Origin: Candidatus Komeilibacteria bacterium
GTDB lineage: Bacteria > Patescibacteriota > Patescibacteriia > UBA1558 > GWA2-36-10
Assembly: GCA_018656065.1 (NCBI GenBank)
Contig: JABHZY010000024.1
Location: 288,970-352,969 of the forward strand
Direction: 5' to 3'
Length of the DNA stretch: 64,000 bases
This document shows positions 1 through 64,000 of the stretch, piece by piece; position 1 is the stretch's first letter; every line of letters starts with the position of its first letter. Both the position numbers and the translations under genes were made by a program. The notes beneath the pieces were generated by a model. The model had not been told where the DNA came from, did not search any database, and saw only the letters and a program-made list of their open reading frames with translations.

Positions 1-286
1 TCACTACTATCAAACAATTCATTATATTTCTTTTTTGCAATAAATAAAGGATTGGCTGGCCAGCTGAACCAACTGGCTCTTTATCATTATCAAACTTTTC
101 TTTTGGCACACCATTCTCTTGTAAACGATAAGCATAAACTGTATGAGCTGCTCCTTTATATTTTCCTTCAAAGCTTTCTAAAATACCAGATACCTGTTCT
201 TCATTATCTACATAAAAAGCAAAGCCCAAAAATTTGGACCTTTTTATATCGACTTGCGATTGCTTTTCCTCCTTTATTTTATTCAT
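1..286 (-). CDS. IMPACT/YigZ family protein (UPF0029), N-terminal part; the gene runs off the left edge
   Basis: Absent from the ORF track because there is no stop in the window. Reverse translation from ATG at 286 gives MNKIKEEKQSQVDIKRSKFLGFAFYVDNEEQVSGILESFEGKYKGAAHTVYAYRLQENGVPKEKFDNDKEPVGSAGQPILYLLQKRNIMNCLIVV. This fits the YigZ pattern (KxSxF, AxHxxxAY, EPxG(T/S)AGxPIL). The start overlaps the upstream stop (TAATG). Confidence 0.7.
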   Translation of the reverse strand, partial: MNKIKEEKQSQVDIKRSKFLGFAFYVDNEEQVSGILESFEGKYKGAAHTVYAYRLQENGVPKEKFDNDKEPVGSAGQPILYLLQKRNIMNCLIVV

Positions 287-507
287 TATTGTTCATCAAC
301 TACTTTATAGTGCTTGTCGTTATGTGGTTTATGTTTCTTAGTGCTAAAACTATAACAATTGATACCTCCCTTGCTTTTTTTAATTATATTAAGACCTAAA
401 ACAATTAAAATAATTGGCCAAAAATAACCCCAAAAATCTCCTTGTATAATTTCCATCTTTTGAAATAAGAAAAGAACTCCTAATATTACTAAAATTAATC
501 CAAACAT
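286..507 (-). CDS. small membrane protein with two hydrophobic helices, function unknown
   Basis: 73-aa ORF. It has two hydrophobic segments (FGLILVILGVLFLF, YFWPIILIVLGLNII) and a basic tail. It is translationally coupled to the YigZ start. Confidence 0.4.
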   Translation of the reverse strand: MFGLILVILGVLFLFQKMEIIQGDFWGYFWPIILIVLGLNIIKKSKGGINCYSFSTKKHKPHNDKHYKVVDEQ

Positions 508-528
508 AATTATCTTATTAATTGTTAT

Positions 529-651
529 TTAAATATAATCAAAATCTTCAATAAATAATTTAAGCCCATATTTAAATAGTAAAGCAAAAGTTACAACTAC
601 TACAAAAGCTAATATTACGAAAAATAAAATCTTTTTTTGTCTACTATCCAT
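529..651 (-). CDS. possible 40-aa single-pass membrane peptide
   Basis: Read by hand: MDSRQKKILFFVILAFVVVVTFALLFKYGLKLFIEDFDYI*. It is below the ORF-track size cutoff. Only the hydrophobic core supports it. Confidence 0.25.
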   Translation of the reverse strand: MDSRQKKILFFVILAFVVVVTFALLFKYGLKLFIEDFDYI

Positions 652-687
652 AAATTTAAAAAATAAATTACTATGTCTATATTATAA

Positions 688-1563
688 CTAATTTTTAGTT
701 TTTAATCTATCTAATACATCCTTTAAGCTAGAATCAAAAGCTCCTCTTTTTTCTAAAGAAATAGTGGAAGTCATAGCTGCAAATCTACCGCGCTCTTCTG
801 GATTATCAAATAATTCTAAAGCTCGTATATAAGATGCTAAATATGTATCTCCAGCACCAGTAGGATCTACGAGTTTTTTAGGAGAAAAAGCTGGTATCTT
901 ATAATAACTATTTTTTATAAATAAATGTGATCCCCTAGAGCCATCTGTTATAATCATATTTTCCAAACCATTATCTATAAAAAATTTACCCATTTCTTTT
1001 AAATCATTTTTATTGGAAATAAATTTTGCCTCATTGATATCTAAAAAAAGATATTTCAAATAGGGTAAAACTTCAACTAAATTTTCTGGATGCTTCCAAA
1101 TAAGCTCGCCATTCTTAGGATAAGAAAACATACCAAAATTACCTGAAACTAAATTTTTATGTTTTAATTTTAAAAATAATTCTCGTGGAGTATTATCATA
1201 AAATAACGAAGTAATTATTATATAATCGAATCTTTCTAATTTAGCTAACAAATTTTTTGTTGGCTTAATAACAATAGGACTATGTTTTGCTTTAGCAGTA
1301 CGTGTATTTGGATCATCACTAGAATATTCAGCGTGAAATTCTAAAGTTCCTTTAACATTAATATGCTCTATTTCTATATCTTGAAAATTAGATTCTACCC
1401 AATCTTTGTGTTTTTTATCAAAAGCAATAAAAGGAGTTACTTCTGCCCCTAAATTCTTTAAAGTGTTAGTAATATAATAAGAACAGCCCCCTAATTGTAA
1501 TTCTAAATGCTTATCTATTTTTATATAATCCTTGCCGACTGGCCCTAATACTGCAACTTTCAT
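688..1563 (-). CDS. PfkB-family carbohydrate/nucleoside kinase (ribokinase-like fold)
   Basis: 291 aa. It carries the C-terminal PfkB signature DPTGAGDTYLASYI and an N-terminal GxxGxD-like start (VLGPVGKD). Confidence 0.8.
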   Translation of the reverse strand: MKVAVLGPVGKDYIKIDKHLELQLGGCSYYITNTLKNLGAEVTPFIAFDKKHKDWVESNFQDIEIEHINVKGTLEFHAEYSSDDPNTRTAKAKHSPIVIKPTKNLLAKLERFDYIIITSLFYDNTPRELFLKLKHKNLVSGNFGMFSYPKNGELIWKHPENLVEVLPYLKYLFLDINEAKFISNKNDLKEMGKFFIDNGLENMIITDGSRGSHLFIKNSYYKIPAFSPKKLVDPTGAGDTYLASYIRALELFDNPEERGRFAAMTSTISLEKRGAFDSSLKDVLDRLKTKN

Positions 1564-1596
1564 GATTATATTATAGCTAATTTTATCAAAATAAAC

Positions 1597-1707
1597 AAAA
1601 AAACTGACAGTCTAAAAGCTACCCGTCAGTATATCTGGAGCAAGTGGCAAGGAGGGGCGCCATGCTTGTCCAAAACTGACTAGATAGCTTACAAACTATC
1701 AGCAAGA
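1597..1707 (-). promoter_or_regulatory. candidate structured 5' leader (riboswitch/attenuator-like) of the PfkB kinase gene
   Basis: Minus-strand RNA folds as GUCAGU(1680-1675)-UUU-[GGACAAG-CA-UGGC-(GCCCCUCCUU)-GCCA-CUUG(C)UCC, 1671-1637]-AGAUAU-ACUGAC(1630-1625)-GG-loop-CUGUCAGU(1610-1603)-U6. ACUGAC can pair with either GUCAGU copy. The downstream pairing (8 bp) followed by a U-run looks like an intrinsic terminator. Confidence 0.35.
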
Positions 1708-1713
1708 TAAATC

Positions 1714-1742
1714 AAATTATCATAAAGGTTTAGTCTTGTCAA
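1714..1742 (-). promoter_or_regulatory. sigma70-like promoter for the PfkB leader
   Basis: On the minus strand: TTGACA (1742-1737), 17-nt spacer, TGaTAATTT (extended -10, 1722-1714). Confidence 0.45.
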
Positions 1743-1764
1743 ATAAGCTAAAATATCCTATAGT
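1736..1764 (+). promoter_or_regulatory. sigma70-like promoter for smpB-ssrA
   Basis: TTGTCA (1736-1741), 17-nt spacer, TATAGT (1759-1764), 25 nt upstream of the smpB ATG. Its -35 overlaps the -35 of the divergent minus-strand promoter. Confidence 0.5.
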
Positions 1765-1788
1765 TAGCGTGCTGAAAAAGCAAAATTT

Positions 1789-2241
1789 ATGCCTACAATT
1801 GCTAGAAACAAACAAATTGGCCATAATTTCAAGATTTTAGAAGAATTTGAAGCTGGCTTGGCATTGACTGGAGCTGAAGTAAAATCTATCAAAACAGGAC
1901 ATATTAGTCTCAAAGGCTCTTTTATTTCTATAAAAGATGGTCAACCTTACATAAAAAAACTATATATTCCAATTTATTCCAAAGCTTCTCTCCAAAGTAC
2001 TCAAAATTATAACGCAGATGCCGACAGAAGGTTGCTTTTAACTAAAAAAGAAATAGTCTATTTATCCAGTAAAACCAATGAGAAAGGCTTGACAATAATG
2101 CCTATTTCAGTGTATACTACGCGAAGGTTAATCAAGGTAAAAATTGCTTTGGTTAAAGGAAAAAAGAAATTTGACAAACGAGAAGATATCAAAAAAAAGG
2201 ATATCAATAGGAACATTTTACAAAAACTGAAAAGTTTTTGA
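1789..2241 (+). CDS. smpB: SsrA-binding protein SmpB
   Basis: 150 aa. The N-terminus NKQIGHNFKILEEFEAGLALTGAEVKSIK and the basic C-tail are typical of SmpB. It lies directly upstream of tmRNA. Confidence 0.95.
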   Translation: MPTIARNKQIGHNFKILEEFEAGLALTGAEVKSIKTGHISLKGSFISIKDGQPYIKKLYIPIYSKASLQSTQNYNADADRRLLLTKKEIVYLSSKTNEKGLTIMPISVYTTRRLIKVKIALVKGKKKFDKREDIKKKDINRNILQKLKSF

Positions 2242-2244
2242 TAA

Positions 2245-2631
2245 GGGGATGTTTTTTATTTGATGCCAAATGAAGTGATATGTGGCAAGTAGAGTTCGTG
2301 ATCTCGTAAAAAATTACAATAAATTAAGTGCTAAAAACACTTTTGCCAAAGTAAAAGAGCTTTTCAAAGTTCCTAGCTTTGCGCCAGTCTTGGCTTAAAC
2401 GCGCCTCGACCGTTTCCTGGCTAATCCGCCTGAGATTAACTGGAGATGTCATTTTTTCAGGCTAAGAATATTTGGTGTTAGTACAAATATTTCGAAAACC
2501 CCCAAACTAACTCGATTATTAGTTTTTTGTCGATTTTAGAGCTAATAGTTTAAACCACAAAATTGACTAAACTTGTAGAAATGTATTGTGAAATTTGTCA
2601 GACAGGGGTGTGATACCCCTCATCTCCACCA
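2245..2631 (+). ncRNA. ssrA: tmRNA (SsrA), one-piece
   Basis: 5' GGGGAUG pairs with 3' CAUCUCC-A-CCA and includes a G3:U pair (alanine identity). A T-arm-like AGGGG-UGUGAUA-CCCCU sits just before the 3' end. The internal tag frame 2330-2398 ends ...KVPSFAPVLA-TAA. Confidence 0.85.
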
Positions 2632-2688
2632 GTTTTAAAAGTCCCTAAAGGACTACTAAAACTCCATTTAAGAAGTTAAAACAAACTT

Positions 2689-3222
2689 ATTAGAACCAAA
2701 AGACGTAACAAACCAAAGGTTGTCACTAAAAGATATTGGATCAATCGGCAAATACGTGCCGAAGAGGTTCGAGTAATCACAGATGAAAATGAACAATTAG
2801 GTGTCATGTCAACTGAACAGGCCCTAAATTTGGCGATTGAAAAAGGCTTAGATTTAGTAGAAGTCTCCCCCTTGGCCAACCCGCCCGTCTGTAAAATTAT
2901 CGACCATGGTAAGTTTAAATTCCAACAGAGTCGTACTGAAAAAAAGGTCAAACGAATTGAGACTAAAGGAGTTAGATTGTCTCTAAAAATTGATCAACAC
3001 GACCTAGAGGTAAAACAAAAACAAGTAGAAAAATTTTTAGCAAAAGGCCATAACGTTAAAATTGAATTGAGACTAAAAGGCCGTGAGAAAGCTTATGCTT
3101 TTAAAGATAAAGCTAAAGAAGTAATAAAACAATTTGTAGAAAACCTAGAAGGTGAACATAAATTTGATAATGATATAGCCCAACAAGGCGCTGTACTAAG
3201 TGTAGTAATCACTAAAAAATAA
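2689..3222 (+). CDS. infC: translation initiation factor IF-3, probable ATT start
   Basis: The track ORF starts at ATG 2806, but the frame is open back to the stop at 2677-2679. That upstream stretch encodes the conserved IF-3 N-terminus (..INRQIRAEEVRVITDENEQLGVMSTEQAL). ATT at 2689 is the only classical infC-type start in that stretch. Confidence 0.8.
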   Translation: MRTKRRNKPKVVTKRYWINRQIRAEEVRVITDENEQLGVMSTEQALNLAIEKGLDLVEVSPLANPPVCKIIDHGKFKFQQSRTEKKVKRIETKGVRLSLKIDQHDLEVKQKQVEKFLAKGHNVKIELRLKGREKAYAFKDKAKEVIKQFVENLEGEHKFDNDIAQQGAVLSVVITKK

Positions 3223-3235
3223 TTTCATTAATAAT

Positions 3236-3433
3236 ATGCCGAAATTAAAAACGAAGAATTTAGTAAAGAAAAGAGTTAAAGTAACTGGAAAAAAGAAAGT
3301 TCTTATCCGTAGAGGTGGACAAGATCATTTTAATTCTAGAGAATCTTCAAAAGTTACTAAGAACAAAAGGCGTGATAAAGAAATATCAAGCGCTAATGTT
3401 AAAAATGTTAAAAAATTATTACCTTATTTATAA
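3236..3433 (+). CDS. rpmI: 50S ribosomal protein L35
   Basis: 65 aa, MPKLKTKNLVKKRVKVTGKKKVLIRRGGQDH; it sits in the infC-rpmI-rplT order. Confidence 0.95.
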   Translation: MPKLKTKNLVKKRVKVTGKKKVLIRRGGQDHFNSRESSKVTKNKRRDKEISSANVKNVKKLLPYL

Positions 3434-3455
3434 TCCCTAAAGAAAGTAAAATACT

Positions 3456-3803
3456 ATGCCAAGAGTAAAAAGAGGTACCACTCATGTTAAAAGAAGAAAG
3501 AATATCCTTGCTAAAACTAAAGGATATAAGTGGGGCCGTAAAAATAAATTAAAAGCAGCCAAAGAGGCTATTTTACACGCTGGTAAACATGCTATGCGTG
3601 ATAGACGTAATAAAAAGAGAGTTAACCGCAGATTGTGGCAAACTAAGCTTAATGCTGCTCTACGTCAATTAGATTGGAAATACTCTGCTTTTATTCATGC
3701 TATGAAAGTTAAAAAATGTGAATTGGATAGAAAAGTATTATCTCAAATCGCTGAAGAAGATCCAAAGGTTTTCAAAAATATTGTAGCTGAGATCAAAAAA
3801 TAA
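3456..3803 (+). CDS. rplT: 50S ribosomal protein L20
   Basis: 115 aa, MPRVKRGTTHVKRRKNILAKTKGYKWGRKN. Confidence 0.95.
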   Translation: MPRVKRGTTHVKRRKNILAKTKGYKWGRKNKLKAAKEAILHAGKHAMRDRRNKKRVNRRLWQTKLNAALRQLDWKYSAFIHAMKVKKCELDRKVLSQIAEEDPKVFKNIVAEIKK

Positions 3804-3813
3804 ATTATACTTA

Positions 3814-3839
3814 AAACCGCCCTTTCGGGCGGTTTTTTT
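3814..3839 (+). terminator. intrinsic terminator after rplT
   Basis: AAAACCGCCC-TTTC-GGGCGGTTTTTTT. Confidence 0.8.
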
Positions 3840-3844
3840 GTTAC

Positions 3845-3912
3845 CCTGCCATTCGGCTCTGAGGCCTAGCGACCTCGTCGCTCAGGCTCGAATGAGAGCA
3901 AAGCCGAATGGG
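3845..3912. repeat. GC-rich nested palindromic element
   Basis: The outer 10-bp inverted repeat is CCATTCGGCT (3849-3858) / AGCCGAATGG (3902-3911). The inner hairpin is AGCGAC-CTC-GTCGCT. Its GC content is far above the flanks. It lies between the convergent rplT and VanZ-like genes. Confidence 0.6.
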
Positions 3913-4305
3913 TTATTTTATAAATTTAAATAGTTTATTAGGTGGACGCACTTTATAAAGCCAAACACCTATATAAACACCTACTGAATCTACTAAAATA
4001 TCTTTCCCCGACCCTACTCTGCCTTGTACATATGATTGATGGAGCTCGTCTACAAATGCATAAACAATAGCCGCTACAATAACAAACAATAAATAATGAC
4101 GCTGCTTGCTATCCATACTAGATGCTATTAGATAAGTCAACACCATAAATACAAACATATGGGCTAACTTACGAAGTACAAAATCATATTTATATGGTAA
4201 ATTAGTTGCTAAATCTGGTGTATCAGAAAGATAAAATATTAAATAACCCCATAGAGCCGCTAAAAGCAAAAATAAAAGTTGTTTTTTTTGTTTTGCAGAA
4301 ATCAT
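3913..4305 (-). CDS. VanZ-like family membrane protein
   Basis: 130 aa with 4 hydrophobic segments. It carries the motifs RKLAHMFVF and DELHQSYVQGRxGSxKDILVDSxG, typical of VanZ-like proteins. Confidence 0.75.
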   Translation of the reverse strand: MISAKQKKQLLFLLLAALWGYLIFYLSDTPDLATNLPYKYDFVLRKLAHMFVFMVLTYLIASSMDSKQRHYLLFVIVAAIVYAFVDELHQSYVQGRVGSGKDILVDSVGVYIGVWLYKVRPPNKLFKFIK

Positions 4306-4940
4306 ACACTTAGTTTCTTTTCATTATTAAGAACCCCTAACAAACTACCTGCTTCCCAATAACCAGCTTGATCCTTTATGTCTTTTTCATTATGTAGTAT
4401 ATGATACAGTCTAAAAGAAAAATCTGGATATTTTTTATGCAGTTTTAAAGCTGCAATTTTAAAACACTTAATATATTTTATCTTATCCTCTGTATAAATT
4501 ATAGTTTTATAACCTTGTTTATATTTATTCTGTAAATACTGATAAAACATCTCTTCATTTTTTATATTAGTATCCTCATAATCAAAAGTGGTATTTATTT
4601 TTTGAAAATACTGCCTAATATCATAACCTAATATAGGATTGAGATATTTTGCTCGCCAATCATTATGTTCGATTAGTCCAGAAGTGAAAGCTTCGTTGTT
4701 TTTTGTCCACTCCAAAACCTCTTTAAAGCCTGGATAAATATCCAAGTTAAAATGTTTACCTTTTGAATAAGGTTCGCGACACATTTCTTCATATTCTCTA
4801 GGTGATACATCCTTAATATTTTTATTAAGTTTTTCTTCCAACCAATCTTCATAAGAATCAACACCTGTAAATTCTTTGTTCCATTTTTCGTGAAACAAAG
4901 TACCTGTTAGATCCCAAAGATATAGTATTTTTTTCTCCAT
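4302..4940 (-). CDS. HAD-like hydrolase superfamily protein with an atypical motif I (tentative)
   Basis: 212 aa. The N-terminal LWDLTGTLF resembles HAD motif I (DxDGTL) but has Thr at the second Asp position. The remaining motifs are weak. Confidence 0.35.
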   Translation of the reverse strand: MEKKILYLWDLTGTLFHEKWNKEFTGVDSYEDWLEEKLNKNIKDVSPREYEEMCREPYSKGKHFNLDIYPGFKEVLEWTKNNEAFTSGLIEHNDWRAKYLNPILGYDIRQYFQKINTTFDYEDTNIKNEEMFYQYLQNKYKQGYKTIIYTEDKIKYIKCFKIAALKLHKKYPDFSFRLYHILHNEKDIKDQAGYWEAGSLLGVLNNEKKLSV

Positions 4941-4943
4941 GCT

Positions 4944-6218
4944 TTATTTATCTAAAATTTTCTTCGCTTGTTTTATATCATTCTCAATACTATCCACTAA
5001 TTTATCTTTAGCCGAAAATCTTTCTACATCTCTTAACTTAGATACAAATCTAAAAGAAAGTTTATCTGGGATATTTTCTAAATGTTCACCCGAAATAATG
5101 TAAGCTTCTAGAGATTTTCTTTTATCTTTAAAAGTTGGAATTGCCCCATAATGAAAAACGGCCTGATGTTTATTTCCATTTAATATAACTAGACCACTGT
5201 ACACACCATATGAATGCTCAAAATTATTTGGGATAATAAAATTCAAAGTTGGAAATCCCAACCTCTTACCCCTACCAGCTCCTCCGATAACTTTAGTATT
5301 ATATATTTTATCAAAAGCAGTATTTAAGCGCGACACTTTATACATGGCAAATAATAAAATGACTGCTGCAATATACTGACTAGGAGCTAACACATTTTTA
5401 TACAAAAATATATCTATAATCACAGCTAAAAATGGAAAGGTAAGTTCTAAAATAGTAGCCACTTTAACTTGAGTATTTTTAAGACCACGATAATAAATCC
5501 ACAAAGCAACCATGCCTGTACTAAAGGCAATAATAACAAAACGCCCCCACTGACTAGCGTCTGGAGCTCCTAGACTAGCTTGTTGCCCTAAAATAAATAC
5601 AAACGCTAAAGCTAATATAGAAGTAAGAAAAAACCTCATACCAGTCACTATGGTATTAGATTTTCTTAATAAAGCAAAACGAGAAAAAGCTGTAGATGAA
5701 CCCCAGGCAAAAGCGGCGCCTAAAGCAAATAAAGCAGCTACCAAGGTTTGATCACCTGTATCAAAGTTAATTAAACCATTTTTGAAAGTAACAAAATAAG
5801 CAGCGCCTAGAGCCAAAATTGCCCAACCAATATACCTTTTACTAATTTTTTCTTTAAGAAATACTACTGCAAAAAACATGGCAAATAACGGCTGTAGTTT
5901 TTGCAATAAAAATACCACTGAGAAAGAAATAAAATTTACTTTTACTAAAGCAGTGGTAAACCAAAGTGTTCCCAAAACACCACTTAAAAGACTAACCAAT
6001 AATAAAGCGCCCCACTCTTTCTTACTAAAACTTAACTTTTTAATGTTTTTTAATAAAAAAGGCGAAATGATTAACAAGCCTATTAGGTGTTCATAAAAAA
6101 CTATAATTATTGGTGGCAAGGAAAAAAGAGATCTACGTAGTATCCCGTCCAAAGCCCACAATATAGCGGCCATCATTATAAGATATGGCCCAAGCTTTTT
6201 CCAGTTTATATATTTCAT
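4944..6218 (-). CDS. fusion protein: EamA/DMT-type 10-TM transporter (aa 1-~295) plus a C-terminal riboflavin kinase domain (aa ~300-424)
   Basis: The N-terminal ~295 aa are repeated hydrophobic helices with an EamA-like duplication. The C-terminus reads GGAGRGKRLGFPTLNF..GVYSG..GAIPTF..SLEAYI..FVSKLRDVERFSAKDKLVDSIENDIKQAK. This matches the RibF C-terminal kinase pattern (GRGxxLGFPTxN, GVY, PTF, LExxxxDF-like, xRxExxFxSxxxLxxQIxxD). Confidence 0.75.
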   Translation of the reverse strand: MKYINWKKLGPYLIMMAAILWALDGILRRSLFSLPPIIIVFYEHLIGLLIISPFLLKNIKKLSFSKKEWGALLLVSLLSGVLGTLWFTTALVKVNFISFSVVFLLQKLQPLFAMFFAVVFLKEKISKRYIGWAILALGAAYFVTFKNGLINFDTGDQTLVAALFALGAAFAWGSSTAFSRFALLRKSNTIVTGMRFFLTSILALAFVFILGQQASLGAPDASQWGRFVIIAFSTGMVALWIYYRGLKNTQVKVATILELTFPFLAVIIDIFLYKNVLAPSQYIAAVILLFAMYKVSRLNTAFDKIYNTKVIGGAGRGKRLGFPTLNFIIPNNFEHSYGVYSGLVILNGNKHQAVFHYGAIPTFKDKRKSLEAYIISGEHLENIPDKLSFRFVSKLRDVERFSAKDKLVDSIENDIKQAKKILDK

Positions 6219-6236
6219 TAATATTATATAAAAAAT

Positions 6237-8201
6237 TTAAATTTCCTCTAACTCTTGACTAGGAGTATGAACACAATAAGATGTGTCTAGGCCAGGATTA
6301 TGACATACGTCTATAGTTGTCGAAAATCTATCCTCACAATTTGCATCGTTATAACATCGCACACAATCTCCTTTAGCGCACGGTGCACATTCTCCATTTT
6401 CATCCAAATAATCTGTAGCCGTGTCACAACATCTGGTTTCACCAAAGGTGATATTAGTTATAGGATATTCTCCTGGATCATCACCACAACATTCATATTG
6501 ATCAGAATTATATTCACCCACCATTGGACCATAATGCCAACCAATGCGACCAAAGTCTCCTGGAAGAGCCCATTTATTATTCTTAGCTACAAGATGCCAA
6601 CCTTGGTGTAATCTATTACAATAATTAAAACTTTCACAAGCAAGTTCACTAGAATCACAATCATGCCACATTGCTAAAGTTGTGGCAGATGACGCCTCGC
6701 AATAAGTATCGTCAACCTTGGCATGTATTTCATTAGCTTCATTTGGCAGATGCGAATTAAAACATGAACCTTGATACACGCAATCATTATCACTCCCCAC
6801 GCAACATTCTTCATGGCCCAAGGTCATAATAACATCCTCAGAAACAGATAAATCCGTTTCTTTAAAATTAGCCACCACCTCATTATCTTCACATGTCAAT
6901 CCATAATCTATCCCTATAGGGGCCATTGCCTGCCATAAATTACATTCCTCAAAACCTAACTTAAAATATCCATCATCTCCAGGGTTTGGCCAATCGGTAC
7001 CCCAACTATTTTTAACTATCCAATACTCTTCAATATCATTATAACCAACTATTACTACTACGTGATTTGTGCTGTATCCATTTTCATTATCACATCTATA
7101 TATCTCATTTTCATCAAAATACCCAGCAGCTTCCTTCATTTGTATTGAAACAATAAGAGGTCCAGCGCTAAGAAGCTTCTCCTTTGTAGAGTAAATTGGA
7201 TTTAACGAAGGGAAAGGTAGCGCCCATTGGTATTCTTCTATTTTAATGCTAGCTAAATCACTACATTTATCAGAACAATACATAGGTTCTAAACCACATT
7301 CATAATAATCACAACCTCTATCATCTATAGCATTATAAGGGAAGCACTTTTCATCTTTTATACCTAAATTTTTTATATAATCTAATGCATCATATTGTGA
7401 TCCCCCATTACAATCATTGCCTCCATTACACGAAACCAATTCTTGCTCTGCTAAATCTGGATCAAAATCAGGATCATTACTAGCGATATTAAAAGCTGCT
7501 TCTGTTGCACCAACGGTCGCAAAAGCCCAACAAGATCCACAAGTACCCTGGTCTTTAACAGACGTCATCCAATCATCCCCATCAACATCTCTCCAATCAA
7601 AATAACTAGGATGATCTAATGTGATTAACTCATCGTTAGATTCTGCTGCATTATTAATTTGTTCTAAATCTTCTCTAGATATAACTTGCTCACCAATAAT
7701 TGATTTTTCAATTGTTTTGCTTAGATTAGTTACAGAACCTAATTCTTTACCTTTATCTGTAACACAAACAGCATATTCTGATGTCAGTGCATTTTGTCCA
7801 TCTTTTTTAACAATTTGATCATAACCTTGCTTAGCACAATATGAATATTCTGTTCCACATTTTCCTTGTAAAAATTCCCATCCTTCGCATGAATTATCAT
7901 TAGAAAATATACATTCACCATGCTGTCCATTTTCATCATTAATTATTTTATACTCATAACCTAATTCATTGCAATATACAGCTGCTGGATTAGCCATGCC
8001 AATCCCACCCTCTTCCGTAATCACCTTCTCTGTTTTAACTACTTTGGCTTTTTTTATATTAAGTCTGTTTAAATCATTCGGCCGAACAGAGAAGGCTGCA
8101 AAATTCAAACCTAAAGAAAATGAAACTCCTATTAAGGTGCTAAGGGCGATCTTTTGTCCTAATTTTAATTTAATTTTTGCCTTAGTTTTTAATTTTTTCA
8201 T
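6237..8201 (-). CDS. secreted papain-family (C1) cysteine protease with N-terminal DUF333-like Cys modules and a Cys-rich C-terminal domain
   Basis: 654 aa with a signal/anchor sequence (KIALSTLIGVSFSLGLNFAAF). It has MANPAAVYCNELGY..GECIF..CEGWEFLQGKCG modules. Its catalytic motifs are QGTCGSCWAFATVGATE, NHVVVIVGY and WIVKNSWGTDW. The last ~220 aa hold many Cys. Confidence 0.85.
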   Translation of the reverse strand: MKKLKTKAKIKLKLGQKIALSTLIGVSFSLGLNFAAFSVRPNDLNRLNIKKAKVVKTEKVITEEGGIGMANPAAVYCNELGYEYKIINDENGQHGECIFSNDNSCEGWEFLQGKCGTEYSYCAKQGYDQIVKKDGQNALTSEYAVCVTDKGKELGSVTNLSKTIEKSIIGEQVISREDLEQINNAAESNDELITLDHPSYFDWRDVDGDDWMTSVKDQGTCGSCWAFATVGATEAAFNIASNDPDFDPDLAEQELVSCNGGNDCNGGSQYDALDYIKNLGIKDEKCFPYNAIDDRGCDYYECGLEPMYCSDKCSDLASIKIEEYQWALPFPSLNPIYSTKEKLLSAGPLIVSIQMKEAAGYFDENEIYRCDNENGYSTNHVVVIVGYNDIEEYWIVKNSWGTDWPNPGDDGYFKLGFEECNLWQAMAPIGIDYGLTCEDNEVVANFKETDLSVSEDVIMTLGHEECCVGSDNDCVYQGSCFNSHLPNEANEIHAKVDDTYCEASSATTLAMWHDCDSSELACESFNYCNRLHQGWHLVAKNNKWALPGDFGRIGWHYGPMVGEYNSDQYECCGDDPGEYPITNITFGETRCCDTATDYLDENGECAPCAKGDCVRCYNDANCEDRFSTTIDVCHNPGLDTSYCVHTPSQELEEI

Positions 8202-8289
8202 AATAAGCTCTAATTAGTCTTATGAATAAATTATAGCATATTGATAAATATTTCTGTACCTGCTATTCTAAAATAGTATAATTTAGCCA

Positions 8290-9096
8290 ATGTTTCACAA
8301 AAAATATTCAGTAAACATCGCCGAAGTCATTTGCCTAGCACTACTATCTAGTGCTGGTATTATTTTAATTGGTCTGCAAATAAAATTTGTAGGCTGGTTA
8401 ATGTTAATTTTGGGACTTATTAGTTTATATTATTGCCGCAAAAAATTCGCCAAAGAAGTGTTATTAGTTTATATATCTTTAGCTTTATTAGCTATTACTC
8501 AAATTACTACCGATATCAGCTATGTTCACATGTTTGAAATGGGAGTTACATTGATATTAGCAGTTAGTATCCCCTATTTTGCTTCTCGTTATATTTATAA
8601 AGACCACCTAGTTCGCTTTATTTTTCATCATGGACGCAATTGGTGTCGCAAAGAAATATTATATATTTTAGTCACTGCTATTATCTCTTATTTTTTATTA
8701 CCTTTTTATCTAAAAAATACTGGTGCTTATCTCAATTGGAGCGTGGAGCCAGGATTTGATAATATTTTTCGTTTATTTATTGGCACTAACGCCTTGGGAA
8801 TCTGGGATGAATTATTTTTTGTCAGTACAGTTTTGGGTATTCTTCGTCGTTTTTTACCATTCTCTTGGGCTAATTTAATCCAAAGCATCCTATTTACTTC
8901 ATTTTTATATGAACTAGGCTTTACTGGCTGGGGCTTTATTATGATTTTTATATTTGCCTTAATTCAAGGCATTGTATTTAAGAAAACCGAGTCGTTACTC
9001 TATGTAATTACCATTCATCTGACATTAGACTTTATTTTATTTTTAGCGCTGATTGAAGCGCACCATCCAGATTGGATGCCAATATTTATAACTTAA
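8290..9096 (+). CDS. polytopic membrane protein, CPBP/Abi-like with degenerate motifs (tentative)
   Basis: 268 aa with ~7 hydrophobic helices. WDELFFVS and IHLTLDF only loosely resemble the CPBP EExxxR and HxxxN/D motifs. Confidence 0.35.
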   Translation: MFHKKYSVNIAEVICLALLSSAGIILIGLQIKFVGWLMLILGLISLYYCRKKFAKEVLLVYISLALLAITQITTDISYVHMFEMGVTLILAVSIPYFASRYIYKDHLVRFIFHHGRNWCRKEILYILVTAIISYFLLPFYLKNTGAYLNWSVEPGFDNIFRLFIGTNALGIWDELFFVSTVLGILRRFLPFSWANLIQSILFTSFLYELGFTGWGFIMIFIFALIQGIVFKKTESLLYVITIHLTLDFILFLALIEAHHPDWMPIFIT

Positions 9097-9100
9097 ACTT

Positions 9101-9128
9101 AAAACCGCCCGTGAAGGCGGTTTTTTTA
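9101..9128. terminator. bidirectional intrinsic terminator between convergent genes
   Basis: AAAACCGCC-CGTGAA-GGCGGTTTTTTTT. Confidence 0.75.
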
Positions 9129-9129
9129 T

Positions 9130-9690
9130 TTACATAAAATTTTTATTGCCAGCTTTCATTTCCTTATTTACTAAGGAAATTCTTTTTTTTCTAGTTAATA
9201 CTAGTTTAGCTCTAAGAATCCAACGATAGATCATTTTCTTTTTCGAAGGGATTATAGAATCAAAAGTTTGTTTAGCTTGTTTATTTTGTTCTAAAATTTC
9301 TTTCAGCTCTTTTGGCATTCTGGGATTTTTAGGGATACCATGATCATGAGTTGGTTTTTGTTTTCCTAGCTCATAATACTTCATACCATTAGGCATCATC
9401 AACCCACTTTTTATAAGTTGCTCAGCATAGCTTATAGTATTATTAGACCAACGACTGTTCTGATTTCTAGCACAAAAATTTCTAATATAGCGATCATCAT
9501 CAAGTCTTTTGACAACAGTGTCTATCCAACCAAAACAGATAGCTTCTTCCATAAGTTCTCTGTGAGTGGGAGCAAGTTTGCCAGTATGTCGCTTATAAAG
9601 TACGACCGAAATGTTTTTTTCTTTGTGATGATTTTTTTTCAACCAACGGCGGAAATCAGCACGATTGTGGATAGTTATGTTTCTAGGCAT
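9130..9690 (-). CDS. YdeI/OmpD-associated family protein
   Basis: 186 aa. FRRWLKKNH..VVLYKRHTGK..EEAICFGWIDTVVKRLDDDRYIRNFCARNQNSRWSNNT is typical of this family. Confidence 0.7.
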   Translation of the reverse strand: MPRNITIHNRADFRRWLKKNHHKEKNISVVLYKRHTGKLAPTHRELMEEAICFGWIDTVVKRLDDDRYIRNFCARNQNSRWSNNTISYAEQLIKSGLMMPNGMKYYELGKQKPTHDHGIPKNPRMPKELKEILEQNKQAKQTFDSIIPSKKKMIYRWILRAKLVLTRKKRISLVNKEMKAGNKNFM

Positions 9691-9729
9691 AAAAGGAATA
9701 TGGATTATGGACTTTAGATTTTTATATTC

Positions 9730-10023
9730 TTATATATTATTGAAAGCAGTCACTCCTCCTATTAATAATACTGTAACTACTATATTCAGAATTAACACAG
9801 CTACATAATTTTTTGTCTTATAAAGTAATCCATATAAAATATTAAACAATAGCAGTATAGAAGGCATTACAAGAAACATGAATGCTACTATGTATGATTC
9901 TCCTATTATGCTGCCTAGCCCGTATCCTGTATCAGGAAATCTATCTATTATATACATTACTACAACCCAAACAATATTAAATACTCCCCAGGATATTTTT
10001 GCAGCTTTTTTTGTAAATCTCAT
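9730..10023 (-). CDS. small 3-TM membrane protein, unknown function
   Basis: 97-aa ORF, hydrophobic throughout. Confidence 0.4.
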   Translation of the reverse strand: MRFTKKAAKISWGVFNIVWVVVMYIIDRFPDTGYGLGSIIGESYIVAFMFLVMPSILLLFNILYGLLYKTKNYVAVLILNIVVTVLLIGGVTAFNNI

Positions 10024-10035
10024 AAAATTATTATA

Positions 10036-10062
10036 TCAAAAAATCGCCTTTTGGGCGATAAA
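10036..10062 (-). terminator. intrinsic terminator downstream of tRNA-Asp
   Basis: ATCGCC-TTTTG-GGCGAT (10043-10059). On the minus strand it is followed by a U-run (plus-strand A-run 10038-10042). Confidence 0.7.
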
Positions 10063-10066
10063 AAAA

Positions 10067-10175
10067 AATTCGAATAATTGTGGCGGGATCGAAGGGACTC
10101 GAACCCTCGACCTCCTGCGTGACAGGCAGGCGTTCTAACCAACTGAACTACGACCCCATCACAATTATTCGAATT
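10067..10175. repeat. perfect 14-bp inverted repeat bracketing tRNA-Asp
   Basis: AATTCGAATAATTG (10067-10080) abuts the CCA end. CAATTATTCGAATT (10162-10175) lies 4 nt from the tRNA 5' end. Confidence 0.9.
10081..10157 (-). tRNA. tRNA-Asp (GTC), CCA encoded
   Basis: The reverse complement GGGGTCGTAGTTCAGTTGGTTAGAACGCCTGCCTGTCACGCAGGAGGTCGAGGGTTCGAGTCCCTTCGATCCCGCCA folds as a cloverleaf. The anticodon loop is CTGTCAC. Confidence 0.95.
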
Positions 10176-10230
10176 ACGTCTTCCCTAAAACAAAAATATA
10201 ATACACTATTTCTAGGTTTTTGGCAAGTCT

Positions 10231-11766
10231 CTAAAGATTTAACCAATTATAAATAATGAAAATCAAAATACTGATGATATAAGTAATAAAGACTGGTTTT
10301 TCTTTATAATTTGGACGAGTGATAAAATAAAACTGCAAAGCTCCGGCTAAAGTAAATATGACAAAAAGATAAGTACTCTTAAGTAATAAATATGATAAAA
10401 GATAAGCTAAAAACATAAAAATAGCTATTAACCGCTTACTATTTTTTAAACCTAAAATAGTAGGTAAAGTTTTAATACCATGAGCTTTATCTCCTTCATA
10501 ATCTTTGATATCTATAAAATTAATAACAGCTGTAAAACCTAATAATACAAAAATAGCCACTGCACTCGGAATAGCAATCTCACCACTATTATGCACAAAC
10601 CCCATCATTATCATGGTCAATGAATTGACAGCAATAATAAACTTAGACAAAATGGGCACAGTCTTTAACCTAAAAGGTGGCATAGAATAAATAAAATAAA
10701 ATGCCATAAAAGAAAATATCATCATAAAAGGTACAAAGTGTACAGCTAATGAATAAATACAGGCTAATAGAAAAAATATCACGGCCATAATACGATAATG
10801 GCCCATAGGTATTTTATTAGAGGTCAATGGTCTTTCTGGGCTATTTATTTTGTCCAAATTATAGTCAGTGATATTATTGGTAATAACAGAAAATATCCAA
10901 GCGCAAGCTATAGCTATGACCAAAAATATCCAATAAAATAAAAATTCTTGATTAAAAAACGATTCCTTATTTGGAAAATAAATAAGCGCTAATAAAGCTC
11001 CTACAAAAAACATTAATTCAAAATGAATCAACCTAAATATTCTAATATCTTTGAATATAGCAATAAAATATTTTTTACTATACAAATAAAATAAAACTAA
11101 AGCTAATATAAAAGCTACTAACAAAAAGAAATTGGTTATGATTTTTTCAGAATATTCATAACTTAAGCCAAATATTTTCAAAAACCAATTAATAAAATAT
11201 GGTGCCGCAAAATAAACAAAAATCGTAGCATAAGATATAAGAGTGGTAATAATCGCCCTAAACCAAGATCTCTTTTTTATAAATACATATAAAAAAATAG
11301 CTATAAATAATATCAGCATCTCAAAATGAATACCTGGAGTCACTCCTGCCCCGTCTTTATATGGTCCAAAGAATGTAAAAAATCTTTGCCAAAGACTACC
11401 AGCATAAGGAGGTTCAAGATAGCCAATATAATATTCTTCTATATAATAATTACGTTCGCTAATCAAATAATCAAATATAGGCGCCAAAAATATAAATATA
11501 AAACCACTCAGTATTACTCGGGAGATCTTTTTTATCTTTGAACCAATTGCAAAATGCATAATGATAATCAAAGCCAGGGCTAGAGCAATATAAAAAACTA
11601 TATAATGCCAATGAAAAACAAATATAATTGGACTATTGTAGATAAACATTTCCCAAAAATTTCTAATAGAAATCACAAAAAGAAAAAACATAAGATAATA
11701 GACAATAGACACCTTTGTATTTTCCAAATGTTTTATTAATTTTCCGAAATTATGCATTAGATTCAT
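10231..11766 (-). CDS. UbiA-family prenyltransferase domain (C-terminal half) fused to a ~290-aa polytopic N-terminal extension
   Basis: 511 aa. It carries the Asp-rich motifs NNITDYNLDKINSPERPL and DIKDYEGDKAHGIKTLP. The first ~290 aa are hydrophobic and have no motif I recognise. Confidence 0.7.
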   Translation of the reverse strand: MNLMHNFGKLIKHLENTKVSIVYYLMFFLFVISIRNFWEMFIYNSPIIFVFHWHYIVFYIALALALIIIMHFAIGSKIKKISRVILSGFIFIFLAPIFDYLISERNYYIEEYYIGYLEPPYAGSLWQRFFTFFGPYKDGAGVTPGIHFEMLILFIAIFLYVFIKKRSWFRAIITTLISYATIFVYFAAPYFINWFLKIFGLSYEYSEKIITNFFLLVAFILALVLFYLYSKKYFIAIFKDIRIFRLIHFELMFFVGALLALIYFPNKESFFNQEFLFYWIFLVIAIACAWIFSVITNNITDYNLDKINSPERPLTSNKIPMGHYRIMAVIFFLLACIYSLAVHFVPFMMIFSFMAFYFIYSMPPFRLKTVPILSKFIIAVNSLTMIMMGFVHNSGEIAIPSAVAIFVLLGFTAVINFIDIKDYEGDKAHGIKTLPTILGLKNSKRLIAIFMFLAYLLSYLLLKSTYLFVIFTLAGALQFYFITRPNYKEKPVFITYIISILIFIIYNWLNL

Positions 11767-12559
11767 AACCTTTTTTTAATTTATAGATATAATATATAGT
11801 AAAACATGAAGCTAAAATAAGCAACGCACTTATCAATTGTGGCAAACGAAGCCCAGCTAATATTAAAGTATCATCAATACGAACAAATTCCATAAAAAAT
11901 CTAATCAAACCATAACCAATAAAATAAGTTAACGTTAAAACTCCAATTTTTAATTTAAATTTTTTAGAAATTGTATATAAAACAATAAATAAAATAATAT
12001 TTAAAATAGATTCGTAGAAAAATGTAGGGTGGAAATAAATAAAATTTCTATAGCCCTCTACCCTATTAGCAAAAGCTATTGGAATTCCCCACCAAGCATT
12101 GGTCGGACCACCAAAAAGTTCTTGATTAAAATAATTACCCCATCTACCTATAGCTTGTCCTAATGGTAATGCTAAAACTATACCATCTGTTAATTTCCAA
12201 AAATTTATCTTATTACGATGAGCCCAAAAAACAACTGTCAAAAATCCAAAAAGCAAAGCTCCTTGAATGGACAGGCCTCCGTGCCAGACTTTAAATACAT
12301 CTATTGGATTTTGTAAATAATAACTAAAATTGAAAAATACGACATGACCAAAACGTGCACCAATCAAACTAATAATTATTAGATAAAAAACTAAATCCTC
12401 AAATTGAGATGCTTTAATAATAGACTTTTTTAAAAAATACTGTCTAGCTACTAAGGTTGCAATAATAATTGCCAATACCAAAATTAGCCCATACCAATGG
12501 ATGGTCAATGGGCCAATAGTCAAAAAAACTGCTTCTGGCAAATATTCATGCCAAAACAT
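11750..12559 (-). CDS. lgt: prolipoprotein diacylglyceryl transferase
   Basis: 269 aa. IHWYGLILVLAI, GARFGHVVF, VWHGGLSIQGALLFG and GQAIGRWGNYFNQELFGGPT match Lgt. Confidence 0.9.
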   Translation of the reverse strand: MFWHEYLPEAVFLTIGPLTIHWYGLILVLAIIIATLVARQYFLKKSIIKASQFEDLVFYLIIISLIGARFGHVVFFNFSYYLQNPIDVFKVWHGGLSIQGALLFGFLTVVFWAHRNKINFWKLTDGIVLALPLGQAIGRWGNYFNQELFGGPTNAWWGIPIAFANRVEGYRNFIYFHPTFFYESILNIILFIVLYTISKKFKLKIGVLTLTYFIGYGLIRFFMEFVRIDDTLILAGLRLPQLISALLILASCFTIYYIYKLKKGYESNA

Positions 12560-12562
12560 AAT

Positions 12563-13333
12563 TTATAATTCTCCCTTCAAAATATAACCTATAATTTCTT
12601 CCCAATATTCATAAGAAAGTCCACCACCAATAACTTCACCATTTATAATATAAGTTGGTGTACCTGGAATATCAAGTTCTACACCACTAGCATAATCTTG
12701 CCTAATTTCACTGGCATATTTTTCATCATCAAGACAAGTATCAAATTGTGAAATATCTATTCCTAAATTTTTAGCAAGTAATTTCAAATTTTTTTTATCA
12801 AACTCTTGACCACTCTCAAATAATAAATCATGGTACTCCCAATAGACATCCTGCTCATTAGCGCAAGCTGCCGCTAGATGAGCATCAAATACTCCAGGAT
12901 GAATTCCCTCAGTTGGATAATCTCTAGTAGTAAAACGAATTAATGGCCCAAATGTTTCCATTACTCTTTTAAGTGTTTCTTGATCAGCCTGACAAAATGG
13001 ACAAGCAAATGATTCATAAGCTACTACATTGATAATCGGCTCATCTACACCTATCCATGGATCATCGTCAGTCATTATATCAGCAACTAGTTTTTGATTT
13101 TCTACAAATTGTTCTTGACTCAACCAAGTGTCTAGCTCTGCATTATAAATATCACCTTTTTTAGCATGATAATAACCAATACTAACCTGTGTGATAAAAT
13201 AGATAATTATAAATAATATAATAGCTATAAACATTAAAAATATTCTTCCTGACGCTCTTTTATACCACGGCTTATAATAACTTTTAGCCTTGGCGTCAGA
13301 TATCCTATCTTTTATCTTTCTTTTTACTCCCAT
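12563..13333 (-). CDS. membrane-anchored DsbA/thioredoxin-fold thiol:disulfide oxidoreductase
   Basis: 256 aa with an N-terminal TM segment. It has the CxxC active site FACPFCQ and a C-terminal GTPTYIINGE motif, typical of the DsbA family. Confidence 0.8.
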   Translation of the reverse strand: MGVKRKIKDRISDAKAKSYYKPWYKRASGRIFLMFIAIILFIIIYFITQVSIGYYHAKKGDIYNAELDTWLSQEQFVENQKLVADIMTDDDPWIGVDEPIINVVAYESFACPFCQADQETLKRVMETFGPLIRFTTRDYPTEGIHPGVFDAHLAAACANEQDVYWEYHDLLFESGQEFDKKNLKLLAKNLGIDISQFDTCLDDEKYASEIRQDYASGVELDIPGTPTYIINGEVIGGGLSYEYWEEIIGYILKGEL

Positions 13334-13337
13334 ATTT

Positions 13338-14774
13338 TTATTTTTTAAGTTTATTCTCTATATAATTACCTAATTTAAAAATATTAGCTTCTTGAAATTG
13401 ACCAGCTAATAATTGCATGCCAATTGGTAAATTATTACTATCTTTAGCAACTGGCAAAGATAGACCACAAATACCAGCGATATTAGCACCTACTGTAAAT
13501 ACATCTGCTAAATATAGGGATAGTGGATCATCAACTTTTTCACCTAAAGCAAAGGCTGTAGTAGGTGTAGTAGGTGTAATTAGAACATCTACCTCTTTAA
13601 ACACTTGCTCAAAATCATGTTTAATTAAAGTTCTAACTTGCTGCGCTTTTTTATAATAAGCATCATAATAACCGGCTGATAAAACAAAAGTCCCCAACAT
13701 AATTCGTCGTTTTACTTCAGCACCAAAACCCTGACTTCTGACAGTCTTATACCATTCATCTAAAGTTAAGCTCTTATCAGTACAAGCACCATACAAAATA
13801 CCATCATAACGAGCTAAATTAGAGCTAACTTCAGCTGGCACTATTAAGTAATAAGCAGCTAAACCATAATCAGTATGTGGCAAACTAACTTCTTTAATTT
13901 CAAAGCCTTCTTTAGTTAGTATAGCTATTTTTTCTTCTAAAGCTTGTTTAATTTCCTTATTTAAATTTTCATTAAAATACTCTTTAGGAATGCCAATGCG
14001 TAATTTTTTTACATCTTTATCTAAATCACCTACATAATCAGCTACTTTAGCTGTAGAACTAGTAGCATCTTGTTTATCAAAACCAGCCATGGCTTGTAAT
14101 ATATAAGCTGCGTCTTTAATTGTGTTAGTCAAAGGTCCAATCTGATCCAAAGAGGATGTCATGGCCATAGACCCATAACGAGACACTCTACCATAACTAG
14201 GTTTTAATCCAACTACACCACAAAAAGCCCCTGGTTGCCTATTAGAGCCTCCTGTATCTGTTCCTAAAGCAATCGGCGCTAGATTAGCGGCCACAGCAGC
14301 GGCTGAACCACCAGAAGAACCTCCTGGCACTTTAGTCTTGTCATGTGGATTTTTTACTGGCCCATAAGCTGAATGTTCAGTAGAAGTTCCCATGGCAAAT
14401 TCATCACAATTAGTTTTACCTAAAATAACCATTCCCGCTTCCCGAAGCTTAGCAACAGCTGTAGCAGTATAAGTAGCTTGATAATTTTCTAAAATTTTAG
14501 AACCTCCAGTAGCCCGTTGACCTTTTACTAAAATAATATCTTTAATAGCTATTGGAATTCCCGTCAATGACCCCGCTTCTTTACTTTTTATTTTCCGGTC
14601 AGCTTCCTTGGCCTCAATTAAAGCATTGTCATTTATACTAATAAAAGAATTAGTATCATCTTGTTTTATATTATCTAAATAAGCCTTAGTTAATTCTTCA
14701 CTAGAAAAATCTCCAGCTCTAAAGGCTTGTTGAATTTTATCAATATTTAATTTTTGTAAATCTATCTTTGACAT
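13338..14774 (-). CDS. gatA: Glu/Asp-tRNA amidotransferase subunit A
   Basis: 478 aa with the amidase signature GGSSGGSAAAVAA. The full-length pattern matches GatA. Confidence 0.95.
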   Translation of the reverse strand: MSKIDLQKLNIDKIQQAFRAGDFSSEELTKAYLDNIKQDDTNSFISINDNALIEAKEADRKIKSKEAGSLTGIPIAIKDIILVKGQRATGGSKILENYQATYTATAVAKLREAGMVILGKTNCDEFAMGTSTEHSAYGPVKNPHDKTKVPGGSSGGSAAAVAANLAPIALGTDTGGSNRQPGAFCGVVGLKPSYGRVSRYGSMAMTSSLDQIGPLTNTIKDAAYILQAMAGFDKQDATSSTAKVADYVGDLDKDVKKLRIGIPKEYFNENLNKEIKQALEEKIAILTKEGFEIKEVSLPHTDYGLAAYYLIVPAEVSSNLARYDGILYGACTDKSLTLDEWYKTVRSQGFGAEVKRRIMLGTFVLSAGYYDAYYKKAQQVRTLIKHDFEQVFKEVDVLITPTTPTTAFALGEKVDDPLSLYLADVFTVGANIAGICGLSLPVAKDSNNLPIGMQLLAGQFQEANIFKLGNYIENKLKK

Positions 14775-14776
14775 GA

Positions 14777-15064
14777 TTATTTATTAAAAACATTAGGAGC
14801 TGCTACATATTTTCCATCTTTTTGGCAAGCTTGAGAAATCGCTTCTGGATTACAATCCTCAACACTATCTGGACGAGGACCTACTTTACTATCTTCTGCC
14901 CCAGTTAGACCCTCCTTTATACTACTCAGATCTAATTTGTTAATTTTATCCACATAACCCAAAATATCCTTTAATTGCGCATTATAGGTTGTTATTTCTT
15001 CGTTATTTAGCTTCAATTTAGCTAAATCTGCTAAATGAAGCAATTGTTTTTTATCAAATTTCAT
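14777..15064 (-). CDS. gatC: Glu/Asp-tRNA amidotransferase subunit C
   Basis: 95 aa, LADLAKLKLNNEEI..ILGYVDKINKLD; it lies directly upstream of gatA. Confidence 0.9.
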   Translation of the reverse strand: MKFDKKQLLHLADLAKLKLNNEEITTYNAQLKDILGYVDKINKLDLSSIKEGLTGAEDSKVGPRPDSVEDCNPEAISQACQKDGKYVAAPNVFNK

Positions 15065-15109
15065 TAGTATATATTTTAACTAAAAAATACTTATTCTGCA
15101 ACAATTATA

Positions 15110-15694
15110 TTATTTTTTCCAATGATCAATCTTGAGTACTTTTAATGAAAACCAAATTAAAAATAATGTCTGGACAGTAAAAAATAATATATGCCAAAGC
15201 CACCAATAAGCTAAAATCCAAATATCATAATAAAATATAATTGGCAATAAAATCACAAAAGATAATAATATGCCTAAATAATAATCTCTGGGCGCTCCAG
15301 CCCACCATTTTTTATGCCACCAAATACGTTCTTTTTTAAACTTCTTCAAAGGATGATAAGGATTAAGAACAAACCATAAATAATCCCATAAAATTACAAA
15401 TATCAAAAATAAAGAAATGGTCATTGTCCAAGTTACAATATTTAAATCTTGCCCAAAAGCATATGGCATATGAAGGATTAATAATACAAAAGTAAACATT
15501 GTCATATGATAACCAGTTGGTTCTCGGTCGCTCATTAATTTTTTATAAGCTTTAATAAACCAATTCTCACCTTTAGGTCGCCAAGTTGGTAAATTCATAG
15601 CCCAACCATGTTTACCTTCTATTTGAATTTCTAAAATAGCTAAGACAACAGCTAAAACAAATAAGTAAATGTTGGAAATAATTATTGATTGCAT
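15110..15694 (-). CDS. Trp-rich polytopic membrane protein, unknown function
   Basis: 194 aa with ~5 TM helices (WWHKKWWAG, YWWLWHILFF). No recognisable family. Confidence 0.5.
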   Translation of the reverse strand: MQSIIISNIYLFVLAVVLAILEIQIEGKHGWAMNLPTWRPKGENWFIKAYKKLMSDREPTGYHMTMFTFVLLILHMPYAFGQDLNIVTWTMTISLFLIFVILWDYLWFVLNPYHPLKKFKKERIWWHKKWWAGAPRDYYLGILLSFVILLPIIFYYDIWILAYWWLWHILFFTVQTLFLIWFSLKVLKIDHWKK

Positions 15695-15695
15695 G

Positions 15696-18618
<2,923 letters not shown>

Positions 18619-18621
18619 GGA

Positions 18622-19284
18622 TTATCTTTTATAAACTCTGGAAGAAACAGTAGTCTGAAAAGTATGCTTTACATTCTTAAATTTATTTGGATCATCATAG
18701 GAAGTAAGCATATTGATAGTTACTTTTGGTTGCTGATTATCTCCTCCTTCTATAAAGGGGTCGCTACTTGGAGTTATATAAAAATCTAGACCGTCAAGAC
18801 TTATATTATTTAAATTAGGTGCTAATAATCTTGTATATGTGCGAGAATTACTTTGCCAATTATCACAAATATAATCTTCATCACAATTACTTAAGGTTAT
18901 ATATCTTAATTCTGACGAAGAATCACTAGTATTATATTGAAAACTAGTTAAAGCAAATATTTGCCCATTGGCTTTTTCTAAAATAATACATTTTTCAAAA
19001 TCCCAGATATTTGTAGTTACTGTTCTTAAAACTGAATTACACCAAGCTGGATCTGGTGAATAATTAACTATAGAGCTAGTCCTAATCTCTCTAGCCATAA
19101 GTTCGAAAGCATATTGACTATCATTTAATAATTGCTGAGAAGTTGTAGTACGCATCTGACTATTATTAAAAGCTACATATATAACAGATATAGCGAAAAC
19201 TAATAAACTAAAAATAGATAATGATATCAATATTTCTATCAAAGTAAAGCCTTGATTATTTTTTACAAAATCATTCTTTATCAT
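18622..19284 (-). CDS. type IV minor pilin (prepilin-type N-terminal cleavage/methylation domain)
   Basis: NNQG|FTLIEILISLSIFSLLV leader. Confidence 0.75.
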   Translation of the reverse strand: MIKNDFVKNNQGFTLIEILISLSIFSLLVFAISVIYVAFNNSQMRTTTSQQLLNDSQYAFELMAREIRTSSIVNYSPDPAWCNSVLRTVTTNIWDFEKCIILEKANGQIFALTSFQYNTSDSSSELRYITLSNCDEDYICDNWQSNSRTYTRLLAPNLNNISLDGLDFYITPSSDPFIEGGDNQQPKVTINMLTSYDDPNKFKNVKHTFQTTVSSRVYKR

Positions 19285-19934
19285 CTCCTCCAGTTATAAA
19301 TCTGATCTATAATCTCTAAAGATTTAGTACCACCATCTTCCCATTGAACATGTGATGTAATTTGAATACCAGCATATGTATCTCCAGCATCACAAGGCAA
19401 ATCCATACCAATTATATCCTCAGTATTTTGAGGATTTATTCCCATTTCATCAATACAAATCTTTTCTAAAAATATAGCTCTAGAATAATTAGTTAATTCC
19501 AAAGTACCTGAAACAGGAACTTCATGAACATAATAATTATCAACGTCTTTATATAAATCACATTCTAGGCAAGCTGTTACACAGTCCGTAATACCTGCTG
19601 CACAAGTAGCTCCAAAAGATAACGGCCAAGAATCATTATAGTCAATATAAACATACTGATTATTAACTGTTAAACTATAATCCCAAGTACACGGAATGCC
19701 GCCACAGGTCTCATTAGCTTCTATTCTAAGCCAATTGCTATCCCTCACATTCTTAATTAATTCTATGCCCTCACGAGCTAAATTAGCAGCTATAATTTTA
19801 TCCAAATTATCACGAGAGTTATTATAATTTGCCAGAGCCAAAGAAAGGGCAGCTGAAATACCAATAGTAAAAACAGCTAGCGCTATAACCAACTCTATTA
19901 AAGTAAAACCTTGATTGTTTTTATTACTAGACAC
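19281..19934 (-). CDS. type IV minor pilin
   Basis: NNQG|FTLIELVIALAVFTIG leader. It overlaps the downstream gene by 4 nt. Confidence 0.75.
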   Translation of the reverse strand: MSSNKNNQGFTLIELVIALAVFTIGISAALSLALANYNNSRDNLDKIIAANLAREGIELIKNVRDSNWLRIEANETCGGIPCTWDYSLTVNNQYVYIDYNDSWPLSFGATCAAGITDCVTACLECDLYKDVDNYYVHEVPVSGTLELTNYSRAIFLEKICIDEMGINPQNTEDIIGMDLPCDAGDTYAGIQITSHVQWEDGGTKSLEIIDQIYNWRR

Positions 19935-19958
19935 TAAAAATAAATAAATATTTTATTA

Positions 19959-20669
19959 TTATATTGGTAATTGTATATGAACAGGATCTTCCTTGCCTCC
20001 ATCATCTGGATTAGGATCAGGTGTTGTATATCCAGCAGTACTCTTACCTAAACTAACCCATACTTTACCATCTTCGCCTTCTTCTCCTAACCTCAAGATA
20101 CCCCTATAACTTTGTTCATCATAACCTGCAAAATAGTCTATTTCTAATTCATACAAACCATGAGCATCTTCATGCATATCAGTATCTACTTCATTTTCTG
20201 ATTTAAAAGTAAAATAACGTTTAGTGGCACTAGGATAGTTTAAATCACCTAATTCTAGAAGATTATTGTCTAGAGCTACTATCTTAATAACCATGTCCTT
20301 ATCACCATCATAACCTTCTGCGCTAGTACCAGCATCTGTACCATCTATCCCTGAATCAGCAAAAATTGTATAAGTGCCAGCTGTTCTGTTTGTATAAATC
20401 CCATAACCACCAGGAGGGTATATATCTCCTAGATCTCTTACATCAGCCGTAGTAGTTGCTGAAAAATGATGAATTGTGTTAGAAGTTGCTAAATTCCTAG
20501 TATAACGAATATCAGCAGCTAACTGATCAGTAGCCATATCTACTTCATCCATAATATCTCCCTTAATATAGACTACAGAGATAATAGATATTAGAACTAT
20601 AATAGCAATTGCCATCATCAATTCTATAAAAGTCAATCCCGCTTGATTAGAAAATATTTTTTTTAACAT
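19959..20669 (-). CDS. type IV minor pilin (GspH/FimT-like position)
   Basis: SNQAG|LTFIELMMAIAIIVL leader. Confidence 0.7.
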   Translation of the reverse strand: MLKKIFSNQAGLTFIELMMAIAIIVLISIISVVYIKGDIMDEVDMATDQLAADIRYTRNLATSNTIHHFSATTTADVRDLGDIYPPGGYGIYTNRTAGTYTIFADSGIDGTDAGTSAEGYDGDKDMVIKIVALDNNLLELGDLNYPSATKRYFTFKSENEVDTDMHEDAHGLYELEIDYFAGYDEQSYRGILRLGEEGEDGKVWVSLGKSTAGYTTPDPNPDDGGKEDPVHIQLPI

Positions 20670-20688
20670 AGTTTTATATTAAATTAAA

Positions 20689-21474
20689 TTATATATAATA
20701 AAATAAAGAAAAATACCAATCTATTAAAGCTGGGCCCCACAGCATAGTAATAAAAGTTCCTAATGCCAAAAAAGTGCCGAATGGAATTTTATCTCCCAAT
20801 TCTTTGCGCTTACCCAAAAGTAAAAATATACTAATAAAACTGCCCAGAATATAAGAAATGAAAAGCGCAGTCAAAACATGCGGCCAACCTAAAATAGCTC
20901 CCATAAACACACCTAGCCTTATATCCCCTCCTCCTATCCAACGCCCTTTGGAAACTACAAACTGCAGTAAGAAAAACCCACCGCCAACTACAGCTGCAAA
21001 AATTAAATTAAATATAGAGAATCCCAAAAATAAATTAACAACTAGAGCTAAAATAATTCCTGGCCAAACTACTTTATCTAATATTAAATAATACTTAAGA
21101 TCATAAACAAAAATTATAATCAAAAATGAAACAATGGCCCACCAATCTAATAAATGTACAAACTGTAAAGCTGTAACCGAGGCTAAGTCTAAACTAGGGA
21201 TTATTTTCCAAAAAACCAAAGCAAATACTAAGCCAGTCATTAATTCCAAAACTGGATATTGATTAGAAAATCTTTTCTTACAATAACGACAACGTCCTTT
21301 TAGAGATAAATAGCTAAATAAAGGTATTAGGTCTTTAGCATATAGCCGATGTTTACAAAAAAGACACTTTGAATAGCCTTTAATAAAAGACTCTTCTCTA
21401 TGTAAACGTAAAACAACTACATTTAAGAAGCTACCTACGAAAAGCCCTAAAATAAACACAAAAGCTACTATCAT
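20689..21474 (-). CDS. pilD: prepilin peptidase / N-methyltransferase (A24 family)
   Basis: 261 aa. It has GSFLNVVVLRL, a Cys cluster (CLFCKHRL..CRYCKKR), and GGGDIRLG plus PFGTFLALG Asp-containing motifs. Confidence 0.9.
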   Translation of the reverse strand: MIVAFVFILGLFVGSFLNVVVLRLHREESFIKGYSKCLFCKHRLYAKDLIPLFSYLSLKGRCRYCKKRFSNQYPVLELMTGLVFALVFWKIIPSLDLASVTALQFVHLLDWWAIVSFLIIIFVYDLKYYLILDKVVWPGIILALVVNLFLGFSIFNLIFAAVVGGGFFLLQFVVSKGRWIGGGDIRLGVFMGAILGWPHVLTALFISYILGSFISIFLLLGKRKELGDKIPFGTFLALGTFITMLWGPALIDWYFSLFYYI

Positions 21475-21519
21475 AGTAGCTTTATTATAACATATTTATC
21501 CTTATTTTGGCTATCACTA

Positions 21520-21942
21520 TTATTTACTCTGACAAAGCATTTCTAAATAATTAGACATTTTACAAGTGCCGCCACCTTTTAATTCCCATGTATCCCAAGA
21601 ATGATTTAAATCGAATTCTATAATATAACGATCTTTCATACTAGTTAAAAGTCCTGGCATTACCCATTTTGACTTTTTAAAATATATATAATCACCCTCT
21701 TTATTTACACCATTTTCACTTATCACTGAAATGTTAGCTATATCCATTTGATCAACTTCTGGATAGCTATAATTTATAGCAAAATAATTTTCCATGCTAG
21801 TAGCCAAATGCCTAACTTGAGTAAGCATCTCTAAATCACGAGCTTTACTATTATTATAATTTATTAAAAAAATTAAAACAGCTATTAGAACAACTAATGA
21901 TCCAATGAAAATTGCTTTTGTTTTTATAGAATAATCTAACAT
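21520..21942 (-). CDS. membrane-anchored pilin-like protein lacking the G/FTLxE cleavage motif
   Basis: The track ORF (to 22005) overlaps the upstream pilin. Met at 21942 (MLDYSIKTKAIFIGSLVVLIAVLIF) is the first start after that stop. The post-TM NNSKARDLEMLTQV resembles the pilins' NLNSARDKAK. Confidence 0.4.
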   Translation of the reverse strand: MLDYSIKTKAIFIGSLVVLIAVLIFLINYNNSKARDLEMLTQVRHLATSMENYFAINYSYPEVDQMDIANISVISENGVNKEGDYIYFKKSKWVMPGLLTSMKDRYIIEFDLNHSWDTWELKGGGTCKMSNYLEMLCQSK

Positions 21943-21958
21943 TTTTAATTTAAAATTA

Positions 21959-22393
21959 TCATAAAGTTGTACAGCCAGTACTAGTGTCACAACGTACTTC
22001 AGCACCAGCTACAAAGGCTCTATAATGAAAAGCTCCACTGAAATAATAACATAAACCTTGTATAGCCCCCTCTGATAATTCTGGCCAATCAATAAGTGGA
22101 TCTAAACATAATTCTCCACCTGGATTAAAATTTCCTGAAGGAGGATATGGCGGAGGGCTCTCACAATTACCAGAATTACCAGCAAGCCCCGAACCATTCC
22201 GTATAACACTAGATGAATTATGACAAATATTGATGGCGGGCAATATAGAAGCCATTGTATGCTCTAAAGTTGCAATTTTTGCTTTATCACGAGCTGAGTT
22301 TAAATTAACTACTGCTACAGTAGATAAAATACCAATAATAGCAATAACTACTAATAACTCAACTAAAGTAAAACCTTTTGTTTCTATTTTCAT
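21959..22393 (-). CDS. type IV pilin paralog 1
   Basis: MKIETKG|FTLVELLVVIAIIGILSTVAVVNLNSARDKAK. The C-terminal half is variable and contains Cys. Confidence 0.85.
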   Translation of the reverse strand: MKIETKGFTLVELLVVIAIIGILSTVAVVNLNSARDKAKIATLEHTMASILPAINICHNSSSVIRNGSGLAGNSGNCESPPPYPPSGNFNPGGELCLDPLIDWPELSEGAIQGLCYYFSGAFHYRAFVAGAEVRCDTSTGCTTL

Positions 22394-22409
22394 ATTTTTT
22401 AATAAATAT

Positions 22410-22418
22410 ATTATACCA
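22410..22418 (-). promoter_or_regulatory. extended -10 element (TGgTATAAT) upstream of pilin paralog 1
   Basis: The minus strand reads TGTGGTATAAT, 16 nt upstream of the ATG. Confidence 0.4.
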
Positions 22419-22424
22419 CAAAAT

Positions 22425-22457
22425 TAAAAAACCCTCTACAAAAAGAAAGAAGGTTTT
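22425..22457 (-). terminator. intrinsic terminator after pilin paralog 2
   Basis: The AACCCTCT/AGAAGGTT stem (22430-22437 / 22448-22455, with G:U pairs in RNA) is followed on the minus strand by a U-run. Confidence 0.5.
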
Positions 22458-22482
22458 CTAATTTTAAATTAATATCTAAATA

Positions 22483-22902
22483 TTATTGACAACCACTTTC
22501 ATTACAAAAGATACTTGTCGTACCATCTGTCGCTCCATAGCCAAAAGCTCCAGTTGAAGCAGTGCTACTACAATAACCCAGATAAGACCAAGCACTTTCT
22601 AGAGTCGGCCAAACTGCTGAATCAGTCCAAGCGCAGATCTCACCGCCTGCTACTGGAACATCACCAGCGTCATTACTACAATCTACCACAGTACCAGCAG
22701 TACCATCTTCTGTAAGTTCTTCGCTCTCGTCATGACAAAGTACAACCGCTGGAATCAAACCAACTAAATTACCTTTAACCGAAGCTTCTCTAGCCTTCTC
22801 CCGAGCTGAATTTAAGTTAACTACTGCTACAGTTGATAGAATACCAATGATAGCAATAACTACCAACAACTCAACTAAAGTAAAACCTTTATTATTTTTC
22901 AT
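22483..22902 (-). CDS. type IV pilin paralog 2
   Basis: MKNNKG|FTLVELLVVIAIIGILSTVAVVNLNSAREKAR; ends ..CNESGCQ. Confidence 0.85.
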   Translation of the reverse strand: MKNNKGFTLVELLVVIAIIGILSTVAVVNLNSAREKAREASVKGNLVGLIPAVVLCHDESEELTEDGTAGTVVDCSNDAGDVPVAGGEICAWTDSAVWPTLESAWSYLGYCSSTASTGAFGYGATDGTTSIFCNESGCQ

Positions 22903-22945
22903 ATTTTTTAATTACTCTATTAAATATAATAAATTAAGTAATCAA

Positions 22946-22954
22946 ATTATAACA
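22946..22954 (-). promoter_or_regulatory. extended -10 element (TGtTATAAT) upstream of pilin paralog 2
   Basis: The minus strand reads GTGTTATAAT. Confidence 0.4.
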
Positions 22955-22971
22955 CTTTTTATTAAAAAACA

Positions 22972-23003
22972 CAATTAAAAAACCCTCTGGAAAAGAAGGT
23001 TTT
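22972..23003 (-). terminator. intrinsic terminator after pilin paralog 3
   Basis: AACCCTCT-GGAAA-AGAAGGTT (22981-23001) is followed on the minus strand by a U-run. It is the same module as at 22425-22457. Confidence 0.55.
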
Positions 23004-23028
23004 TTAACTTTAAATTAATATCTAAATA

Positions 23029-23415
23029 TTATTGACAGCCATTCTGAGTACAAACAATAGTTGCTAATGGAGTAGTAGCACCATCAACGATACTAAAGCT
23101 CCATGAACCAAGATAAGCAGTATCCGTAGTAAGAGTTATGGAATCATAATCTTGAGGCAAAGGCGCCCAGTCTACACCAACATCAGGCGAACAGAAATCA
23201 GACCCACTTGCATAAGCTTGAATAGTGCCTGTGTCTTCATTACCACATAGAACGGCCGCTGGTAATAATCCAGCACCCCAACCCTTAGCAGCTGCCTCCT
23301 TAGCTTTTGTACGGGCAGAATTTAAATTGACTACTGCTACAGTTGATAAAATACCAATGATAGCAATAACTACCAATAACTCAACTAAAGTAAAACCTTT
23401 TTTATTTATTTTCAT
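23029..23415 (-). CDS. type IV pilin paralog 3 (probable major pilin)
   Basis: MKINKKG|FTLVELLVVIAIIGILSTVAVVNLNSARTKAK; ends ..CTQNGCQ. The start is taken at Met-7 of the track ORF because GGAGGTG lies 5 nt upstream of that ATG. Confidence 0.85.
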   Translation of the reverse strand: MKINKKGFTLVELLVVIAIIGILSTVAVVNLNSARTKAKEAAAKGWGAGLLPAAVLCGNEDTGTIQAYASGSDFCSPDVGVDWAPLPQDYDSITLTTDTAYLGSWSFSIVDGATTPLATIVCTQNGCQ

Positions 23416-23541
23416 GTTTTCACCTCCAATCACTCTAGCAAATTTTATTGATCAGTTAAGGCCCGAGATCTCCGAGGTTTTAACTTTCAATAAAAATACT
23501 ATTAATCTTAATAATTTTATTTTTAAAAAAATAACATTCTT

Positions 23542-23570
23542 ATTATATCATTTTTTTGGTTTTTCAACAA
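23542..23570 (-). promoter_or_regulatory. promoter of pilin paralog 3
   Basis: Minus strand: TTGTTG (-35, 23570-23565), 17-nt spacer, TGaTATAAT (23550-23542). This gives a ~120-nt leader containing the palindrome GAGATCTC. Confidence 0.45.
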
Positions 23571-23586
23571 CGACTTTTCCACTACG

Positions 23587-23625
23587 CTTGTCATTTCGAC
23601 CGAACGGAGTGAGTGGAGAAATCTA
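23587..23625 (+). repeat. 39-bp direct repeat, copy 1 (flanks the GIY-YIG gene 3' end)
   Basis: CTTGTCATTTCGACCGAACGGAGTGAGTGGAGAAATCTA. Copy 2 at 24014-24052 differs at 2 positions. A shortened inverted copy lies at ~41483-41510. Confidence 0.9.
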
Positions 23626-23911
23626 ATAACCCCTCTGATAAATCAATCCACTTGGAATTATCTTTTTCTATTAAACTAACTTTTTTCTCACGCCTCCATT
23701 TCTTTAATTGTTTCTCTCTTTCTATTGCAATACTTATATCATCTGTATGTTCAAAATAAACTAATTTATATGTTTTATATTTACTAGAAAACCCTTTAAT
23801 TAATCCCTCTTTATGTTCTTTTACTCTTCTAGCTAAATTATTAGTTACTCCAATGTATAAAGTTTTTGATATACTAGACATTATGTATACATAAAAGTTA
23901 TATTCTTTCAT
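23591..23911 (-). CDS. GIY-YIG nuclease superfamily protein (UPF0213/YhbQ-like)
   Basis: 106 aa, YFVYIMSS..KTLYIGVTNNLARRVKEHK..KLVYFE..AIEREKQLKKWRREKK. The last ~10 codons are read out of repeat copy 1. Confidence 0.8.
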   Translation of the reverse strand: MKEYNFYVYIMSSISKTLYIGVTNNLARRVKEHKEGLIKGFSSKYKTYKLVYFEHTDDISIAIEREKQLKKWRREKKVSLIEKDNSKWIDLSEGLLDFSTHSVRSK

Positions 23912-23919
23912 AAATTGAA

Positions 23920-24100
23920 TTTACAGATCTCTCGACTACGCTCGAGATGACAAAAGGATTATGCTCGAGATGACAACAAGTGCATACTCTAGATGACAAA
24001 AGGTTTCGCTTTCCTTGTCATTTCGACCGAACATAGTGAGTGGAGAAATCTAGTTTACAGATCTCTCGACTACGCTCGAGATGACAAAAGGATTATGCTC
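23920..24100 (+). repeat. mosaic repeat region between the GIY-YIG gene and pilC
   Basis: A 47-bp direct repeat TTTACAGATCTCTCGACTACGCTCGAGATGACAAAAGGATTATGCTC occurs at 23920-23966 and 24054-24100. A 23-bp tandem unit CTC(G/T)AGATGACAA(A/C)A(A/G)G.. occurs three times at 23941-24009. The 39-bp repeat copy 2 lies at 24014-24052. Confidence 0.9.
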
Positions 24101-24116
24101 CAAAATGACCTTGTTA

Positions 24117-25325
24117 TTAAGAAATACTTTGAGCCACTTTAAACATCGGCAGCATTATAGCTGCTACCATACCACCTACACCGACGCCCATCACAATTAA
24201 AATCAAAGGTTCAATCAAAGAAGTTAAGCCATCTACCAAATTATCAATTTCTCTACTATAAAAATCACTCAATTTCTCTAAAACATTATCTAATTTACCA
24301 GTCTTCTCACCAATAACCATCATTTGTGAAAGCATTTTAGGCATTAATTTTGATTTAACAAATAAAGTAGCTAGGGAGTTACCACCTTCTACTTCATCTA
24401 CTGTATCAAGTATTAATTTTTCATAAGCTTTATTATCCACCACCTCTGCTGTAATAGTTAAAGCAGAAGTAATTGGCACTCCACCTCTAATAAGTGTAGA
24501 TAGAGACCGAGTAAAACGTACTATATATACTTTTTTAAAAAGTGTTCCAAAAATAGGTATCTGAATTTTTAATGCATCCCAAGTAAGCTTACCAACACCT
24601 GACTTTAACCAAAATCTAAAAAGGACTATCAAGCCAGCCACTCCAAAAATTATATAATACCAATAAGAACTCATAAAATCTGAAGTGCCTATTAATATCC
24701 TCGTCACAAGTGGTAATTCAGCACCAGTTTCTTCAAGCATCTTAGTCATATTTGGCACTACAAAAGTCATCATTAAAAAACCAACTACAACCATTGATGA
24801 TATTATAAAGACTGGATAAATCATAGCACTCTTAATCCGAGAAATAAGATCGTAGTCTTTCTCCATTTGATCGGCTAAGTATTGTAATATTTCATCTAAT
24901 TTACCAGAAGTTTCACCTGACTTGACCATGGCTATATAAAAATTACTAAATGTATTTCCATGTTTAGATAAAGCACTAGAAAACCTCATACCACCTTCCA
25001 CATCATCTGCCATTTCTATTATTTTTTCTATGAAAATAGGATTAACTGTTTGTTGAGCTAATATTCTTAAAGATTGCACAATAGGCACTGTTGCCGATAT
25101 CATAACTGATAATTGACGAGAAAATATTACTAAATCTTTATGCTTAACCTTACCAATATTTATATTCCAACTCTTTCCTTGTTTTTGGCTAGTTTCTGAT
25201 AAAGCTAAAACAATTAAACCTTTTTCGTTTAACAATTCTGCAGCATCACTTTCAGTCACTGCCTCTACAGCTCCATTTGTTAATCTGCCATCATTTGTTC
25301 TTGCTCTATATTTATATATTGCCAT
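24117..25325 (-). CDS. pilC: type IV pilus platform protein PilC (GspF family)
   Basis: 402 aa. It has the duplicated GspF-domain architecture with 3 TM segments (FSRQLSVMISATVPI, FTRSLSTLIRGGVPI). Confidence 0.9.
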   Translation of the reverse strand: MAIYKYRARTNDGRLTNGAVEAVTESDAAELLNEKGLIVLALSETSQKQGKSWNINIGKVKHKDLVIFSRQLSVMISATVPIVQSLRILAQQTVNPIFIEKIIEMADDVEGGMRFSSALSKHGNTFSNFYIAMVKSGETSGKLDEILQYLADQMEKDYDLISRIKSAMIYPVFIISSMVVVGFLMMTFVVPNMTKMLEETGAELPLVTRILIGTSDFMSSYWYYIIFGVAGLIVLFRFWLKSGVGKLTWDALKIQIPIFGTLFKKVYIVRFTRSLSTLIRGGVPITSALTITAEVVDNKAYEKLILDTVDEVEGGNSLATLFVKSKLMPKMLSQMMVIGEKTGKLDNVLEKLSDFYSREIDNLVDGLTSLIEPLILIVMGVGVGGMVAAIMLPMFKVAQSIS

Positions 25326-25348
25326 TTTATGTTGAATTTATTGAAACA

Positions 25349-26401
25349 TTAATTGAAGCCCTCTGAATCTACTGCCTGATTTCTGGCATCTTCTATACTA
25401 ATTTCTCCTACTCTTACTAATTCTGACAATGCTTTATCTAAAGAAATCATACCCTCATGTTTGGAGGTTTGCATAATACTATTTAACTGTTGTAACTTAC
25501 CATCTCTAATAGAGCTTCTAACAGCTGGAATATTTACCAATACCTCTGAAGCCATAGTTAATCCCCCACCTACTCTAGGCAGCAATCTTTGAGCTACAGC
25601 ACCTAATAGAGAGTTGGCTAATAAATCTTTACCCCATTCTTTTTTATCAACTGGTATATTACTAATAAACCTCTCTAAAGCAGATATTATTGAATCGGCA
25701 TCCATAATTAATATAATTAGTTTACCACTTTCAGATAATTCCAATATCAATTCCTCCATACCATCTTCATGCATACAGTCTACAAAAACAGCGTCTATAT
25801 CTTCATCAAGCATATTTTTGAGACCGCTGATAAAAGTATTTACATCTTTACCTACGCTTCTTTGTTCAATCACTGATTGATTATTAGAAAACAAATATTC
25901 TATTGGTTTTTCTAAAGTTTGTATATGAATTCCTTTATTTTGATTAAGTGTTTCCACTAAAGAAGCTGCTGTAGATGTACGTCCACTACCAAAAGGACCT
26001 GTGATAATAATCAAACCTTTATCTCTATTTAAAAGTTGTAATACAGCGGCTGGCACCCCTAAATCTTTTGGCGCTCTAATAAATGGAGATATCAAACGCA
26101 AAGAAACAGCTAAAAATCCTTTTTGATAAAAAACTTTAGCTCGATATCTACTACGATCAGCCCAATTATATATAGTGACTACTTCTTTTTCTTTACTTAG
26201 TCTTTCAAATTCTTCCTTAGCCAAAAAAGCTTCTGCTAAAGCAGTTAAAATATCGCCAGTCAAAATTGCTTGATCCGCTAAAGTAACCAATCTACCCTCC
26301 ACTCTAATAACTGGATTATTACCAGCTACCAAATGAACATCTGTGGCTTTTCTTTCAGCAGCCGCATTTAATATATCATTTATAATCAAAGTATCTGACA
26401 T
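25349..26401 (-). CDS. pilT: PilT-like hexameric ATPase homolog with all catalytic signatures degenerate
   Basis: 350 aa, collinear with PilT. Walker A is GPFGSGRTS (Arg at the Lys position, codon CGT 25979-25981). The Asp box is TLEKPIEY, Walker B is DAVFVDCMHED (canonical ILVGEMRD), and the His box is LIMDA (canonical GTLHT). Confidence 0.85.
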   Translation of the reverse strand: MSDTLIINDILNAAAERKATDVHLVAGNNPVIRVEGRLVTLADQAILTGDILTALAEAFLAKEEFERLSKEKEVVTIYNWADRSRYRAKVFYQKGFLAVSLRLISPFIRAPKDLGVPAAVLQLLNRDKGLIIITGPFGSGRTSTAASLVETLNQNKGIHIQTLEKPIEYLFSNNQSVIEQRSVGKDVNTFISGLKNMLDEDIDAVFVDCMHEDGMEELILELSESGKLIILIMDADSIISALERFISNIPVDKKEWGKDLLANSLLGAVAQRLLPRVGGGLTMASEVLVNIPAVRSSIRDGKLQQLNSIMQTSKHEGMISLDKALSELVRVGEISIEDARNQAVDSEGFN

Positions 26402-26405
26402 GTTT

Positions 26406-26789
26406 TTATTCTTCTTCTTTTTCTAAAATAACTTTTATCTTATTAATTACCTCAGATGGCACAAAATGAGCCTTAATTAAATAATCATCAGCTCCTAGAC
26501 CTAAACAACGATCAATGTCTTCTTTCTGAGAATAATTAGTTAATATTAAGATTCTAATACCCTTGGTATCGTCATCTCTCTTCAATTGACTAAGCACTTC
26601 AAAACCACTCATCTCTGGTAAATTAAGATCCAAGAGTATCAAATCAGGCTTTTCTTTTTGAGCAACTTTTAAACCCTGTAAACCATTAATGGCTTCCAAG
26701 ACTTTAAAACCCTCTAATTCCAACTTAGTGGAATACATCTGCAATAAAAATTCGTCGTCTTCGACAATTAGTACTTTTTTATCTTCCAT
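26406..26789 (-). CDS. single-domain response regulator (CheY/PilH-like receiver)
   Basis: 127 aa, VLIVEDDEF..DLILLDLNLPEMSG..ILTN..GADDYLIK. Confidence 0.85.
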   Translation of the reverse strand: MEDKKVLIVEDDEFLLQMYSTKLELEGFKVLEAINGLQGLKVAQKEKPDLILLDLNLPEMSGFEVLSQLKRDDDTKGIRILILTNYSQKEDIDRCLGLGADDYLIKAHFVPSEVINKIKVILEKEEE

Positions 26790-26816
26790 ATAATTATTAT
26801 AAATTAATATTTTTTA

Positions 26817-28553
26817 TTACATCTTGGAAACTCTCATAATTTCCTCAACGGTAGTCATTCCTAATAAAACTTTAATAACACCATCCTGTTCCATGGTAAT
26901 AAAGTTTTGTTTAGCTAATTCTTTGTCTACTTCGGCTCGATCAAAACCTTTGGCAATAATATCTTTAAATCCTCTAGTGACGTGAATAGCTTCAGCAATA
27001 GAAAGTCTACCCTTATAACCTGTCTGACCGCAGTTAGCACAGCCCTTACCTTTATAAAAAGTAAAACTATTTTTATCAACCTCTCCGTAAAAAGCTTCAT
27101 CTGGAATAGTGCTAAGATGCTCTTTAAGATTTTTTTCTACATCAGGTGGTAATTTATCTTCTGCCTTACATTTTAAACAAATTTTACGCACCAATCGTTG
27201 GGCCACTACTGCATTAAGAGTACTGGCCAATAAAAACGGCTCAACTTTCATATCAAAAAGCCTAGGAATGGCCCCAATAGCACTATTAGTATGGAGAGTA
27301 GTTAATACAGAGTGACCAGTTAAACCAGCATGAATAGCTAATTCAGCCGTTTCATTATCACGAATCTCACCAACCATGATAATATCTGGATCTTGACGAA
27401 GTAAAGCCCGAAGACCACTGGCAAAAGTAAAATTAACTTCTGGCCTTATTTGTGATTGATTAACCCCTGGAATATAATACTCGACTGGATCTTCTAAAGT
27501 AGCAATATTTACATCTTCTTGATTAAGAAATGATAAAAAAGCAAATAAAGTTGTGGATTTACCAGAACCAGTTGGACCAGTTAATAAAAACATTCCATTG
27601 GGTTTATGAACATTCTTTTCAATTACTTTAAGTTGTAGTCCTAGGAAACCTAGATCTGAAAAACTAGGTGCCTTATCTGGTGTCGCTAAAATACGCATTA
27701 CTACCTTTTCTTGCCCCATCAATGGAATAGTAGATATACGAAAATCAATATCTTTATTATGTACTTTCATACGGATACGACCATCTTGAGGTATCCTAGT
27801 TTCATCAATTTTTAAGTTAGCCATTACCTTAATCCTAGAAACTAAAGCGGAGTGAACATATATTGGTAATACTATAGTAGTGTGTAATACACCATCAATT
27901 CTATACCTTACTTTAGATTGATTACTCACTGGTTCTATATGAATATCAGAAGCACGTCCTTCTATGGCATGACGAAGTACTACGGAAACAATTTTAGAAA
28001 CTGGAGCACTTTTTACTACATCACTAACATCGCCATCTAAATCTATTTCTTCTTCTTTGGGAGCAAAAATTGCCTCAGCTGTGTCTAAGGCCTCTCCCAC
28101 TTCTTCTCCTAAAGTCTCATATTGTTTAGCTGCCGCTCTATAACTATCTTCAGAAATAATATGATATTTGACTTTAAATTTCTTTTTACGTGCCAAATAA
28201 TTAAGAGCCTCAATAGCTTTAAAATTAGTAGGATCTACTAAACCAGCTTCTATATTAGCCCCCTCTTTATTGAAGACTACCATCTTATAATTTTCAGATA
28301 GATCTTCTGGTAAAATATTCAATACTTCTGAATCAATTTTACGACCTACTAAATTAACATATTCCAAATCATAAAAAACACCCTTGGCTTGTACCCAGTC
28401 TTCGTCAGATATCAAAATAGCACGACGAGCTTGTTTTTCTAATTCATCAAAAGTAGCATACTCACTAGTAGTCAGCTCTTTATATTGCTCATCAGTTAAT
28501 AAATTTTTCTCTTTCAAAAAATCTAAAAGTTTTTGTGCTTCTTGTTTTGTCAT
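26817..28553 (-). CDS. pilB: type IV pilus assembly ATPase PilB (GspE family)
   Basis: 578 aa. It has canonical Walker A GPTGSGKSTT, Asp box LEDPVEY, Walker B IIMVGEIRD, His box TTLHTN, and a tetra-Cys motif CLKC..CANC. Confidence 0.95.
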   Translation of the reverse strand: MTKQEAQKLLDFLKEKNLLTDEQYKELTTSEYATFDELEKQARRAILISDEDWVQAKGVFYDLEYVNLVGRKIDSEVLNILPEDLSENYKMVVFNKEGANIEAGLVDPTNFKAIEALNYLARKKKFKVKYHIISEDSYRAAAKQYETLGEEVGEALDTAEAIFAPKEEEIDLDGDVSDVVKSAPVSKIVSVVLRHAIEGRASDIHIEPVSNQSKVRYRIDGVLHTTIVLPIYVHSALVSRIKVMANLKIDETRIPQDGRIRMKVHNKDIDFRISTIPLMGQEKVVMRILATPDKAPSFSDLGFLGLQLKVIEKNVHKPNGMFLLTGPTGSGKSTTLFAFLSFLNQEDVNIATLEDPVEYYIPGVNQSQIRPEVNFTFASGLRALLRQDPDIIMVGEIRDNETAELAIHAGLTGHSVLTTLHTNSAIGAIPRLFDMKVEPFLLASTLNAVVAQRLVRKICLKCKAEDKLPPDVEKNLKEHLSTIPDEAFYGEVDKNSFTFYKGKGCANCGQTGYKGRLSIAEAIHVTRGFKDIIAKGFDRAEVDKELAKQNFITMEQDGVIKVLLGMTTVEEIMRVSKM

Positions 28554-28577
28554 TAAAAATACTTTAGATTGTAAATT

Positions 28578-28940
28578 TTATCTATCACCCTCACCACTCT
28601 CATCGATTGAAATACCAGCAACAAAAGGGCTCGGATTACCAATATTTTCTTCTATATCTATGTTTATTTCCATATCTTGTAATCTATTAAATTGATCATT
28701 AGTATAAAAATCTTCCCAAATAGTTCCGGGAAAAAAATCAACATCCAAAAAATCATTTATATTACTTATAGCACCTTCTTTTACTTTATACACATACTCT
28801 ATATGTATATCTGATAGCTCTTCCTGTTCAAAATCAAGAGGTTTTAAAGTTTTAAAAGTCCAAATACCACTACCAATAGCCACTACAGCGAGTACTGCTA
28901 ATAAAATCATAATAGTTTTTTTGTCACTCTTTTTTTTCAT
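28578..28940 (-). CDS. small N-terminally anchored protein in the pilus operon, unknown function
   Basis: 120 aa with a single TM segment (IMILLAVLAVVAIGSGIW) and an acidic ectodomain. Confidence 0.4.
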   Translation of the reverse strand: MKKKSDKKTIMILLAVLAVVAIGSGIWTFKTLKPLDFEQEELSDIHIEYVYKVKEGAISNINDFLDVDFFPGTIWEDFYTNDQFNRLQDMEINIDIEENIGNPSPFVAGISIDESGEGDR

Positions 28941-28946
28941 AATAAA

Positions 28947-29705
28947 CTATTGATAATAAGTTATTAAATCTAGATTAAAAATATAACTAGCCTCTCCTTC
29001 AGCTGCTATCTCTGCAAAGCCGATAGTTTGTATATCTAACAAACGAATACTATTTTCCAGTTCTGAAATATAATTTTTAAATTGAGTATAAACATCAGCG
29101 CCAACTATTTCATCATCTTCAGATATAGTTTTTGAAACACTAAGATCAACTATTGTAGATTTGATGCCAGTTGTAGCTAATACATCATCAACTGAGACTA
29201 CAGCAGGCTCTTCATTAAAAAATTCCTCATCTAATTGCGCTGCAGCTGCCTCATCTGTTAAATTACTAGTATCAGTCACCAATCTATTACCTGTTGCTCT
29301 TTTTGGAGCACTTTCACTGATACTTATATTCAATAATTGAAAATCATGCTTTTTAGCTAATTGATCAGATATTACAAAAAGTTCAGCTGTTTGAGGAGTA
29401 TAGGGAACTATTTTTTTCAATAAATCTAAATCTTCTTGACGATTATTCATTATGTCTTTATATTCTGCCTCTAGTTGTTCTAATTTTGTAAGTAGAAGTT
29501 CATTCTTTACTTTTCTATCTAATTCTTCGGTGTTTTCTAAGTTAGCTGAACTAATACTATCTATCTTTGGTCTCAATATAAAAAAGTAACTAGAAAATAA
29601 AATAGCTAAAACAATAAAAGCTATAATAAACATTATATAACGGTTTGCCAGTAGTAATAATTCTGAAGGCTGTTCAAATTCTATTTCTTTTTTGTCTTTT
29701 CTCAT
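28947..29705 (-). CDS. PilO-like pilus alignment protein
   Basis: 252 aa with a TM segment then a coiled coil (LEQLEAEYKDIMNNRQEDLDLLKKIVP). It sits after the PilN-like gene. Confidence 0.5.
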   Translation of the reverse strand: MRKDKKEIEFEQPSELLLLANRYIMFIIAFIVLAILFSSYFFILRPKIDSISSANLENTEELDRKVKNELLLTKLEQLEAEYKDIMNNRQEDLDLLKKIVPYTPQTAELFVISDQLAKKHDFQLLNISISESAPKRATGNRLVTDTSNLTDEAAAAQLDEEFFNEEPAVVSVDDVLATTGIKSTIVDLSVSKTISEDDEIVGADVYTQFKNYISELENSIRLLDIQTIGFAEIAAEGEASYIFNLDLITYYQ

Positions 29706-29735
29706 AATATTTCAACCACGTTCAATATATAAATT

Positions 29736-31211
29736 TTATTCCTCGTCACCCTCTTCTTCATCCGAAGAATCATCAATCTCATAAATATAATCTGGATTAT
29801 ATGTAAATAATAATGGATTTAATACTAGAGTTATATCAAAGTCTATATTACCTTCAGAATCATTATATTGAGCAGAAGACACATCTGCAGACACTACAAA
29901 TTCTAAAGCTTCTTCTTGCTGTAAAACTTTAATCTGGCGAGCTACTGAATTAAAATCTGTTCCAACGGCCTGTAAAGTTATAGCTCCACCATTACCAGCA
30001 CTCAAACCAGAATAATAAACCTCAGCTACAGTATACTTTTCTAATAATTGAAAAAAGTTTGTCCAATATAAATGAAAACTTAATAACTTATGTATTGCTT
30101 TTATTTCTTCTCCTAATTGACTGATATCATTATTTAAATCTTCATAATCCAATATCTTCTTTTCTAAATTAGTAATCTGATCTGATCTAGTATTTTTTTG
30201 TAATTCTACATTTTTGACTTGAAAAAATAAAAATCCATAAAATATACCAACAATAATGGTTGAGCCTAAAAAAGCGGTTAATAATAAATTTATTACTTGC
30301 CCCCAGCTTCTAGTTCTAGCAGCAGTTGGAATTAAATCTACCCCTCCTCCATTATCTAAAAGTTTAGCCCTGATTCTTGGCTGAGGTTGATGAAATTTTG
30401 ATTTTATCTGCTTTTTTTCTTTTTTAGGTTTTGAGTCTTTAATTTTTACAACAGGTAATTTCTGATTCTGAATTTGTGGAACAACTGGGATAGAAAAATC
30501 ACTAGCTTTAGTTTCTTCAACTTTAGCTGGCTCAGGGGCTTTTTCTTCAATTTTAAGAGCCGTTGGTTTTAAATCTTTTAACTCGGGGATAGCTTTAATT
30601 TTGTCTTTATCAAGTTCTGGTAATTTTTCCTCTATCTTTGGCTTGATTTTTGTATCTTGAGCTACTATTGGCTTAGCTGGCACTTTTTCTACTTTCGGAA
30701 CCTTAGGACCCTTTGGTTTAGCAGCAAAAAATGCTTTTAATTTATCAAAAAAAGATAGCCCTTTTAACTTAGTTTCTTTTGGTTTTTCGTCTTTCTTTTC
30801 ATTTTTAACATCTCCCAAAACACTATCTTTATAATCTATACTAAAATTATTTTTTGGTCTTGGTTTTTCTTTATCTGGAATATGTAAAGCAGTTTTTGCT
30901 TCTTTATCTTTTGGTTTTTCGTCTTTCTTCTCTTTTTTAGGCTTTGGTTTTCTATGATCTTTTTTCTTCTCTTTTTTAGGCTTATCTATGGCATCACCAA
31001 ATTTTTTAGGCTTATGAAAAGCCTTTTTCAATTTATCCCAAAAAGATGGTCCTTGTGATTTTTCTTTCTTATTAGTAGATTTATCTGGAGATACAAAATC
31101 AAAGTCAAATTCTGCTTTATTTTTGACCTTGGATAAAATGCTAGATTCTTTAGACCTAAGGTCTTCTGGCATTAAATTTATTCCTTTTTTTTCCTTACCA
31201 TCTTTATCCAT
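29736..31211 (-). CDS. PilN-like protein with a ~280-aa Lys/Pro/Glu-rich insert
   Basis: 491 aa. It has N-terminal INLMPEDL (the PilM-binding-type motif), a long KPKKEKK-type low-complexity region, a second DLIP motif, one TM segment (VINLLLTAFLGSTIIVGIFYGFLFF), a PilN-like periplasmic domain and an acidic tail. Confidence 0.6.
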   Translation of the reverse strand: MDKDGKEKKGINLMPEDLRSKESSILSKVKNKAEFDFDFVSPDKSTNKKEKSQGPSFWDKLKKAFHKPKKFGDAIDKPKKEKKKDHRKPKPKKEKKDEKPKDKEAKTALHIPDKEKPRPKNNFSIDYKDSVLGDVKNEKKDEKPKETKLKGLSFFDKLKAFFAAKPKGPKVPKVEKVPAKPIVAQDTKIKPKIEEKLPELDKDKIKAIPELKDLKPTALKIEEKAPEPAKVEETKASDFSIPVVPQIQNQKLPVVKIKDSKPKKEKKQIKSKFHQPQPRIRAKLLDNGGGVDLIPTAARTRSWGQVINLLLTAFLGSTIIVGIFYGFLFFQVKNVELQKNTRSDQITNLEKKILDYEDLNNDISQLGEEIKAIHKLLSFHLYWTNFFQLLEKYTVAEVYYSGLSAGNGGAITLQAVGTDFNSVARQIKVLQQEEALEFVVSADVSSAQYNDSEGNIDFDITLVLNPLLFTYNPDYIYEIDDSSDEEEGDEE

Positions 31212-31214
31212 AAA

Positions 31215-32423
31215 TTAAATATCACGCATAGCTAAACCTACTGCGGCAGACATTCTTGGACCCACTTCTTGAAGAGCTGGTTTAAGATCCAGTGGATAAA
31301 CTATTCTATCCCAAGGATCACCGATTATAACCTGAATATTTAAAAGTTCTGCTAAATATTCTGGCAAACTTGGCAAAAATGCACTACCACCTGTTAAAAC
31401 AATTTTATCTATACGACTATTACCCTTACCCTGTCTTTGATATAATTCAAAAACGTATTTTATTTCATTAATGATAGAATTTAAAGATTTTTGAATTGTA
31501 TCTGGGACATTTTTAAATCCTCCACCTGCTAAACCAAAATCTCTCTTAAATTGTTCCGCTCTATCTTGATTTATATTAAGACTATTCATAATAGTCTTGG
31601 TAATAAATTCACCTCCTGTATCTATACCTCTATTAAGGATTGGCACTCCTTCTTCTATAATACAAATATCTGCTGTAGTAGCACCTATATCTACTATCAT
31701 TACCGTTGAATTATCATTACCAATCAAAGAACGAGATAAAGCAAAGGCTTCTGTTTCTAAACTAAGTAAATTAAACTTAGCTCTTTTAAAAATGTCTATA
31801 TAACGGGCTACTAAATTTTTAGGAGCAGCTGTTAATAATATTCTATAGTTACTATTATCTGTACTAGGCCTAATTAATTTATCTTCATTTTTTAAAGTAG
31901 CCTTTGGCCTAGCAGAACTAATATCTGCCTTAGCTTCTTTGATGCTTTGATCTAGTTCGTCTGATAAATTTTCTTTAGTTTCTTCTAACTTAAGAGACTT
32001 ATCTTCTTCTTTTTTCTTGTCTGTTTTCTTTAGTTTCTTTTTATTAAGTATTTTCCAATCCAAAATCATCTCTTCCAAAGGCACTGGAATAAACTTTTTA
32101 GCCTCCCATTTTATTGCCGAAGATAAATCTTTCTTTGGCATAGGTGGTAAATTAATAATAAAATTAAATACAGAAAAAGTAGGTAGCGCAGCCACTACTT
32201 GCCTAGTCTGAACGTTGGATTTTTGAGCAATATCGACTATATAATCAGCTATGATTTGATTATTTTTATCTATGGAGCTACTAAGCACATTTATAGCAAT
32301 ATCGGCATAACCATAGGTCTTTAATTTAGCTTGATTTTTGTAATTTTCAAGCTCAACCATCTTAATACTAGATGTGCCTATATCAATTCCTAAATAACTG
32401 GTACTACTAGAAAATAAACCCAT
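31215..32423 (-). CDS. pilM: PilM (actin-like ATPase of the pilus alignment complex) with a Lys-rich insertion
   Basis: 402 aa, YLGIDIGTSSIKMVELE, VDIGATTADICII, LTGGSA. A ~70-aa K/E-rich insert sits at aa ~125-195. Confidence 0.85.
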   Translation of the reverse strand: MGLFSSSTSYLGIDIGTSSIKMVELENYKNQAKLKTYGYADIAINVLSSSIDKNNQIIADYIVDIAQKSNVQTRQVVAALPTFSVFNFIINLPPMPKKDLSSAIKWEAKKFIPVPLEEMILDWKILNKKKLKKTDKKKEEDKSLKLEETKENLSDELDQSIKEAKADISSARPKATLKNEDKLIRPSTDNSNYRILLTAAPKNLVARYIDIFKRAKFNLLSLETEAFALSRSLIGNDNSTVMIVDIGATTADICIIEEGVPILNRGIDTGGEFITKTIMNSLNINQDRAEQFKRDFGLAGGGFKNVPDTIQKSLNSIINEIKYVFELYQRQGKGNSRIDKIVLTGGSAFLPSLPEYLAELLNIQVIIGDPWDRIVYPLDLKPALQEVGPRMSAAVGLAMRDI

Positions 32424-32466
32424 ATTTTTGTCTAATTTTATTTAAAATTCCCTAAATATTTATATA

Positions 32467-32475
32467 ATTATAACA
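32467..32475 (-). promoter_or_regulatory. extended -10 element (TGtTATAAT) upstream of pilM
   Basis: The minus strand reads ATGTTATAAT, ~44 nt upstream of the pilM ATG. Confidence 0.4.
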
Positions 32476-32505
32476 TATTTTACCCTTTTAATCCAAGAAT
32501 TATTT

Positions 32506-34842
32506 CTAATTCTCGCTAAATCTGGGGATAACGTTACTAAAATCTTCAAAACCAGGCGGCGGGTTAGCTTGAAGGCGTCCATCGTTAATAAAATTCTCTG
32601 ATGGTTCACCGGTAGAGACATCTATAAAATATCTTCCCAGGTCAAAATATTTTGCCATAACATTTCCAGAAACAGTCAATGAATTCATAGAACATTGCCC
32701 TGGAGTGCCCTCACAAGTAATAATCTGCCCACAACCAGGATCTGGCACTTCTGGTGACACGAAAGAACAAGAATTACCATCACCTAAAACAATAAAAGTT
32801 CCGGCTAACTTACTTACTTGCCAATTTATTTTTAAATCACCTTCTATTATCCAAACTAAAGATGGAATACGTATTAAATTCTCAACAGAACCCAACTCAT
32901 ACTCAATATCTTCATTGATAGTTAAATCACCCTCTACCCAAATTATACCTGTAGCATTTGGAATCAGGTCAGAACCACTAGGCACTGTTATGGCACTATC
33001 TACAGTTAATGGACCGCCTGAAGGCTGATAGCGATGAATAGCACCGCCCGTAGGTGTGCTAGCATTAAAAGTAGTTCCCGAAATAACTACGATATCTGAA
33101 CCATATTTATTAATATTGTTTCCATTTTCATGGTCTGTAATTAAACCATAACGATCAATACTACCTAAGGCATTAGAATATTTACCATCACTAAGACTAA
33201 AAAAATCAATCATTGGCCTATATGGAAATTCACCTTGATAAATACCAGATAAAGTACTAGAACTAACAAAATTAGTAATACTACCACCTGACTCAATAAG
33301 ATATGAAGCATTATAATGACCAAAAGGAGGTAAATATCTGCCCGTAATATCACCTCTAGAATAAACACTTCCTCCATCTACAGCTAGATAAGGTTTAGTT
33401 GATGTCACTACTCGAGGACCAAATTGAAACCAACCTAAACCATAGATCTCTCCTCCTTCATCGTAGGCATTCCAACCCCAACCACAAAGATTAGCCCTCT
33501 CTCCATCAGGATCAGGAGGAGGAGTAGGAAAAGAACCTACATCAAGATTATAATGTTTATGATCAAGCATTACGCCAGGAGAATAATAAGTCTCTTGGCA
33601 CATATTGCAACTATTAATATTACCTTGATACGTGTTAATACCACAGGTATTATCATAATTTGCTATACTACACTCACTACAATTATAAGCCCCTATTAAT
33701 TTCTTTAAGGAGCCTGTTGGACGAGAAATACATTCATCTGCTCCGCCAGCACAATCCCCTGGTGAATAATCCGTACAATCATACTCTATATCGTAATAGC
33801 AAGTGCTAATTTCTTCACAAATACCAGAAGGACAATCATCAATACTTCTACATGAAATAGTTGGGGTATCAGCACATCTACCTGGATAATAAAAATATTC
33901 TAAACAATTTTCACAACTATAGTCTATATCTGTTTGAATACATGCTCCATGTGCTACAGGTATTTCAATACAGGTACCAAAATCATAATTTCCATCATTA
34001 CAATCAGGAACAGTAAACATACAAGGACGATCTTGATTACCTGAGCATCTCCCCTCCTCTGTAGTATCACATATATTCTGATCTAAACTATCCCCTACAG
34101 CACAATTAATATCATTATGATCGTCCGTTTGAATCTCACAGCTAGCTACCCATTCTTCATAACAATTAAAACAACCTGCTATATCTTTTACGTTACCCGG
34201 AGGCGTAGAACCTGGCGGACCTATGTATGGCGCATCGTCATCTAAATCAGCTGAAGATAAAATAGGAAAACCTAATTGCCAAGCACCATCATCATAAAAT
34301 TCGCAAGCACCATTTGGACAATCAGCATCTTCTAAACAATCGTCGCCTGAATTATCACTAGCTGCATTACATGTCCAATTTTCTTGGCCAATAATACTAG
34401 CAAAAGTTGTACTAGCTAGAGCATTTAAATGTGTGGTAGAAGTTGCGACATTGGCAGTTGGCCCTCCAACAGCAGACTGTCCAGAAAAACAAATCCAGCC
34501 TAATGGATTACCACCGTTATTTAGCAGGTTACCAGACCAAGTACAACCTTTGACATTACCACTTGAATCTACTGTCAAACCATAATCATCTGGATTAGTT
34601 GGCCATTGAGTAACAACGTTATCACAACTATCTTCATATTCACCTGGAGTATCAAAATCATTATAACAATTCAAACTAAGCCACCCAGATGCTGAAGACC
34701 ATGCCCAACCTCCTATTGGATAGGGATAAGAACTTATTTCTGCATTACTAGTGACTGATTTTTGTATTAAAATCAACGAAACTGCCAAAACAGCCATAAT
34801 CACGATACGACTATAAAAATGGAAATGAAAGTCGGACTTCAT
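32506..34842 (-). CDS. large secreted Cys-rich protein, unknown function
   Basis: 778 aa with an N-terminal anchor/signal. It has repeated Trp motifs GGWAWSSASGWLSLNC, LGWICFSG and CGWGWNAY..LGWFQF. A central ~300 aa are dense in Cys, and the C-terminal third looks beta-rich. Confidence 0.6.
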   Translation of the reverse strand: MKSDFHFHFYSRIVIMAVLAVSLILIQKSVTSNAEISSYPYPIGGWAWSSASGWLSLNCYNDFDTPGEYEDSCDNVVTQWPTNPDDYGLTVDSSGNVKGCTWSGNLLNNGGNPLGWICFSGQSAVGGPTANVATSTTHLNALASTTFASIIGQENWTCNAASDNSGDDCLEDADCPNGACEFYDDGAWQLGFPILSSADLDDDAPYIGPPGSTPPGNVKDIAGCFNCYEEWVASCEIQTDDHNDINCAVGDSLDQNICDTTEEGRCSGNQDRPCMFTVPDCNDGNYDFGTCIEIPVAHGACIQTDIDYSCENCLEYFYYPGRCADTPTISCRSIDDCPSGICEEISTCYYDIEYDCTDYSPGDCAGGADECISRPTGSLKKLIGAYNCSECSIANYDNTCGINTYQGNINSCNMCQETYYSPGVMLDHKHYNLDVGSFPTPPPDPDGERANLCGWGWNAYDEGGEIYGLGWFQFGPRVVTSTKPYLAVDGGSVYSRGDITGRYLPPFGHYNASYLIESGGSITNFVSSSTLSGIYQGEFPYRPMIDFFSLSDGKYSNALGSIDRYGLITDHENGNNINKYGSDIVVISGTTFNASTPTGGAIHRYQPSGGPLTVDSAITVPSGSDLIPNATGIIWVEGDLTINEDIEYELGSVENLIRIPSLVWIIEGDLKINWQVSKLAGTFIVLGDGNSCSFVSPEVPDPGCGQIITCEGTPGQCSMNSLTVSGNVMAKYFDLGRYFIDVSTGEPSENFINDGRLQANPPPGFEDFSNVIPRFSEN

Positions 34843-34875
34843 TGATATATAAAAACTTAAATTTTAAAATAAATA

Positions 34876-36189
34876 CTATGGTATTGCTATTTCATAATGA
34901 TATTCTCTCCATGGAATAGGAGTTGATTCTTCATAATTACAAATAACCAATGCCCCTGTAGTGGAATTAAATACAGCCTTACCTACATCATCAGCACTAT
35001 TACAAGAAGAATCCGGTGGATTTGAAGTTACCTCAGGAAATTTAATATAACCATTAAACACTGATAAATCACCATTCTTAACAGCTACTCCACCGCCTAT
35101 AACAGACACTCCGCCTGCACTAACTTTTAAATCTCCACTAGCAACTTCTACGTCCCCCGTAAAATACCCAGCATAATCCCCAACTCCCTGACTAGCTAAA
35201 ATACCTATACCGCTTGCGCTATCGGCAGCAGCTGTTACTCCAACATAACCTAAACCATATACTCCAGAACCCCCTACAGCGCTATGTTCTCCATATACAC
35301 CATATTTACCAGCAGTTTCAGCTTTACCATAAATAGCGGTTTGATCATCTGACTCTACATGTAATTGATTACTTGGCGTAGTAGTTCCTATACCTACATA
35401 ACCAGCGCTATCAAATACTACATTATCATCGTTGTGCCAAAAACGAAGATCTGCGCTACCTTCATGTTGATACATACCCCAATGAGTATTAGCACCTGAT
35501 TCTATGTTGATTTCTGCATTAATTTTACTAGGCGTTTTAATATGTAAAGACTTATTAGGAGAATTAGTACCGATACCTAAATTAGCAATAGCTCCGATGT
35601 CATCAATATAAACTAAATCATTACCACTTAAATCTTTAAAATTAATATCATTTCCAACTAAATTCAAGACTGATTTATCAGAATCTAAAAATAATATACT
35701 GGTATAACTTTTCCCATACATGCCCTTAATACTAACATCATCGGCCATATTTATATTGCCATTACTAACTAATAAATTACCACCATCTATATGTAATAAC
35801 TCATCTGGAATAGCAGTGCCAATGCCAACTCTTGGATTTGTAGAACTTACATAATGAATACCCAAAGCATTTGTGCTCCAAACTTGAGTAGATTCTGCAG
35901 GCCAAGCACTCCGACAATCTCCTGTTAAACATAAATTGGCATTGTTACTTATACTTAATGCGTTTGTGGTTGTAGCAATGGTAATATTAGTACCTACAAT
36001 ATTATAATTTCCCATGCTAAGTTCAGCTTGCATTGGATTTAAAACAAGATTTCTATTTGCTACACTACCAGGTACGCTACTAGGCTCTTGCCAAGCAGCC
36101 ATAACGTATTTTTGTACCAAAGATACGCTTAAAACTGACACTATGATTATCAAAATTGATAAATGCCAATTGTTTACTTTTTTAAACAT
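34876..36189 (-). CDS. secreted GIGT-repeat fibre-like protein, paralog A
   Basis: 437 aa. It shares the leader NNWHLSxL..Q(K/Q)Y(V/A)xA with paralogs B and C. It has repeats (V/L)GIGTxxPxxxLH(I/V), Gly-rich strands (GVYGEHSAVGGSGVYG..AGYFTGDVEVASGDLKV), and a C-terminal Cys..GKAVFNSTTGALVIC loop. Confidence 0.65.
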   Translation of the reverse strand: MFKKVNNWHLSILIIIVSVLSVSLVQKYVMAAWQEPSSVPGSVANRNLVLNPMQAELSMGNYNIVGTNITIATTTNALSISNNANLCLTGDCRSAWPAESTQVWSTNALGIHYVSSTNPRVGIGTAIPDELLHIDGGNLLVSNGNINMADDVSIKGMYGKSYTSILFLDSDKSVLNLVGNDINFKDLSGNDLVYIDDIGAIANLGIGTNSPNKSLHIKTPSKINAEINIESGANTHWGMYQHEGSADLRFWHNDDNVVFDSAGYVGIGTTTPSNQLHVESDDQTAIYGKAETAGKYGVYGEHSAVGGSGVYGLGYVGVTAAADSASGIGILASQGVGDYAGYFTGDVEVASGDLKVSAGGVSVIGGGVAVKNGDLSVFNGYIKFPEVTSNPPDSSCNSADDVGKAVFNSTTGALVICNYEESTPIPWREYHYEIAIP

Positions 36190-36222
36190 AAGTTTATATT
36201 AAATTTTATTATTAACAAGCTT

Positions 36223-36231
36223 ATTATACCA
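36223..36231 (-). promoter_or_regulatory. extended -10 element (TGgTATAAT) upstream of paralog A
   Basis: The minus strand reads TGTGGTATAAT, ~33 nt upstream of ATG 36189 and just after the paralog-B terminator. Confidence 0.4.
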
Positions 36232-36252
36232 CAAAAGACTATCGAGCAACAA

Positions 36253-36287
36253 GAAAACAGTCCCAGGCTTAGCCTGGGACTGTTTTA
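36253..36287 (-). terminator. strong intrinsic terminator after paralog B
   Basis: ACAGTCCCAGGC-TTA-GCCTGGGACTGT (36257-36283), a 12-bp perfect stem. On the minus strand it is followed by UUUUCUUGUU. Confidence 0.85.
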
Positions 36288-36296
36288 TAAAAAATA

Positions 36297-38309
36297 TTAA
36301 TTTACAATTGTTGATTTCCAACCACTATCATCACAAATAAATAGCTTATTACCTGAATAGTCATAAATCATTCTTCCTTTAGTAGTTGAACTTCCATCAC
36401 AATCAGCTGCTACTGGCACCGCCCCAGCAGATAGATGATCTATTCGTAAATAATTATATGGTTCACCTGTAGTGTGATGTAAAGATATGTCAGCGTCTAC
36501 CCATACGTCACCACCATCTGCTACTGATAATACTTTAGTAGTATTATCATAAAGTTGGAAAATATCTTCAGTACCAAAATTTTGTACTCTTAATTTAGCA
36601 TCAATATTTGTTTCTGCTGGTACACCAATACCAACACCTAAATAATTATTTTCGCCTGAGTTATAATCTCTTTGCATAGTCATAATAGGATTGTCAGTAT
36701 CTGGATTTCTGCCCCAAAACTCTAACCAATTATTATAACCCCCTACTGTACCATTATACCTAATTGACATGTCACCATAAGGTGTAGGCGGTGAAGCATA
36801 TTCTTGAAAAATAAGCCTCATATCACCAGAAGGATTTTGTAATTTTAGATTTGAATCATCGACCACAGTACTATAAAGTTCTAAAGCGGAACCTGGATTA
36901 TCTGTACCTATGCCCACATTACCATCAGCGGCTATCCTCATCTTCTCTCCTGCATTTGTACCAAATAAAATTGGTATATTCTCTGTTGTCCAAACATCAA
37001 AAGTGCTTTCATCAGTTGGGCCAACCCAAGAATAATCAGTTGACCACTCTGGGCCCCTGGCAAATTCTATTTGAGTAGTCTCATTTAAAAATGAAGCGCC
37101 GTCATTACTATTTTCTAATTTTATTAAAGTATTAGCATGATCACTATTCTTGACGTGGAATATTTCATCTGGATCATAAACCTCTATACCAACACCATCG
37201 CCACCACTACCAACATTTAAGTATATATCATTACTACCTTTTAATTCTAATCTAGCAGTATTATATGCCCAGATTGTGCCACTACCGTAAACTTTAACAC
37301 CATAACTTCCAGTACTATTACCATTAACAAATAAAGGTACGCCGCTATGCACTGGTCCATCAATACCTACATCGCCATTATCATCAATAGCAAATTTTGT
37401 GTTACCCGCAGTATCATAGAGTTTTATAAAATCCTCACCAGCTGAACTCCTTTGTATTGCCAATTTTGCAGCCGGAGTAGTTGTCCCAATACCTACATTA
37501 CCAGTTGATCCTTGTATTCTCATCCTTTCAGTTCCCCAGCCATTTATATCTGAACCTGTTAAAAACCTCATATCTGTTGGGCCACTGGCAACACTAAAAA
37601 GATCTGATTGATTATGATACCCAATGGCACCACTCCAAATATCTACCTCATCGTAAAAAACAACGTTACTGGAATGGCTAGTACCTTTAATTTTTACTAC
37701 ATCCCCCCTGACATTAGTTCCTGCAACTTCAAGAACATACCCTGGAGTTGCTGTGCCAATGCCTACATTTGGATTTGTAGAACTTACATAATGAATACCT
37801 CCTGTATGAATACCCCACAAACTTTCTCCTCCGCTGCCAGTTGGCCAAGTATTTCTACAATCACCTGTCAGGCAAAGATATTGATCATTTTTAATTTGTA
37901 CTGGATTAATGCCATCGCCATCAAGCCAAAGATTAGTATCATGTATATCGTAACCTCCCATACCCAAATGTTCTGTCATTGGATTAGTCACTCCTCCGCT
38001 ACCAGTTGGCCAAGTATCTCTACAATCACTAGTACCATTAAAACAAATCTTCTGCCCTGCAGGCACTTGTATAGCATTTACACTGTCACCATCAATTTTA
38101 AAATTACCATCGACTAAATCATAACCTCCCATGTGTAAATCCTCAATCATTGGATTTACAACTAAATTATTGGCTGGCGTACCGCCAGGTAAAGTGCCTG
38201 GATCCTGCCATCCCTGAGCGTCTACATATTGCTGTACCAATGCTATGCTAAATATTGATACAATAACCACTAGAGTGGACAAATGCCAATTGTTTACTCT
38301 TTTCAACAT
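36297..38309 (-). CDS. secreted GIGT-repeat fibre-like protein, paralog B (longest)
   Basis: 670 aa with the same leader family. It has an internal tandem duplication of a ~56-aa module (aa 50-106 / 107-161, each ending DCR(D/N)TWPTGSGG), four GIGT repeats, and a C-terminal DCDGSSTTKGRMIYDYSGNKLFICDDSGW. Confidence 0.65.
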   Translation of the reverse strand: MLKRVNNWHLSTLVVIVSIFSIALVQQYVDAQGWQDPGTLPGGTPANNLVVNPMIEDLHMGGYDLVDGNFKIDGDSVNAIQVPAGQKICFNGTSDCRDTWPTGSGGVTNPMTEHLGMGGYDIHDTNLWLDGDGINPVQIKNDQYLCLTGDCRNTWPTGSGGESLWGIHTGGIHYVSSTNPNVGIGTATPGYVLEVAGTNVRGDVVKIKGTSHSSNVVFYDEVDIWSGAIGYHNQSDLFSVASGPTDMRFLTGSDINGWGTERMRIQGSTGNVGIGTTTPAAKLAIQRSSAGEDFIKLYDTAGNTKFAIDDNGDVGIDGPVHSGVPLFVNGNSTGSYGVKVYGSGTIWAYNTARLELKGSNDIYLNVGSGGDGVGIEVYDPDEIFHVKNSDHANTLIKLENSNDGASFLNETTQIEFARGPEWSTDYSWVGPTDESTFDVWTTENIPILFGTNAGEKMRIAADGNVGIGTDNPGSALELYSTVVDDSNLKLQNPSGDMRLIFQEYASPPTPYGDMSIRYNGTVGGYNNWLEFWGRNPDTDNPIMTMQRDYNSGENNYLGVGIGVPAETNIDAKLRVQNFGTEDIFQLYDNTTKVLSVADGGDVWVDADISLHHTTGEPYNYLRIDHLSAGAVPVAADCDGSSTTKGRMIYDYSGNKLFICDDSGWKSTIVN

Positions 38310-38336
38310 AAATTTATATTAAATTATTTTTATATA

Positions 38337-39731
38337 TTAATTAAAAATTGAAGAAATCCAACCACTATCATCACAAATATAAAGTTCATTATTAGTATAA
38401 TCAAAGATTATACGCCCATTTTCTTCTGGTTCATCACAATCAACTACCGGAGGTGTTGCACCAGAGGACACATGGTCTATTTGTAAATAATTATAAGGAC
38501 CGCCACTAGTATGTTGCAAAGCTACATTACCATTGAAGAAAGCTGCATAATTTTGCCCAGCACCTTTATCAACGTGTAGATATGCATTAGGGTCTATAGT
38601 TCCAATACCAAGCTCACCTTCCTCTGTAAAAGTCACTCTATTATCTCCATTCCAGAAGTGAAGATCGCCAGTGCCGTTTGATTGATAAATCCCCCAATGA
38701 TCATTAGTATTACTTTGGATATTAATTTCTGCATTGTTTCCTGAATGTGACAAAATATGTAAATTTGTATTTGGATTATCTGTGCCAATGCCAAAGTAAT
38801 TATGAGTATAAACCTGATGAGTAGCGTAAAGCTCTAGATCATTATTATAAGAATAAATTTTATCGTAGTATAACTTAAGGCCATAACTTCCAGCGCTATT
38901 ACCATTAACAAATAAAGGTACACCACTATGAACTGGTCCATCAACACCTACATCGCCATTAGCGTCAATGACAAATTTTACATTACCACTACTATTATAG
39001 GCCTGAAATAAATCTTCGCCACCTGAAGCACCTTGAATTCTTAATTTGGCATCAATATTTGTTTCAGCTGGCACACCAATACCAACACCTAAATAATTAT
39101 TTTCACCTGAATTATAATCTCTCTGCATGGTCATAATAGGATCATCAGTATCTGGATTTCTACCCCAAAACTCTAACCAGTTATTGTAACCCCCCACTGT
39201 ACCGTTATATCTAATTGACATATCACCATAAGCTGTAGGTGGATCAAAATACTCTTGAAAAATAAGCCTCATATCACCAGCCGAATTTTGTAATTTTAGA
39301 TTTGATCCATCTGCATTAGTATCAAATATTTCTAAAGCTGTTGAGGGTGTAGTAGTACCTATACCTACATTACCATTATTATAATAAATATCTCCTGGAC
39401 TTACACCTTCCCACAATCCTCCGCTAGCTCCAGCCCAAGAATCTATACAATCGTTAGTGCCATCAAAACAAATGTTTCCTCCATTAGATACTTGTATTAC
39501 ATTTGATCCATTAGCATCAACTCGTAGATTATTGTCTACTAAATCATGTCCATTAAGTAATAAATCTTCTGTCATAGGATTTACAACTAAACGAAAACCA
39601 CTAGTCTCCCCTGGCAAGCCTATCGGATCATTCCATTGAGCTAAAGCATATTGTTGAATCATAGCAATACTAATAATTGAAGTAATGCCGATCAAAACTG
39701 ACAAGTGCCAATTTTTAATTCCTTTATACAT
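38337..39731 (-). CDS. secreted GIGT-repeat fibre-like protein, paralog C
   Basis: 464 aa with the same leader and C-terminal loop (DCDEPEENGRIIFDYTNNELYICDDSGW). Residues 144-233 are ~90 percent identical to residues 487-576 of paralog B. Confidence 0.65.
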   Translation of the reverse strand: MYKGIKNWHLSVLIGITSIISIAMIQQYALAQWNDPIGLPGETSGFRLVVNPMTEDLLLNGHDLVDNNLRVDANGSNVIQVSNGGNICFDGTNDCIDSWAGASGGLWEGVSPGDIYYNNGNVGIGTTTPSTALEIFDTNADGSNLKLQNSAGDMRLIFQEYFDPPTAYGDMSIRYNGTVGGYNNWLEFWGRNPDTDDPIMTMQRDYNSGENNYLGVGIGVPAETNIDAKLRIQGASGGEDLFQAYNSSGNVKFVIDANGDVGVDGPVHSGVPLFVNGNSAGSYGLKLYYDKIYSYNNDLELYATHQVYTHNYFGIGTDNPNTNLHILSHSGNNAEINIQSNTNDHWGIYQSNGTGDLHFWNGDNRVTFTEEGELGIGTIDPNAYLHVDKGAGQNYAAFFNGNVALQHTSGGPYNYLQIDHVSSGATPPVVDCDEPEENGRIIFDYTNNELYICDDSGWISSIFN

Positions 39732-39756
39732 AGTTTTATTTTATTTTAGTGAATAT

Positions 39757-39785
39757 ATTATACCACATTTTATTAAAAATTGTAA
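39757..39785 (-). promoter_or_regulatory. promoter of the fibre-protein/pilus array
   Basis: Minus strand: TTACAA (39785-39780), 17-nt spacer, TGgTATAAT (39765-39757), ~26 nt upstream of the paralog C ATG. Confidence 0.5.
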
Positions 39786-39797
39786 TGAAATAATAAT

Positions 39798-39826
39798 TTG
39801 CTAAAAAAAACGCAATCTAGTAAAAT
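39798..39826 (+). promoter_or_regulatory. promoter of lemA
   Basis: TTGCTA (39798-39803), 17-nt spacer, TAAAAT (39821-39826). Confidence 0.4.
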
Positions 39827-39861
39827 TATACTATTAATTTAAACAATTAAATTTAAACACT

Positions 39862-40416
39862 ATGAACAATGTTATTATTGGCATATTAGTAGTAATAGTA
39901 TTGCTAATTTTATGGCTAATTGGCGTCTATAATAGCCTAATCAGACTAAAAAATCGAGTAAAAGAAGCTTGGTCTGATATAGATGTACAATTAAAGCGTC
40001 GTTATGACCTAATTCCAAATTTGATGGAAACTGTTAAGGGTTACATGAAACATGAAGAAGGTGTCCTGACTAAAGTAACTGAAGCCAGAGCTAGTGCTAT
40101 GAGCGCCAAAGGCATTGGAGAGAAAGGCAAAGCTGAGAACATGCTATCTGAAACTTTAAAAAGCCTTTTTGCTGTAGCTGAAAACTACCCAGATTTGAAA
40201 GCCTCACAAAATTTTCTACAACTTCAAGATGAAATTTCAGATACTGAAAATAAAATTCAAGCTTCTCGCCGTTTCTATAACGGTCAAGTTAGAGATTTTA
40301 ATACTAAAATTGAAGTATTTCCAAACAATCTAGTGGCTGGAATGTTAAAATTTAAAGCTTGGGATTTCTTTGCTATTGATGAAAAAGAAAAAGAAAACGT
40401 AAAAGTAAAATTCTAA
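39862..40416 (+). CDS. lemA: LemA family protein
   Basis: 184 aa with an N-terminal TM segment, then NSLIRLKNRVKEAWSDIDVQLKRRYDLIPNL and YPDLKASQNF..RRFYN. Confidence 0.9.
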   Translation: MNNVIIGILVVIVLLILWLIGVYNSLIRLKNRVKEAWSDIDVQLKRRYDLIPNLMETVKGYMKHEEGVLTKVTEARASAMSAKGIGEKGKAENMLSETLKSLFAVAENYPDLKASQNFLQLQDEISDTENKIQASRRFYNGQVRDFNTKIEVFPNNLVAGMLKFKAWDFFAIDEKEKENVKVKF

Positions 40417-40428
40417 AAAATGACTTTT

Positions 40429-40457
40429 AAAAACCGCCTTAAGGGGCGGTTTTTTAT
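40429..40457 (+). terminator. intrinsic terminator after lemA
   Basis: AAAAACCGCC-TTAAG-GGGCGGTTTTTTATT. Confidence 0.75.
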
Positions 40458-40459
40458 TA

Positions 40460-40489
40460 TTGACAAATAAGCTCTAATATTGTTATATT
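40460..40489 (+). promoter_or_regulatory. promoter of htpX
   Basis: TTGACA (40460-40465), 17-18 nt spacer, TTATAT/TATATT (40483-40489). Confidence 0.4.
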
Positions 40490-40521
40490 AAGCTTACAAA
40501 AGCTAATAAAAATAAGAAAAA

Positions 40522-41388
40522 ATGTACAAACAAATAGATAGTAATAAACGCAAAAGCTTAGCCCTGATGGTCCTCTTTGTATTGGTTATTGTTGGAATGG
40601 TCTGGGCTTGGGCTCAATATTCTGAAAGTGGTTATTATATGATTATACCAGCTACTTTATTTGCTACTGGTATGAGCGCTGTCAGTTTTTTCGCTGGCGA
40701 TAAAATAGCTCTAGCTACAGCTGGTGCTAAAGAAATCAAAAAAGATGACAATCCCTACCTTTGGCGAATGGTAGAAAATCTCAGTATCACTGCTGGATTG
40801 ACTATGCCTAAAGTCCATATTATAGAAGATGCGTCTATGAATGCTTTTGCTACTGGCAGAGACCCAGCTCACTCCTCTATCGCTGTTACTACTGGCCTAC
40901 TTAATAATCTTAAAAATGAAGAACTAGAGGGAGTAATAGCTCATGAACTGTCTCATGTAAAAAATTACGACATTAGGTTGATGATGGTAGTAATAGTATG
41001 TGTAGGTATTATTACACTATTAGCTGATTGGATGATGCGTAGTTTTATATTCCGAGGTCGTGATGATAATAATAAAGGTAATATTTTAATGATTGTGGGT
41101 ATTGTCTTAGCTGTTCTATCACCTCTATTTGCTAAATTAATTCAAATGGCTGTATCTAGAAAAAGAGAATTTTTGGCCGATGCTTCTGCCTCTCTACTAA
41201 CTCGCTATCCAGAAGGATTAGCTAGTGCTTTAGAGAAAATATCATCTCAAAATATACCATTAAAAAGAGCTAATAAAGCTACAGCTCATCTCTATATTTC
41301 CAGCCCCTTCAAAGGCAAGGGTATATCTAAATTATTTTCTACTCATCCTCCAGCTCAGGAAAGAATAAAAGCTTTAAGAAATATGTGA
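40522..41388 (+). CDS. htpX: M48-family zinc metalloprotease HtpX
   Basis: 288 aa with 4 TM segments, HELSHVKNYD (HExxH) and a downstream REFLADA. Confidence 0.9.
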   Translation: MYKQIDSNKRKSLALMVLFVLVIVGMVWAWAQYSESGYYMIIPATLFATGMSAVSFFAGDKIALATAGAKEIKKDDNPYLWRMVENLSITAGLTMPKVHIIEDASMNAFATGRDPAHSSIAVTTGLLNNLKNEELEGVIAHELSHVKNYDIRLMMVVIVCVGIITLLADWMMRSFIFRGRDDNNKGNILMIVGIVLAVLSPLFAKLIQMAVSRKREFLADASASLLTRYPEGLASALEKISSQNIPLKRANKATAHLYISSPFKGKGISKLFSTHPPAQERIKALRNM

Positions 41389-41513
41389 CGACACTAGTCG
41401 TCATCCTGACCTCTCGGCCCTGAGCTCGAGACCGAAGGGGCGAAGTCGAAGGATCTACTATCAAAATTAATTAAACTAGATTTCTCCACTTCGGTCGAAA
41501 TGACAACAAACAT
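41389..41513. repeat. GC-rich repeat island in the htpX-clpC spacer
   Basis: GTCATCCTGACCTCTCGGCCCTGAGCTCGAGACCGAAGGGGCGAAGTCGAAGGATCT, followed by AGATTTCTCCACTTCGGTCGAAATGACAA. The second part is a shortened inverted copy of the 39-bp repeat at 23587 and 24014. Confidence 0.7.
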
Positions 41514-43982
41514 ATGATAAATAATAACGCTCAAAATATATTAAATAAATTTACCCAACACTTCAAACAAGTGTTAATTAATGCTCAAAATACAGCTTTT
41601 AGTAAAAAACATAAAACTATAGAGCCGGAAGATTTATTAATATCTTTAATAAAAACTAAAGGTTCTTTAGGACTTGATATTTTGATAAAACAAAAAATTG
41701 ATATTAACTTCCTACGCATGTCTGGCCAAAGTTCTTATCAAAGTATGGCTATTAGTCCTGAACATTTACCTCAACCATCTATAGAATCACAAAAAATTAT
41801 TGAAAAAGCAGTTGTAACTGCTTACAAACATAAGCATAAATATATTGGTACTGAACATTTACTATGGGGAATTAGCCAAAGCTCTGATGAAAAAATAACT
41901 CAAATATTACAAAAAACCAAAATAAATCAACAAAATTTAAAACAACATCTAAACCTTATATTAAAAAGCACTTCTAAATTTGGCGATTTAACTGCTGATG
42001 AAGAACTTAAAGAAATTGAAGATATTTTGGATCAAGGTAATGAAAATACTGATAACTTAGAAGGTTTTACTATCGATTTAACTAACGATGAAATACAAAA
42101 AGATATTGATCCAGTTATAGGTCGAGCCAAAGAAATTGATAGGCTAATCGAAATACTTTCTCGTCGTACCAAAAATAATCCTATACTACTTGGTGATCCT
42201 GGCGTAGGAAAAACAGCTATTATAGAAGGTCTGGCCAAAAGGATTACTGAAAATAAAGTACCAGATGTACTATTGAATAAAACTATTTTAAACTTGGACA
42301 TCTCTAGTCTAATAGCTGGCACCATGTATCGAGGTGAATTTGAAAATAGATTAAAAAAAGTTATAGCTGATATTAAAAAGAATCCTGATACTATATTATT
42401 TATTGATGAGTTGCATACTATTATGGGCGCTGGAGCTACTACTGGTTCTCTAGACGCCGCTAATATACTAAAGCCCGCTCTATCTCGTGGGCATCTAAGA
42501 TGCATCGGTGCAACTACTTTTGAAGAATACAAAAAACACATTGAGAGTGATAAAGCTTTAGAGAGAAGATTCCAAGCTATAGTGGTTGACGAACCATCTG
42601 GCAATGAAGCTGAGCAAATATTACAAGGTTTACGAAGCAACTATGAAAAATTTCATAATGTTTCTATTGATGATGAGGCTATAAAAACTGCTGTGGAATT
42701 AAGCAAGCGCTTTTTGCCTGATAAAAAATTACCTGATAAGGCTATTGATCTTATAGATGAAGCTGCAGCACGTCTTAGAGTTAAAAAAACTAGACAAGGA
42801 TTATTGAAAAAGATAAAAAAACTTCAAGACGAATTATCTCAAGAACAGGCCAATAAAAAACAAGCCATCCTAGATGAAAAATATCTAGAAGCTTTAGAAT
42901 TTAAAGGCCAAGAAGAACAAATACTAGAAAAATTATTACGCCTTAAAGCTCAACAAGATAAAGTAAAAAATAAAAATCTAGGTCAAATTACTAAAGATGA
43001 TATTAAACTTGTCTTATCTAAAATTACTGGAGTACCTCTATCCTCTATCACTACTAATGAAAATAAAAAATTATTAGGACTAGAAAATAGAATCGCTAAA
43101 GATATTTTTGGTCAAGATAAAGCTTTATCTAAAATATCACACAGTATCCGTAAAGCTAAAACTGGTTTAAACAATAAGAACAAGCCTTTGGCTTCATTTA
43201 TGTTTTTAGGGCCTAGCGGTGTAGGTAAAACAGCTACAGCCAAACAAATTGCAAAGCACATCTTTGGTGGAGAAAAAAACCTTGTCCGTATTGATATGTC
43301 TGAATTTTCTGAAAAATTTAATATTTCAAAATTAATTGGCTCACCAGCTGGTTATGTCGGTTATCGGGAAGGTAATAAATTAACTGATATGGTAAAAAAT
43401 AAACCATATAGTTTAATATTGTTTGATGAAATAGAAAAAGCTCATCCTGATGTTTTTAACTTATTACTGCCAATCCTAGAAGAGGGAGAAATGACTGATG
43501 CTACTGGCAAAACTATTAATTTTAGAAATTGTGTTATTGCTATGACTTCAAATGTTGGTTTAGATATATTTAATCAAGAAGCAGTCATGGGCTTTGAAAC
43601 TGATAAAAATAAAACGAGCTTTAAAAAGAAGTCTGAAGAAATACTAGCCTCATTACACAAACACTTTCCTCCCGAGTTTAATAATCGTTTAGATAATATC
43701 ATTGTTTTCGAACCTTTAGACAAAAATACTGCTAGAAAAATAATCAAAAAAGAATTAAATGATTTATCTAGAAGACTAAACGAACAAGGTATAAATATAG
43801 AGATTGATACTAAAATTATAAATCATTTATTAAAACAACCTGATATTCTAAAAGAGGGCGCCCGTAGTTTAAAAAGATTAGTAGATCAACACATATCAAA
43901 TATCTTAGCTCATAATTTATTAAATAAACCTACTAAAAAAATAAAAATTAGTTTGACTAAAAACAAGATACAAATTAAATAA
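41514..43982 (+). CDS. clpC: Clp/Hsp100 AAA+ ATPase, ClpC-type
   Basis: 822 aa with two Clp-N repeats, two AAA modules (GDPGVGKT, GPSGVGKT) and a short middle domain. An MGF loop sits at the ClpP-docking position. Confidence 0.85.
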   Translation: MINNNAQNILNKFTQHFKQVLINAQNTAFSKKHKTIEPEDLLISLIKTKGSLGLDILIKQKIDINFLRMSGQSSYQSMAISPEHLPQPSIESQKIIEKAVVTAYKHKHKYIGTEHLLWGISQSSDEKITQILQKTKINQQNLKQHLNLILKSTSKFGDLTADEELKEIEDILDQGNENTDNLEGFTIDLTNDEIQKDIDPVIGRAKEIDRLIEILSRRTKNNPILLGDPGVGKTAIIEGLAKRITENKVPDVLLNKTILNLDISSLIAGTMYRGEFENRLKKVIADIKKNPDTILFIDELHTIMGAGATTGSLDAANILKPALSRGHLRCIGATTFEEYKKHIESDKALERRFQAIVVDEPSGNEAEQILQGLRSNYEKFHNVSIDDEAIKTAVELSKRFLPDKKLPDKAIDLIDEAAARLRVKKTRQGLLKKIKKLQDELSQEQANKKQAILDEKYLEALEFKGQEEQILEKLLRLKAQQDKVKNKNLGQITKDDIKLVLSKITGVPLSSITTNENKKLLGLENRIAKDIFGQDKALSKISHSIRKAKTGLNNKNKPLASFMFLGPSGVGKTATAKQIAKHIFGGEKNLVRIDMSEFSEKFNISKLIGSPAGYVGYREGNKLTDMVKNKPYSLILFDEIEKAHPDVFNLLLPILEEGEMTDATGKTINFRNCVIAMTSNVGLDIFNQEAVMGFETDKNKTSFKKKSEEILASLHKHFPPEFNNRLDNIIVFEPLDKNTARKIIKKELNDLSRRLNEQGINIEIDTKIINHLLKQPDILKEGARSLKRLVDQHISNILAHNLLNKPTKKIKISLTKNKIQIK

Positions 43983-43997
43983 TACTAAAAACTAAAT

Positions 43998-44726
43998 ATG
44001 AAGAAGAAAAGCGATGTAAGGACTCTTTTGTGTTACATCAAAGGAGTTTTTAGTTATATTTTAGATTTTATATGGCCTCAATTTTGCTTAGGCTGTAACA
44101 GAGAGGGATCATTATGTTGTGGTTTCTGTCTTAATGATATCTTATTAGATGATCTGAAAACCATAAGCTGGCCTGATAAAAATAAGTTATATTTTGAAGC
44201 TTGTTATAATTGTTGTAATTATCAAAATAAGTTAGTCCAGAAATTAATTAAAAACTATAAATATAATTATTTAGAAAACCTAGCTGATCTTCTAGTAAAC
44301 ATTTTAGAAAAACAAGCTCGCCGATTAAATTTAGATAAAGACACCATCATTGTTAACGCACCTTTACATAAAAATAAAAAACGCCAACGTGGTTTTGACC
44401 AAACAGAAATCCTAGCTAAGAAATTAGCCAAAAGATTGTCACTAGATTACTCTCCTCTTCTCATTAGAACTAAAAATAATCCAGCTCAAGCTAAGCTAGA
44501 TAAAACAGCTCGTCAAAAAAATGTAGTTAATATTTTTTCTCTAAACCCTTCGACTATGCTCAGGGCCTACGGTAAAAATACTACAAATAAAAAACTGACT
44601 ATCTTGCTGATAGACGATGTAGTAACTACTGGAGCTACTCTTAATCAAGCAGCTAAAGTATTAAAAGAAAATAATTTTGGTAAAATTATTTGTTTGGTTT
44701 TAGCCAAAAATAAAAATACGGCCTAA
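43998..44726 (+). CDS. comF: ComF-family phosphoribosyltransferase-like competence protein
   Basis: 242 aa with an N-terminal Cys cluster (CLGC..CCGFC) and a PRTase motif LLIDDVVTTGATL. Confidence 0.85.
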   Translation: MKKKSDVRTLLCYIKGVFSYILDFIWPQFCLGCNREGSLCCGFCLNDILLDDLKTISWPDKNKLYFEACYNCCNYQNKLVQKLIKNYKYNYLENLADLLVNILEKQARRLNLDKDTIIVNAPLHKNKKRQRGFDQTEILAKKLAKRLSLDYSPLLIRTKNNPAQAKLDKTARQKNVVNIFSLNPSTMLRAYGKNTTNKKLTILLIDDVVTTGATLNQAAKVLKENNFGKIICLVLAKNKNTA

Positions 44727-44740
44727 GCCGCATTTTTATT
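44712..44740. terminator. weak bidirectional terminator-like hairpin
   Basis: AAATACGGC-CTAA-GCCGCATTTTTATTTTTT overlaps the comF stop. Confidence 0.4.
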
Positions 44741-44742
44741 TT

Positions 44743-44997
44743 TTAACCGTTGAGTAGGCCTAATAATTGATAAACTAGCATAGCTGGCCAAACTAGAGCT
44801 TTGAGAGCTCCTAAAGCACCAGCACCAAATGACTCTGCGTACTGAACATAATACACTAAAGCCCCTATAAATCCTACTGAATAGCCTGCCCCTCCGCAAA
44901 CATCATTACATCTTTTACCCATATTTTTTGAATTAATGCTTAGTACTTCTATTATAGCAAAAAATAACCTCTTCGGGAAGTTATTTTTTGCTATCAT
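44743..44997 (-). CDS. small membrane protein, unknown function (start uncertain)
   Basis: 84-aa ORF. The C-terminal 55 aa form a Gly/Ala-rich hydrophobic hairpin. An internal Met (MGKRC) is an alternative start. Confidence 0.35.
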   Translation of the reverse strand: MIAKNNFPKRLFFAIIEVLSINSKNMGKRCNDVCGGAGYSVGFIGALVYYVQYAESFGAGALGALKALVWPAMLVYQLLGLLNG

Positions 44998-45003
44998 CGT
45001 ACA

Positions 45004-45240
45004 CTATAATAAAATTCTTATAATTGCAATAAGTGCTATAAGTGCCCAAATTATATTTAAAATACCTGGTTGATATGCTTTTTTATACATAGAAACCAAA
45101 ACAATTCCCAACGCACCTGTTCCATTAAAAAGTTGGTAGATAATACTTTGTGATTCTAGAACATCAAAACTCAACAAAGCGTATGCCAATACAATGGCCA
45201 CCATTCCATACCAACCGAAGATTTCGATAAAATTTTTCAT
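45004..45240 (-). CDS. small 3-TM membrane protein
   Basis: 78 aa, FGWYGMVAIVLAYALLSF..NGTGALGIVLVS..ILNIIWALIALIAII. Confidence 0.45.
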   Translation of the reverse strand: MKNFIEIFGWYGMVAIVLAYALLSFDVLESQSIIYQLFNGTGALGIVLVSMYKKAYQPGILNIIWALIALIAIIRILL

Positions 45241-45329
45241 AATTTTAATTTAAATATAAGTTAATTTTATTATAACAAAAAACTGCCTTTTTGGGCAATT
45301 GTTTTTAACATCCTCGTGCTAGCTCGATG

Positions 45330-45421
45330 TGGCGGAGAGGGAGGGATTCGAACCCTCGATCCCGAATAAACGGAATAACACCTTAGCAGGGTGCCGCATT
45401 CAACCACTCTGCCACCTCTCC
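45330..45421 (-). tRNA. tRNA-Ser (GCT), long variable arm, CCA encoded
   Basis: The reverse complement GGAGAGGTGGCAGAGTGGTTGAATGCGGCACCCTGCTAAGGTGTTATTCCGTTTATTCGGGATCGAGGGTTCGAATCCCTCCCTCTCCGCCA has anticodon loop CTGCTAA. Confidence 0.9.
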
Positions 45422-45440
45422 ATGTAATTAAGTCTTCGAA

Positions 45441-45516
45441 TGGTGTCCCCGGCAGGAATCGAACCTGCGACCTTTTGGACCGCAACCAAACGCTCTATCC
45501 ACTGAGCTACGAGGAC
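45441..45516 (-). tRNA. tRNA-Arg (GCG), CCA encoded
   Basis: In the reverse complement GTCCTCGTAGCTCAGTGGATAGAGCGTTTGGTTGCGGTCCAAAAGGTCGCAGGTTCGATTCCTGCCGGGGACACCA, the anticodon stem is TTTGG/CCAAA and the loop is TTGCGGT. A20 and A73 are consistent with Arg identity. Confidence 0.85.
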
Positions 45517-45604
<88 letters not shown>

Positions 45605-45624
45605 ATAGTGTCGAAGACTGCTAT

Positions 45625-45653
45625 ATAATAGTATAATTTTCCATTTTTGACAA
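45625..45653 (-). promoter_or_regulatory. promoter of the tRNA cluster
   Basis: Minus strand: TTGTCA (45653-45648), 17-nt spacer, TATTAT (45630-45625), ~20 nt upstream of the tRNA-Ser(TGA) 5' end. Confidence 0.45.
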
Positions 45654-45719
45654 GGGGTCTAGAAATGGTGGAAATCTTAGTAATATGTTATAATAAATTT
45701 GTTCACATAATATAAACGT

Positions 45720-46286
45720 ATGCCAAAAAAGACAAAAACTACTAAAAAGACCAAAAAAGAACCTAAGTTAAAAAAAGAAGATATTATTGAAGAAAATATT
45801 CCTGATGAAAATGATTTAGTAAGTATATTAGCAATTTGGGAATTTCCTGAATTTATAAAACACGAACGAGGAAAATTATGGTATATTGGTTTCACTATAA
45901 TATTTTTAGCCCTGCTAACTTATAGCTATTTATCTGATAATTTATTATTTGCTATTATATTAGCTATATTCGCTATACTATATTTTACTTCTGGCAAAGA
46001 TGATCCTGTTACTATGGAAACAGCTATTACAGAAGATGGAATATTTATTGGTAACAAATTTATTGACTACGAGGATTTAAGAAGTTTTTATATAATATAT
46101 TATCCTCCAGAAATAAAAAATTTATATTTTGAAACTAAAAGTATAATCAAACAACGAATAGCCATACCATTAGAAGGTCAAGACCCAGTTTATATTAGAG
46201 AGTTATTGTTAGAATATTTAGATGAAGATCTAGAAAAAGAAGAAATACCGACTAGCGAAAGCATAACTAATATACTAAGATTTTAG
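45720..46286 (+). CDS. membrane protein with a Lys-rich N-terminus, unknown function
   Basis: 188 aa, PKKTKTTKKTKKEPKLKKE, then two TM helices and a soluble C-domain. Confidence 0.5.
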   Translation: MPKKTKTTKKTKKEPKLKKEDIIEENIPDENDLVSILAIWEFPEFIKHERGKLWYIGFTIIFLALLTYSYLSDNLLFAIILAIFAILYFTSGKDDPVTMETAITEDGIFIGNKFIDYEDLRSFYIIYYPPEIKNLYFETKSIIKQRIAIPLEGQDPVYIRELLLEYLDEDLEKEEIPTSESITNILRF

Positions 46287-46348
46287 AAAATTTTCCAAAT
46301 AAAATAATAAGCTGGACTTACTAGTCTAGCTTATTTAAAACCCTAAAA

Positions 46349-48427
46349 ATGAAAAGTTCTGATTTAAATCTACATTCTAATGTCAAAGATTTGCATGCTA
46401 TAGCAGCAAATTTATCTTCTGGTTTGAAAAAAATGAACATAAAAACAATTGAAGATTTACTTTGGTATTTTCCTTATCGCTATGATGATCTCAGTGAAAT
46501 AAAAAAAATAAGTGACATATCTGATAGCGAAATAAATACAGTTTTAGTTAAAATTACCAAAATAAAAAGCTATCGAGCTTGGCGAGCCAAAATGATGATT
46601 ACTGAATTAGTGGCTGAAGATGACAGCGGACAAATAGAAGCTATTTGGTTTAGACAAAAATTTGTATCCCAAATATTAAAAGTAGGTGATGAAGTTTATC
46701 TATCAGGTAAAGTAAAAAAGAAAAAAGATACTTGGCAATTTATTAGCCCAAGCTATGAAAAAGACAAACCAGAACTTATTCATAGTGGTCGATTAGTTCC
46801 TATATACCATCTATCAGGTAAAGTTACTCAAAAACAGCTTCGTTTTTTAATAAATAAATCTCTCAAAGATGTCGGTGATATTGATGATCCATTGCCAGTT
46901 GAGATATTAAATAAGGAGAAATTTCCTTGGCTACAAGAGTCTCTAGAACAAATTCATTTTCCTAGCGACAAAGATAATTTGAAAAAAGCTAGTCAAAGAT
47001 TAAAATTTCAAGAATTATTTTATTTACAAATAAAATATAAACTGGCCAAACAAGACTATCAATCTCAAGATACATACCAAATACCCTTAGATAATAAACT
47101 AACTAATAGTCTGCTCAAAGACTTACCTTTTAAACTAACTTTAGATCAACAAAAAGCCTTATATGATATATTAGCTGATCTAAATAAAGAAATGCCAATG
47201 AATAGGCTACTGGAGGGCGATGTAGGCTCTGGCAAGACAATAGTAGCTATTTTAGCTGGCTTAAATGCTATATCTAGTGATTTACAAGTAGCCCTGATGG
47301 CACCTACTGAAATATTAGCTAGTCAACATTTTAAAAACATAAAAAAGCTATTACCTAAAAAATATCTCAAAGATATTGCAATATTAACTAGAACTAGCCA
47401 GGAATTAGGTAATACGAAAAAAATTACTAAAAGCTCTCTAGCGAAAAAAATATCTTCTGGAGATTTAAAGTTTATTATTGGTACTCATAGTTTAATTCAG
47501 GATAAAATAAACTTTAATAGTTTAGGTCTGGTAATTATTGATGAACAACATCGTTTTGGTGTTAAACAAAGAAAGGCTCTAAAAAATAAAAATAAAGACA
47601 ATCGAGCGCCTCACTTATTATCAATGACTGCCACGCCTATCCCCCGAACTCTAAGTTTAACTCTTTATGGAGATCTTGATATTTCCCTTATCAAAGAAAA
47701 ACCAGCTGGTCGACAAGATATAAAAACTTTTTTAGTGCCTGATCAAAAAAGGGCAGATGCCTATAAATTTATATTAGATAAAATAAAAAACAAAGAACAA
47801 GCTTTTATAATTTGTCCCCTAATAGATGAAAGTGATAAACTAGGCGTAAAATCTGTCACAAGTGAATATAAAAAGCTAAACAAAGATATTTTTCCAGATT
47901 TAGATATTCGTATGTTACATGGCAAATTAAAGTCTGAAGCCAAAGAGAAAATAATGGAAGATTTCAAAAACAATAAATTTCCTATGCTAGTAGCCACCTC
48001 AGTAATTGAAGTAGGTGTTGATATACCTGGTGCTACTATGATGATTATAGAGAGCGCCGAAAGATTTGGTCTTAGTCAATTGCATCAATTCCGAGGTAGA
48101 ATTGGTAGAAATAACAAAGAAAGTTTTTGTATGCTGTTTACTACTGATAGTTCTCATAATGACAAAACTAGATTACAAGCTCTTAGCAAAACAAATGATG
48201 GCTTTAAATTGGCTGATTTAGATTTAGAATTGCGTGGTAGTGGAGAGGTATTTGGTAATAAACAAACAGGTTTAATAAGATTAAAAATTGCTAAATTATC
48301 AGAAACACGACTAATTAAAAAAGCCCAAAAATGGGCTCAGAAAATATTATCTGATCAAAAATATCTTAATAGGCAAGATTTACAAAATACTATAGAAGCT
48401 TTAAAAACGGAAGCACATTTGGAATAA
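46349..48427 (+). CDS. recG: ATP-dependent DNA helicase RecG
   Basis: 692 aa with a wedge/OB N-domain, GDVGSGKT, DEQHRFGV, TATPIPRT and QLHQFRGRIGR. Confidence 0.95.
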   Translation: MKSSDLNLHSNVKDLHAIAANLSSGLKKMNIKTIEDLLWYFPYRYDDLSEIKKISDISDSEINTVLVKITKIKSYRAWRAKMMITELVAEDDSGQIEAIWFRQKFVSQILKVGDEVYLSGKVKKKKDTWQFISPSYEKDKPELIHSGRLVPIYHLSGKVTQKQLRFLINKSLKDVGDIDDPLPVEILNKEKFPWLQESLEQIHFPSDKDNLKKASQRLKFQELFYLQIKYKLAKQDYQSQDTYQIPLDNKLTNSLLKDLPFKLTLDQQKALYDILADLNKEMPMNRLLEGDVGSGKTIVAILAGLNAISSDLQVALMAPTEILASQHFKNIKKLLPKKYLKDIAILTRTSQELGNTKKITKSSLAKKISSGDLKFIIGTHSLIQDKINFNSLGLVIIDEQHRFGVKQRKALKNKNKDNRAPHLLSMTATPIPRTLSLTLYGDLDISLIKEKPAGRQDIKTFLVPDQKRADAYKFILDKIKNKEQAFIICPLIDESDKLGVKSVTSEYKKLNKDIFPDLDIRMLHGKLKSEAKEKIMEDFKNNKFPMLVATSVIEVGVDIPGATMMIIESAERFGLSQLHQFRGRIGRNNKESFCMLFTTDSSHNDKTRLQALSKTNDGFKLADLDLELRGSGEVFGNKQTGLIRLKIAKLSETRLIKKAQKWAQKILSDQKYLNRQDLQNTIEALKTEAHLE

Positions 48428-48439
48428 TTTATAATTTCA

Positions 48440-49303
48440 TTAATTTAATTCCAAACATTTTCCATCAATATCAGGTAACCCTATTTCACGATTTGGACCA
48501 CCTGCCTCATATTCTTCATTATCACAATCACAAGGATCTATATTTGCGAGAAAAGCTGATGAATACCAAGTGCACGGACAAGTATTTGGACACTGAATGC
48601 ACTCTACAAAAACATTATCAACAATTCTAGGCACACATCTATCATCTGCTCTCTTTTCTATCCTAGACAAGCCATCATCAACCTTACATAAATCTGCTTC
48701 ACAAAGCATTTGTTCGTTATAATCTTCGCATTTCAAATCTTTCACATCATCTTTTTCATGCTCAGCTAACATATTTGCACACTGTCCAAAATTTGCATCT
48801 TGCATAGAATCTATCAGATCCTGCGATAATTCAACATCTAAGCTTTGAATTGAATTAAAATTTTCACTAATTTGTCTAAGTAATAATTGACCTCCAAATA
48901 AAAGAGCTAAACCCAATAATACACCATTTACTATTTGTTTAGCCTCCGTTATCTTAGATGCATTACCTGCTGCCAATAACCATCTCCAACCAGCAATCAC
49001 CAGCATAAACATAGCTATAATACCAGCAAATCCAGCTCCGTAAGTATAAATAGCTACAATATATTTAGCTAAAAATGTTCCATCAGTAACAGGATTATCT
49101 TGAGCAAAATCTATTACGCCATCAGCTGATTTTATTGGTATTGGTATGTTTGGTCTATAACATAGTTGATCCCATGAACATTCAGCGGCCTGCACTTCAA
49201 GTCCCACTAATAGAACTGAAAAAAATACTAAGAAAAATCCTAAGGCAAATAATTTCTTTTTTTTCACCCCTTTAAAAATTCTTGGTTGTTTTTTTATATT
49301 CAT
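48440..49303 (-). CDS. TrbC/VirB2-like two-helix pilin-type protein with a ~130-aa Cys-rich C-terminal extension
   Basis: 287 aa with a signal peptide (..GLEVQAA|E). Its hydrophobic hairpin is YIVAIYTYGAGFAGIIAMFMLVIAGWRWLLAAGNASKITEAKQIVNGVLLGLALLFGGQLLL. It ends in an acidic tail with 14 Cys. Confidence 0.5.
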   Translation of the reverse strand: MNIKKQPRIFKGVKKKKLFALGFFLVFFSVLLVGLEVQAAECSWDQLCYRPNIPIPIKSADGVIDFAQDNPVTDGTFLAKYIVAIYTYGAGFAGIIAMFMLVIAGWRWLLAAGNASKITEAKQIVNGVLLGLALLFGGQLLLRQISENFNSIQSLDVELSQDLIDSMQDANFGQCANMLAEHEKDDVKDLKCEDYNEQMLCEADLCKVDDGLSRIEKRADDRCVPRIVDNVFVECIQCPNTCPCTWYSSAFLANIDPCDCDNEEYEAGGPNREIGLPDIDGKCLELN

Positions 49304-49397
49304 ATAGTAAAATTAATATTTCTATACTTTATATTATACCTCTTTACCTAGTTAGAGTAAATTTCTAAACGAGGTAAATAAATATTTAAATTAAATT

Positions 49398-50621
49398 TTA
49401 TTGTAATCTAATACTTTGTAAATTGCCATCACTATCTGTAAAATATAAAACTGATCCGTCTGGAGATGGAAAAAGATTGCGTGCGCTATAAGAACCATTT
49501 TCTCCAACTGGACTAGCTATTAAATTTTTCACACCTGAATTCAAATTTATATAATAAAAATTATCAGGATAACGATCTGCTATTTCTGGATAAAGGCCAG
49601 CTCCTCTGGGTAATCCTTGAGGAACAGCACAATACATGCCATCATCTCCAGAAAAAGTACATTTGTCCGGCCAAGTAGCTACATTCAAAGATACTTTTGT
49701 ATCACCTAACTCACTAGTTCTACCATTGGTAATCCATAAATTTGGATTATAATTACTACTTTCATTGTAAACACTGTAAACCATACTAGAGCCTTCTGGA
49801 GACCAATCATACTCAAAACCAGCGCCATCAACTTTAAAAGCTTTAAACGTCTCACCATTTAAACCAATAGGATATATTTCTTGTCTTTGAGCATCTATAT
49901 ATTTCCTATGCATAATAGCTACCTGATTATCAGGTGAGAATTCTACAAAAGTATGATGTGCTTGATCGCCAAGAGGTTCGATTAAAGACATTCCTGAACC
50001 ATCATCATTAGCTAATACTAACCAATTATCTTCTTCATGTGCACCAATCCATTTAGCAGCTATTTTATTATTGGAAGCATCAAAACCAAAATCCTCCATT
50101 TCTGATGGCAAAGTAACTTGCCGACCAGTTTTAAAATCGTATAAAATATTTGAACCGTCTGGATATTCTAAAATTGCTTTATCACCATTCCCAGACCAAG
50201 TAACCTTATCTACCTTATAAAATAATTTGTTGCTCAATTCCTCAATTTCTCCATTTTCATTAATACGATAAAATTTTTGAGTTTCAGTATCATAATACTG
50301 TAGACCATCTGGACTAGAAGTAATCCCTCTTACTTCATTAGGAATTAATTCACTTACAGTGGTTAATCCTCCATTAGCCACATCTGATATCTTGTCCTGA
50401 ATATAGACCTGCCAAGGTAAAATACCATTACTATTATCATTGACGTTGTCATTTATAATAGTAACATTACCATTGCCAATTCCTGGTAAACCACCAGGCC
50501 CAAAATTACCATCTGGAGTAGTTGTTGAAATTGGTTTAAAAAATACCCAATAAAGTGCAAAACCTATGCCAAGAACAAAGGCAATGAAAGCTATTACTAA
50601 TAAAATCTTTTTTTTATTCAT
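49398..50621 (-). CDS. membrane-anchored PD40/TolB-like beta-propeller protein
   Basis: 407 aa with an N-terminal TM segment. It has repeated (F/W/P)SPD(G/N) blades (SSPDGLQYY, FSPDNQVAI, WSPEGSSMVY, PSPDGSVLYF). Confidence 0.65.
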   Translation of the reverse strand: MNKKKILLVIAFIAFVLGIGFALYWVFFKPISTTTPDGNFGPGGLPGIGNGNVTIINDNVNDNSNGILPWQVYIQDKISDVANGGLTTVSELIPNEVRGITSSPDGLQYYDTETQKFYRINENGEIEELSNKLFYKVDKVTWSGNGDKAILEYPDGSNILYDFKTGRQVTLPSEMEDFGFDASNNKIAAKWIGAHEEDNWLVLANDDGSGMSLIEPLGDQAHHTFVEFSPDNQVAIMHRKYIDAQRQEIYPIGLNGETFKAFKVDGAGFEYDWSPEGSSMVYSVYNESSNYNPNLWITNGRTSELGDTKVSLNVATWPDKCTFSGDDGMYCAVPQGLPRGAGLYPEIADRYPDNFYYINLNSGVKNLIASPVGENGSYSARNLFPSPDGSVLYFTDSDGNLQSIRLQ

Positions 50622-50638
50622 ATTATATATTTATAAAA

Positions 50639-51136
50639 TCAAAAAGGGTTTAAAAAATCTCCAACGATACCTATTAATTCTCCGCCAATTCCTGGTAAAA
50701 GTTTAGCTGCCTCTATAGGACTGCTCACAAATACAGCTGCTGGGGCTAACATAAGTAATACTAGTATTACTGCCATTCCCACAATACCTGATAAAAATAT
50801 CCAAACTGGAAACTCCCACCATGCTTTATCACCAAGACCATCTAACTTAGCAATAAGCTTGGAGCCCGCTAGATTACCCCCAATTGCTTGTACTGATCGT
50901 AGTAAAAAGGTAATTATCAGACCAAATCCTGTAGCCGCACAAATCCGAGCAATAATTCTCGCAAACGCCTTCCGAGCTTCTTTTTTAAGTTTTTCTGAGC
51001 CTGCTTTTTTTAAATTTGCTGCCTTTAATTTCTCAGCCTTAGCTCTGGTTTGCCTCATCTTCTGCTGAAGCCGCCTTCTGCGTCCCGGTTCAGCGGCACC
51101 ACTACCTGAATTTGAATTGTTAGCTTCTTCTGGCAT
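50639..51136 (-). CDS. small membrane protein with a basic N-terminus and 2-3 TM segments, unknown function
   Basis: 165 aa, RRRRLQQKMRQTRAKAEKLKAANLKK, then hydrophobic helices. The 5' part of the gene is noticeably GC-richer than its surroundings. Confidence 0.4.
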   Translation of the reverse strand: MPEEANNSNSGSGAAEPGRRRRLQQKMRQTRAKAEKLKAANLKKAGSEKLKKEARKAFARIIARICAATGFGLIITFLLRSVQAIGGNLAGSKLIAKLDGLGDKAWWEFPVWIFLSGIVGMAVILVLLMLAPAAVFVSSPIEAAKLLPGIGGELIGIVGDFLNPF

Positions 51137-51139
51137 AAC

Positions 51140-51694
51140 TTATTCCCAATAAAATTCATCAACTAACCATTTATCAGCTGATTTTACTAATCTTACGCTC
51201 GCATCTTGATAATAAATTTTTTCTTCTAACTTATCATTAGTCTCAATCTTTTGAGTGCCTACTAAAATTTCTGCCTTATCATCATCCATGCTAACAATAC
51301 TAGTTGTTAAACTTTTAGTAGTAAGCCCCATAAACTCTTCTGTCTCATAATCTAACTCTATATTCCGAAGGTAATTTTGCATTCTGGTTGTACTAAGTGG
51401 TAATAACTCATTTAAATTATTCCCTTGGTTATCTGTAGACCAAGAACCAAATCTAGCTGCATAATTTTTTGCTAAATTAATAGCTGAAAATTCAGTAGGA
51501 CTTTCTGTCGGCACTTCTATGTCCTGATATTCTATTTGAGTACTAGAAGGAGTAAACACTGGAGGTTCAGTATTTGTATTGCCATCAAGCGTAGAATTAT
51601 TATCACTAGTTCTAAGCACCCACAATAAGAAAGCTAGAAGCAAAATAACAATTGCTATTACCCATAGTATTTTTTTTCTTTTTTCTTTATCCAT
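51140..51694 (-). CDS. N-terminally anchored protein, unknown function
   Basis: 184 aa with a single TM segment (ILWVIAIVILLLAFLLWVL) and a soluble domain. Confidence 0.4.
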   Translation of the reverse strand: MDKEKRKKILWVIAIVILLLAFLLWVLRTSDNNSTLDGNTNTEPPVFTPSSTQIEYQDIEVPTESPTEFSAINLAKNYAARFGSWSTDNQGNNLNELLPLSTTRMQNYLRNIELDYETEEFMGLTTKSLTTSIVSMDDDKAEILVGTQKIETNDKLEEKIYYQDASVRLVKSADKWLVDEFYWE

Positions 51695-51729
51695 ATTATT
51701 TACTCTTTTAATATATTAGTAAATCTATA

Positions 51730-53691
51730 TTATATTGAATCAGATTCTACACCCTCTTCTTCACTAACTTGTTTTTCATTGGGATTTTTTTCTGCCTCAG
51801 CCATCATTTGTTCCTCAAATTCTTTTTTGGCTTCTTCAATTTCAAGCAATTGTCTTGGGTCAGAAGTGATAATTTGATTTTCGCCATAAGAGGCTTGTAT
51901 TTTTATAGCCGCATGCTTAGCTCCAGCAAAAAATATGCCTTCTCCTAAACCAGCCTCTAATAATAAATATTTCTCTCCTTCAGTAAGCATAAATGTTTTC
52001 TGTACAAGATTCACAGCTGCTGGTGTTTGTTTAAGTAATAGCTGTAAAGCACAATTAGTCACGATTGCATTTCCATAGGTAGAAGTCAAAAAGTCATTAA
52101 CATCTTGAGTAATGGTAGTAATTCCTAAATAATATTTACGACAACGTTTTACTAAAGCAAACATAAATTTAGAACTATCTTCATGTCTCATCATAATCCA
52201 GGCCTCGTCTACTACTAGCATCCTACGCTTAAGTTCGCTTCTAATAATATTCCAAATATGCGTCATAATCATATACATAGCTATTGGACGAAGCTCATCT
52301 TCTAAGTCTCTAATACAAAATATTACCAATTGGTTATCTACTTTTATATTAGTAGGACTGTTAAACAACCCTGAAAAAGTACCTTCTGTATATTTCTTAA
52401 TTCTTAAGGCCATATCCTCTCCACCTTCCATACTAAGTAACACTTCTTCTAGGTCTGACATAATAGGTGGATCTATATTAGATAAATCACTAGCTGCTGT
52501 AATATCTTTTTTGGCATAAGTTTCTAAAATTGCTCTATCAAGTAAAGAATCTTCTACATTAGTAATATCCCCTATCATTAATCTAATCAAACCTTTTAGG
52601 GTTATAATAGCACTTCTCAAAATATCTTCGGGCTTACTATCTCCACCAACACCTTTTGGCAAGTCAAAAGGATTCATCTTACTTTCAGAATTTAAAGATA
52701 CATTTATATAAGCACCGCCCACTGCTTCTGAAAGATGCTGATATTCATTTTCTGGATCAATAATGATTACATCTGTACCAAGCATCATTGAACGTAATAC
52801 TTCTAATTTAATAGCGTAAGATTTTCCAGCTCCAGAAGTGGCAAAAACAACCATATTAGCATTTTGTAAAGAAAATCTATCAAATAATATTAAACTATTA
52901 TTATGTCTATTTATACCATACAATATTCCATCATCTGAGGTTAATTCAGAAGATACAAAAGGAAATGATGAGGCAATCGGAGAACTATTCATATTAGTAG
53001 AAATATTTAGTTCGTCATTTCCTAAAGGCAAGGTTGAATTAAAACCTTGTTCAGATTGAAAGAGAGCTCGACGGGAGTAAATTAATTGCATTCCTAATAA
53101 ATTTTCTACCCTATCTGTAGCTAAATCCAATTCTTCTTTATCTTTTGAATAAATAGTGACATATAAAGCAAATTGAAAAAATTTCTCTGTACCCTGACTT
53201 AAGCCATCACGAAGAGCTTCAATGTCTTGAAGAGCTGTTTCGGTAATAGGATCACGAGGGGCTCCTTTTTCATGGTCAGATATAATTTGAGCCTCCATGG
53301 TACCAACTTTATTTTTCAATTGTTTAAGTACCATCTGAATGTCTAATGGATAGAAAAACATAGAAATATCTAAGGTAAGGCTTTCATTGATAATTGGAGC
53401 AAACCAACCAATAGTTACATAACGAGGATAAGTCATTACAAATAGAGTACGTACGTACAAATTATTGAGTCGCAAATAATGCGGGTCCACTCTCAAAGCT
53501 GCTGGAGCAATAATATCTCTAACAGATACCACTCCTTCCCTAAAAACTTTTTCAGCTTCAATTAATTGCTTTTCGCGAGCAATATTTTCTTTAGGAGATA
53601 CTTGAGTTTTTGTATTAGCTGACAATTTCTCTAACTCTTTATCTACCTTAACCTCTTTTTGGGCTTGTTTTATTTTATTAAAACCAAACAT
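51730..53691 (-). CDS. virB4: VirB4/TraC/TrsE-family type IV secretion ATPase
   Basis: 653 aa. The N-domain (DIIAPAALRVDPHYLRLNNLYVRTLFVMTYPRYVTIGWFAPII) is typical of VirB4-type proteins. It has Walker A FATSGAGKSY and Walker B MLVVDEAW. Confidence 0.85.
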   Translation of the reverse strand: MFGFNKIKQAQKEVKVDKELEKLSANTKTQVSPKENIAREKQLIEAEKVFREGVVSVRDIIAPAALRVDPHYLRLNNLYVRTLFVMTYPRYVTIGWFAPIINESLTLDISMFFYPLDIQMVLKQLKNKVGTMEAQIISDHEKGAPRDPITETALQDIEALRDGLSQGTEKFFQFALYVTIYSKDKEELDLATDRVENLLGMQLIYSRRALFQSEQGFNSTLPLGNDELNISTNMNSSPIASSFPFVSSELTSDDGILYGINRHNNSLILFDRFSLQNANMVVFATSGAGKSYAIKLEVLRSMMLGTDVIIIDPENEYQHLSEAVGGAYINVSLNSESKMNPFDLPKGVGGDSKPEDILRSAIITLKGLIRLMIGDITNVEDSLLDRAILETYAKKDITAASDLSNIDPPIMSDLEEVLLSMEGGEDMALRIKKYTEGTFSGLFNSPTNIKVDNQLVIFCIRDLEDELRPIAMYMIMTHIWNIIRSELKRRMLVVDEAWIMMRHEDSSKFMFALVKRCRKYYLGITTITQDVNDFLTSTYGNAIVTNCALQLLLKQTPAAVNLVQKTFMLTEGEKYLLLEAGLGEGIFFAGAKHAAIKIQASYGENQIITSDPRQLLEIEEAKKEFEEQMMAEAEKNPNEKQVSEEEGVESDSI

Positions 53692-54371
53692 TATGTTTCA
53701 ATGGTTAATTTATTTATATCATCCATCGGTTGCTTTTGAAATAAATCTGGATTATAACTATTATAATAAAGTTCAATTAAAGCTTGAGTACTCAAACGTT
53801 GACTTCTAAGTCCTAAACTACCTAGGCCAGATGCAATAAAGCCACATCGTTTTTCTAGTTGTCCACTAAACTCTTCAAAACGTTTACGACTAAGACTAAC
53901 GACTTTAGCGGAAGAGAATACCGCAGAAAACCTAGACATAAAACCTCTTTTGGTGTCACTAATTGGACTATAAGGCACTATTACATAAAATTTCTTACTC
54001 ATAATTTGTTCTAAAGTAAGTAACTCTTGTACAAAGCCTCGATAATCAGCCGTCTGCATACGTAAGAGTTCATTAGTTTGTTCTCTTTCCATCTTTTTCA
54101 ATCGATCTATATAATCATCAATATTTAAAGGTCGAGATTGAATGATTACTTGTAACGGATAATCTAAAGTGTTTAAAAAATTAACATAATTACCAATAGT
54201 AGCCCTTTGCTCATCTTCTGATTTAAGATCAAAGTTTATTGATGCTACCAACAATACCCCTCTAACTGTACCATCATTTAACACAACTAAATCATCTCGA
54301 ATTTCTGCAATATCTAAATATTTTTGAGTTGCGGTTGATGTTACATTGCCAGCTAATTTTTTATTTCTCAT
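53691..54371 (-). CDS. conserved-looking cytoplasmic protein of the secretion cluster, unknown function
   Basis: 226 aa. Its stop overlaps the virB4 start (1-nt overlap), which implies translational coupling. Confidence 0.45.
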   Translation of the reverse strand: MRNKKLAGNVTSTATQKYLDIAEIRDDLVVLNDGTVRGVLLVASINFDLKSEDEQRATIGNYVNFLNTLDYPLQVIIQSRPLNIDDYIDRLKKMEREQTNELLRMQTADYRGFVQELLTLEQIMSKKFYVIVPYSPISDTKRGFMSRFSAVFSSAKVVSLSRKRFEEFSGQLEKRCGFIASGLGSLGLRSQRLSTQALIELYYNSYNPDLFQKQPMDDINKLTIET

Positions 54372-54380
54372 AATGCTTTA

Positions 54381-54857
54381 TTAAATATTTTTATTGGAAA
54401 AACTAACGTTATTTTCCGTATTCGCTAGTTGTTCTCCTTTATAAACTCCACCTGTATCTATTATTAAAGAAAGCTCAGACAATTTCTTACTTGGTGCCAT
54501 CTTCTTTGGAGCAACTAAAACATCTTTTTCTGATTTTTCATTTTTTAATTTAAATTCTTTAACTCTAATTTCTTGTTTATGCCAAACACGCAAAGATGGC
54601 TTCTTAAAGGTTGTTTCAATAAAATTAACTGCAAATATATGGAATGGCGCTCCATTAACTTTATAAAAAGCAAAAACTCCGACCAAGGCTGCTATTACTA
54701 CTGCCAAAAATATAAATAAAGCAAAATCTGATGTTTTGTAAGCAACAAAAGCGAAGAAAAAACCTGATAATATTATAATAAATTGCCGAACAGTAATTGG
54801 TCCCCAAATTTTATCCTCTGAATCTATAAATTGTGGCACTATAAATCTTTCTGGCAT
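54381..54857 (-). CDS. PrgI-family (VirB3-like) membrane protein
   Basis: 158 aa. MPERFIVPQFIDSEDKIWGPITVRQFIIILSGFFFAFVAY plus a second TM segment is the typical PrgI-family N-terminus. Confidence 0.7.
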   Translation of the reverse strand: MPERFIVPQFIDSEDKIWGPITVRQFIIILSGFFFAFVAYKTSDFALFIFLAVVIAALVGVFAFYKVNGAPFHIFAVNFIETTFKKPSLRVWHKQEIRVKEFKLKNEKSEKDVLVAPKKMAPSKKLSELSLIIDTGGVYKGEQLANTENNVSFSNKNI

Positions 54858-54860
54858 AAA

Positions 54861-56261
54861 TTAAAACCTTAGTTGTTTATTTAAGTCAGATATAGCAGAA
54901 AATTCTTCTGTACTAAGAGTATCTTTATTTTTATTTTCATATTCAGCTATAAACTCCGCTACTTCTTTACCAGCAATCATACTTTCTGCTCCTAATTGTA
55001 AATATAATTTATAAGCCGAACTCTCCCTCCAAGCAGTAATGCCCTGAGCTTTCTTAGTATATGATTCTTGTTCTAATAAATTAATTTTATCTAAAATTTT
55101 CTGAGTTCTTTCACTGGCAGTATTACCTAAACGACGAAAGCCTACTAAATCAAAAGATTGTAATTCCTGCACTGGACCAGTCAAAACACTTTTAGTTAAA
55201 ACTGGCTCTGGTTTAGATTCCTCTTTCACTGAAGTAATAACATCAGCAATAGCTTTTTTAGGTGCCTGACTTACACCCGGTCTTGATACTTTTGGTAAAG
55301 ATGTCTCTATGACTGGTGTAGGAGCTTCCTCTTTCTTTAGTTCTGGCTTAGATTTTTCAACTGGCTTAGGCTTAACTTCTGGTTTTTTAGCTGATACATC
55401 TTCACCAGCTAATGGAATTGAAAAACCCTTAGATGGTTTTGATTTTTCTGGCTTAGGTTTGGCAACTTTAACTTCCTTTTTTTCTTCCAGCTTTGACTCT
55501 GACTTGGATTTTTCAACGGGCTTTAAATCAGGCTTGGCTATTGATAATTCACCTAAAGCATTTTTAATTTCATCTTGCGCAGATAATTCTTTATCTTCTG
55601 GCTCTGGAATACTTTCTATTTTTTTTACTTGTTGAGCGGCTTTTTTTTCTTTAGCTGCTGATAAATCTGCTTCCGTTTTTAATTCTGCATTATTAACTAC
55701 CAAGCCTCCTGCTGCATCAATTTTATTTTTAATACTCTTTATAACAGATAAAATAATATCAATAATTTGTGCAGAGATTTTTTTATTTTTTATTAAAACA
55801 CTATTTGTTAAAAGTTCTCGAGTAATAACAGCACTTTTTCTATTTCTAAAAAAGTTATATAAAATATTTGTAAATATTTTTTTATTTTTACTATCAAGAT
55901 TAAGTTTTTGCTTTTCTATAATACGATATACTATTTTTTCAACACTATATTTTTTACTATCATCTTGATACATATTTTGAGCAATAAAATCAACCTCTTC
56001 TTTATCCTCTGGGTGGAATACCAGCTCTGATTTATCTTGAGAAGTACCCATTATGTTTTGCATAGATACAAAATTATCATCTTTTGGTGCTAAAGAACCC
56101 TCTGAAACAGCTGAACTTTGCTGAGTTGATAAAGTATCTTTTTTCTTCTTTTTATTATCTTTTAAAGGTTTTAAATTACCCTTTGTATCTTTAACTAAAA
56201 GGGTATCTGACCAATTATTTTTATCTAAAATATCAATTACTTTATTATTTGAAGAATCCAT
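54861..56261 (-). CDS. protein with a central Lys/Pro/Glu-rich linker, unknown function; first gene of the secretion sub-cluster
   Basis: 466 aa. The central segment KPKPEKSKPSKG..KKPEVKPKPVEKSKPELKKEE is low-complexity. The N- and C-domains have no motifs I recognise. Confidence 0.45.
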   Translation of the reverse strand: MDSSNNKVIDILDKNNWSDTLLVKDTKGNLKPLKDNKKKKKDTLSTQQSSAVSEGSLAPKDDNFVSMQNIMGTSQDKSELVFHPEDKEEVDFIAQNMYQDDSKKYSVEKIVYRIIEKQKLNLDSKNKKIFTNILYNFFRNRKSAVITRELLTNSVLIKNKKISAQIIDIILSVIKSIKNKIDAAGGLVVNNAELKTEADLSAAKEKKAAQQVKKIESIPEPEDKELSAQDEIKNALGELSIAKPDLKPVEKSKSESKLEEKKEVKVAKPKPEKSKPSKGFSIPLAGEDVSAKKPEVKPKPVEKSKPELKKEEAPTPVIETSLPKVSRPGVSQAPKKAIADVITSVKEESKPEPVLTKSVLTGPVQELQSFDLVGFRRLGNTASERTQKILDKINLLEQESYTKKAQGITAWRESSAYKLYLQLGAESMIAGKEVAEFIAEYENKNKDTLSTEEFSAISDLNKQLRF

Positions 56262-56296
56262 GAATTATAATCTAAATCTTTATTTTTATTTACTAT

Positions 56297-56305
56297 ATTA
56301 TAACA
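56297..56305 (-). promoter_or_regulatory. extended -10 element (TGtTATAAT) upstream of the secretion sub-cluster
   Basis: The minus strand reads ATGTTATAAT, ~36 nt upstream of ATG 56261 and downstream of the efp terminator. Confidence 0.4.
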
Positions 56306-56335
56306 TATTTATATGTTTATAGCCAACAAGAATAA

Positions 56336-56372
56336 AACAAAAACCGCACCCAGTACTAACTGGGTGCGGTAA
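56336..56372 (-). terminator. intrinsic terminator after efp
   Basis: ACCGCACCCAG-TACTAA-CTGGGTGCGGT (56343-56370). On the minus strand it is followed by UUUUUGUUUU. Confidence 0.85.
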
Positions 56373-56391
56373 TTAAATAATATTTAATAAA

Positions 56392-56949
56392 TTACACTCT
56401 TTCTACATATTCACCTGTCTCTGTATTGATAATTACCTTGTCACCTGACTTGATAAACAATGGAGTTCTAATTTCTAAATCATTTTCTAGTATCACAGTC
56501 TTGGTAACAGCCCCTGAACTATTTCCCTTCACTCCATCAGGAGCAGATTTTACTTCTAAAGTAATCTTAGTAGGCAAGGCAATAGAAACTGGATTATCAT
56601 TAAAAACTAAAACGTCTACTTCTTGTCCATCGATAAGATATTTTATCAAATCTCCTAAAGCATCTTTAGAAAATTGGAATTGCTCAAAACTTTCATTATC
56701 CATAAAATGAAAACCATCTTCTTGCTCATAAAGAAAGTTTGCTTTGCGACGAGTAATGTCTGCTTCAGCAATATTATCTGAACCATTAAAGCTTTTTTCT
56801 AGAGTACTACCAGAAATAAGATTTTTAAGCTTGGTTTTCATAACCGCTCCCCCTCGAGCTACTTTGATATGTTGGTTCCAAACTACTTGATAGGGCTCAT
56901 CATTTATAGAAATTACTCTACCGAGCTTTAGATCATTTAAGCCCAACAT
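56392..56949 (-). CDS. efp: elongation factor P
   Basis: 185 aa, LKLGRVISINDEPYQVVWNQHIKVARGGAVMKTKLKNLISG. Confidence 0.95.
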   Translation of the reverse strand: MLGLNDLKLGRVISINDEPYQVVWNQHIKVARGGAVMKTKLKNLISGSTLEKSFNGSDNIAEADITRRKANFLYEQEDGFHFMDNESFEQFQFSKDALGDLIKYLIDGQEVDVLVFNDNPVSIALPTKITLEVKSAPDGVKGNSSGAVTKTVILENDLEIRTPLFIKSGDKVIINTETGEYVERV

Positions 56950-56950
56950 A

Positions 56951-57169
56951 TTATTTACTTACGTAAGGAAGTAAGGCCATGAAACGAGCTCTTTTAATAG
57001 CTTGAGCTAATTTTCTTTGGTGCTTTGAACAAGCCCCACTTCTTCTTTTTGGTACAATCTTACCATAAGAAGAGGTAAAACGTTTCAATTGTTGCCAATT
57101 TTTGTAATCAATCTCAGAGATATTATTTACACAAAAATGACAGTATTTGTTGCTTTGTTTTGTATGCAT
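56951..57169 (-). CDS. rpsR: 30S ribosomal protein S18
   Basis: 72 aa, [49 protein letters not shown]. Confidence 0.95.
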
Positions 57170-57194
57170 ATTAAAATTTAACTTTATTTAGTCT

Positions 57195-57668
57195 TTAAAA
57201 TGGAATATCCTCAATGCTAATTTCTTCTTCTGAGCTATCTGAGCTCGGCTTTGGAGCACTAGCTTGATTAACATCCACTGCTGGAGTTTTATCCATTGAT
57301 GGCTGTTCAGTATTAAAATCTCCACCACTTGGAGTACTACCAGCCCTATCTAACATAATCATGTTTTCAGCGATTATCTCAGTACGATATTTTTTCACAC
57401 CATTTGGATCGTCCCAAGATCTAGTTTGAAGTCTACCTTCAATATAAACCTTTGAACCTTTTTTAAGATACTGACTACTAATTTCAGCCAATCTACGCCA
57501 AGCTACAATATTATGAAATTCAGCTCTTTCTTGTTTTTGACCATTAGTATCATTCCAAACTCTATTAGTAGCTATTGAATAAGAAGTAACATTTTGACCA
57601 GTAGGAGTACTACGCATTTCAGGATCACGTACTACGTTACCAATGATCATTGCTTTGTTTAGATTCAT
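57195..57668 (-). CDS. ssb: single-stranded DNA-binding protein
   Basis: 157 aa. It has the OB fold NKAMIIGNVVRDPEMR..AEFHNIVAWRRLAE and an acidic DIPF tip. Confidence 0.95.
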   Translation of the reverse strand: MNLNKAMIIGNVVRDPEMRSTPTGQNVTSYSIATNRVWNDTNGQKQERAEFHNIVAWRRLAEISSQYLKKGSKVYIEGRLQTRSWDDPNGVKKYRTEIIAENMIMLDRAGSTPSGGDFNTEQPSMDKTPAVDVNQASAPKPSSDSSEEEISIEDIPF

Positions 57669-57685
57669 ATAATTACGTTTAAATA

Positions 57686-58186
57686 TTAATCAAGTTTTGG
57701 TTCTTCCAAAATTTCATCTAACTTTTTATCAATGTCTTCTAATTTTATCTTCTCTTTGACAATCTTCTCTTTAGGTTCTGCTTTTTTAGGAATAGCTTTT
57801 GCAGCTGAAACTTTTACTTTTTTAGTTTCTTTGCCTCTGCCTCTAGCTATTTCTTTTTCTTCCATTTTAGAAAAATCAACAGCTGCATTTTCAGCCTGTC
57901 CTTCTAATTTAATAACTAAATAACGAAGCAGGCTATTATTATGCTTCAATTTAGTATCTAAATCTTTAAGGCTAGCAACAACCTCTGATTCAAATTCCAA
58001 ACCAACATAAAAACCATGCTTTTGTTTAGCTATTGGGTAGGCCAATTTTCTACGGCCCATAAAGTAAGGCTCTCGAGTTATTTTAGCATCGATGCCTTTA
58101 AGATAGTCCAAAACTTCCTGATTAACAGATGGATGATCTGTCTCGGCAATAGCTGGACTAATAATAAAAGATAGTTCGTATTTCAT
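57686..58186 (-). CDS. rpsF: 30S ribosomal protein S6 with a Lys/Glu-rich C-terminal extension
   Basis: 166 aa, MKYELSFIISP..RRKLAYPIAKQKHGFYV; ~60 extra C-terminal residues. Confidence 0.9.
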   Translation of the reverse strand: MKYELSFIISPAIAETDHPSVNQEVLDYLKGIDAKITREPYFMGRRKLAYPIAKQKHGFYVGLEFESEVVASLKDLDTKLKHNNSLLRYLVIKLEGQAENAAVDFSKMEEKEIARGRGKETKKVKVSAAKAIPKKAEPKEKIVKEKIKLEDIDKKLDEILEEPKLD

Positions 58187-58270
58187 ATTTCTATCTAATT
58201 ACCTTGATTTTTACATCAAGGGCCCCTCACAGTTAATATAGGGGCGCGGTTAATTAAGATATATTAACTG
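58187..58270 (-). promoter_or_regulatory. structured 5' UTR of rpsF-ssb-rpsR-efp (possible S6:S18 autoregulatory leader)
   Basis: A 10-bp inverted repeat CAGTTAATAT (58230-58239) / ATATTAACTG (58261-58270), a hairpin CCTTGAT-TTTTAC-ATCAAGG (58202-58221), and CCCC/GGGG (58223-58226 / 58241-58244). Confidence 0.35.
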
Positions 58271-58275
58271 CACGC

Positions 58276-58304
58276 AATTTACCATAATGAGCTCACTAAG
58301 TCAA
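58276..58304 (-). promoter_or_regulatory. promoter of the rpsF operon
   Basis: Minus strand: TTGACT (58304-58299), 17-nt spacer, TGgTAAATT (58284-58276). Confidence 0.5.
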
Positions 58305-58349
58305 GACTGATATATTGCGTAAAATAACTATTTAAACTATCATATAGCT

Positions 58350-59519
58350 ATGAATAAATATCTATTTATGCTTGGTCAGTCATCTCAACTGGCTCAAGAG
58401 GAATTAAAGGCTGTTTTAAGCTCTAAAAAAGACCAAATAGAGCTACTTAGCCCTGATTTTGTATTAGCTAACACTGATCAAATATCAAGCGATTTAATCA
58501 ACAATTTGGGCGGTACAATAAAAATAGCCAAATATATACAAAGTATAGATAATTTGGATACTCTAGATGCTAATTTTTGGTATAATATTTTAGAAAAAAA
58601 TCTTAAATCTGATAATAAAAATCACTTTGGTTTTAGTCTATATAATGATTCTAATAAGAATTATCAGACTCTTACAAAAAAAGCTCTGGGATTAAAAAAA
58701 CTACTTAAAGAAAAAAAATTTAAAAGTCGTTTGGTAACTAGCCAAGAATCAATCCTCTCCTCTGTTATAGTATCTAAAAATAAATTAATCGGGAACGAGT
58801 TATTAATTATAAAACATGAAAATAAATATATACTAGCCCTAACAGAAGCTGTACAAGATTTTGTAGCTTATGGTTTTAGAGATATGAAACGTCCTCATCG
58901 TGATGACAAAAGTGGTATGCTCCCTCCTAAGGTAGCTCAGATGATGGTTAATCTAGCAGGAAATAATAAAGACAAAAATATATTAGATCCTTTTTGTGGT
59001 TCTGGCACAGTATTGCAAGAAGCAGCCCTAATAGGTTATGAAAATATTTATGGTAGTGACATTAGCCCTAAAGCTGTTAAAGAAACTAAAGAAAATCTAA
59101 AATGGTTAAATGAAAATTTTGATATTAAAATAAAATCTAAAATTCTAGAATCAGATATTCAAAATATTAATAAAAATATTAATAAAAATTTTATAGATCT
59201 AATAGTAACTGAACCATTTATGGGTGATGCCCGTTTGATTGCTCGTCAAAATAAAATATCTGATATAAACAAAATAAAAGATGAGTTACAGGAGTTATAT
59301 AGACTAGCTTTTGCCAAATTCAAAAAAATACTATCGCCAGATGCTATAATAGTATTCATATTTCCAATATTTGATGTATCAGGTCAAGATATTTATACGC
59401 TAGATAAAAAAATAATCTCCCAGCTAGGCTTTGAATATAAACTAGAGCAAGATATAATCTACAATCGACCAGGACAAAAAGTAAAACGACAAATCACAGT
59501 CTGGCAAAACAAAAAATAG
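58350..59519 (+). CDS. SAM-dependent methyltransferase with an N-terminal THUMP-like region (Trm11/RlmL-type, probable RNA m2G methyltransferase)
   Basis: 389 aa with the SAM motif ILDPFCGSGTVLQEAAL and a catalytic-site-like VTEPFMG in place of (D/N)PP(Y/F). Confidence 0.6.
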   Translation: MNKYLFMLGQSSQLAQEELKAVLSSKKDQIELLSPDFVLANTDQISSDLINNLGGTIKIAKYIQSIDNLDTLDANFWYNILEKNLKSDNKNHFGFSLYNDSNKNYQTLTKKALGLKKLLKEKKFKSRLVTSQESILSSVIVSKNKLIGNELLIIKHENKYILALTEAVQDFVAYGFRDMKRPHRDDKSGMLPPKVAQMMVNLAGNNKDKNILDPFCGSGTVLQEAALIGYENIYGSDISPKAVKETKENLKWLNENFDIKIKSKILESDIQNINKNINKNFIDLIVTEPFMGDARLIARQNKISDINKIKDELQELYRLAFAKFKKILSPDAIIVFIFPIFDVSGQDIYTLDKKIISQLGFEYKLEQDIIYNRPGQKVKRQITVWQNKK

Positions 59520-59537
59520 CCCTCTAGGCTATTTTTT
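59511..59537. terminator. bidirectional terminator between convergent genes
   Basis: AAAAAATAGCC-CTCTA-GGCTATTTTTT. Confidence 0.7.
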
Positions 59538-59540
59538 AAT

Positions 59541-60797
59541 CTATAATTTATCTACCCAAACAAATTTTTTGCCAGTTACTTGTATAATCCTCCATTCAAA
59601 TTTTTGCTCCTTCTGATCAAAATATATCAATTGACCGGAGTCTGGAACTATATTTGTTAGATAAAAGGCTACTGTAAAAATATCATCTTCAGATAATTTT
59701 AATTTATCAGATAAAATCATTTCTAAAAAAATACGCCTAACAATAAGATGGTCAAAATTTTCATCTAAAGACCTCTCCATACTCTGACCATATTTTACAC
59801 CTATAAATCTTTTAAGAATACTGCTAAATCTATTATCTTCTTTAATTAATGCATCAAAAGATTTTTTTTCTATAAGTAATGCTAAGCAACTAATAGCTTT
59901 ATATTTATCACCAATTCCAATTGCTTGCCATAATATATCACCAACCTTATTAACATCTCCTTTGGCCTCAGAAATTATAAGATCACTAGGTAATAATTGC
60001 TCCTCTAGAGTTTTTATTTTTGTTTTGAAATCATCCAAAATTTTAGTAAAATCTGATTTATGTTTTTCAGATTCTTGATCTTTAATTTCCTTTTTTTGAT
60101 GCTCTTCAATTAACAATAAACTTTTAGATCTGTCAAAATAAAATTCTACTCCTTTATCATAAGATAATAATAAAAAACGTAAACTATCTTTATATTTATC
60201 ATTAAGTTTAGAGGCATTTGGACTTTTAGAAATATACTTAACTCTTTCTATCGAATTATGTTCACCAGCACCTAAAAAATGGATATAATCTTCAATCCAA
60301 TTCTGTACACTAGGATTTACTGTTAAGCCTTTCTTATTTATTATTTTATTTGGAGTAATGCGTAAGTCTCTAAATTCCTCATATCTCTTAAATAAATCTT
60401 TTACTTTACCGTGAAAAACCTCGGACAATTCTTTTGAGTCTACTGCTCTACTTTTTTTTAGGGGCACCAACCTTGGTACTTTACCACCCAAACGAAGAAT
60501 TAATCTATCTACTTGCTCTAGATGTTCTTGTAATGGCCAAAATATTTCTTTGGCCATTTGCAAAGCTAATTTTCTGACATCTCCTTGGAATTCGCCCGGC
60601 ATCTTTTCTAAGTTTATTGGCAGGTCTACTACTTTTGTCTTTTTAAGAAGAATATCATCTTCTAATTTATTAAAAAATTCAAATTGATCAAAATCAAAAG
60701 AATATTTCACAGATATTTCATCGTTAAAATCTGATATAACATCCCAAACAAAATCTTGCACCTCTTTGGGTAAAGTTTTTAATTCATTTATTAACAT
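59541..60797 (-). CDS. soluble protein of unknown function downstream of the VirB6-like gene
   Basis: 418 aa with no TM segment and no motif I recognise. It starts 11 nt after the upstream stop. Confidence 0.5.
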   Translation of the reverse strand: MLINELKTLPKEVQDFVWDVISDFNDEISVKYSFDFDQFEFFNKLEDDILLKKTKVVDLPINLEKMPGEFQGDVRKLALQMAKEIFWPLQEHLEQVDRLILRLGGKVPRLVPLKKSRAVDSKELSEVFHGKVKDLFKRYEEFRDLRITPNKIINKKGLTVNPSVQNWIEDYIHFLGAGEHNSIERVKYISKSPNASKLNDKYKDSLRFLLLSYDKGVEFYFDRSKSLLLIEEHQKKEIKDQESEKHKSDFTKILDDFKTKIKTLEEQLLPSDLIISEAKGDVNKVGDILWQAIGIGDKYKAISCLALLIEKKSFDALIKEDNRFSSILKRFIGVKYGQSMERSLDENFDHLIVRRIFLEMILSDKLKLSEDDIFTVAFYLTNIVPDSGQLIYFDQKEQKFEWRIIQVTGKKFVWVDKL

Positions 60798-60808
60798 TTA
60801 TAATAGCT

Positions 60809-63800
60809 TTATTTAACTTCGTCACCTAATTGTTTTAGATTCCATCCTGCAGCCTTACGTTCAGCAGCTTTTTTAGTACCACCTTCTCTAAGTACTCTTA
60901 TTACATAGGCCTCGGTAAACACTTCCCTCTTAACTGTAGGTGTTAAATTGTCAGTAATCATTTTGTTTAATTTTTGTCCAGTCTTGACCAATGTTTCTGC
61001 AAAAGATTTAATCTGATCAGGGTTAGCCTCTTGCAATAACTGTCGCTGTTGATCTTGAGTAGCCACTCTAGCTAATTGATCAAACAAATGTTTATCAGCA
61101 GGATTTTTAAGATTCATTTCTTGCAATCTTGAGTAATCCATTCCATCGGTAGAACCCTTCAATATAGCTCTAGAGAAATGATTTTTACTATCTATAGCTT
61201 CAGCATCCAAGCCTATAGCAGCTTTTTTAGCATGACTTTGTTTCCTCATTAATTTATTTTGTTCAAACATAAGCTTAGCTATCTTTTCTTGCGCTGCTTG
61301 GTCTTGAGGTCCTGCCCCAGCATTTAGACCCTGAAGATCTGAAATTTTAGCATTAACTTCTACTAATCTTTTACCATCAGCACTATTCCTAACCCCATCT
61401 AACGCCCTTGATACATCACCTGATAATGTACCATCTTTCTTTTTTTCGTCATATTTTTCGGTTGCGGCTACAAATTCATCATTTTTTACGCCCTGCGCTT
61501 TCTTTTGCGTCTGTATTGCCTCATCGTCTAAATCTTGACGAGCTTTATCTTCTGTTTCTTGCCTCATTACATCCTTTGCCTTAGATAGAGATATTCCATC
61601 TGTGTCTGCTCTAGCTTGAAAATCTTCCTTTGAATAAGCGCTTAAGTCTTCCTCTCTTCTTGCTTTCACATCAGCCTCTGTGACTTCAACTTTCTGAACT
61701 ATTTCCCTCTCAGGAGCTTTCATTCCTACAGCAGTTTCTATTAATTCACCATCTGACATTTCATCCCAATTCATAAGAGAAGATTCGCTTATAGCTTGCT
61801 GATGTGCTTGTTGAATACGCTCATAATCTTCATCACTCGTAACTCCTTCATCATGTGATGTTGTTGCCTCAGCTAATATTGCGTCTAACTTTTTCTTATC
61901 TTCATTATTGGCAGCACCCATTAAAATCCTTCTGCCACTATATAATTCTTGACTTGCATTTTTAAATTGAGAAGTTCCTTGAAACTCTGCTCGTTTTTCA
62001 GCTGTCCAATCTTCTTCTCCTTCAATTCCATTAGCCTTACCCCATGCAGTTCGTACAGCATTAAACCTATCATTATTATCATCCCATTTTTCTTTAGTAG
62101 AAATTTTTCTACCCTCAAAATTTTCATTTGATTCTGTAGCACCTTGCCTAATATGATTAACAGAATCATCATCAAAATTATATGTACCCTCAGATACACC
62201 TGCGTTTAGTAAGGCCTCAAGATGTTCTTTTACTTCGGCAGCTTGTTGTGGGTAAGCTTGCATCAAAGCATCTGTCAGCTTAACTAACTCATGCTGACTA
62301 TCTAACTCTACTGCACCCTTATTATTGAATCCCATTTCTGAAATACCCGTATCTTCGTTTGTCGTTCCATTAACTAAATCACCACCTGCTGTTGCTTTTT
62401 CCAAGTCTGGCATTGCATCCATCTTTGCTTTAGCAACAAATTCTAAAACTTTTGTCCAATTTATTCTACCAGATTTATCTTTTGCTAATAAAGCCTTACC
62501 TATATCAAGACCTAGGGAATCCACATCACGTAAAGCACCTTCTATTAATTTTACAGCACCGTCCATAGGCACATCTTCTATTTCATCCCAAGCTGCCTCT
62601 GCTTTTTGAGGTCCAAATATTTGTCTAGCATCAGATTCATTAAAGGCCCTATCTACATCTTCATCCTTTGTATAAGCATTACCCCACTGCTTGCGTAATT
62701 TATCTAATCGAGGTTGATCATTAACACTTTCTAAAAGCTCCTCTATTTCTGCAGCTTCTTGAGCACTAGACACTTCTTCTCTGTCTACTTTAATTTTACT
62801 AGCCATAATTCTTCTATCTTTATCTCCACCTAAAGAACTAGCTTTAGAATAAGCATCACCTAAACCAATATCTGCAACCTTCCTTACAGCATCTGGAGTA
62901 ACTTCAGCAACAAACTGCCCAGTAGCTGCCGTTGCTCGTCCAACCTTAGTACCTGCAACCCACTTTCCGGCACCTGAAACAGCTTTACCAGCACCTGCAA
63001 TTTTCTGTCCAGCTTTAGTGCCTGCAATTTTCTGTCCAGCTTTAGTGCCTGCAATTTCTTGTCCTAAACCAGCAATAGCTTTACCAGCTTTACCTATGCC
63101 ACTGGCAGTACTAGCTAAGCTTGGACCACCTGACGCAGCACCTTGAGATGCTTCAAATTCACCCCTATGCTTTGGGCTAATATATTTCTCATCCTCAGCC
63201 TGAAACTCTTCTACCATAGCTGCATGTTGACCTTGAGCTTTCATAGCAGCCCGTTGTAATCTACCGCCATAAAATGGCACTTTATTCCATTGAGCTCCTA
63301 TCGCTTTTTTACCAAGAGCCGCGCCACCTTTTCCGACCCATCCTCCAACGGTTGATTGACCAAGTCTACTGTCTTTAGTTTTAGTTCCTACCCAAGTGCC
63401 CGCCGTGGTTAGTTTACCAGCCACTGCAGTTCTTTGCAGTCTTTGCCCAAGTCTACTTTTTGCCAAATTTTTAAAACCTTGTTGTAAAGATTTAGCTTTA
63501 CCTTTATCATCTATCAAACCGCGAGCAGCTCCAGCAGCCAATCTTTTACCCAGAGCCATTGGATAACGTCTAGCAAATTTACTAGCACTATTTTGAATCA
63601 TGCTCATTCCCTTACTAGCCATATTAGCTCCAGCAGCACCTGAAGCTGCCGCTTGCTTAATACCTGCTAGAAGCAAGGCAATAGCTACTATATAATTTAC
63701 CATGTTGCTCGTACCTAAAAATTCTGTGGGACCGGCGGTACCTTCACCAGCCATAAATGTCGTAGATACAGTTCCATTACCAACAATAGTAAAGGTCAGC

Positions 63801-64000
63801 CACATAAAAAATGCTAACATTGGCCCAGTGACTAAATTAGCCCCTAATTCTTTACTCCACTTTGAATAAAAAGATTTTGTATATGGAAATATGTTAGAAA
63901 TAAAAGCTAACGGAGATAATACAATCACTACCCACAGAGCCACAATTCTCATAGTCAACATCATGACCATTACTCCCATAATTACAATCAAAATTAATAT
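60809..64000 (-). CDS. VirB6/TrbL-like polytopic membrane protein with a ~900-aa hydrophilic C-terminal extension; 5'-partial
   Basis: The track ORF begins at a TTG (63991), but the frame stays open to the window edge. N-terminal TM helices (IVALWVVIVLSPLAFISNIF, LVTGPMLAFFMWLTFTIVG, NYIVAIALLLAGI) are followed by Gly/Ala/Lys-rich repeats and a long acidic coiled region. Confidence 0.55.
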   Translation of the reverse strand: MLILIVIMGVMVMMLTMRIVALWVVIVLSPLAFISNIFPYTKSFYSKWSKELGANLVTGPMLAFFMWLTFTIVGNGTVSTTFMAGEGTAGPTEFLGTSNMVNYIVAIALLLAGIKQAAASGAAGANMASKGMSMIQNSASKFARRYPMALGKRLAAGAARGLIDDKGKAKSLQQGFKNLAKSRLGQRLQRTAVAGKLTTAGTWVGTKTKDSRLGQSTVGGWVGKGGAALGKKAIGAQWNKVPFYGGRLQRAAMKAQGQHAAMVEEFQAEDEKYISPKHRGEFEASQGAASGGPSLASTASGIGKAGKAIAGLGQEIAGTKAGQKIAGTKAGQKIAGAGKAVSGAGKWVAGTKVGRATAATGQFVAEVTPDAVRKVADIGLGDAYSKASSLGGDKDRRIMASKIKVDREEVSSAQEAAEIEELLESVNDQPRLDKLRKQWGNAYTKDEDVDRAFNESDARQIFGPQKAEAAWDEIEDVPMDGAVKLIEGALRDVDSLGLDIGKALLAKDKSGRINWTKVLEFVAKAKMDAMPDLEKATAGGDLVNGTTNEDTGISEMGFNNKGAVELDSQHELVKLTDALMQAYPQQAAEVKEHLEALLNAGVSEGTYNFDDDSVNHIRQGATESNENFEGRKISTKEKWDDNNDRFNAVRTAWGKANGIEGEEDWTAEKRAEFQGTSQFKNASQELYSGRRILMGAANNEDKKKLDAILAEATTSHDEGVTSDEDYERIQQAHQQAISESSLMNWDEMSDGELIETAVGMKAPEREIVQKVEVTEADVKARREEDLSAYSKEDFQARADTDGISLSKAKDVMRQETEDKARQDLDDEAIQTQKKAQGVKNDEFVAATEKYDEKKKDGTLSGDVSRALDGVRNSADGKRLVEVNAKISDLQGLNAGAGPQDQAAQEKIAKLMFEQNKLMRKQSHAKKAAIGLDAEAIDSKNHFSRAILKGSTDGMDYSRLQEMNLKNPADKHLFDQLARVATQDQQRQLLQEANPDQIKSFAETLVKTGQKLNKMITDNLTPTVKREVFTEAYVIRVLREGGTKKAAERKAAGWNLKQLGDEVK
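62994..63057. repeat. perfect 27-bp tandem repeat (2.4 copies) inside the VirB6-like gene
   Basis: CCTGCAATTTTCTGTCCAGCTTTAGTG occurs at 62994-63020 and 63021-63047, then CCTGCAATTT. It encodes AGTKAGQKI AGTKAGQKI AG. Confidence 0.9.

Follow-up and report, generated by a model that had tools for sequence, protein, structure and literature searches.

A DMT/EamA permease of the ImpX type joined in frame to a riboflavin kinase in Candidatus Komeilibacteria: a probable two-part riboflavin salvage protein

The closest described system to the protein studied here is ImpX, a permease whose F. nucleatum member complemented an E. coli riboflavin auxotroph (PMC4418817). ImpX is standalone, usually monocistronic and controlled by a riboswitch, and has been reported only in Proteobacteria, Firmicutes and Fusobacteria that make riboflavin (PMC4418817). 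RibN, which also imports riboflavin, is annotated as a DMT-family transporter (PMC10012899) and is treated as a separate family restricted to Proteobacteria in PMC4418817. The Pnu systems (PnuC/NadR, PnuT/thiamine kinase and PnuX, which is RibM) have been proposed to take up their vitamin in unphosphorylated form and then trap it by phosphorylation in the cytoplasm, and their transporter and kinase genes are co-localised (PMC5749112). Such metabolic trapping has been demonstrated in part for PnuT, and the same paper makes no mention of a transporter-kinase fusion (PMC5749112).

Riboflavin kinase domains also occur in composite proteins. In the bacterial RibF, the kinase module follows an N-terminal FMN adenylyltransferase domain. 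The archaeal-type kinase is CTP-dependent and non-orthologous to the bacterial one, and in archaeal RibK/RbkR (wHTH plus kinase) a riboflavin kinase domain was likewise recruited into a fusion (PMC5397151). The only transporters listed in that study of the archaeal riboflavin regulon are RibU and RibT (PMC5397151).

The gene described here lies in the window, by which we mean the whole stretch of DNA that was analysed (64,000 nucleotides of a Candidatus Komeilibacteria contig). The window has the character of a typical Patescibacteria fragment, with 32% GC, type IV pilus genes, ligA, gatA, lgt and tmRNA/smpB. The gene is a single ORF on the minus strand, encoding 424 residues from an ATG start to a TAA stop with no internal stops. 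The features of the locus are as follows.

4944..6218, minus strand: complete fusion gene, 424 codons plus TAA; full-length homologs carry both Pfam domains
5310..6218, minus strand: DMT/EamA permease domain, residues 1-303, assigned to the ImpX family; EamA twice, 10 predicted TM helices, predicted N-in/C-in
5889..5906, minus strand: LQKLQP motif, residues 105-110, a candidate substrate-site element
5283..5333, minus strand: junction, residues 296-312, from DSSP of the AF2 model; few indels
4947..5306, minus strand: predicted monofunctional ATP-type riboflavin kinase domain (PF01687), residues 305-424, predicted cytoplasmic; from Pfam and from RFK sequence and structure matches
5241..5252, minus strand: PTLN, the riboflavin-kinase 'PTAN' motif; P323, T324 and N326 invariant in 63 fusions
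5199..5207, minus strand: GVY, the GxY flavin-site motif; G338 and Y340 invariant
5106..5111, minus strand: LE, containing E371, which is invariant and aligned with the RFK Glu
6219..6236, minus strand: 18-nt gap between the fusion gene and the upstream papain-type protease gene
3813..3836, no strand assigned: terminator-like hairpin that closes the co-directional cluster

The preliminary description of this DNA had read the gene as an EamA permease joined in frame to a riboflavin kinase, and the single ORF with both Pfam domains bears this out. Pfam EamA matches two stretches of the protein (E 2.1e-34, 119 bits against a cut-off of 28). An AF2 model built on an alignment of 63 fusions (mean pLDDT 88.8, pTM 0.82) has ten TM helices in residues 6-303 and a beta-barrel directly after them, in residues 305-422. 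With two EamA repeats and a 10-TM (5+5) fold, the membrane half belongs to the DMT superfamily. Foldseek matched it to the choline importer LicB (7paf, TM-score 0.82 on target) and to YddG (5i20), and the membrane-domain matches among the 50 best listed are all of DMT type (LicB, YddG, nucleotide-sugar and triose-phosphate transporters). The NCBIfam DMT models score weakly on the permease, at most 60 bits and under their cut-offs.

In the model the TM10 helix ends at residue 303 and the first kinase strand begins at 305 by DSSP, leaving essentially no linker. Residues 296-312 around the junction contain no Met and show few indels across the fusions. Lys and Arg residues are concentrated on the kinase side of the membrane domain, 18 versus 4 on the opposite side in the window protein and, on average over 63 sequences, 15.2 versus 3.4. 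By the positive-inside rule, this asymmetry places the kinase in the cytoplasm, with a predicted N-in/C-in topology.

The permease half was compared by tblastn with 7.3 Gb of plasmid records and gave two matches only. The better one is a gene in a 2.1-Mb Fusobacterium vincentii record, with 39% identity and 96% coverage. The gene is monocistronic and has an FMN riboswitch (118 bits) directly before it. The published impX cloning primers (sequences from PMC4418817) flank it with 3 mismatches each, where 0 such sites are expected by chance. The two primers and the riboswitch together identify the F. vincentii gene as an ImpX ortholog. Its product is itself an EamA protein by Pfam, and the window permease aligns with it end to end (39% identity over 295 aa, E 4e-57). 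ImpX is thereby the closest characterised relative found in a comparison set that did not contain RibN. By homology, from a search run in one direction, the window permease can be assigned to the ImpX family. The two share LQKLQP, YY-GL, KVAT-EL-FP and other conserved polar positions. In LQKLQP, which ImpX also has, Q106, K107, Q109 and P110 never vary among the CPR fusions, and the motif may be an element of the substrate site. The likeness to the Pnu systems is one of logic only, for the window permease is a DMT protein and the Pnu transporters have an unrelated fold.

The kinase half matches Pfam Flavokinase PF01687 over residues 307-422 (profile 8-124 of 124, E 7.6e-23). At 81.5 bits against a cut-off of 19.6, the kinase-like domain clearly passes the profile search that had been named as a check on it. 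All of the riboflavin-kinase motifs quoted in the preliminary description are present. Sequence search with this half found human RFK (1nb0, E 3e-11) and the enzymes of C. ammoniagenes, S. pombe and T. maritima. The barrel superimposes on human riboflavin kinase 1q9s with an rmsd of 2.3 A over 129 columns (30% identity) and on the C. ammoniagenes RFK module 5a89 with an rmsd of 2.2 A. The PTAN, GxY, Glu and Arg motifs align with those of human RFK and of the C. ammoniagenes RFK module, E371 falling on the Glu of 'ME' in the human enzyme and of 'VE' in the bacterial module; this Glu we take to be the catalytic base of riboflavin kinase. The window kinase thus shares Pfam family, fold and catalytic motifs with the RFK module of bacterial RibF, with monofunctional eukaryotic riboflavin kinase (human RFK, 1nb0/1q9s) and with the C. 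ammoniagenes structures 5a88-5a8a.

It differs from RibF in lacking the N-terminal FMN adenylyltransferase domain and in being attached to a membrane permease instead. Of the NCBIfam RibF models, it is the C-terminal kinase part alone (profile about 190-320) that the protein matches, which shows that the adenylyltransferase domain is absent. The protein is therefore not a bifunctional RibF or type I FAD synthetase: N-terminal FAD_syn is missing and residues 1-303 are permease. Pfam and NCBIfam agree on this absence, as the preliminary description had proposed. Seven residues, P323, T324, N326, G338, Y340, E371 and R396, are the same in all 63 fusions of 46-88% identity. The invariance of the catalytic residues points to selection on the kinase half as an enzyme, with riboflavin kinase as its predicted activity.

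The fusion gene belongs to a co-directional cluster of protease, fusion, orphan ORF and VanZ genes, with gaps of 18, 3 and -4 nt. The 18-nt spacing from the upstream protease gene, given earlier from the letters, is exact. Such a gap is far below the size of a riboswitch, and the protease and fusion genes are likely co-transcribed. A promoter scan was uninformative, with 24 sites against 21.3 expected. Among selected window ORFs of at least 100 aa, Pfam scans turned up neither rib genes nor an FAD_syn domain nor any obvious flavoprotein, which agrees with the earlier statement that the window holds no riboflavin biosynthesis genes. Judging from the 64 kb examined, the host genome may lack riboflavin biosynthesis, though one member of the permease family (L090) lies beside ribE/ribH. 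Likewise in accord with the preliminary description, no FMN riboswitch precedes the fusion gene. None was found in the whole window at the Rfam gathering level, nor in 3500-9500 at E of 5 or less.

The fusion recurs widely. A 424-aa protein of 100% identity is present in a public ENA assembly, and further fusions of 88, 86, 83 and 70% identity come from independent assemblies (ENA, NCBI, JGI and Logan), where the contigs reach about 1 Mb. The closest relative with a source name is a protein of a Candidatus Komeilibacteria MAG, at 88% identity. Fusion homologs of 48-88% identity fill dozens of 90%-identity clusters. An exhaustive phmmer search of 1.84 billion cluster representatives gave at least 14 fused proteins of full length, every one of them standing for its own 50%-identity cluster and the most distant at 27% identity; a Pfam re-check of fused representatives confirmed the identity of both domains for five and for P0160.

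An error of assembly or gene calling that joined two adjacent genes could also produce such an ORF. Some relatives have permease-then-kinase operons whose junction is overlapping or closed by a single stop, and a 1-nt error there could mimic a fusion. The start and stop codons overlap in four such loci (L004, L017, L020 and L030), and in a fifth (L010) one in-frame TAG separates the permease from the ATG of the kinase. The uninterrupted ORF, however, recurs in the independent ENA, NCBI, JGI and Logan assemblies from 100% down to 27% identity. This recurrence excludes an artefact, to which we assign a negligible probability; a frameshift or stop at the junction, which had been set out as the result that would separate the two genes, is excluded in the same way.

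To follow the permease and kinase genes across relatives, 80 species representatives were taken from at least 588 genomes with a relative and combined with a few others, giving 83 non-redundant loci that were classed with purpose-built permease and kinase HMMs. The arrangements are as follows.

Fused, permease then kinase: 9 of 83 loci
Adjacent, co-directional, permease first: 22 of 83 loci
Adjacent, co-directional, kinase first: 28 of 83 loci
Co-directional, about 1 kb apart: 3 of 83 loci
Divergent: 6 of 83 loci
Convergent: 4 of 83 loci
No kinase within 3 kb or more on both sides: 7 of 83 loci
Contig too short for classing: 4 of 83 loci

The riboflavin-kinase gene is thus fused, adjacent or about 1 kb away in 72 of the 83 loci, and representative kinases of the non-fused arrangement classes all pass Pfam Flavokinase. 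The linkage persists when either gene is inverted, so shared transcription alone is insufficient to explain it. The seven loci with no kinase within 3 kb or more count against reading the pair as an importer with its kinase. No FMN adenylyltransferase is found among the recurrent neighbours of the loci. Those neighbours, among them AspRS, a PCD/DCoH-like gene and aminopeptidase N, look like lineage synteny.

The fused-kinase HMM gives 143-167 bits for the fused kinases, a roughly comparable 104-148 for those of permease-first loci and 30-78 for those of kinase-first loci. The overlapping and single-stop junctions point to the likely path: a permease-then-kinase operon most likely lost its stop codon to give the fusion. 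In a neighbour-joining tree of the permeases, which carries no support values, the fused forms lie on at least four branches with operonic forms between them, a hint that fusion or fission may have happened more than once.

FMN riboswitches (RF00050) precede some of the unfused relatives. Of 81 loci scanned, 12 have a co-oriented copy 43-145 nt before the permease, scoring 75-118 bits against a gathering score of 66.2. The 12 orthologs are unfused and 54-65% identical to the window protein. Four of these loci have no adjacent kinase, five are among the six divergent loci and three are permease-first operons. In the divergent loci the riboswitch lies in the intergenic region between kinase and permease, and in one of the operons (L010) the order is riboswitch, permease, kinase. 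None was found in the fused (all nine), kinase-first or convergent loci of the same 81. Control by an FMN riboswitch is supported for unfused orthologs; the window gene and the nine fused loci lack the element, and its absence there counts against the importer-kinase reading of the fused protein. The unfused CPR orthologs resemble ImpX in having the riboswitch directly upstream. The fused CPR forms differ from riboswitch-controlled ImpX in this respect, and the CPR relatives also differ from the standalone ImpX in that a riboflavin kinase is fused to them or encoded close by. Literature searches for FMN riboswitches in CPR returned nothing relevant.

The permease family has been fused to a second type of riboflavin kinase as well. 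In P0169 and P0270-272, the same permease family carries the CTP-dependent riboflavin kinase PF01982 in the same C-terminal position. The four PF01982 fusion clusters are 47-49% identical to each other and come from contigs of several samples. Where their nearest standalone relatives carry a source name, the names include Aenigmatarchaeota, Micrarchaeota, Woesearchaeota, Nanoarchaeota and several bacterial groups. Genes of TrmB, V4R and KaiC-like types lie in their neighbourhoods, a non-decisive hint of archaeal origin. RbkR, the described archaeal fusion, has its kinase joined to a DNA-binding domain and not to a transporter, and the window protein differs further from it in carrying a bacterial ATP-type kinase.

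Two wider relatives lie next to other genes of flavin and deazaflavin metabolism. In locus L090 (P0126) the permease is fused to a HAD domain and is followed directly by riboflavin synthase and lumazine synthase (ribE/ribH). In Thermomicrobium roseum a distant homolog of 31% identity lies inside a cofD-cofC operon for the synthesis of F420, a deazaflavin. The L090 fusion, together with the plant FMN hydrolase/RFK, was the source of the idea that the ORF downstream of the window fusion (4302-4940) might be HAD-like. That ORF has no Pfam match and no PDB match, bears no similarity to the HAD domain of L090 and is missing in the closest relatives, and the idea was rejected.

The T. roseum operon raises the question of substrate, and specificity may vary in the wider family. 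The permease might carry deazaflavin FO or an unrelated metabolite, its association with the kinase being secondary. Much nearer to the window protein than that homolog are the riboswitch-controlled orthologs (54-65%) and ImpX (39%), and the permease is linked to two different riboflavin kinase families, which makes another substrate very improbable.

Many DMT/EamA proteins are exporters, and the direction of transport cannot be read from the sequence. The permease could accordingly be a flavin exporter or a bidirectional facilitator, with the kinase-like domain acting mainly as a gating sensor of flavin or nucleotide and not as an enzyme. Export would make sense for L090, which stands in a riboflavin biosynthesis operon, and facilitators of the Pnu type are bidirectional (PMC5749112). 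Yet PTxN, GxY, Glu and Arg do not vary in any of the fusions down to 46% identity, an argument for catalysis. Uptake and biosynthesis genes are the ones reported to carry FMN riboswitches, a pattern into which the orthologs fall, and the activity of ImpX supports import (PMC4418817). We regard an exporter with a sensor domain as quite unlikely.

The reading that we consider highly probable is a two-part riboflavin salvage protein, in which ImpX-type uptake is followed by a tethered kinase that traps the vitamin as FMN. The N-terminal 10-helix permease would let external riboflavin across the membrane. The C-terminal kinase, placed without a linker on the cytoplasmic end of TM10, would then turn the incoming riboflavin into FMN with ATP. 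FMN is charged and presumably no substrate of the permease, and so it would be retained in the cell by metabolic trapping. For riboflavin speak the linkage of permease and kinase, the riboswitches on orthologs, the homology to ImpX, the coupling of the permease to two kinase families and the one family member in a rib operon. The substrate and transport direction of the window protein, its energy coupling (facilitated diffusion or proton symport) and any kinetic benefit of the fusion are inferred.

The preliminary description had proposed a riboflavin importer whose kinase traps the vitamin as FMN, and had called this vectorial phosphorylation. The importer and the trapping are backed by the linkage, the riboswitches, the ImpX homology and the parallel fusion, and the characterised importer to which the comparison led is ImpX and not the RibN family named in that description. 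The strict mechanistic coupling that the term implies is not, because most relatives keep the two proteins separate. With most relatives unfused and some of the genes on opposite strands, it is safer to speak of uptake and metabolic trapping as two steps in sequence.

A stricter mechanism deserves consideration for the fused forms. In a true group translocation, a non-PTS vectorial phosphorylation, riboflavin would be released from the permease only through phosphorylation by the tethered kinase. The near-absent linker between TM10 and the kinase barrel, with few indels at the junction, would suit it. So would the pTM of the two-domain model, which suggests that the two halves may have a defined mutual orientation, and the presence of fusions on at least four separate branches of the permease tree (neighbour-joining, no support values). 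On the other hand, permease and kinase are separate in most family members, in some on opposite strands or unlinked, and ImpX alone imports riboflavin in E. coli (PMC4418817). Group translocation is in our judgement unlikely. The data do not support vectorial phosphorylation in the strict sense as a requirement across the family; for the fused forms it is possible. Its fullest form would be a non-PTS vitamin group translocator, with the barrel docked rigidly on the cytoplasmic mouth of the permease, taking riboflavin from the transport site and releasing only FMN, which would have evolved in parallel in two radiations of ultra-small cells, CPR (ATP-type kinase) and probable DPANN archaea (CTP-type kinase). 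We hold this elaboration to be unlikely as well. Sequential uptake and trapping by a two-part protein remains our preferred reading.

Searches of the full-text literature found no description of an EamA/DMT-riboflavin kinase fusion, nor any prior paper on a vitamin transporter fused to the kinase that traps its substrate. Source annotations of the family read only 'EamA family transporter', 'EamA/DMT family transporter' or 'DMT-like permease'. The hosts of the fusion are Patescibacteria, which lie outside the scope of the ImpX survey (PMC4418817). The CPR branch, its systematic coupling to the kinase and the fusions appear neither in that survey nor in the archaeal regulon study (PMC5397151). 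The Pnu kinases are co-localised with their transporters, whereas kinases of the window type are covalently fused to theirs in many lineages. The protein thus unites a known importer family with a known kinase. Their recurrent covalent and genomic coupling was not found described, and it is not a new principle.

The analysis offers a specific and testable function, riboflavin uptake, for a DMT family that at least 588 species-level genomes encode. With it the ImpX family reaches into Patescibacteria and, going by source names, into DPANN-type archaea, and the 2015 picture of ImpX as a transporter only of riboflavin makers needs re-examining. Fusion of the permease with a non-orthologous kinase family too is unusually strong comparative evidence for a functional coupling of the two activities. 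The compact protein is also a system in which to ask whether metabolic trapping can become channelled. For the organisms themselves, the finding suggests that the hosts take up riboflavin, which would be useful for metabolic models of episymbionts and for attempts to cultivate them.

The fusion of the ImpX-family permease with riboflavin kinase (window 4944–6218, minus strand) is flanked by two genes on the same strand, and the smpB/tmRNA locus lies nearby:

window 4302–4940, minus strand: orphan ORF of 212 residues
window 6237–8201, minus strand: papain-family (C1) cysteine protease of 654 residues
window 1789–2631, plus strand: smpB, followed immediately by full-length tmRNA (113 bits)

The protease gene immediately precedes the fusion, and the two are probably transcribed together; its product carries a DUF333 domain at the N-terminus and a long Cys-rich C-terminal region. 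On the downstream side, a gap of 3 nt separates the fusion from the orphan ORF, which in turn shares 4 nt with the VanZ gene. The orphan ORF contains DLTGTLF near the N-terminus, similar to HAD motif I; searches of Pfam and PDB gave no match, and no counterpart was present in any fetched locus. In the loci of the closest relatives, L006 and L007, VanZ directly follows the fusion, indicating that the orphan ORF is a lineage-specific insertion. Close to the fusion of the related locus L001, smpB/tmRNA, IF3-L35-L20 and VanZ are all found again, as are tmRNA and VanZ in L007, so the window shows local synteny with its relatives.

Farther along the window, the following features were identified:

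window 17692–32423, minus strand: large type IV pilus cluster
window 23591–23911: GIY-YIG ORF of 106 residues, embedded in the pilus cluster
window 51730–56261, minus strand: conjugation or type IV secretion-like genes

The pilus cluster comprises PilX_N, at least five N-methyl pilin-like genes, an A24 prepilin peptidase, T2SSF, two T2SSE ATPases, a response regulator and PilM. Among the secretion-like genes are one for a PrgI family protein and one for an ATPase that combines TraG P-loop and HerA-like domains; the other ORFs around them had no Pfam match. At E ≤ 1e-5, Pfam matches were also absent for four consecutive large ORFs (778, 437, 670 and 464 residues; 32506–39731, minus strand) and for a 1060-residue ORF near the window end (60809–63991, minus strand). 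The GC content reaches 0.40 in the last 2 kb, versus about 0.32 elsewhere.

Genes within 3.5 kb of the permease were tallied in the related loci L006–L085. Aspartyl-tRNA synthetase was found in 33 loci, a 110-residue pterin-4a-carbinolamine dehydratase-like protein in 26, aminopeptidase N in 16, an ABC-F ATPase in 13 and a TrpR-like protein in 11; FMN adenylyltransferase was not among these recurrent neighbours, which probably reflect lineage synteny.

Some record labels are doubtful. The contigs of L012, L015, L017–L020, L066, L079 and L081 bear the titles "uncultured Gammaproteobacteria", "Pseudomonadales" or "Methylococcaceae". Their permease, kinase and gene content are Patescibacteria-like, and the proteobacterial titles are probably mislabelled MAG taxonomy. 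NZ_CP084075.1 (L086), which PLSDB lists as "Fusobacterium vincentii plasmid pSB055A", has a length of 2.1 Mb and a single annotated feature. It is evidently a chromosome that was entered as a plasmid; only through this misfiling did ImpX, the Fusobacterium riboflavin importer, appear among plasmid records.

Relatives of the permease also occur in other flavin-related arrangements:

L087 904–4117: operon with a distant homolog, Thermomicrobium roseum megaplasmid NC_011961.1
L090 6001–8859: permease–HAD hydrolase fusion of 574 residues, with downstream rib genes
L088 6001–7287, L089 735–2021, L091 10001–11263 and L092 1584–2846: permease–PF01982 fusions

The L087 homolog (31% identity) sits within an operon of F420 (deazaflavin) biosynthesis genes, cofD-cofC-DMT-nitroreductase-family, which hints that a deazaflavin such as FO may be its transported substrate. 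The genes directly after the L090 fusion encode riboflavin synthase (Lum_binding) and lumazine synthase (DMRL_synthase); the HAD part of the fusion could serve as the pathway phosphatase or as an FMN hydrolase. In four clusters (47–49% identity), members of the window-type permease family carry at their C-terminus PF01982, the CTP-dependent riboflavin kinase of archaeal type. TrmB-, V4R- and KaiC-like genes are among those surrounding these fusions, and DPANN archaea are among the named nearest standalone permeases. The permease–PF01982 proteins seem to represent a parallel fusion, in which the kinase is non-orthologous to that of the window protein.

What the first reader, a model, noticed from the sequence alone, without database searches (positions are those of the whole stretch)
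25349..26401. The only PilT-like gene in the locus has every catalytic signature mutated, making it a probable pseudo-ATPase
The 350-aa protein is collinear with PilT-type retraction ATPases, but the conserved catalytic boxes differ.
- Walker A is GPFGSGRTS rather than GPTGSGKST, with Lys replaced by Arg (codon CGT at 25979-25981).
- The Asp box is TLEKPIEY rather than IEDPIE.
- Walker B is DAVFVDCMHED rather than DxILVGEMRD, so the catalytic Glu is lost.
- The His box is LIMDA rather than GTLHT.

The neighbouring PilB keeps all four boxes in canonical form, so the degeneracy is specific to this gene. The reading frame is intact and the N-terminal PilT domain and C-terminal region look conserved. 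That argues for a retained, non-catalytic role such as regulator, brake or scaffold on the PilC/PilM platform, rather than a decaying gene.
Basis: partly seen in the sequence, partly recalled or inferred. Interest (0 to 1): 0.6.

Follow-up and report, generated by a model that had tools for sequence, protein, structure and literature searches.

The report
Conserved catalytically disabled PilT in CPR
The pilus-retraction motor gene in this ultrasmall (CPR/Patescibacteria) bacterium has lost the residues needed to burn ATP yet is strictly conserved across a large group of related bacteria, so it probably now works as a non-motor regulator or adaptor of the pilus machine, although nobody has measured its activity.

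Summary
ORF 25349-26401(-) is a full-length PilT homolog (E 1e-67 to Aquifex PilT; AF2 pLDDT 93.7; TM 0.91 to ATP-bound PilT4). It has Walker A Lys->Arg, Asp-box Asp->Lys, no Walker B Gly-Glu and no His-box histidines. The neighbouring PilB is canonical.

This is not an isolated decaying gene:
- About 95 orthologs (57-100% identity) share the changes, and 186 non-canonical sequences form one clade beside canonical CPR PilTs.
- It is the positional ortholog of canonical CPR PilT (pilB-RR-pilT-pilC).
- dN/dS is 0.06-0.10, similar to pilM and pilD.
- The crown clade has as many >=90%-conserved sites (122) as canonical PilT (124).

The nucleotide-binding scaffold is kept (P-loop glycines, Thr142, putative Arg fingers R87/R102, Asp-box Glu164/Glu168), while hydrolysis residues are replaced by new conserved ones. 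PilT is the most conserved of PilB/T/C in canonical loci but the least conserved here.

Best reading: a selection-maintained, probably non-hydrolysing PilT hexamer acting at the PilC/PilM platform as clutch, brake or adaptor. It is always paired with a CheY-like receiver.

Unresolved: ATPase activity was not measured. It is also unknown whether an orphan canonical PilT, a family I found in other CPR genomes, exists elsewhere in this genome.

I found no prior description. I rate it a new variant of a known kind.

The parts
25349..26401 (-). pilT-like gene (350 aa): probable pseudo-ATPase and positional ortholog of canonical CPR PilT
   Evidence: homology; motif states; dN/dS 0.06-0.10; AF2 pLDDT 93.7; TM 0.91 to PilT4-ATP 6ojx
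25973..25999 (-). Walker A / P-loop GPFGSGRTS (residues 135-143). Lys->Arg at R141 (CGT 25979-25981). G135, P136, G140 and T142 are kept
   Evidence: R141 is 100% conserved in the crown clade versus K 100% in canonical PilT
25895..25918 (-). Asp box TLEKPIEY (residues 162-169). E164, P166 and E168 are invariant. The canonical Asp (D165) is replaced by Lys and is variable in the clade
   Evidence: Role of the Asp-box Glu in Mg2+ coordination: PMC5424180
25763..25795 (-). Degenerate atypical Walker B DAVFVDCMHED (residues 203-213). The canonical G-E-M-R is replaced by D-C-M-H, so the catalytic Glu is absent. E212 is 99% conserved in the crown clade
25694..25726 (-). Degenerate His box GKLIILIMDAD (residues 226-236). 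H227->K (92% conserved), T232->I, H234->D (88%), T235->A (91%)
26096..26149 (-). N-terminal-domain segment with the retained putative arginine fingers R85/R87 and R102. The R87-R102 spacing of 15 matches GmPilB R271/R286
   Evidence: 99-100% conserved in crown and canonical clades; PMC5424180. The correspondence rests on spacing and conservation, not on a residue-level alignment to GmPilB
26406..26789 (-). Stand-alone CheY/DivK-type response-regulator receiver. Its stop codon lies 4 nt before the pilT-like ATG. It is always present upstream of in-locus degenerate PilTs
   Evidence: Present in all 16 distinct in-locus degenerate loci, 13 of 20 canonical CPR loci and no non-CPR locus. dN/dS 0.02-0.08
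26817..28553 (-). pilB extension ATPase with all four boxes canonical
24117..25325 (-). pilC platform protein (T2SSF)
31215..32423 (-). pilM
28578..31211 (-). Long pilN-like gene (29736-31211, 491 aa) plus two small genes of unknown family (28947-29705; 28578-28940), in the position of pilN/pilO/x in canonical loci
   Evidence: weak PilN hit; synteny
17692..23433 (-). Pilins (23029-23433, 22483-22902, 21959-22393), prepilin peptidase pilD (20689-21474), and minor-pilin / PilX_N-type genes (17692-20669)
   Evidence: The minor pilins are assigned by size and order from the synteny with L003 and L001

Best explanation
The gene is the in-locus PilT ortholog of a large CPR/Patescibacteria lineage in which the retraction ATPase has become a selection-maintained pseudo-ATPase.

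Shown: it keeps the complete PilT fold. It keeps the parts of the active site that bind nucleotide phosphates and Mg2+ and that link neighbouring subunits (P-loop glycines, Thr142, Asp-box Glu164/Glu168, putative arginine fingers Arg87/Arg102). It has lost the residues that carry out and couple hydrolysis (Walker A Lys->Arg, Walker B Gly-Glu, both His-box histidines). Several of the replacement residues are themselves conserved.

Inferred: the protein still forms a PilT-like hexamer that docks on the PilC/PilM platform in competition with PilB, and probably still binds nucleotide, but hydrolyses little or no ATP. It would then act as a clutch or gate that ends PilB-driven extension and either holds the pilus or allows slow, unpowered retraction. 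Alternatively it is the platform adaptor for another motor. The CheY-like receiver encoded 4 nt upstream would control which state is engaged.
For: - Homology and fold: E 1e-67 to Aquifex PilT with box regions ungapped; TIGR01420 full length; AF2 pLDDT 93.7 and TM 0.91 to ATP-bound PilT4.
- Catalytic residues: McCallum 2017 (PMC5424180) describes the Walker A/B motifs and the catalytic Glu as completely conserved in the superfamily, and a His-box His as highly conserved. Here the Walker A Lys, the catalytic Glu and both His are replaced. Walker A/B substitutions inactivate PilT in vivo (PMC6762196).
- Not decay: dN/dS 0.06-0.10 versus pilB 0.05-0.06, pilC 0.05-0.07, pilM 0.08-0.09, pilD 0.07-0.16; intact ORF in all ortholog loci; 122 sites >=90% conserved versus 124 in canonical PilT.
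- New pocket residues conserved: R141 100%, K227 92%, M233 97%, A235 91%, E212 99%.
- Binding scaffold kept: R85/R87/R102, E164, P166, E168, Q180, R181, D186, D201.
- Changed constraint: PilT is more conserved than PilB in 75/78 and than PilC in 77/78 canonical CPR locus pairs, but in 0/78 and 3/78 degenerate pairs.
- Positional orthology with canonical CPR PilT, and a single non-canonical clade next to canonical CPR PilTs with stepwise loss: His box first, then Lys->Arg fixed and Glu lost.
- The receiver is upstream in all in-locus degenerate loci.
Against: - No biochemical measurement exists. Loss of hydrolysis is inferred from motifs and from mutant data in other species.
- Arg at the Walker A position keeps a positive charge, and acidic residues remain nearby (E164, E168, E212; D208 in this protein), so weak or unconventional hydrolysis is not excluded.
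- Basal members of the clade still have Lys and/or the Walker B Glu, so the clade may not be uniformly inactive.
- Hexamer formation, nucleotide binding, platform docking and control by the receiver are all inferred, not shown. The receiver also accompanies many canonical CPR PilTs, so it is not specific to the degenerate state.
- The NJ tree is crude, and long-branch attraction could exaggerate monophyly.
Confidence: 0.65

Rival explanations
1. Adaptor for a second, active motor. The degenerate in-locus PilT is a platform-docking bridge, and a separate canonical PilT encoded elsewhere in the genome supplies the ATP hydrolysis. This is analogous to PilU working through ATPase-dead PilT in Vibrio and Acinetobacter. 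It is a specific sub-mechanism of the pseudo-ATPase reading, not an exclusive alternative.
For: Engineered Walker A/B PilT mutants still support PilU-driven retraction, and PilU cannot act without PilT (PMC6762196; PMC6821130; 10.1101/2025.10.30.685630). I found a large CPR family of orphan canonical PilTs sitting among housekeeping genes: nusB-rnc-pilT in L069 and L063, mgsA-queH-pilT in L075. Source names include Falkowbacteria, Parcubacteria group and Patescibacteria group.
Against: No genome was shown to contain both forms. No contig-length match links orphan-bearing and degenerate-bearing contigs, and no second PilT lies in the window or about 10 kb beyond either end. Those lists are small samples, so absence is uninformative. 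The orphan PilTs carry a PilT-type AIANLIRE/AIANLIRR motif and are PilT length (347-352 aa), with no obvious PilU-like C-terminal extension.
Confidence: 0.25
2. Still a working ATPase. The active site has been rewired (Arg141 for Lys; E212, E164 or D208 as general base), and the protein remains a slower retraction motor.
For: The pocket residues, including the replacements, are strongly conserved. The Arg fingers and the Mg-coordinating Glu are retained. Basal clade members keep the Walker B Glu and sometimes the Lys, which suggests a gradient rather than an on/off loss. dN/dS is as low as for bona fide machinery genes.
Against: Three separate catalytic elements (Walker A Lys, catalytic Glu, His-box His) are all changed, and the first two are reported as completely conserved across the whole PilT-like superfamily (PMC5424180). 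Walker A or B substitutions inactivate PilT in vivo. Positions 208-211 are variable within the crown clade, so no conserved substitute base sits at the catalytic position. PilT falls from the most to the least conserved of PilB/T/C, as expected if catalytic constraint was lost.
Confidence: 0.15
3. Decaying gene or pseudogene that merely happens to be intact in this genome.
For: Catalytic boxes are mutated. The TIGR01420 score is below the family cut-off. Root-to-tip distance is longer than for canonical PilTs (2.30 vs 1.74).
Against: About 95 intact orthologs at 57-100% identity and dozens of further 50%-identity clusters. dN/dS 0.06-0.10. 122 sites >=90% conserved. Conserved synteny. A confident AF2 fold.
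Confidence: 0.01

Closest known systems
PilT, the type IVa pilus retraction ATPase (TIGR01420 PilT/PilU family; structures 2ewv, 3jvv, 6ojx)
   Same: Same length and two-domain fold (TM 0.91), with 30-36% identity and an alignment that is ungapped across the boxes. Same genomic slot between pilB and pilC, and positional orthology with canonical CPR PilT. Retains the P-loop glycines, the Asp-box glutamates, the putative Arg fingers and part of the AIRNLIRE motif (AVRSSIRD).
   Different: Walker A Lys->Arg, Asp-box Asp lost, Walker B Gly-Glu lost, both His-box histidines lost. It scores below the TIGR01420 cut-off, and PGAP names orthologs 'TadA' or 'T2SS/T4P/T4SS family ATPase' rather than PilT. 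It is the least, not the most, conserved of PilB/T/C.
Engineered ATPase-dead PilT (Walker A K136 / Walker B E204 variants) acting as a bridge for PilU in Vibrio cholerae and Acinetobacter baylyi
   Same: A PilT that cannot hydrolyse ATP yet remains functionally necessary, because it docks another component to the pilus machine (PMC6762196, PMC6821130, 10.1101/2025.10.30.685630).
   Different: Those are laboratory mutants with a pilU gene next door. Here the state is natural, ancient and lineage-wide, there is no pilU in the locus, and a partner motor has not been demonstrated.
Canonical in-locus CPR PilT (for example P0203 from Campbellbacteria, P0373, P0380; Saccharibacteria TM7x PilT)
   Same: Same T4P locus architecture (pilM-pilN-pilO-x-pilB-[RR]-pilT-pilC-pilins-pilD...ligA-gatCA), often with the same receiver gene. 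These are the nearest canonical relatives in the tree.
   Different: They keep K/D/E/H/H; TM7x PilT is reported to have conserved Walker A/B boxes (PMC11623550). They share only about 31-35% identity with the query.
Motor-independent (PilT-independent) pilus retraction
   Same: Shows that pili can retract slowly and weakly without a hydrolysing retraction motor (gonococcal delta-pilT at about 5 pN, bioRxiv 10.1101/497933; V. cholerae competence pili, 10.1101/2021.03.09.434644; both from the abstracts). This makes a non-hydrolysing gate or clutch physically plausible.
   Different: Those systems lack the protein altogether or have it deleted. Here a PilT-shaped protein is retained under selection.

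Membership tests
PilT/PilU family type IVa pilus ATPase (TIGR01420) within the T2SSE secretion-ATPase superfamily (PF00437) | Full-length two-domain PilT architecture (about 350 aa, with no PilB-type N-terminal domains or zinc finger) | tested here: met
   TIGR01420 aligned over 7-345 of the protein / 2-340 of the profile. Aligned to PDB PilT over 6-345. AF2 model TM 0.91 to 6ojx.
PilT/PilU family type IVa pilus ATPase (TIGR01420) within the T2SSE secretion-ATPase superfamily (PF00437) | Score at or above the curated family cut-off | tested here: not met
   282.7 bits versus a cut-off of 319.1 for TIGR01420. The PF00437 superfamily cut-off is met (62 vs 24.9 bits).
PilT/PilU family type IVa pilus ATPase (TIGR01420) within the T2SSE secretion-ATPase superfamily (PF00437) | Walker A GxxGxGK[ST] with the invariant Lys | tested here: not met
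   GPFGSGRTS. R141 is encoded by CGT. Arg is present in 100% of the crown clade.
PilT/PilU family type IVa pilus ATPase (TIGR01420) within the T2SSE secretion-ATPase superfamily (PF00437) | Asp box: the Mg2+-coordinating glutamate | tested here: met
   E164 and E168 are invariant. The adjacent Asp (D165) is replaced by Lys and is variable.
PilT/PilU family type IVa pilus ATPase (TIGR01420) within the T2SSE secretion-ATPase superfamily (PF00437) | Atypical Walker B Dhhhh-G-E with the catalytic Glu | tested here: not met
   DAVFV-D-C. Position 209 is S/A/C/G in most of the crown clade.
PilT/PilU family type IVa pilus ATPase (TIGR01420) within the T2SSE secretion-ATPase superfamily (PF00437) | His box with two histidines (gamma-phosphate contact and inter-subunit coupling) | tested here: not met
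   H227->K and H234->D. Neither His occurs in any of the 92 crown sequences.
PilT/PilU family type IVa pilus ATPase (TIGR01420) within the T2SSE secretion-ATPase superfamily (PF00437) | Two arginine fingers in the N-terminal domain | tested here: met
   R87 and R102 (15 residues apart, as for GmPilB R271/R286) are 99-100% conserved (PMC5424180). The assignment rests on spacing and conservation.
PilT/PilU family type IVa pilus ATPase (TIGR01420) within the T2SSE secretion-ATPase superfamily (PF00437) | PilT-specific AIRNLIRE motif | tested here: inconclusive
   The query has AVRSSIRD. A293 and I298 are conserved, but the Asn, Leu, Arg and Glu positions are changed or variable in the clade.
PilT/PilU family type IVa pilus ATPase (TIGR01420) within the T2SSE secretion-ATPase superfamily (PF00437) | Encoded in a T4aP locus next to pilB and pilC (positional orthology with PilT) | tested here: met
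   pilB-RR-pilT*-pilC in the window and in 16 distinct ortholog loci. Canonical CPR PilT occupies the same slot.
PilT/PilU family type IVa pilus ATPase (TIGR01420) within the T2SSE secretion-ATPase superfamily (PF00437) | ATP hydrolysis and powered pilus retraction | not testable with these tools
   Needs an enzyme assay and a pilus-dynamics assay.
PilU (PilT-dependent accessory retraction ATPase) | Closer to PilU than to PilT; canonical Walker boxes | tested here: not met
   PDB PilT scores 160-232 bits, versus 137 bits for PilU (9n32) and 139 bits for a chain annotated PilT/PilU family (10my). The Walker boxes are non-canonical. The PilU-type C-terminal extension was not specifically examined.
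Pseudoenzyme (pseudo-ATPase) as a class | Clear homolog of an active enzyme, lacking catalytic residues, and maintained by purifying selection | tested here: met
Pseudoenzyme (pseudo-ATPase) as a class | Demonstrated absence of catalytic turnover | not testable with these tools
   Inference only, from motif loss and published mutant phenotypes.

The most novel reading that the evidence does not exclude
A large part of the CPR/Patescibacteria radiation (including MAGs labelled Komeilibacteria, Kerfeldbacteria, Buchananbacteria, Nomurabacteria and Parcubacteria) has converted its only in-locus pilus retraction motor into what would be the first natural, lineage-wide pseudo-ATPase of the PilT/secretion-ATPase superfamily. 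It would be a nucleotide-binding but non-hydrolysing hexamer that, together with a co-translated CheY-like receiver, acts as a phosphorylation-controlled clutch on the PilC platform. These episymbionts would then extend pili with PilB and release or hold them without a powered retraction stroke.
Probability: 0.35. Interest if true: 0.8.

Novelty: new variant of a known kind. Interest (0 to 1): 0.68.

Why it matters
Type IV pili are the best-conserved surface machine of CPR bacteria and are implicated in host attachment, twitching and DNA uptake. Genome papers routinely list 'PilT (retraction ATPase / twitching)' as present.

If the in-locus PilT of a large fraction of these lineages cannot hydrolyse ATP, then inferences of powered retraction and twitching for them are unsafe. 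Annotation pipelines already disagree on the name.

For pilus mechanics, a natural PilT that is kept under strong selection without its catalytic residues would be independent evolutionary evidence that PilT has an essential non-catalytic role at the platform, such as displacing PilB, gating PilC or bridging another motor. That idea so far rests on engineered Walker mutants in Vibrio and Acinetobacter.

The stepwise series of natural intermediates (His box lost, then Lys->Arg fixed, then Glu lost) is a ready-made panel for dissecting which motif does what.

Tried and rejected
**1. Realigning the boxes.** Profile (TIGR01420) and pairwise (PDB PilT) alignments are ungapped across all four boxes, so no register restores canonical residues.

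**2. Decaying pseudogene.** Rejected by dN/dS, site conservation, and the number of intact orthologs.

**3. Extra paralog beside a canonical in-locus PilT.** Rejected. It occupies the PilT slot itself, and no third T2SSE ATPase lies within 10 kb either side in any degenerate locus.

**4. Is there a second, canonical PilT in the same genome?** I tried several routes:
- Contig length as a fingerprint across three large protein searches and cluster look-ups. No match, but only 120 hits per search are visible.
- Looking for the housekeeping anchors of orphan PilTs (nusB, rnc, mgsA, queH) in the window. None are present.
- Extending about 10 kb beyond both window ends. No PilT there.

The question remains unresolved.

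**5. Is the receiver specific to the degenerate state?** No. It also accompanies 13 of 20 canonical CPR loci.

**6. Long and tandem canonical PilTs as CPR partner motors.** The source names gave no taxonomy, so I did not pursue this.

**7. Literature.** Searches for 'PilT' with 'pseudo-ATPase', with Patescibacteria and 'Walker A', or with 'candidate phyla radiation' found no prior description. The library lacks most subscription-journal papers.
Full report
**Observation.** The window is AT-rich (about 32% GC). It carries a complete type IV pilus locus on the minus strand:
- pilM (31215-32423)
- a long pilN-like gene (29736-31211) and two small unknown genes
- pilB (26817-28553)
- a stand-alone response-regulator receiver (26406-26789)
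- the gene in question (25349-26401, 350 aa)
- pilC (24117-25325)
- a GIY-YIG ORF, three pilins, pilD and minor pilins, followed by ligA and gatCA.

The 350-aa protein matches Pfam T2SSE. It matches NCBIfam TIGR01420 (PilT/PilU family) end to end at 282.7 bits, below the curated cut-off of 319.1. Against solved structures the best hits are PilTs: Aquifex 2ewv at E 1e-67, then Thermus, Geobacter and Pseudomonas PilT, with PilU weaker.

That alignment has no gap across any of the four boxes, so the box comparison is unambiguous:

| Box | Canonical (Aquifex PilT) | This protein |
|---|---|---|
| Walker A | GPTGSGKST | GPFGSGRTS |
| Asp box | TIEDPIEY | TLEKPIEY |
| Walker B | DVIFVGEMRD | DAVFVDCMHE |
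| His box | GHLVFGTLHTN | GKLIILIMDAD |

It differs from both Lys codons at all three positions. PilB next door is fully canonical. No other T2SSE-type ATPase exists in the window or within about 10 kb beyond either end.

One correction applies: not every catalytic signature is gone. The P-loop glycines and Thr142, both Asp-box glutamates and the N-terminal-domain arginines are intact.

**This is a lineage, not a lone mutant.** A search of 5.8 billion proteins returned about 95 clusters at 57-100% identity, then a step down to about 45%. Every one of the close group has GSGR in Walker A, a non-Asp 'TLExPIEY' box and a His-less box ('MDAD' in most). Almost all lack the Walker B Glu. Source names are all CPR/Patescibacteria: Komeilibacteria, Parcubacteria, Nomurabacteria and Kerfeldbacteria.

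An exhaustive HMMER search of 1.84 billion cluster representatives shows dozens more roughly 355-aa clusters at 33-47% identity. These have degenerate boxes in various combinations. Fully canonical PilTs start only at about 36% identity.

In a neighbour-joining tree of 334 sequences rooted on PilB, 186 of 191 non-canonical sequences form one pure clade that contains the query. Its neighbours are the canonical CPR PilTs, and it has longer root-to-tip distances (2.30 vs 1.74). Walking from the base of that clade to the query shows the order of loss:
- The His box is lost almost throughout.
- Walker A Lys/Arg is mixed and the Walker B Glu is mostly kept in basal groups.
- Arg is fixed and the Glu lost in the crown group that includes this gene.

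The tree is crude, and long-branch attraction could inflate monophyly.

**It is the PilT ortholog.** Loci around orthologs at 91%, 81%, 73%, 60% and about 44% identity all show the same order: pilM ... pilB, receiver, pilT-like, pilC, pilins, pilD, minor pilins, ligA, gatCA.

A fully canonical PilT from a Campbellbacteria MAG (P0203) has thousands of relatives named PilT in Paceibacterota and Parcubacteria. Their loci (L008, L009) have exactly the same gene order, with the canonical PilT in the same slot. The degenerate gene is therefore the positional ortholog of a canonical CPR PilT, not an added paralog.

In Saccharibacteria TM7x the in-locus PilT is reported to have conserved Walker A/B boxes (PMC11623550), so the degeneracy is lineage-specific within CPR.

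**Selection.** Pairwise dN/dS for the gene is 0.079 (window vs the 91% ortholog, dS 0.53) and 0.065-0.10 for more distant pairs. The internal controls are pilB 0.05-0.06, pilC 0.05-0.07, pilM 0.08-0.09 and pilD 0.07-0.16. dS is near saturation for the distant pairs, so the closest pair carries the weight.

Site by site, the crown clade has 122 positions at >=90% conservation against 124 in canonical PilTs. They divide as follows:
- 53 are shared.
- 11 are conserved in both but with a different residue (K141R, H227K, L233M, T235A, Q256W and others).
- 60 are canonical-only (D165, G208, E209, M210, R211, T232, H234 and others).
- 58 are crown-only (W80, K94, S139, E212, G214 and others).

Constraint was redirected, not abolished. 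It was nevertheless partly released. Across 78 locus pairs each, PilT is more conserved than PilB in 75 and than PilC in 77 canonical CPR pairs. In degenerate pairs the figures are 0 and 3.

**What is kept and what is lost.** McCallum et al. [quoted passage not shown] In their PilB structures:
- The Asp-box Glu coordinates Mg2+.
- One Arg finger contacts the phosphates and the other pairs with the Asp-box Glu.
- A His-box His contacts the gamma-phosphate and mediates inter-chain cooperativity.
- The catalytic Glu is poised for hydrolysis only at the closed ATP interface.

In this protein the phosphate- and Mg-binding elements and the inter-subunit elements are retained. These are G135, P136, G140 and T142; E164 and E168; and R87 and R102, which have the same 15-residue spacing as GmPilB R271/R286 (an assignment based on spacing and conservation).

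The Walker A Lys, the catalytic Glu and both histidines are replaced. It is general knowledge, not tested here, that Lys->Arg in a P-loop commonly preserves nucleotide binding while abolishing hydrolysis.

The AF2 model built on 73 family members is confident (pLDDT 93.7, pTM 0.89). Its best PDB match is ATP-bound PilT4 (6ojx: TM 0.91, rmsd 2.1 A over 344 columns). The whole fold is preserved, with no insertions.

**The receiver.** The 127-aa protein upstream is a DivK/CheY-type stand-alone receiver whose phospho-acceptor Asp aligns with that of DivK. Its stop codon is 4 nt before the pilT-like ATG. It is the most constrained gene of the locus (dN/dS 0.02-0.08).

Among loci fetched from species-representative genomes and metagenomes, it lies immediately upstream of the PilT gene in all 16 distinct in-locus degenerate loci. 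It does so in 13 of 20 canonical CPR loci and in no non-CPR locus. It is therefore an ancestral CPR feature that has become obligatory in the degenerate lineage.

**Mechanism (inferred).** The most economical reading is a PilT-shaped, probably nucleotide-binding but non-hydrolysing hexamer. It would still compete with PilB for the PilC/PilM platform. Docking would stop extension, and the pilus would then either be held or be allowed to retract slowly without power.

PilT-independent retraction is documented in gonococci and Vibrio (abstracts). The receiver is a plausible input that decides which ring is engaged. None of these steps is shown here.

[quoted passage not shown] A natural dead PilT could therefore be an adaptor for another motor.

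While classifying loci I found canonical PilTs in Patescibacteria MAGs that sit away from any pilB or pilC, among housekeeping genes: nusB-rnc-pilT in L069 and L063, and mgsA-queH-pilT in L075. They belong to a large CPR family with names including Falkowbacteria and Parcubacteria group.

I could not establish whether such an orphan PilT co-resides with the degenerate gene:
- Contig-length fingerprints gave no match.
- The window lacks the anchor genes.

This is the decisive missing computation.

**Comparison and novelty.** By descent, fold and genomic position, the protein is a PilT ortholog. It fails three defining catalytic features of the family, as well as the curated family score. It is best described as a PilT-derived pseudo-ATPase rather than a PilT ATPase.

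Genome papers on CPR list these genes simply as PilT, retraction or twitching. My literature searches found no description of a naturally degenerate PilT lineage, within the limits of an open-access library.

I rate it a new variant of a known kind. A pilus or CPR specialist would find it surprising, and it is directly testable.

Noticed in passing
L069:8619-9674, L075:9995-11035, L063:7319-8239: Orphan canonical PilT genes in Patescibacteria MAGs sit among housekeeping genes (nusB-rnc-pilT; mgsA-queH-pilT), with no pilB or pilC within reach. They form a large CPR family, distinct (about 45% identity) from the in-locus canonical CPR PilT. Names include Falkowbacteria and Parcubacteria group.
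   Followed up: partly
window 29736-31211 (compare L008:6481-7128, L009:6294-6857): The pilN-like gene after pilM is 491 aa here and 478-516 aa in crown-clade loci (328-339 aa in L006 and L007). It is only 187-215 aa in loci with a canonical CPR PilT. The platform may have co-evolved with the degenerate PilT.
   Followed up: no
P0122, P0124, P0125, P0127, P0133, P0134, P0136, P0241: Tandem double-PilT fusion proteins of 700-1024 aa. In P0136 and P0241 the N-terminal copy has degenerate boxes and the C-terminal copy is canonical, which looks like a covalent pseudo-ATPase/ATPase pair. Many canonical PilTs with 150-400-aa N-terminal extensions were also seen. Their taxonomy is unknown.
   Followed up: no
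L017:9983-11053 (1.15-Mb contig JBMOKY010000001.1): A degenerate PilT-like gene (state K/R/D/R/E) lies next to pth and a pilM homolog, with no pilB, pilC or receiver within 10 kb. This is a different arrangement from all other degenerate loci.
   Followed up: partly
window 49398-56261 (-): A conjugation/T4SS-like cluster: PrgI-like (54381-54857), TraC-like (53691-54371) and a VirB4-type DUF87/TraG P-loop ATPase (51730-53691), flanked by unknown genes. Assigned by identity of gene sizes and order with L090.
   Followed up: no
window 60809-63991 and beyond (L090:1-9989): The right end of the window is part of a 1258-aa protein with no Pfam hit. Just outside the window it is followed by a 2902-aa giant protein (faint CBM_4_9). 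These are probably large surface proteins.
   Followed up: no
window 23591-23911 (-): A small GIY-YIG nuclease ORF is inserted between pilC and the pilin genes. A similar ORF is present in L003/L004, and at a different spot in the canonical locus L008. It looks like a mobile homing-endonuclease-type element inside the pilus locus.
   Followed up: no
window 32506-39731 (-): Four large ORFs upstream of pilM (778, 437, 670 and 464 aa) have no Pfam match. ORFs of comparable size with no Pfam hit occupy the same position in ortholog loci (for example 775/774 aa in L001, 414/751 aa in L003).
   Followed up: no
L007:7795-9550: In this clade-2 locus pilB is split into 465-aa and 130-aa ORFs. This is either a frameshift or an assembly error in that MAG.
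   Followed up: no
L010, L016, L023 (record titles): MAGs titled 'uncultured Gammaproteobacteria bacterium' carry CPR-type pilB-receiver-degenerate pilT-pilC loci. The taxonomic labels are probably wrong.
   Followed up: no
window 4944-6218 (-) and 6237-8201 (-): An EamA-family transporter is fused to a riboflavin kinase domain. Next to it is a DUF333 plus papain-family cysteine protease.
   Followed up: no
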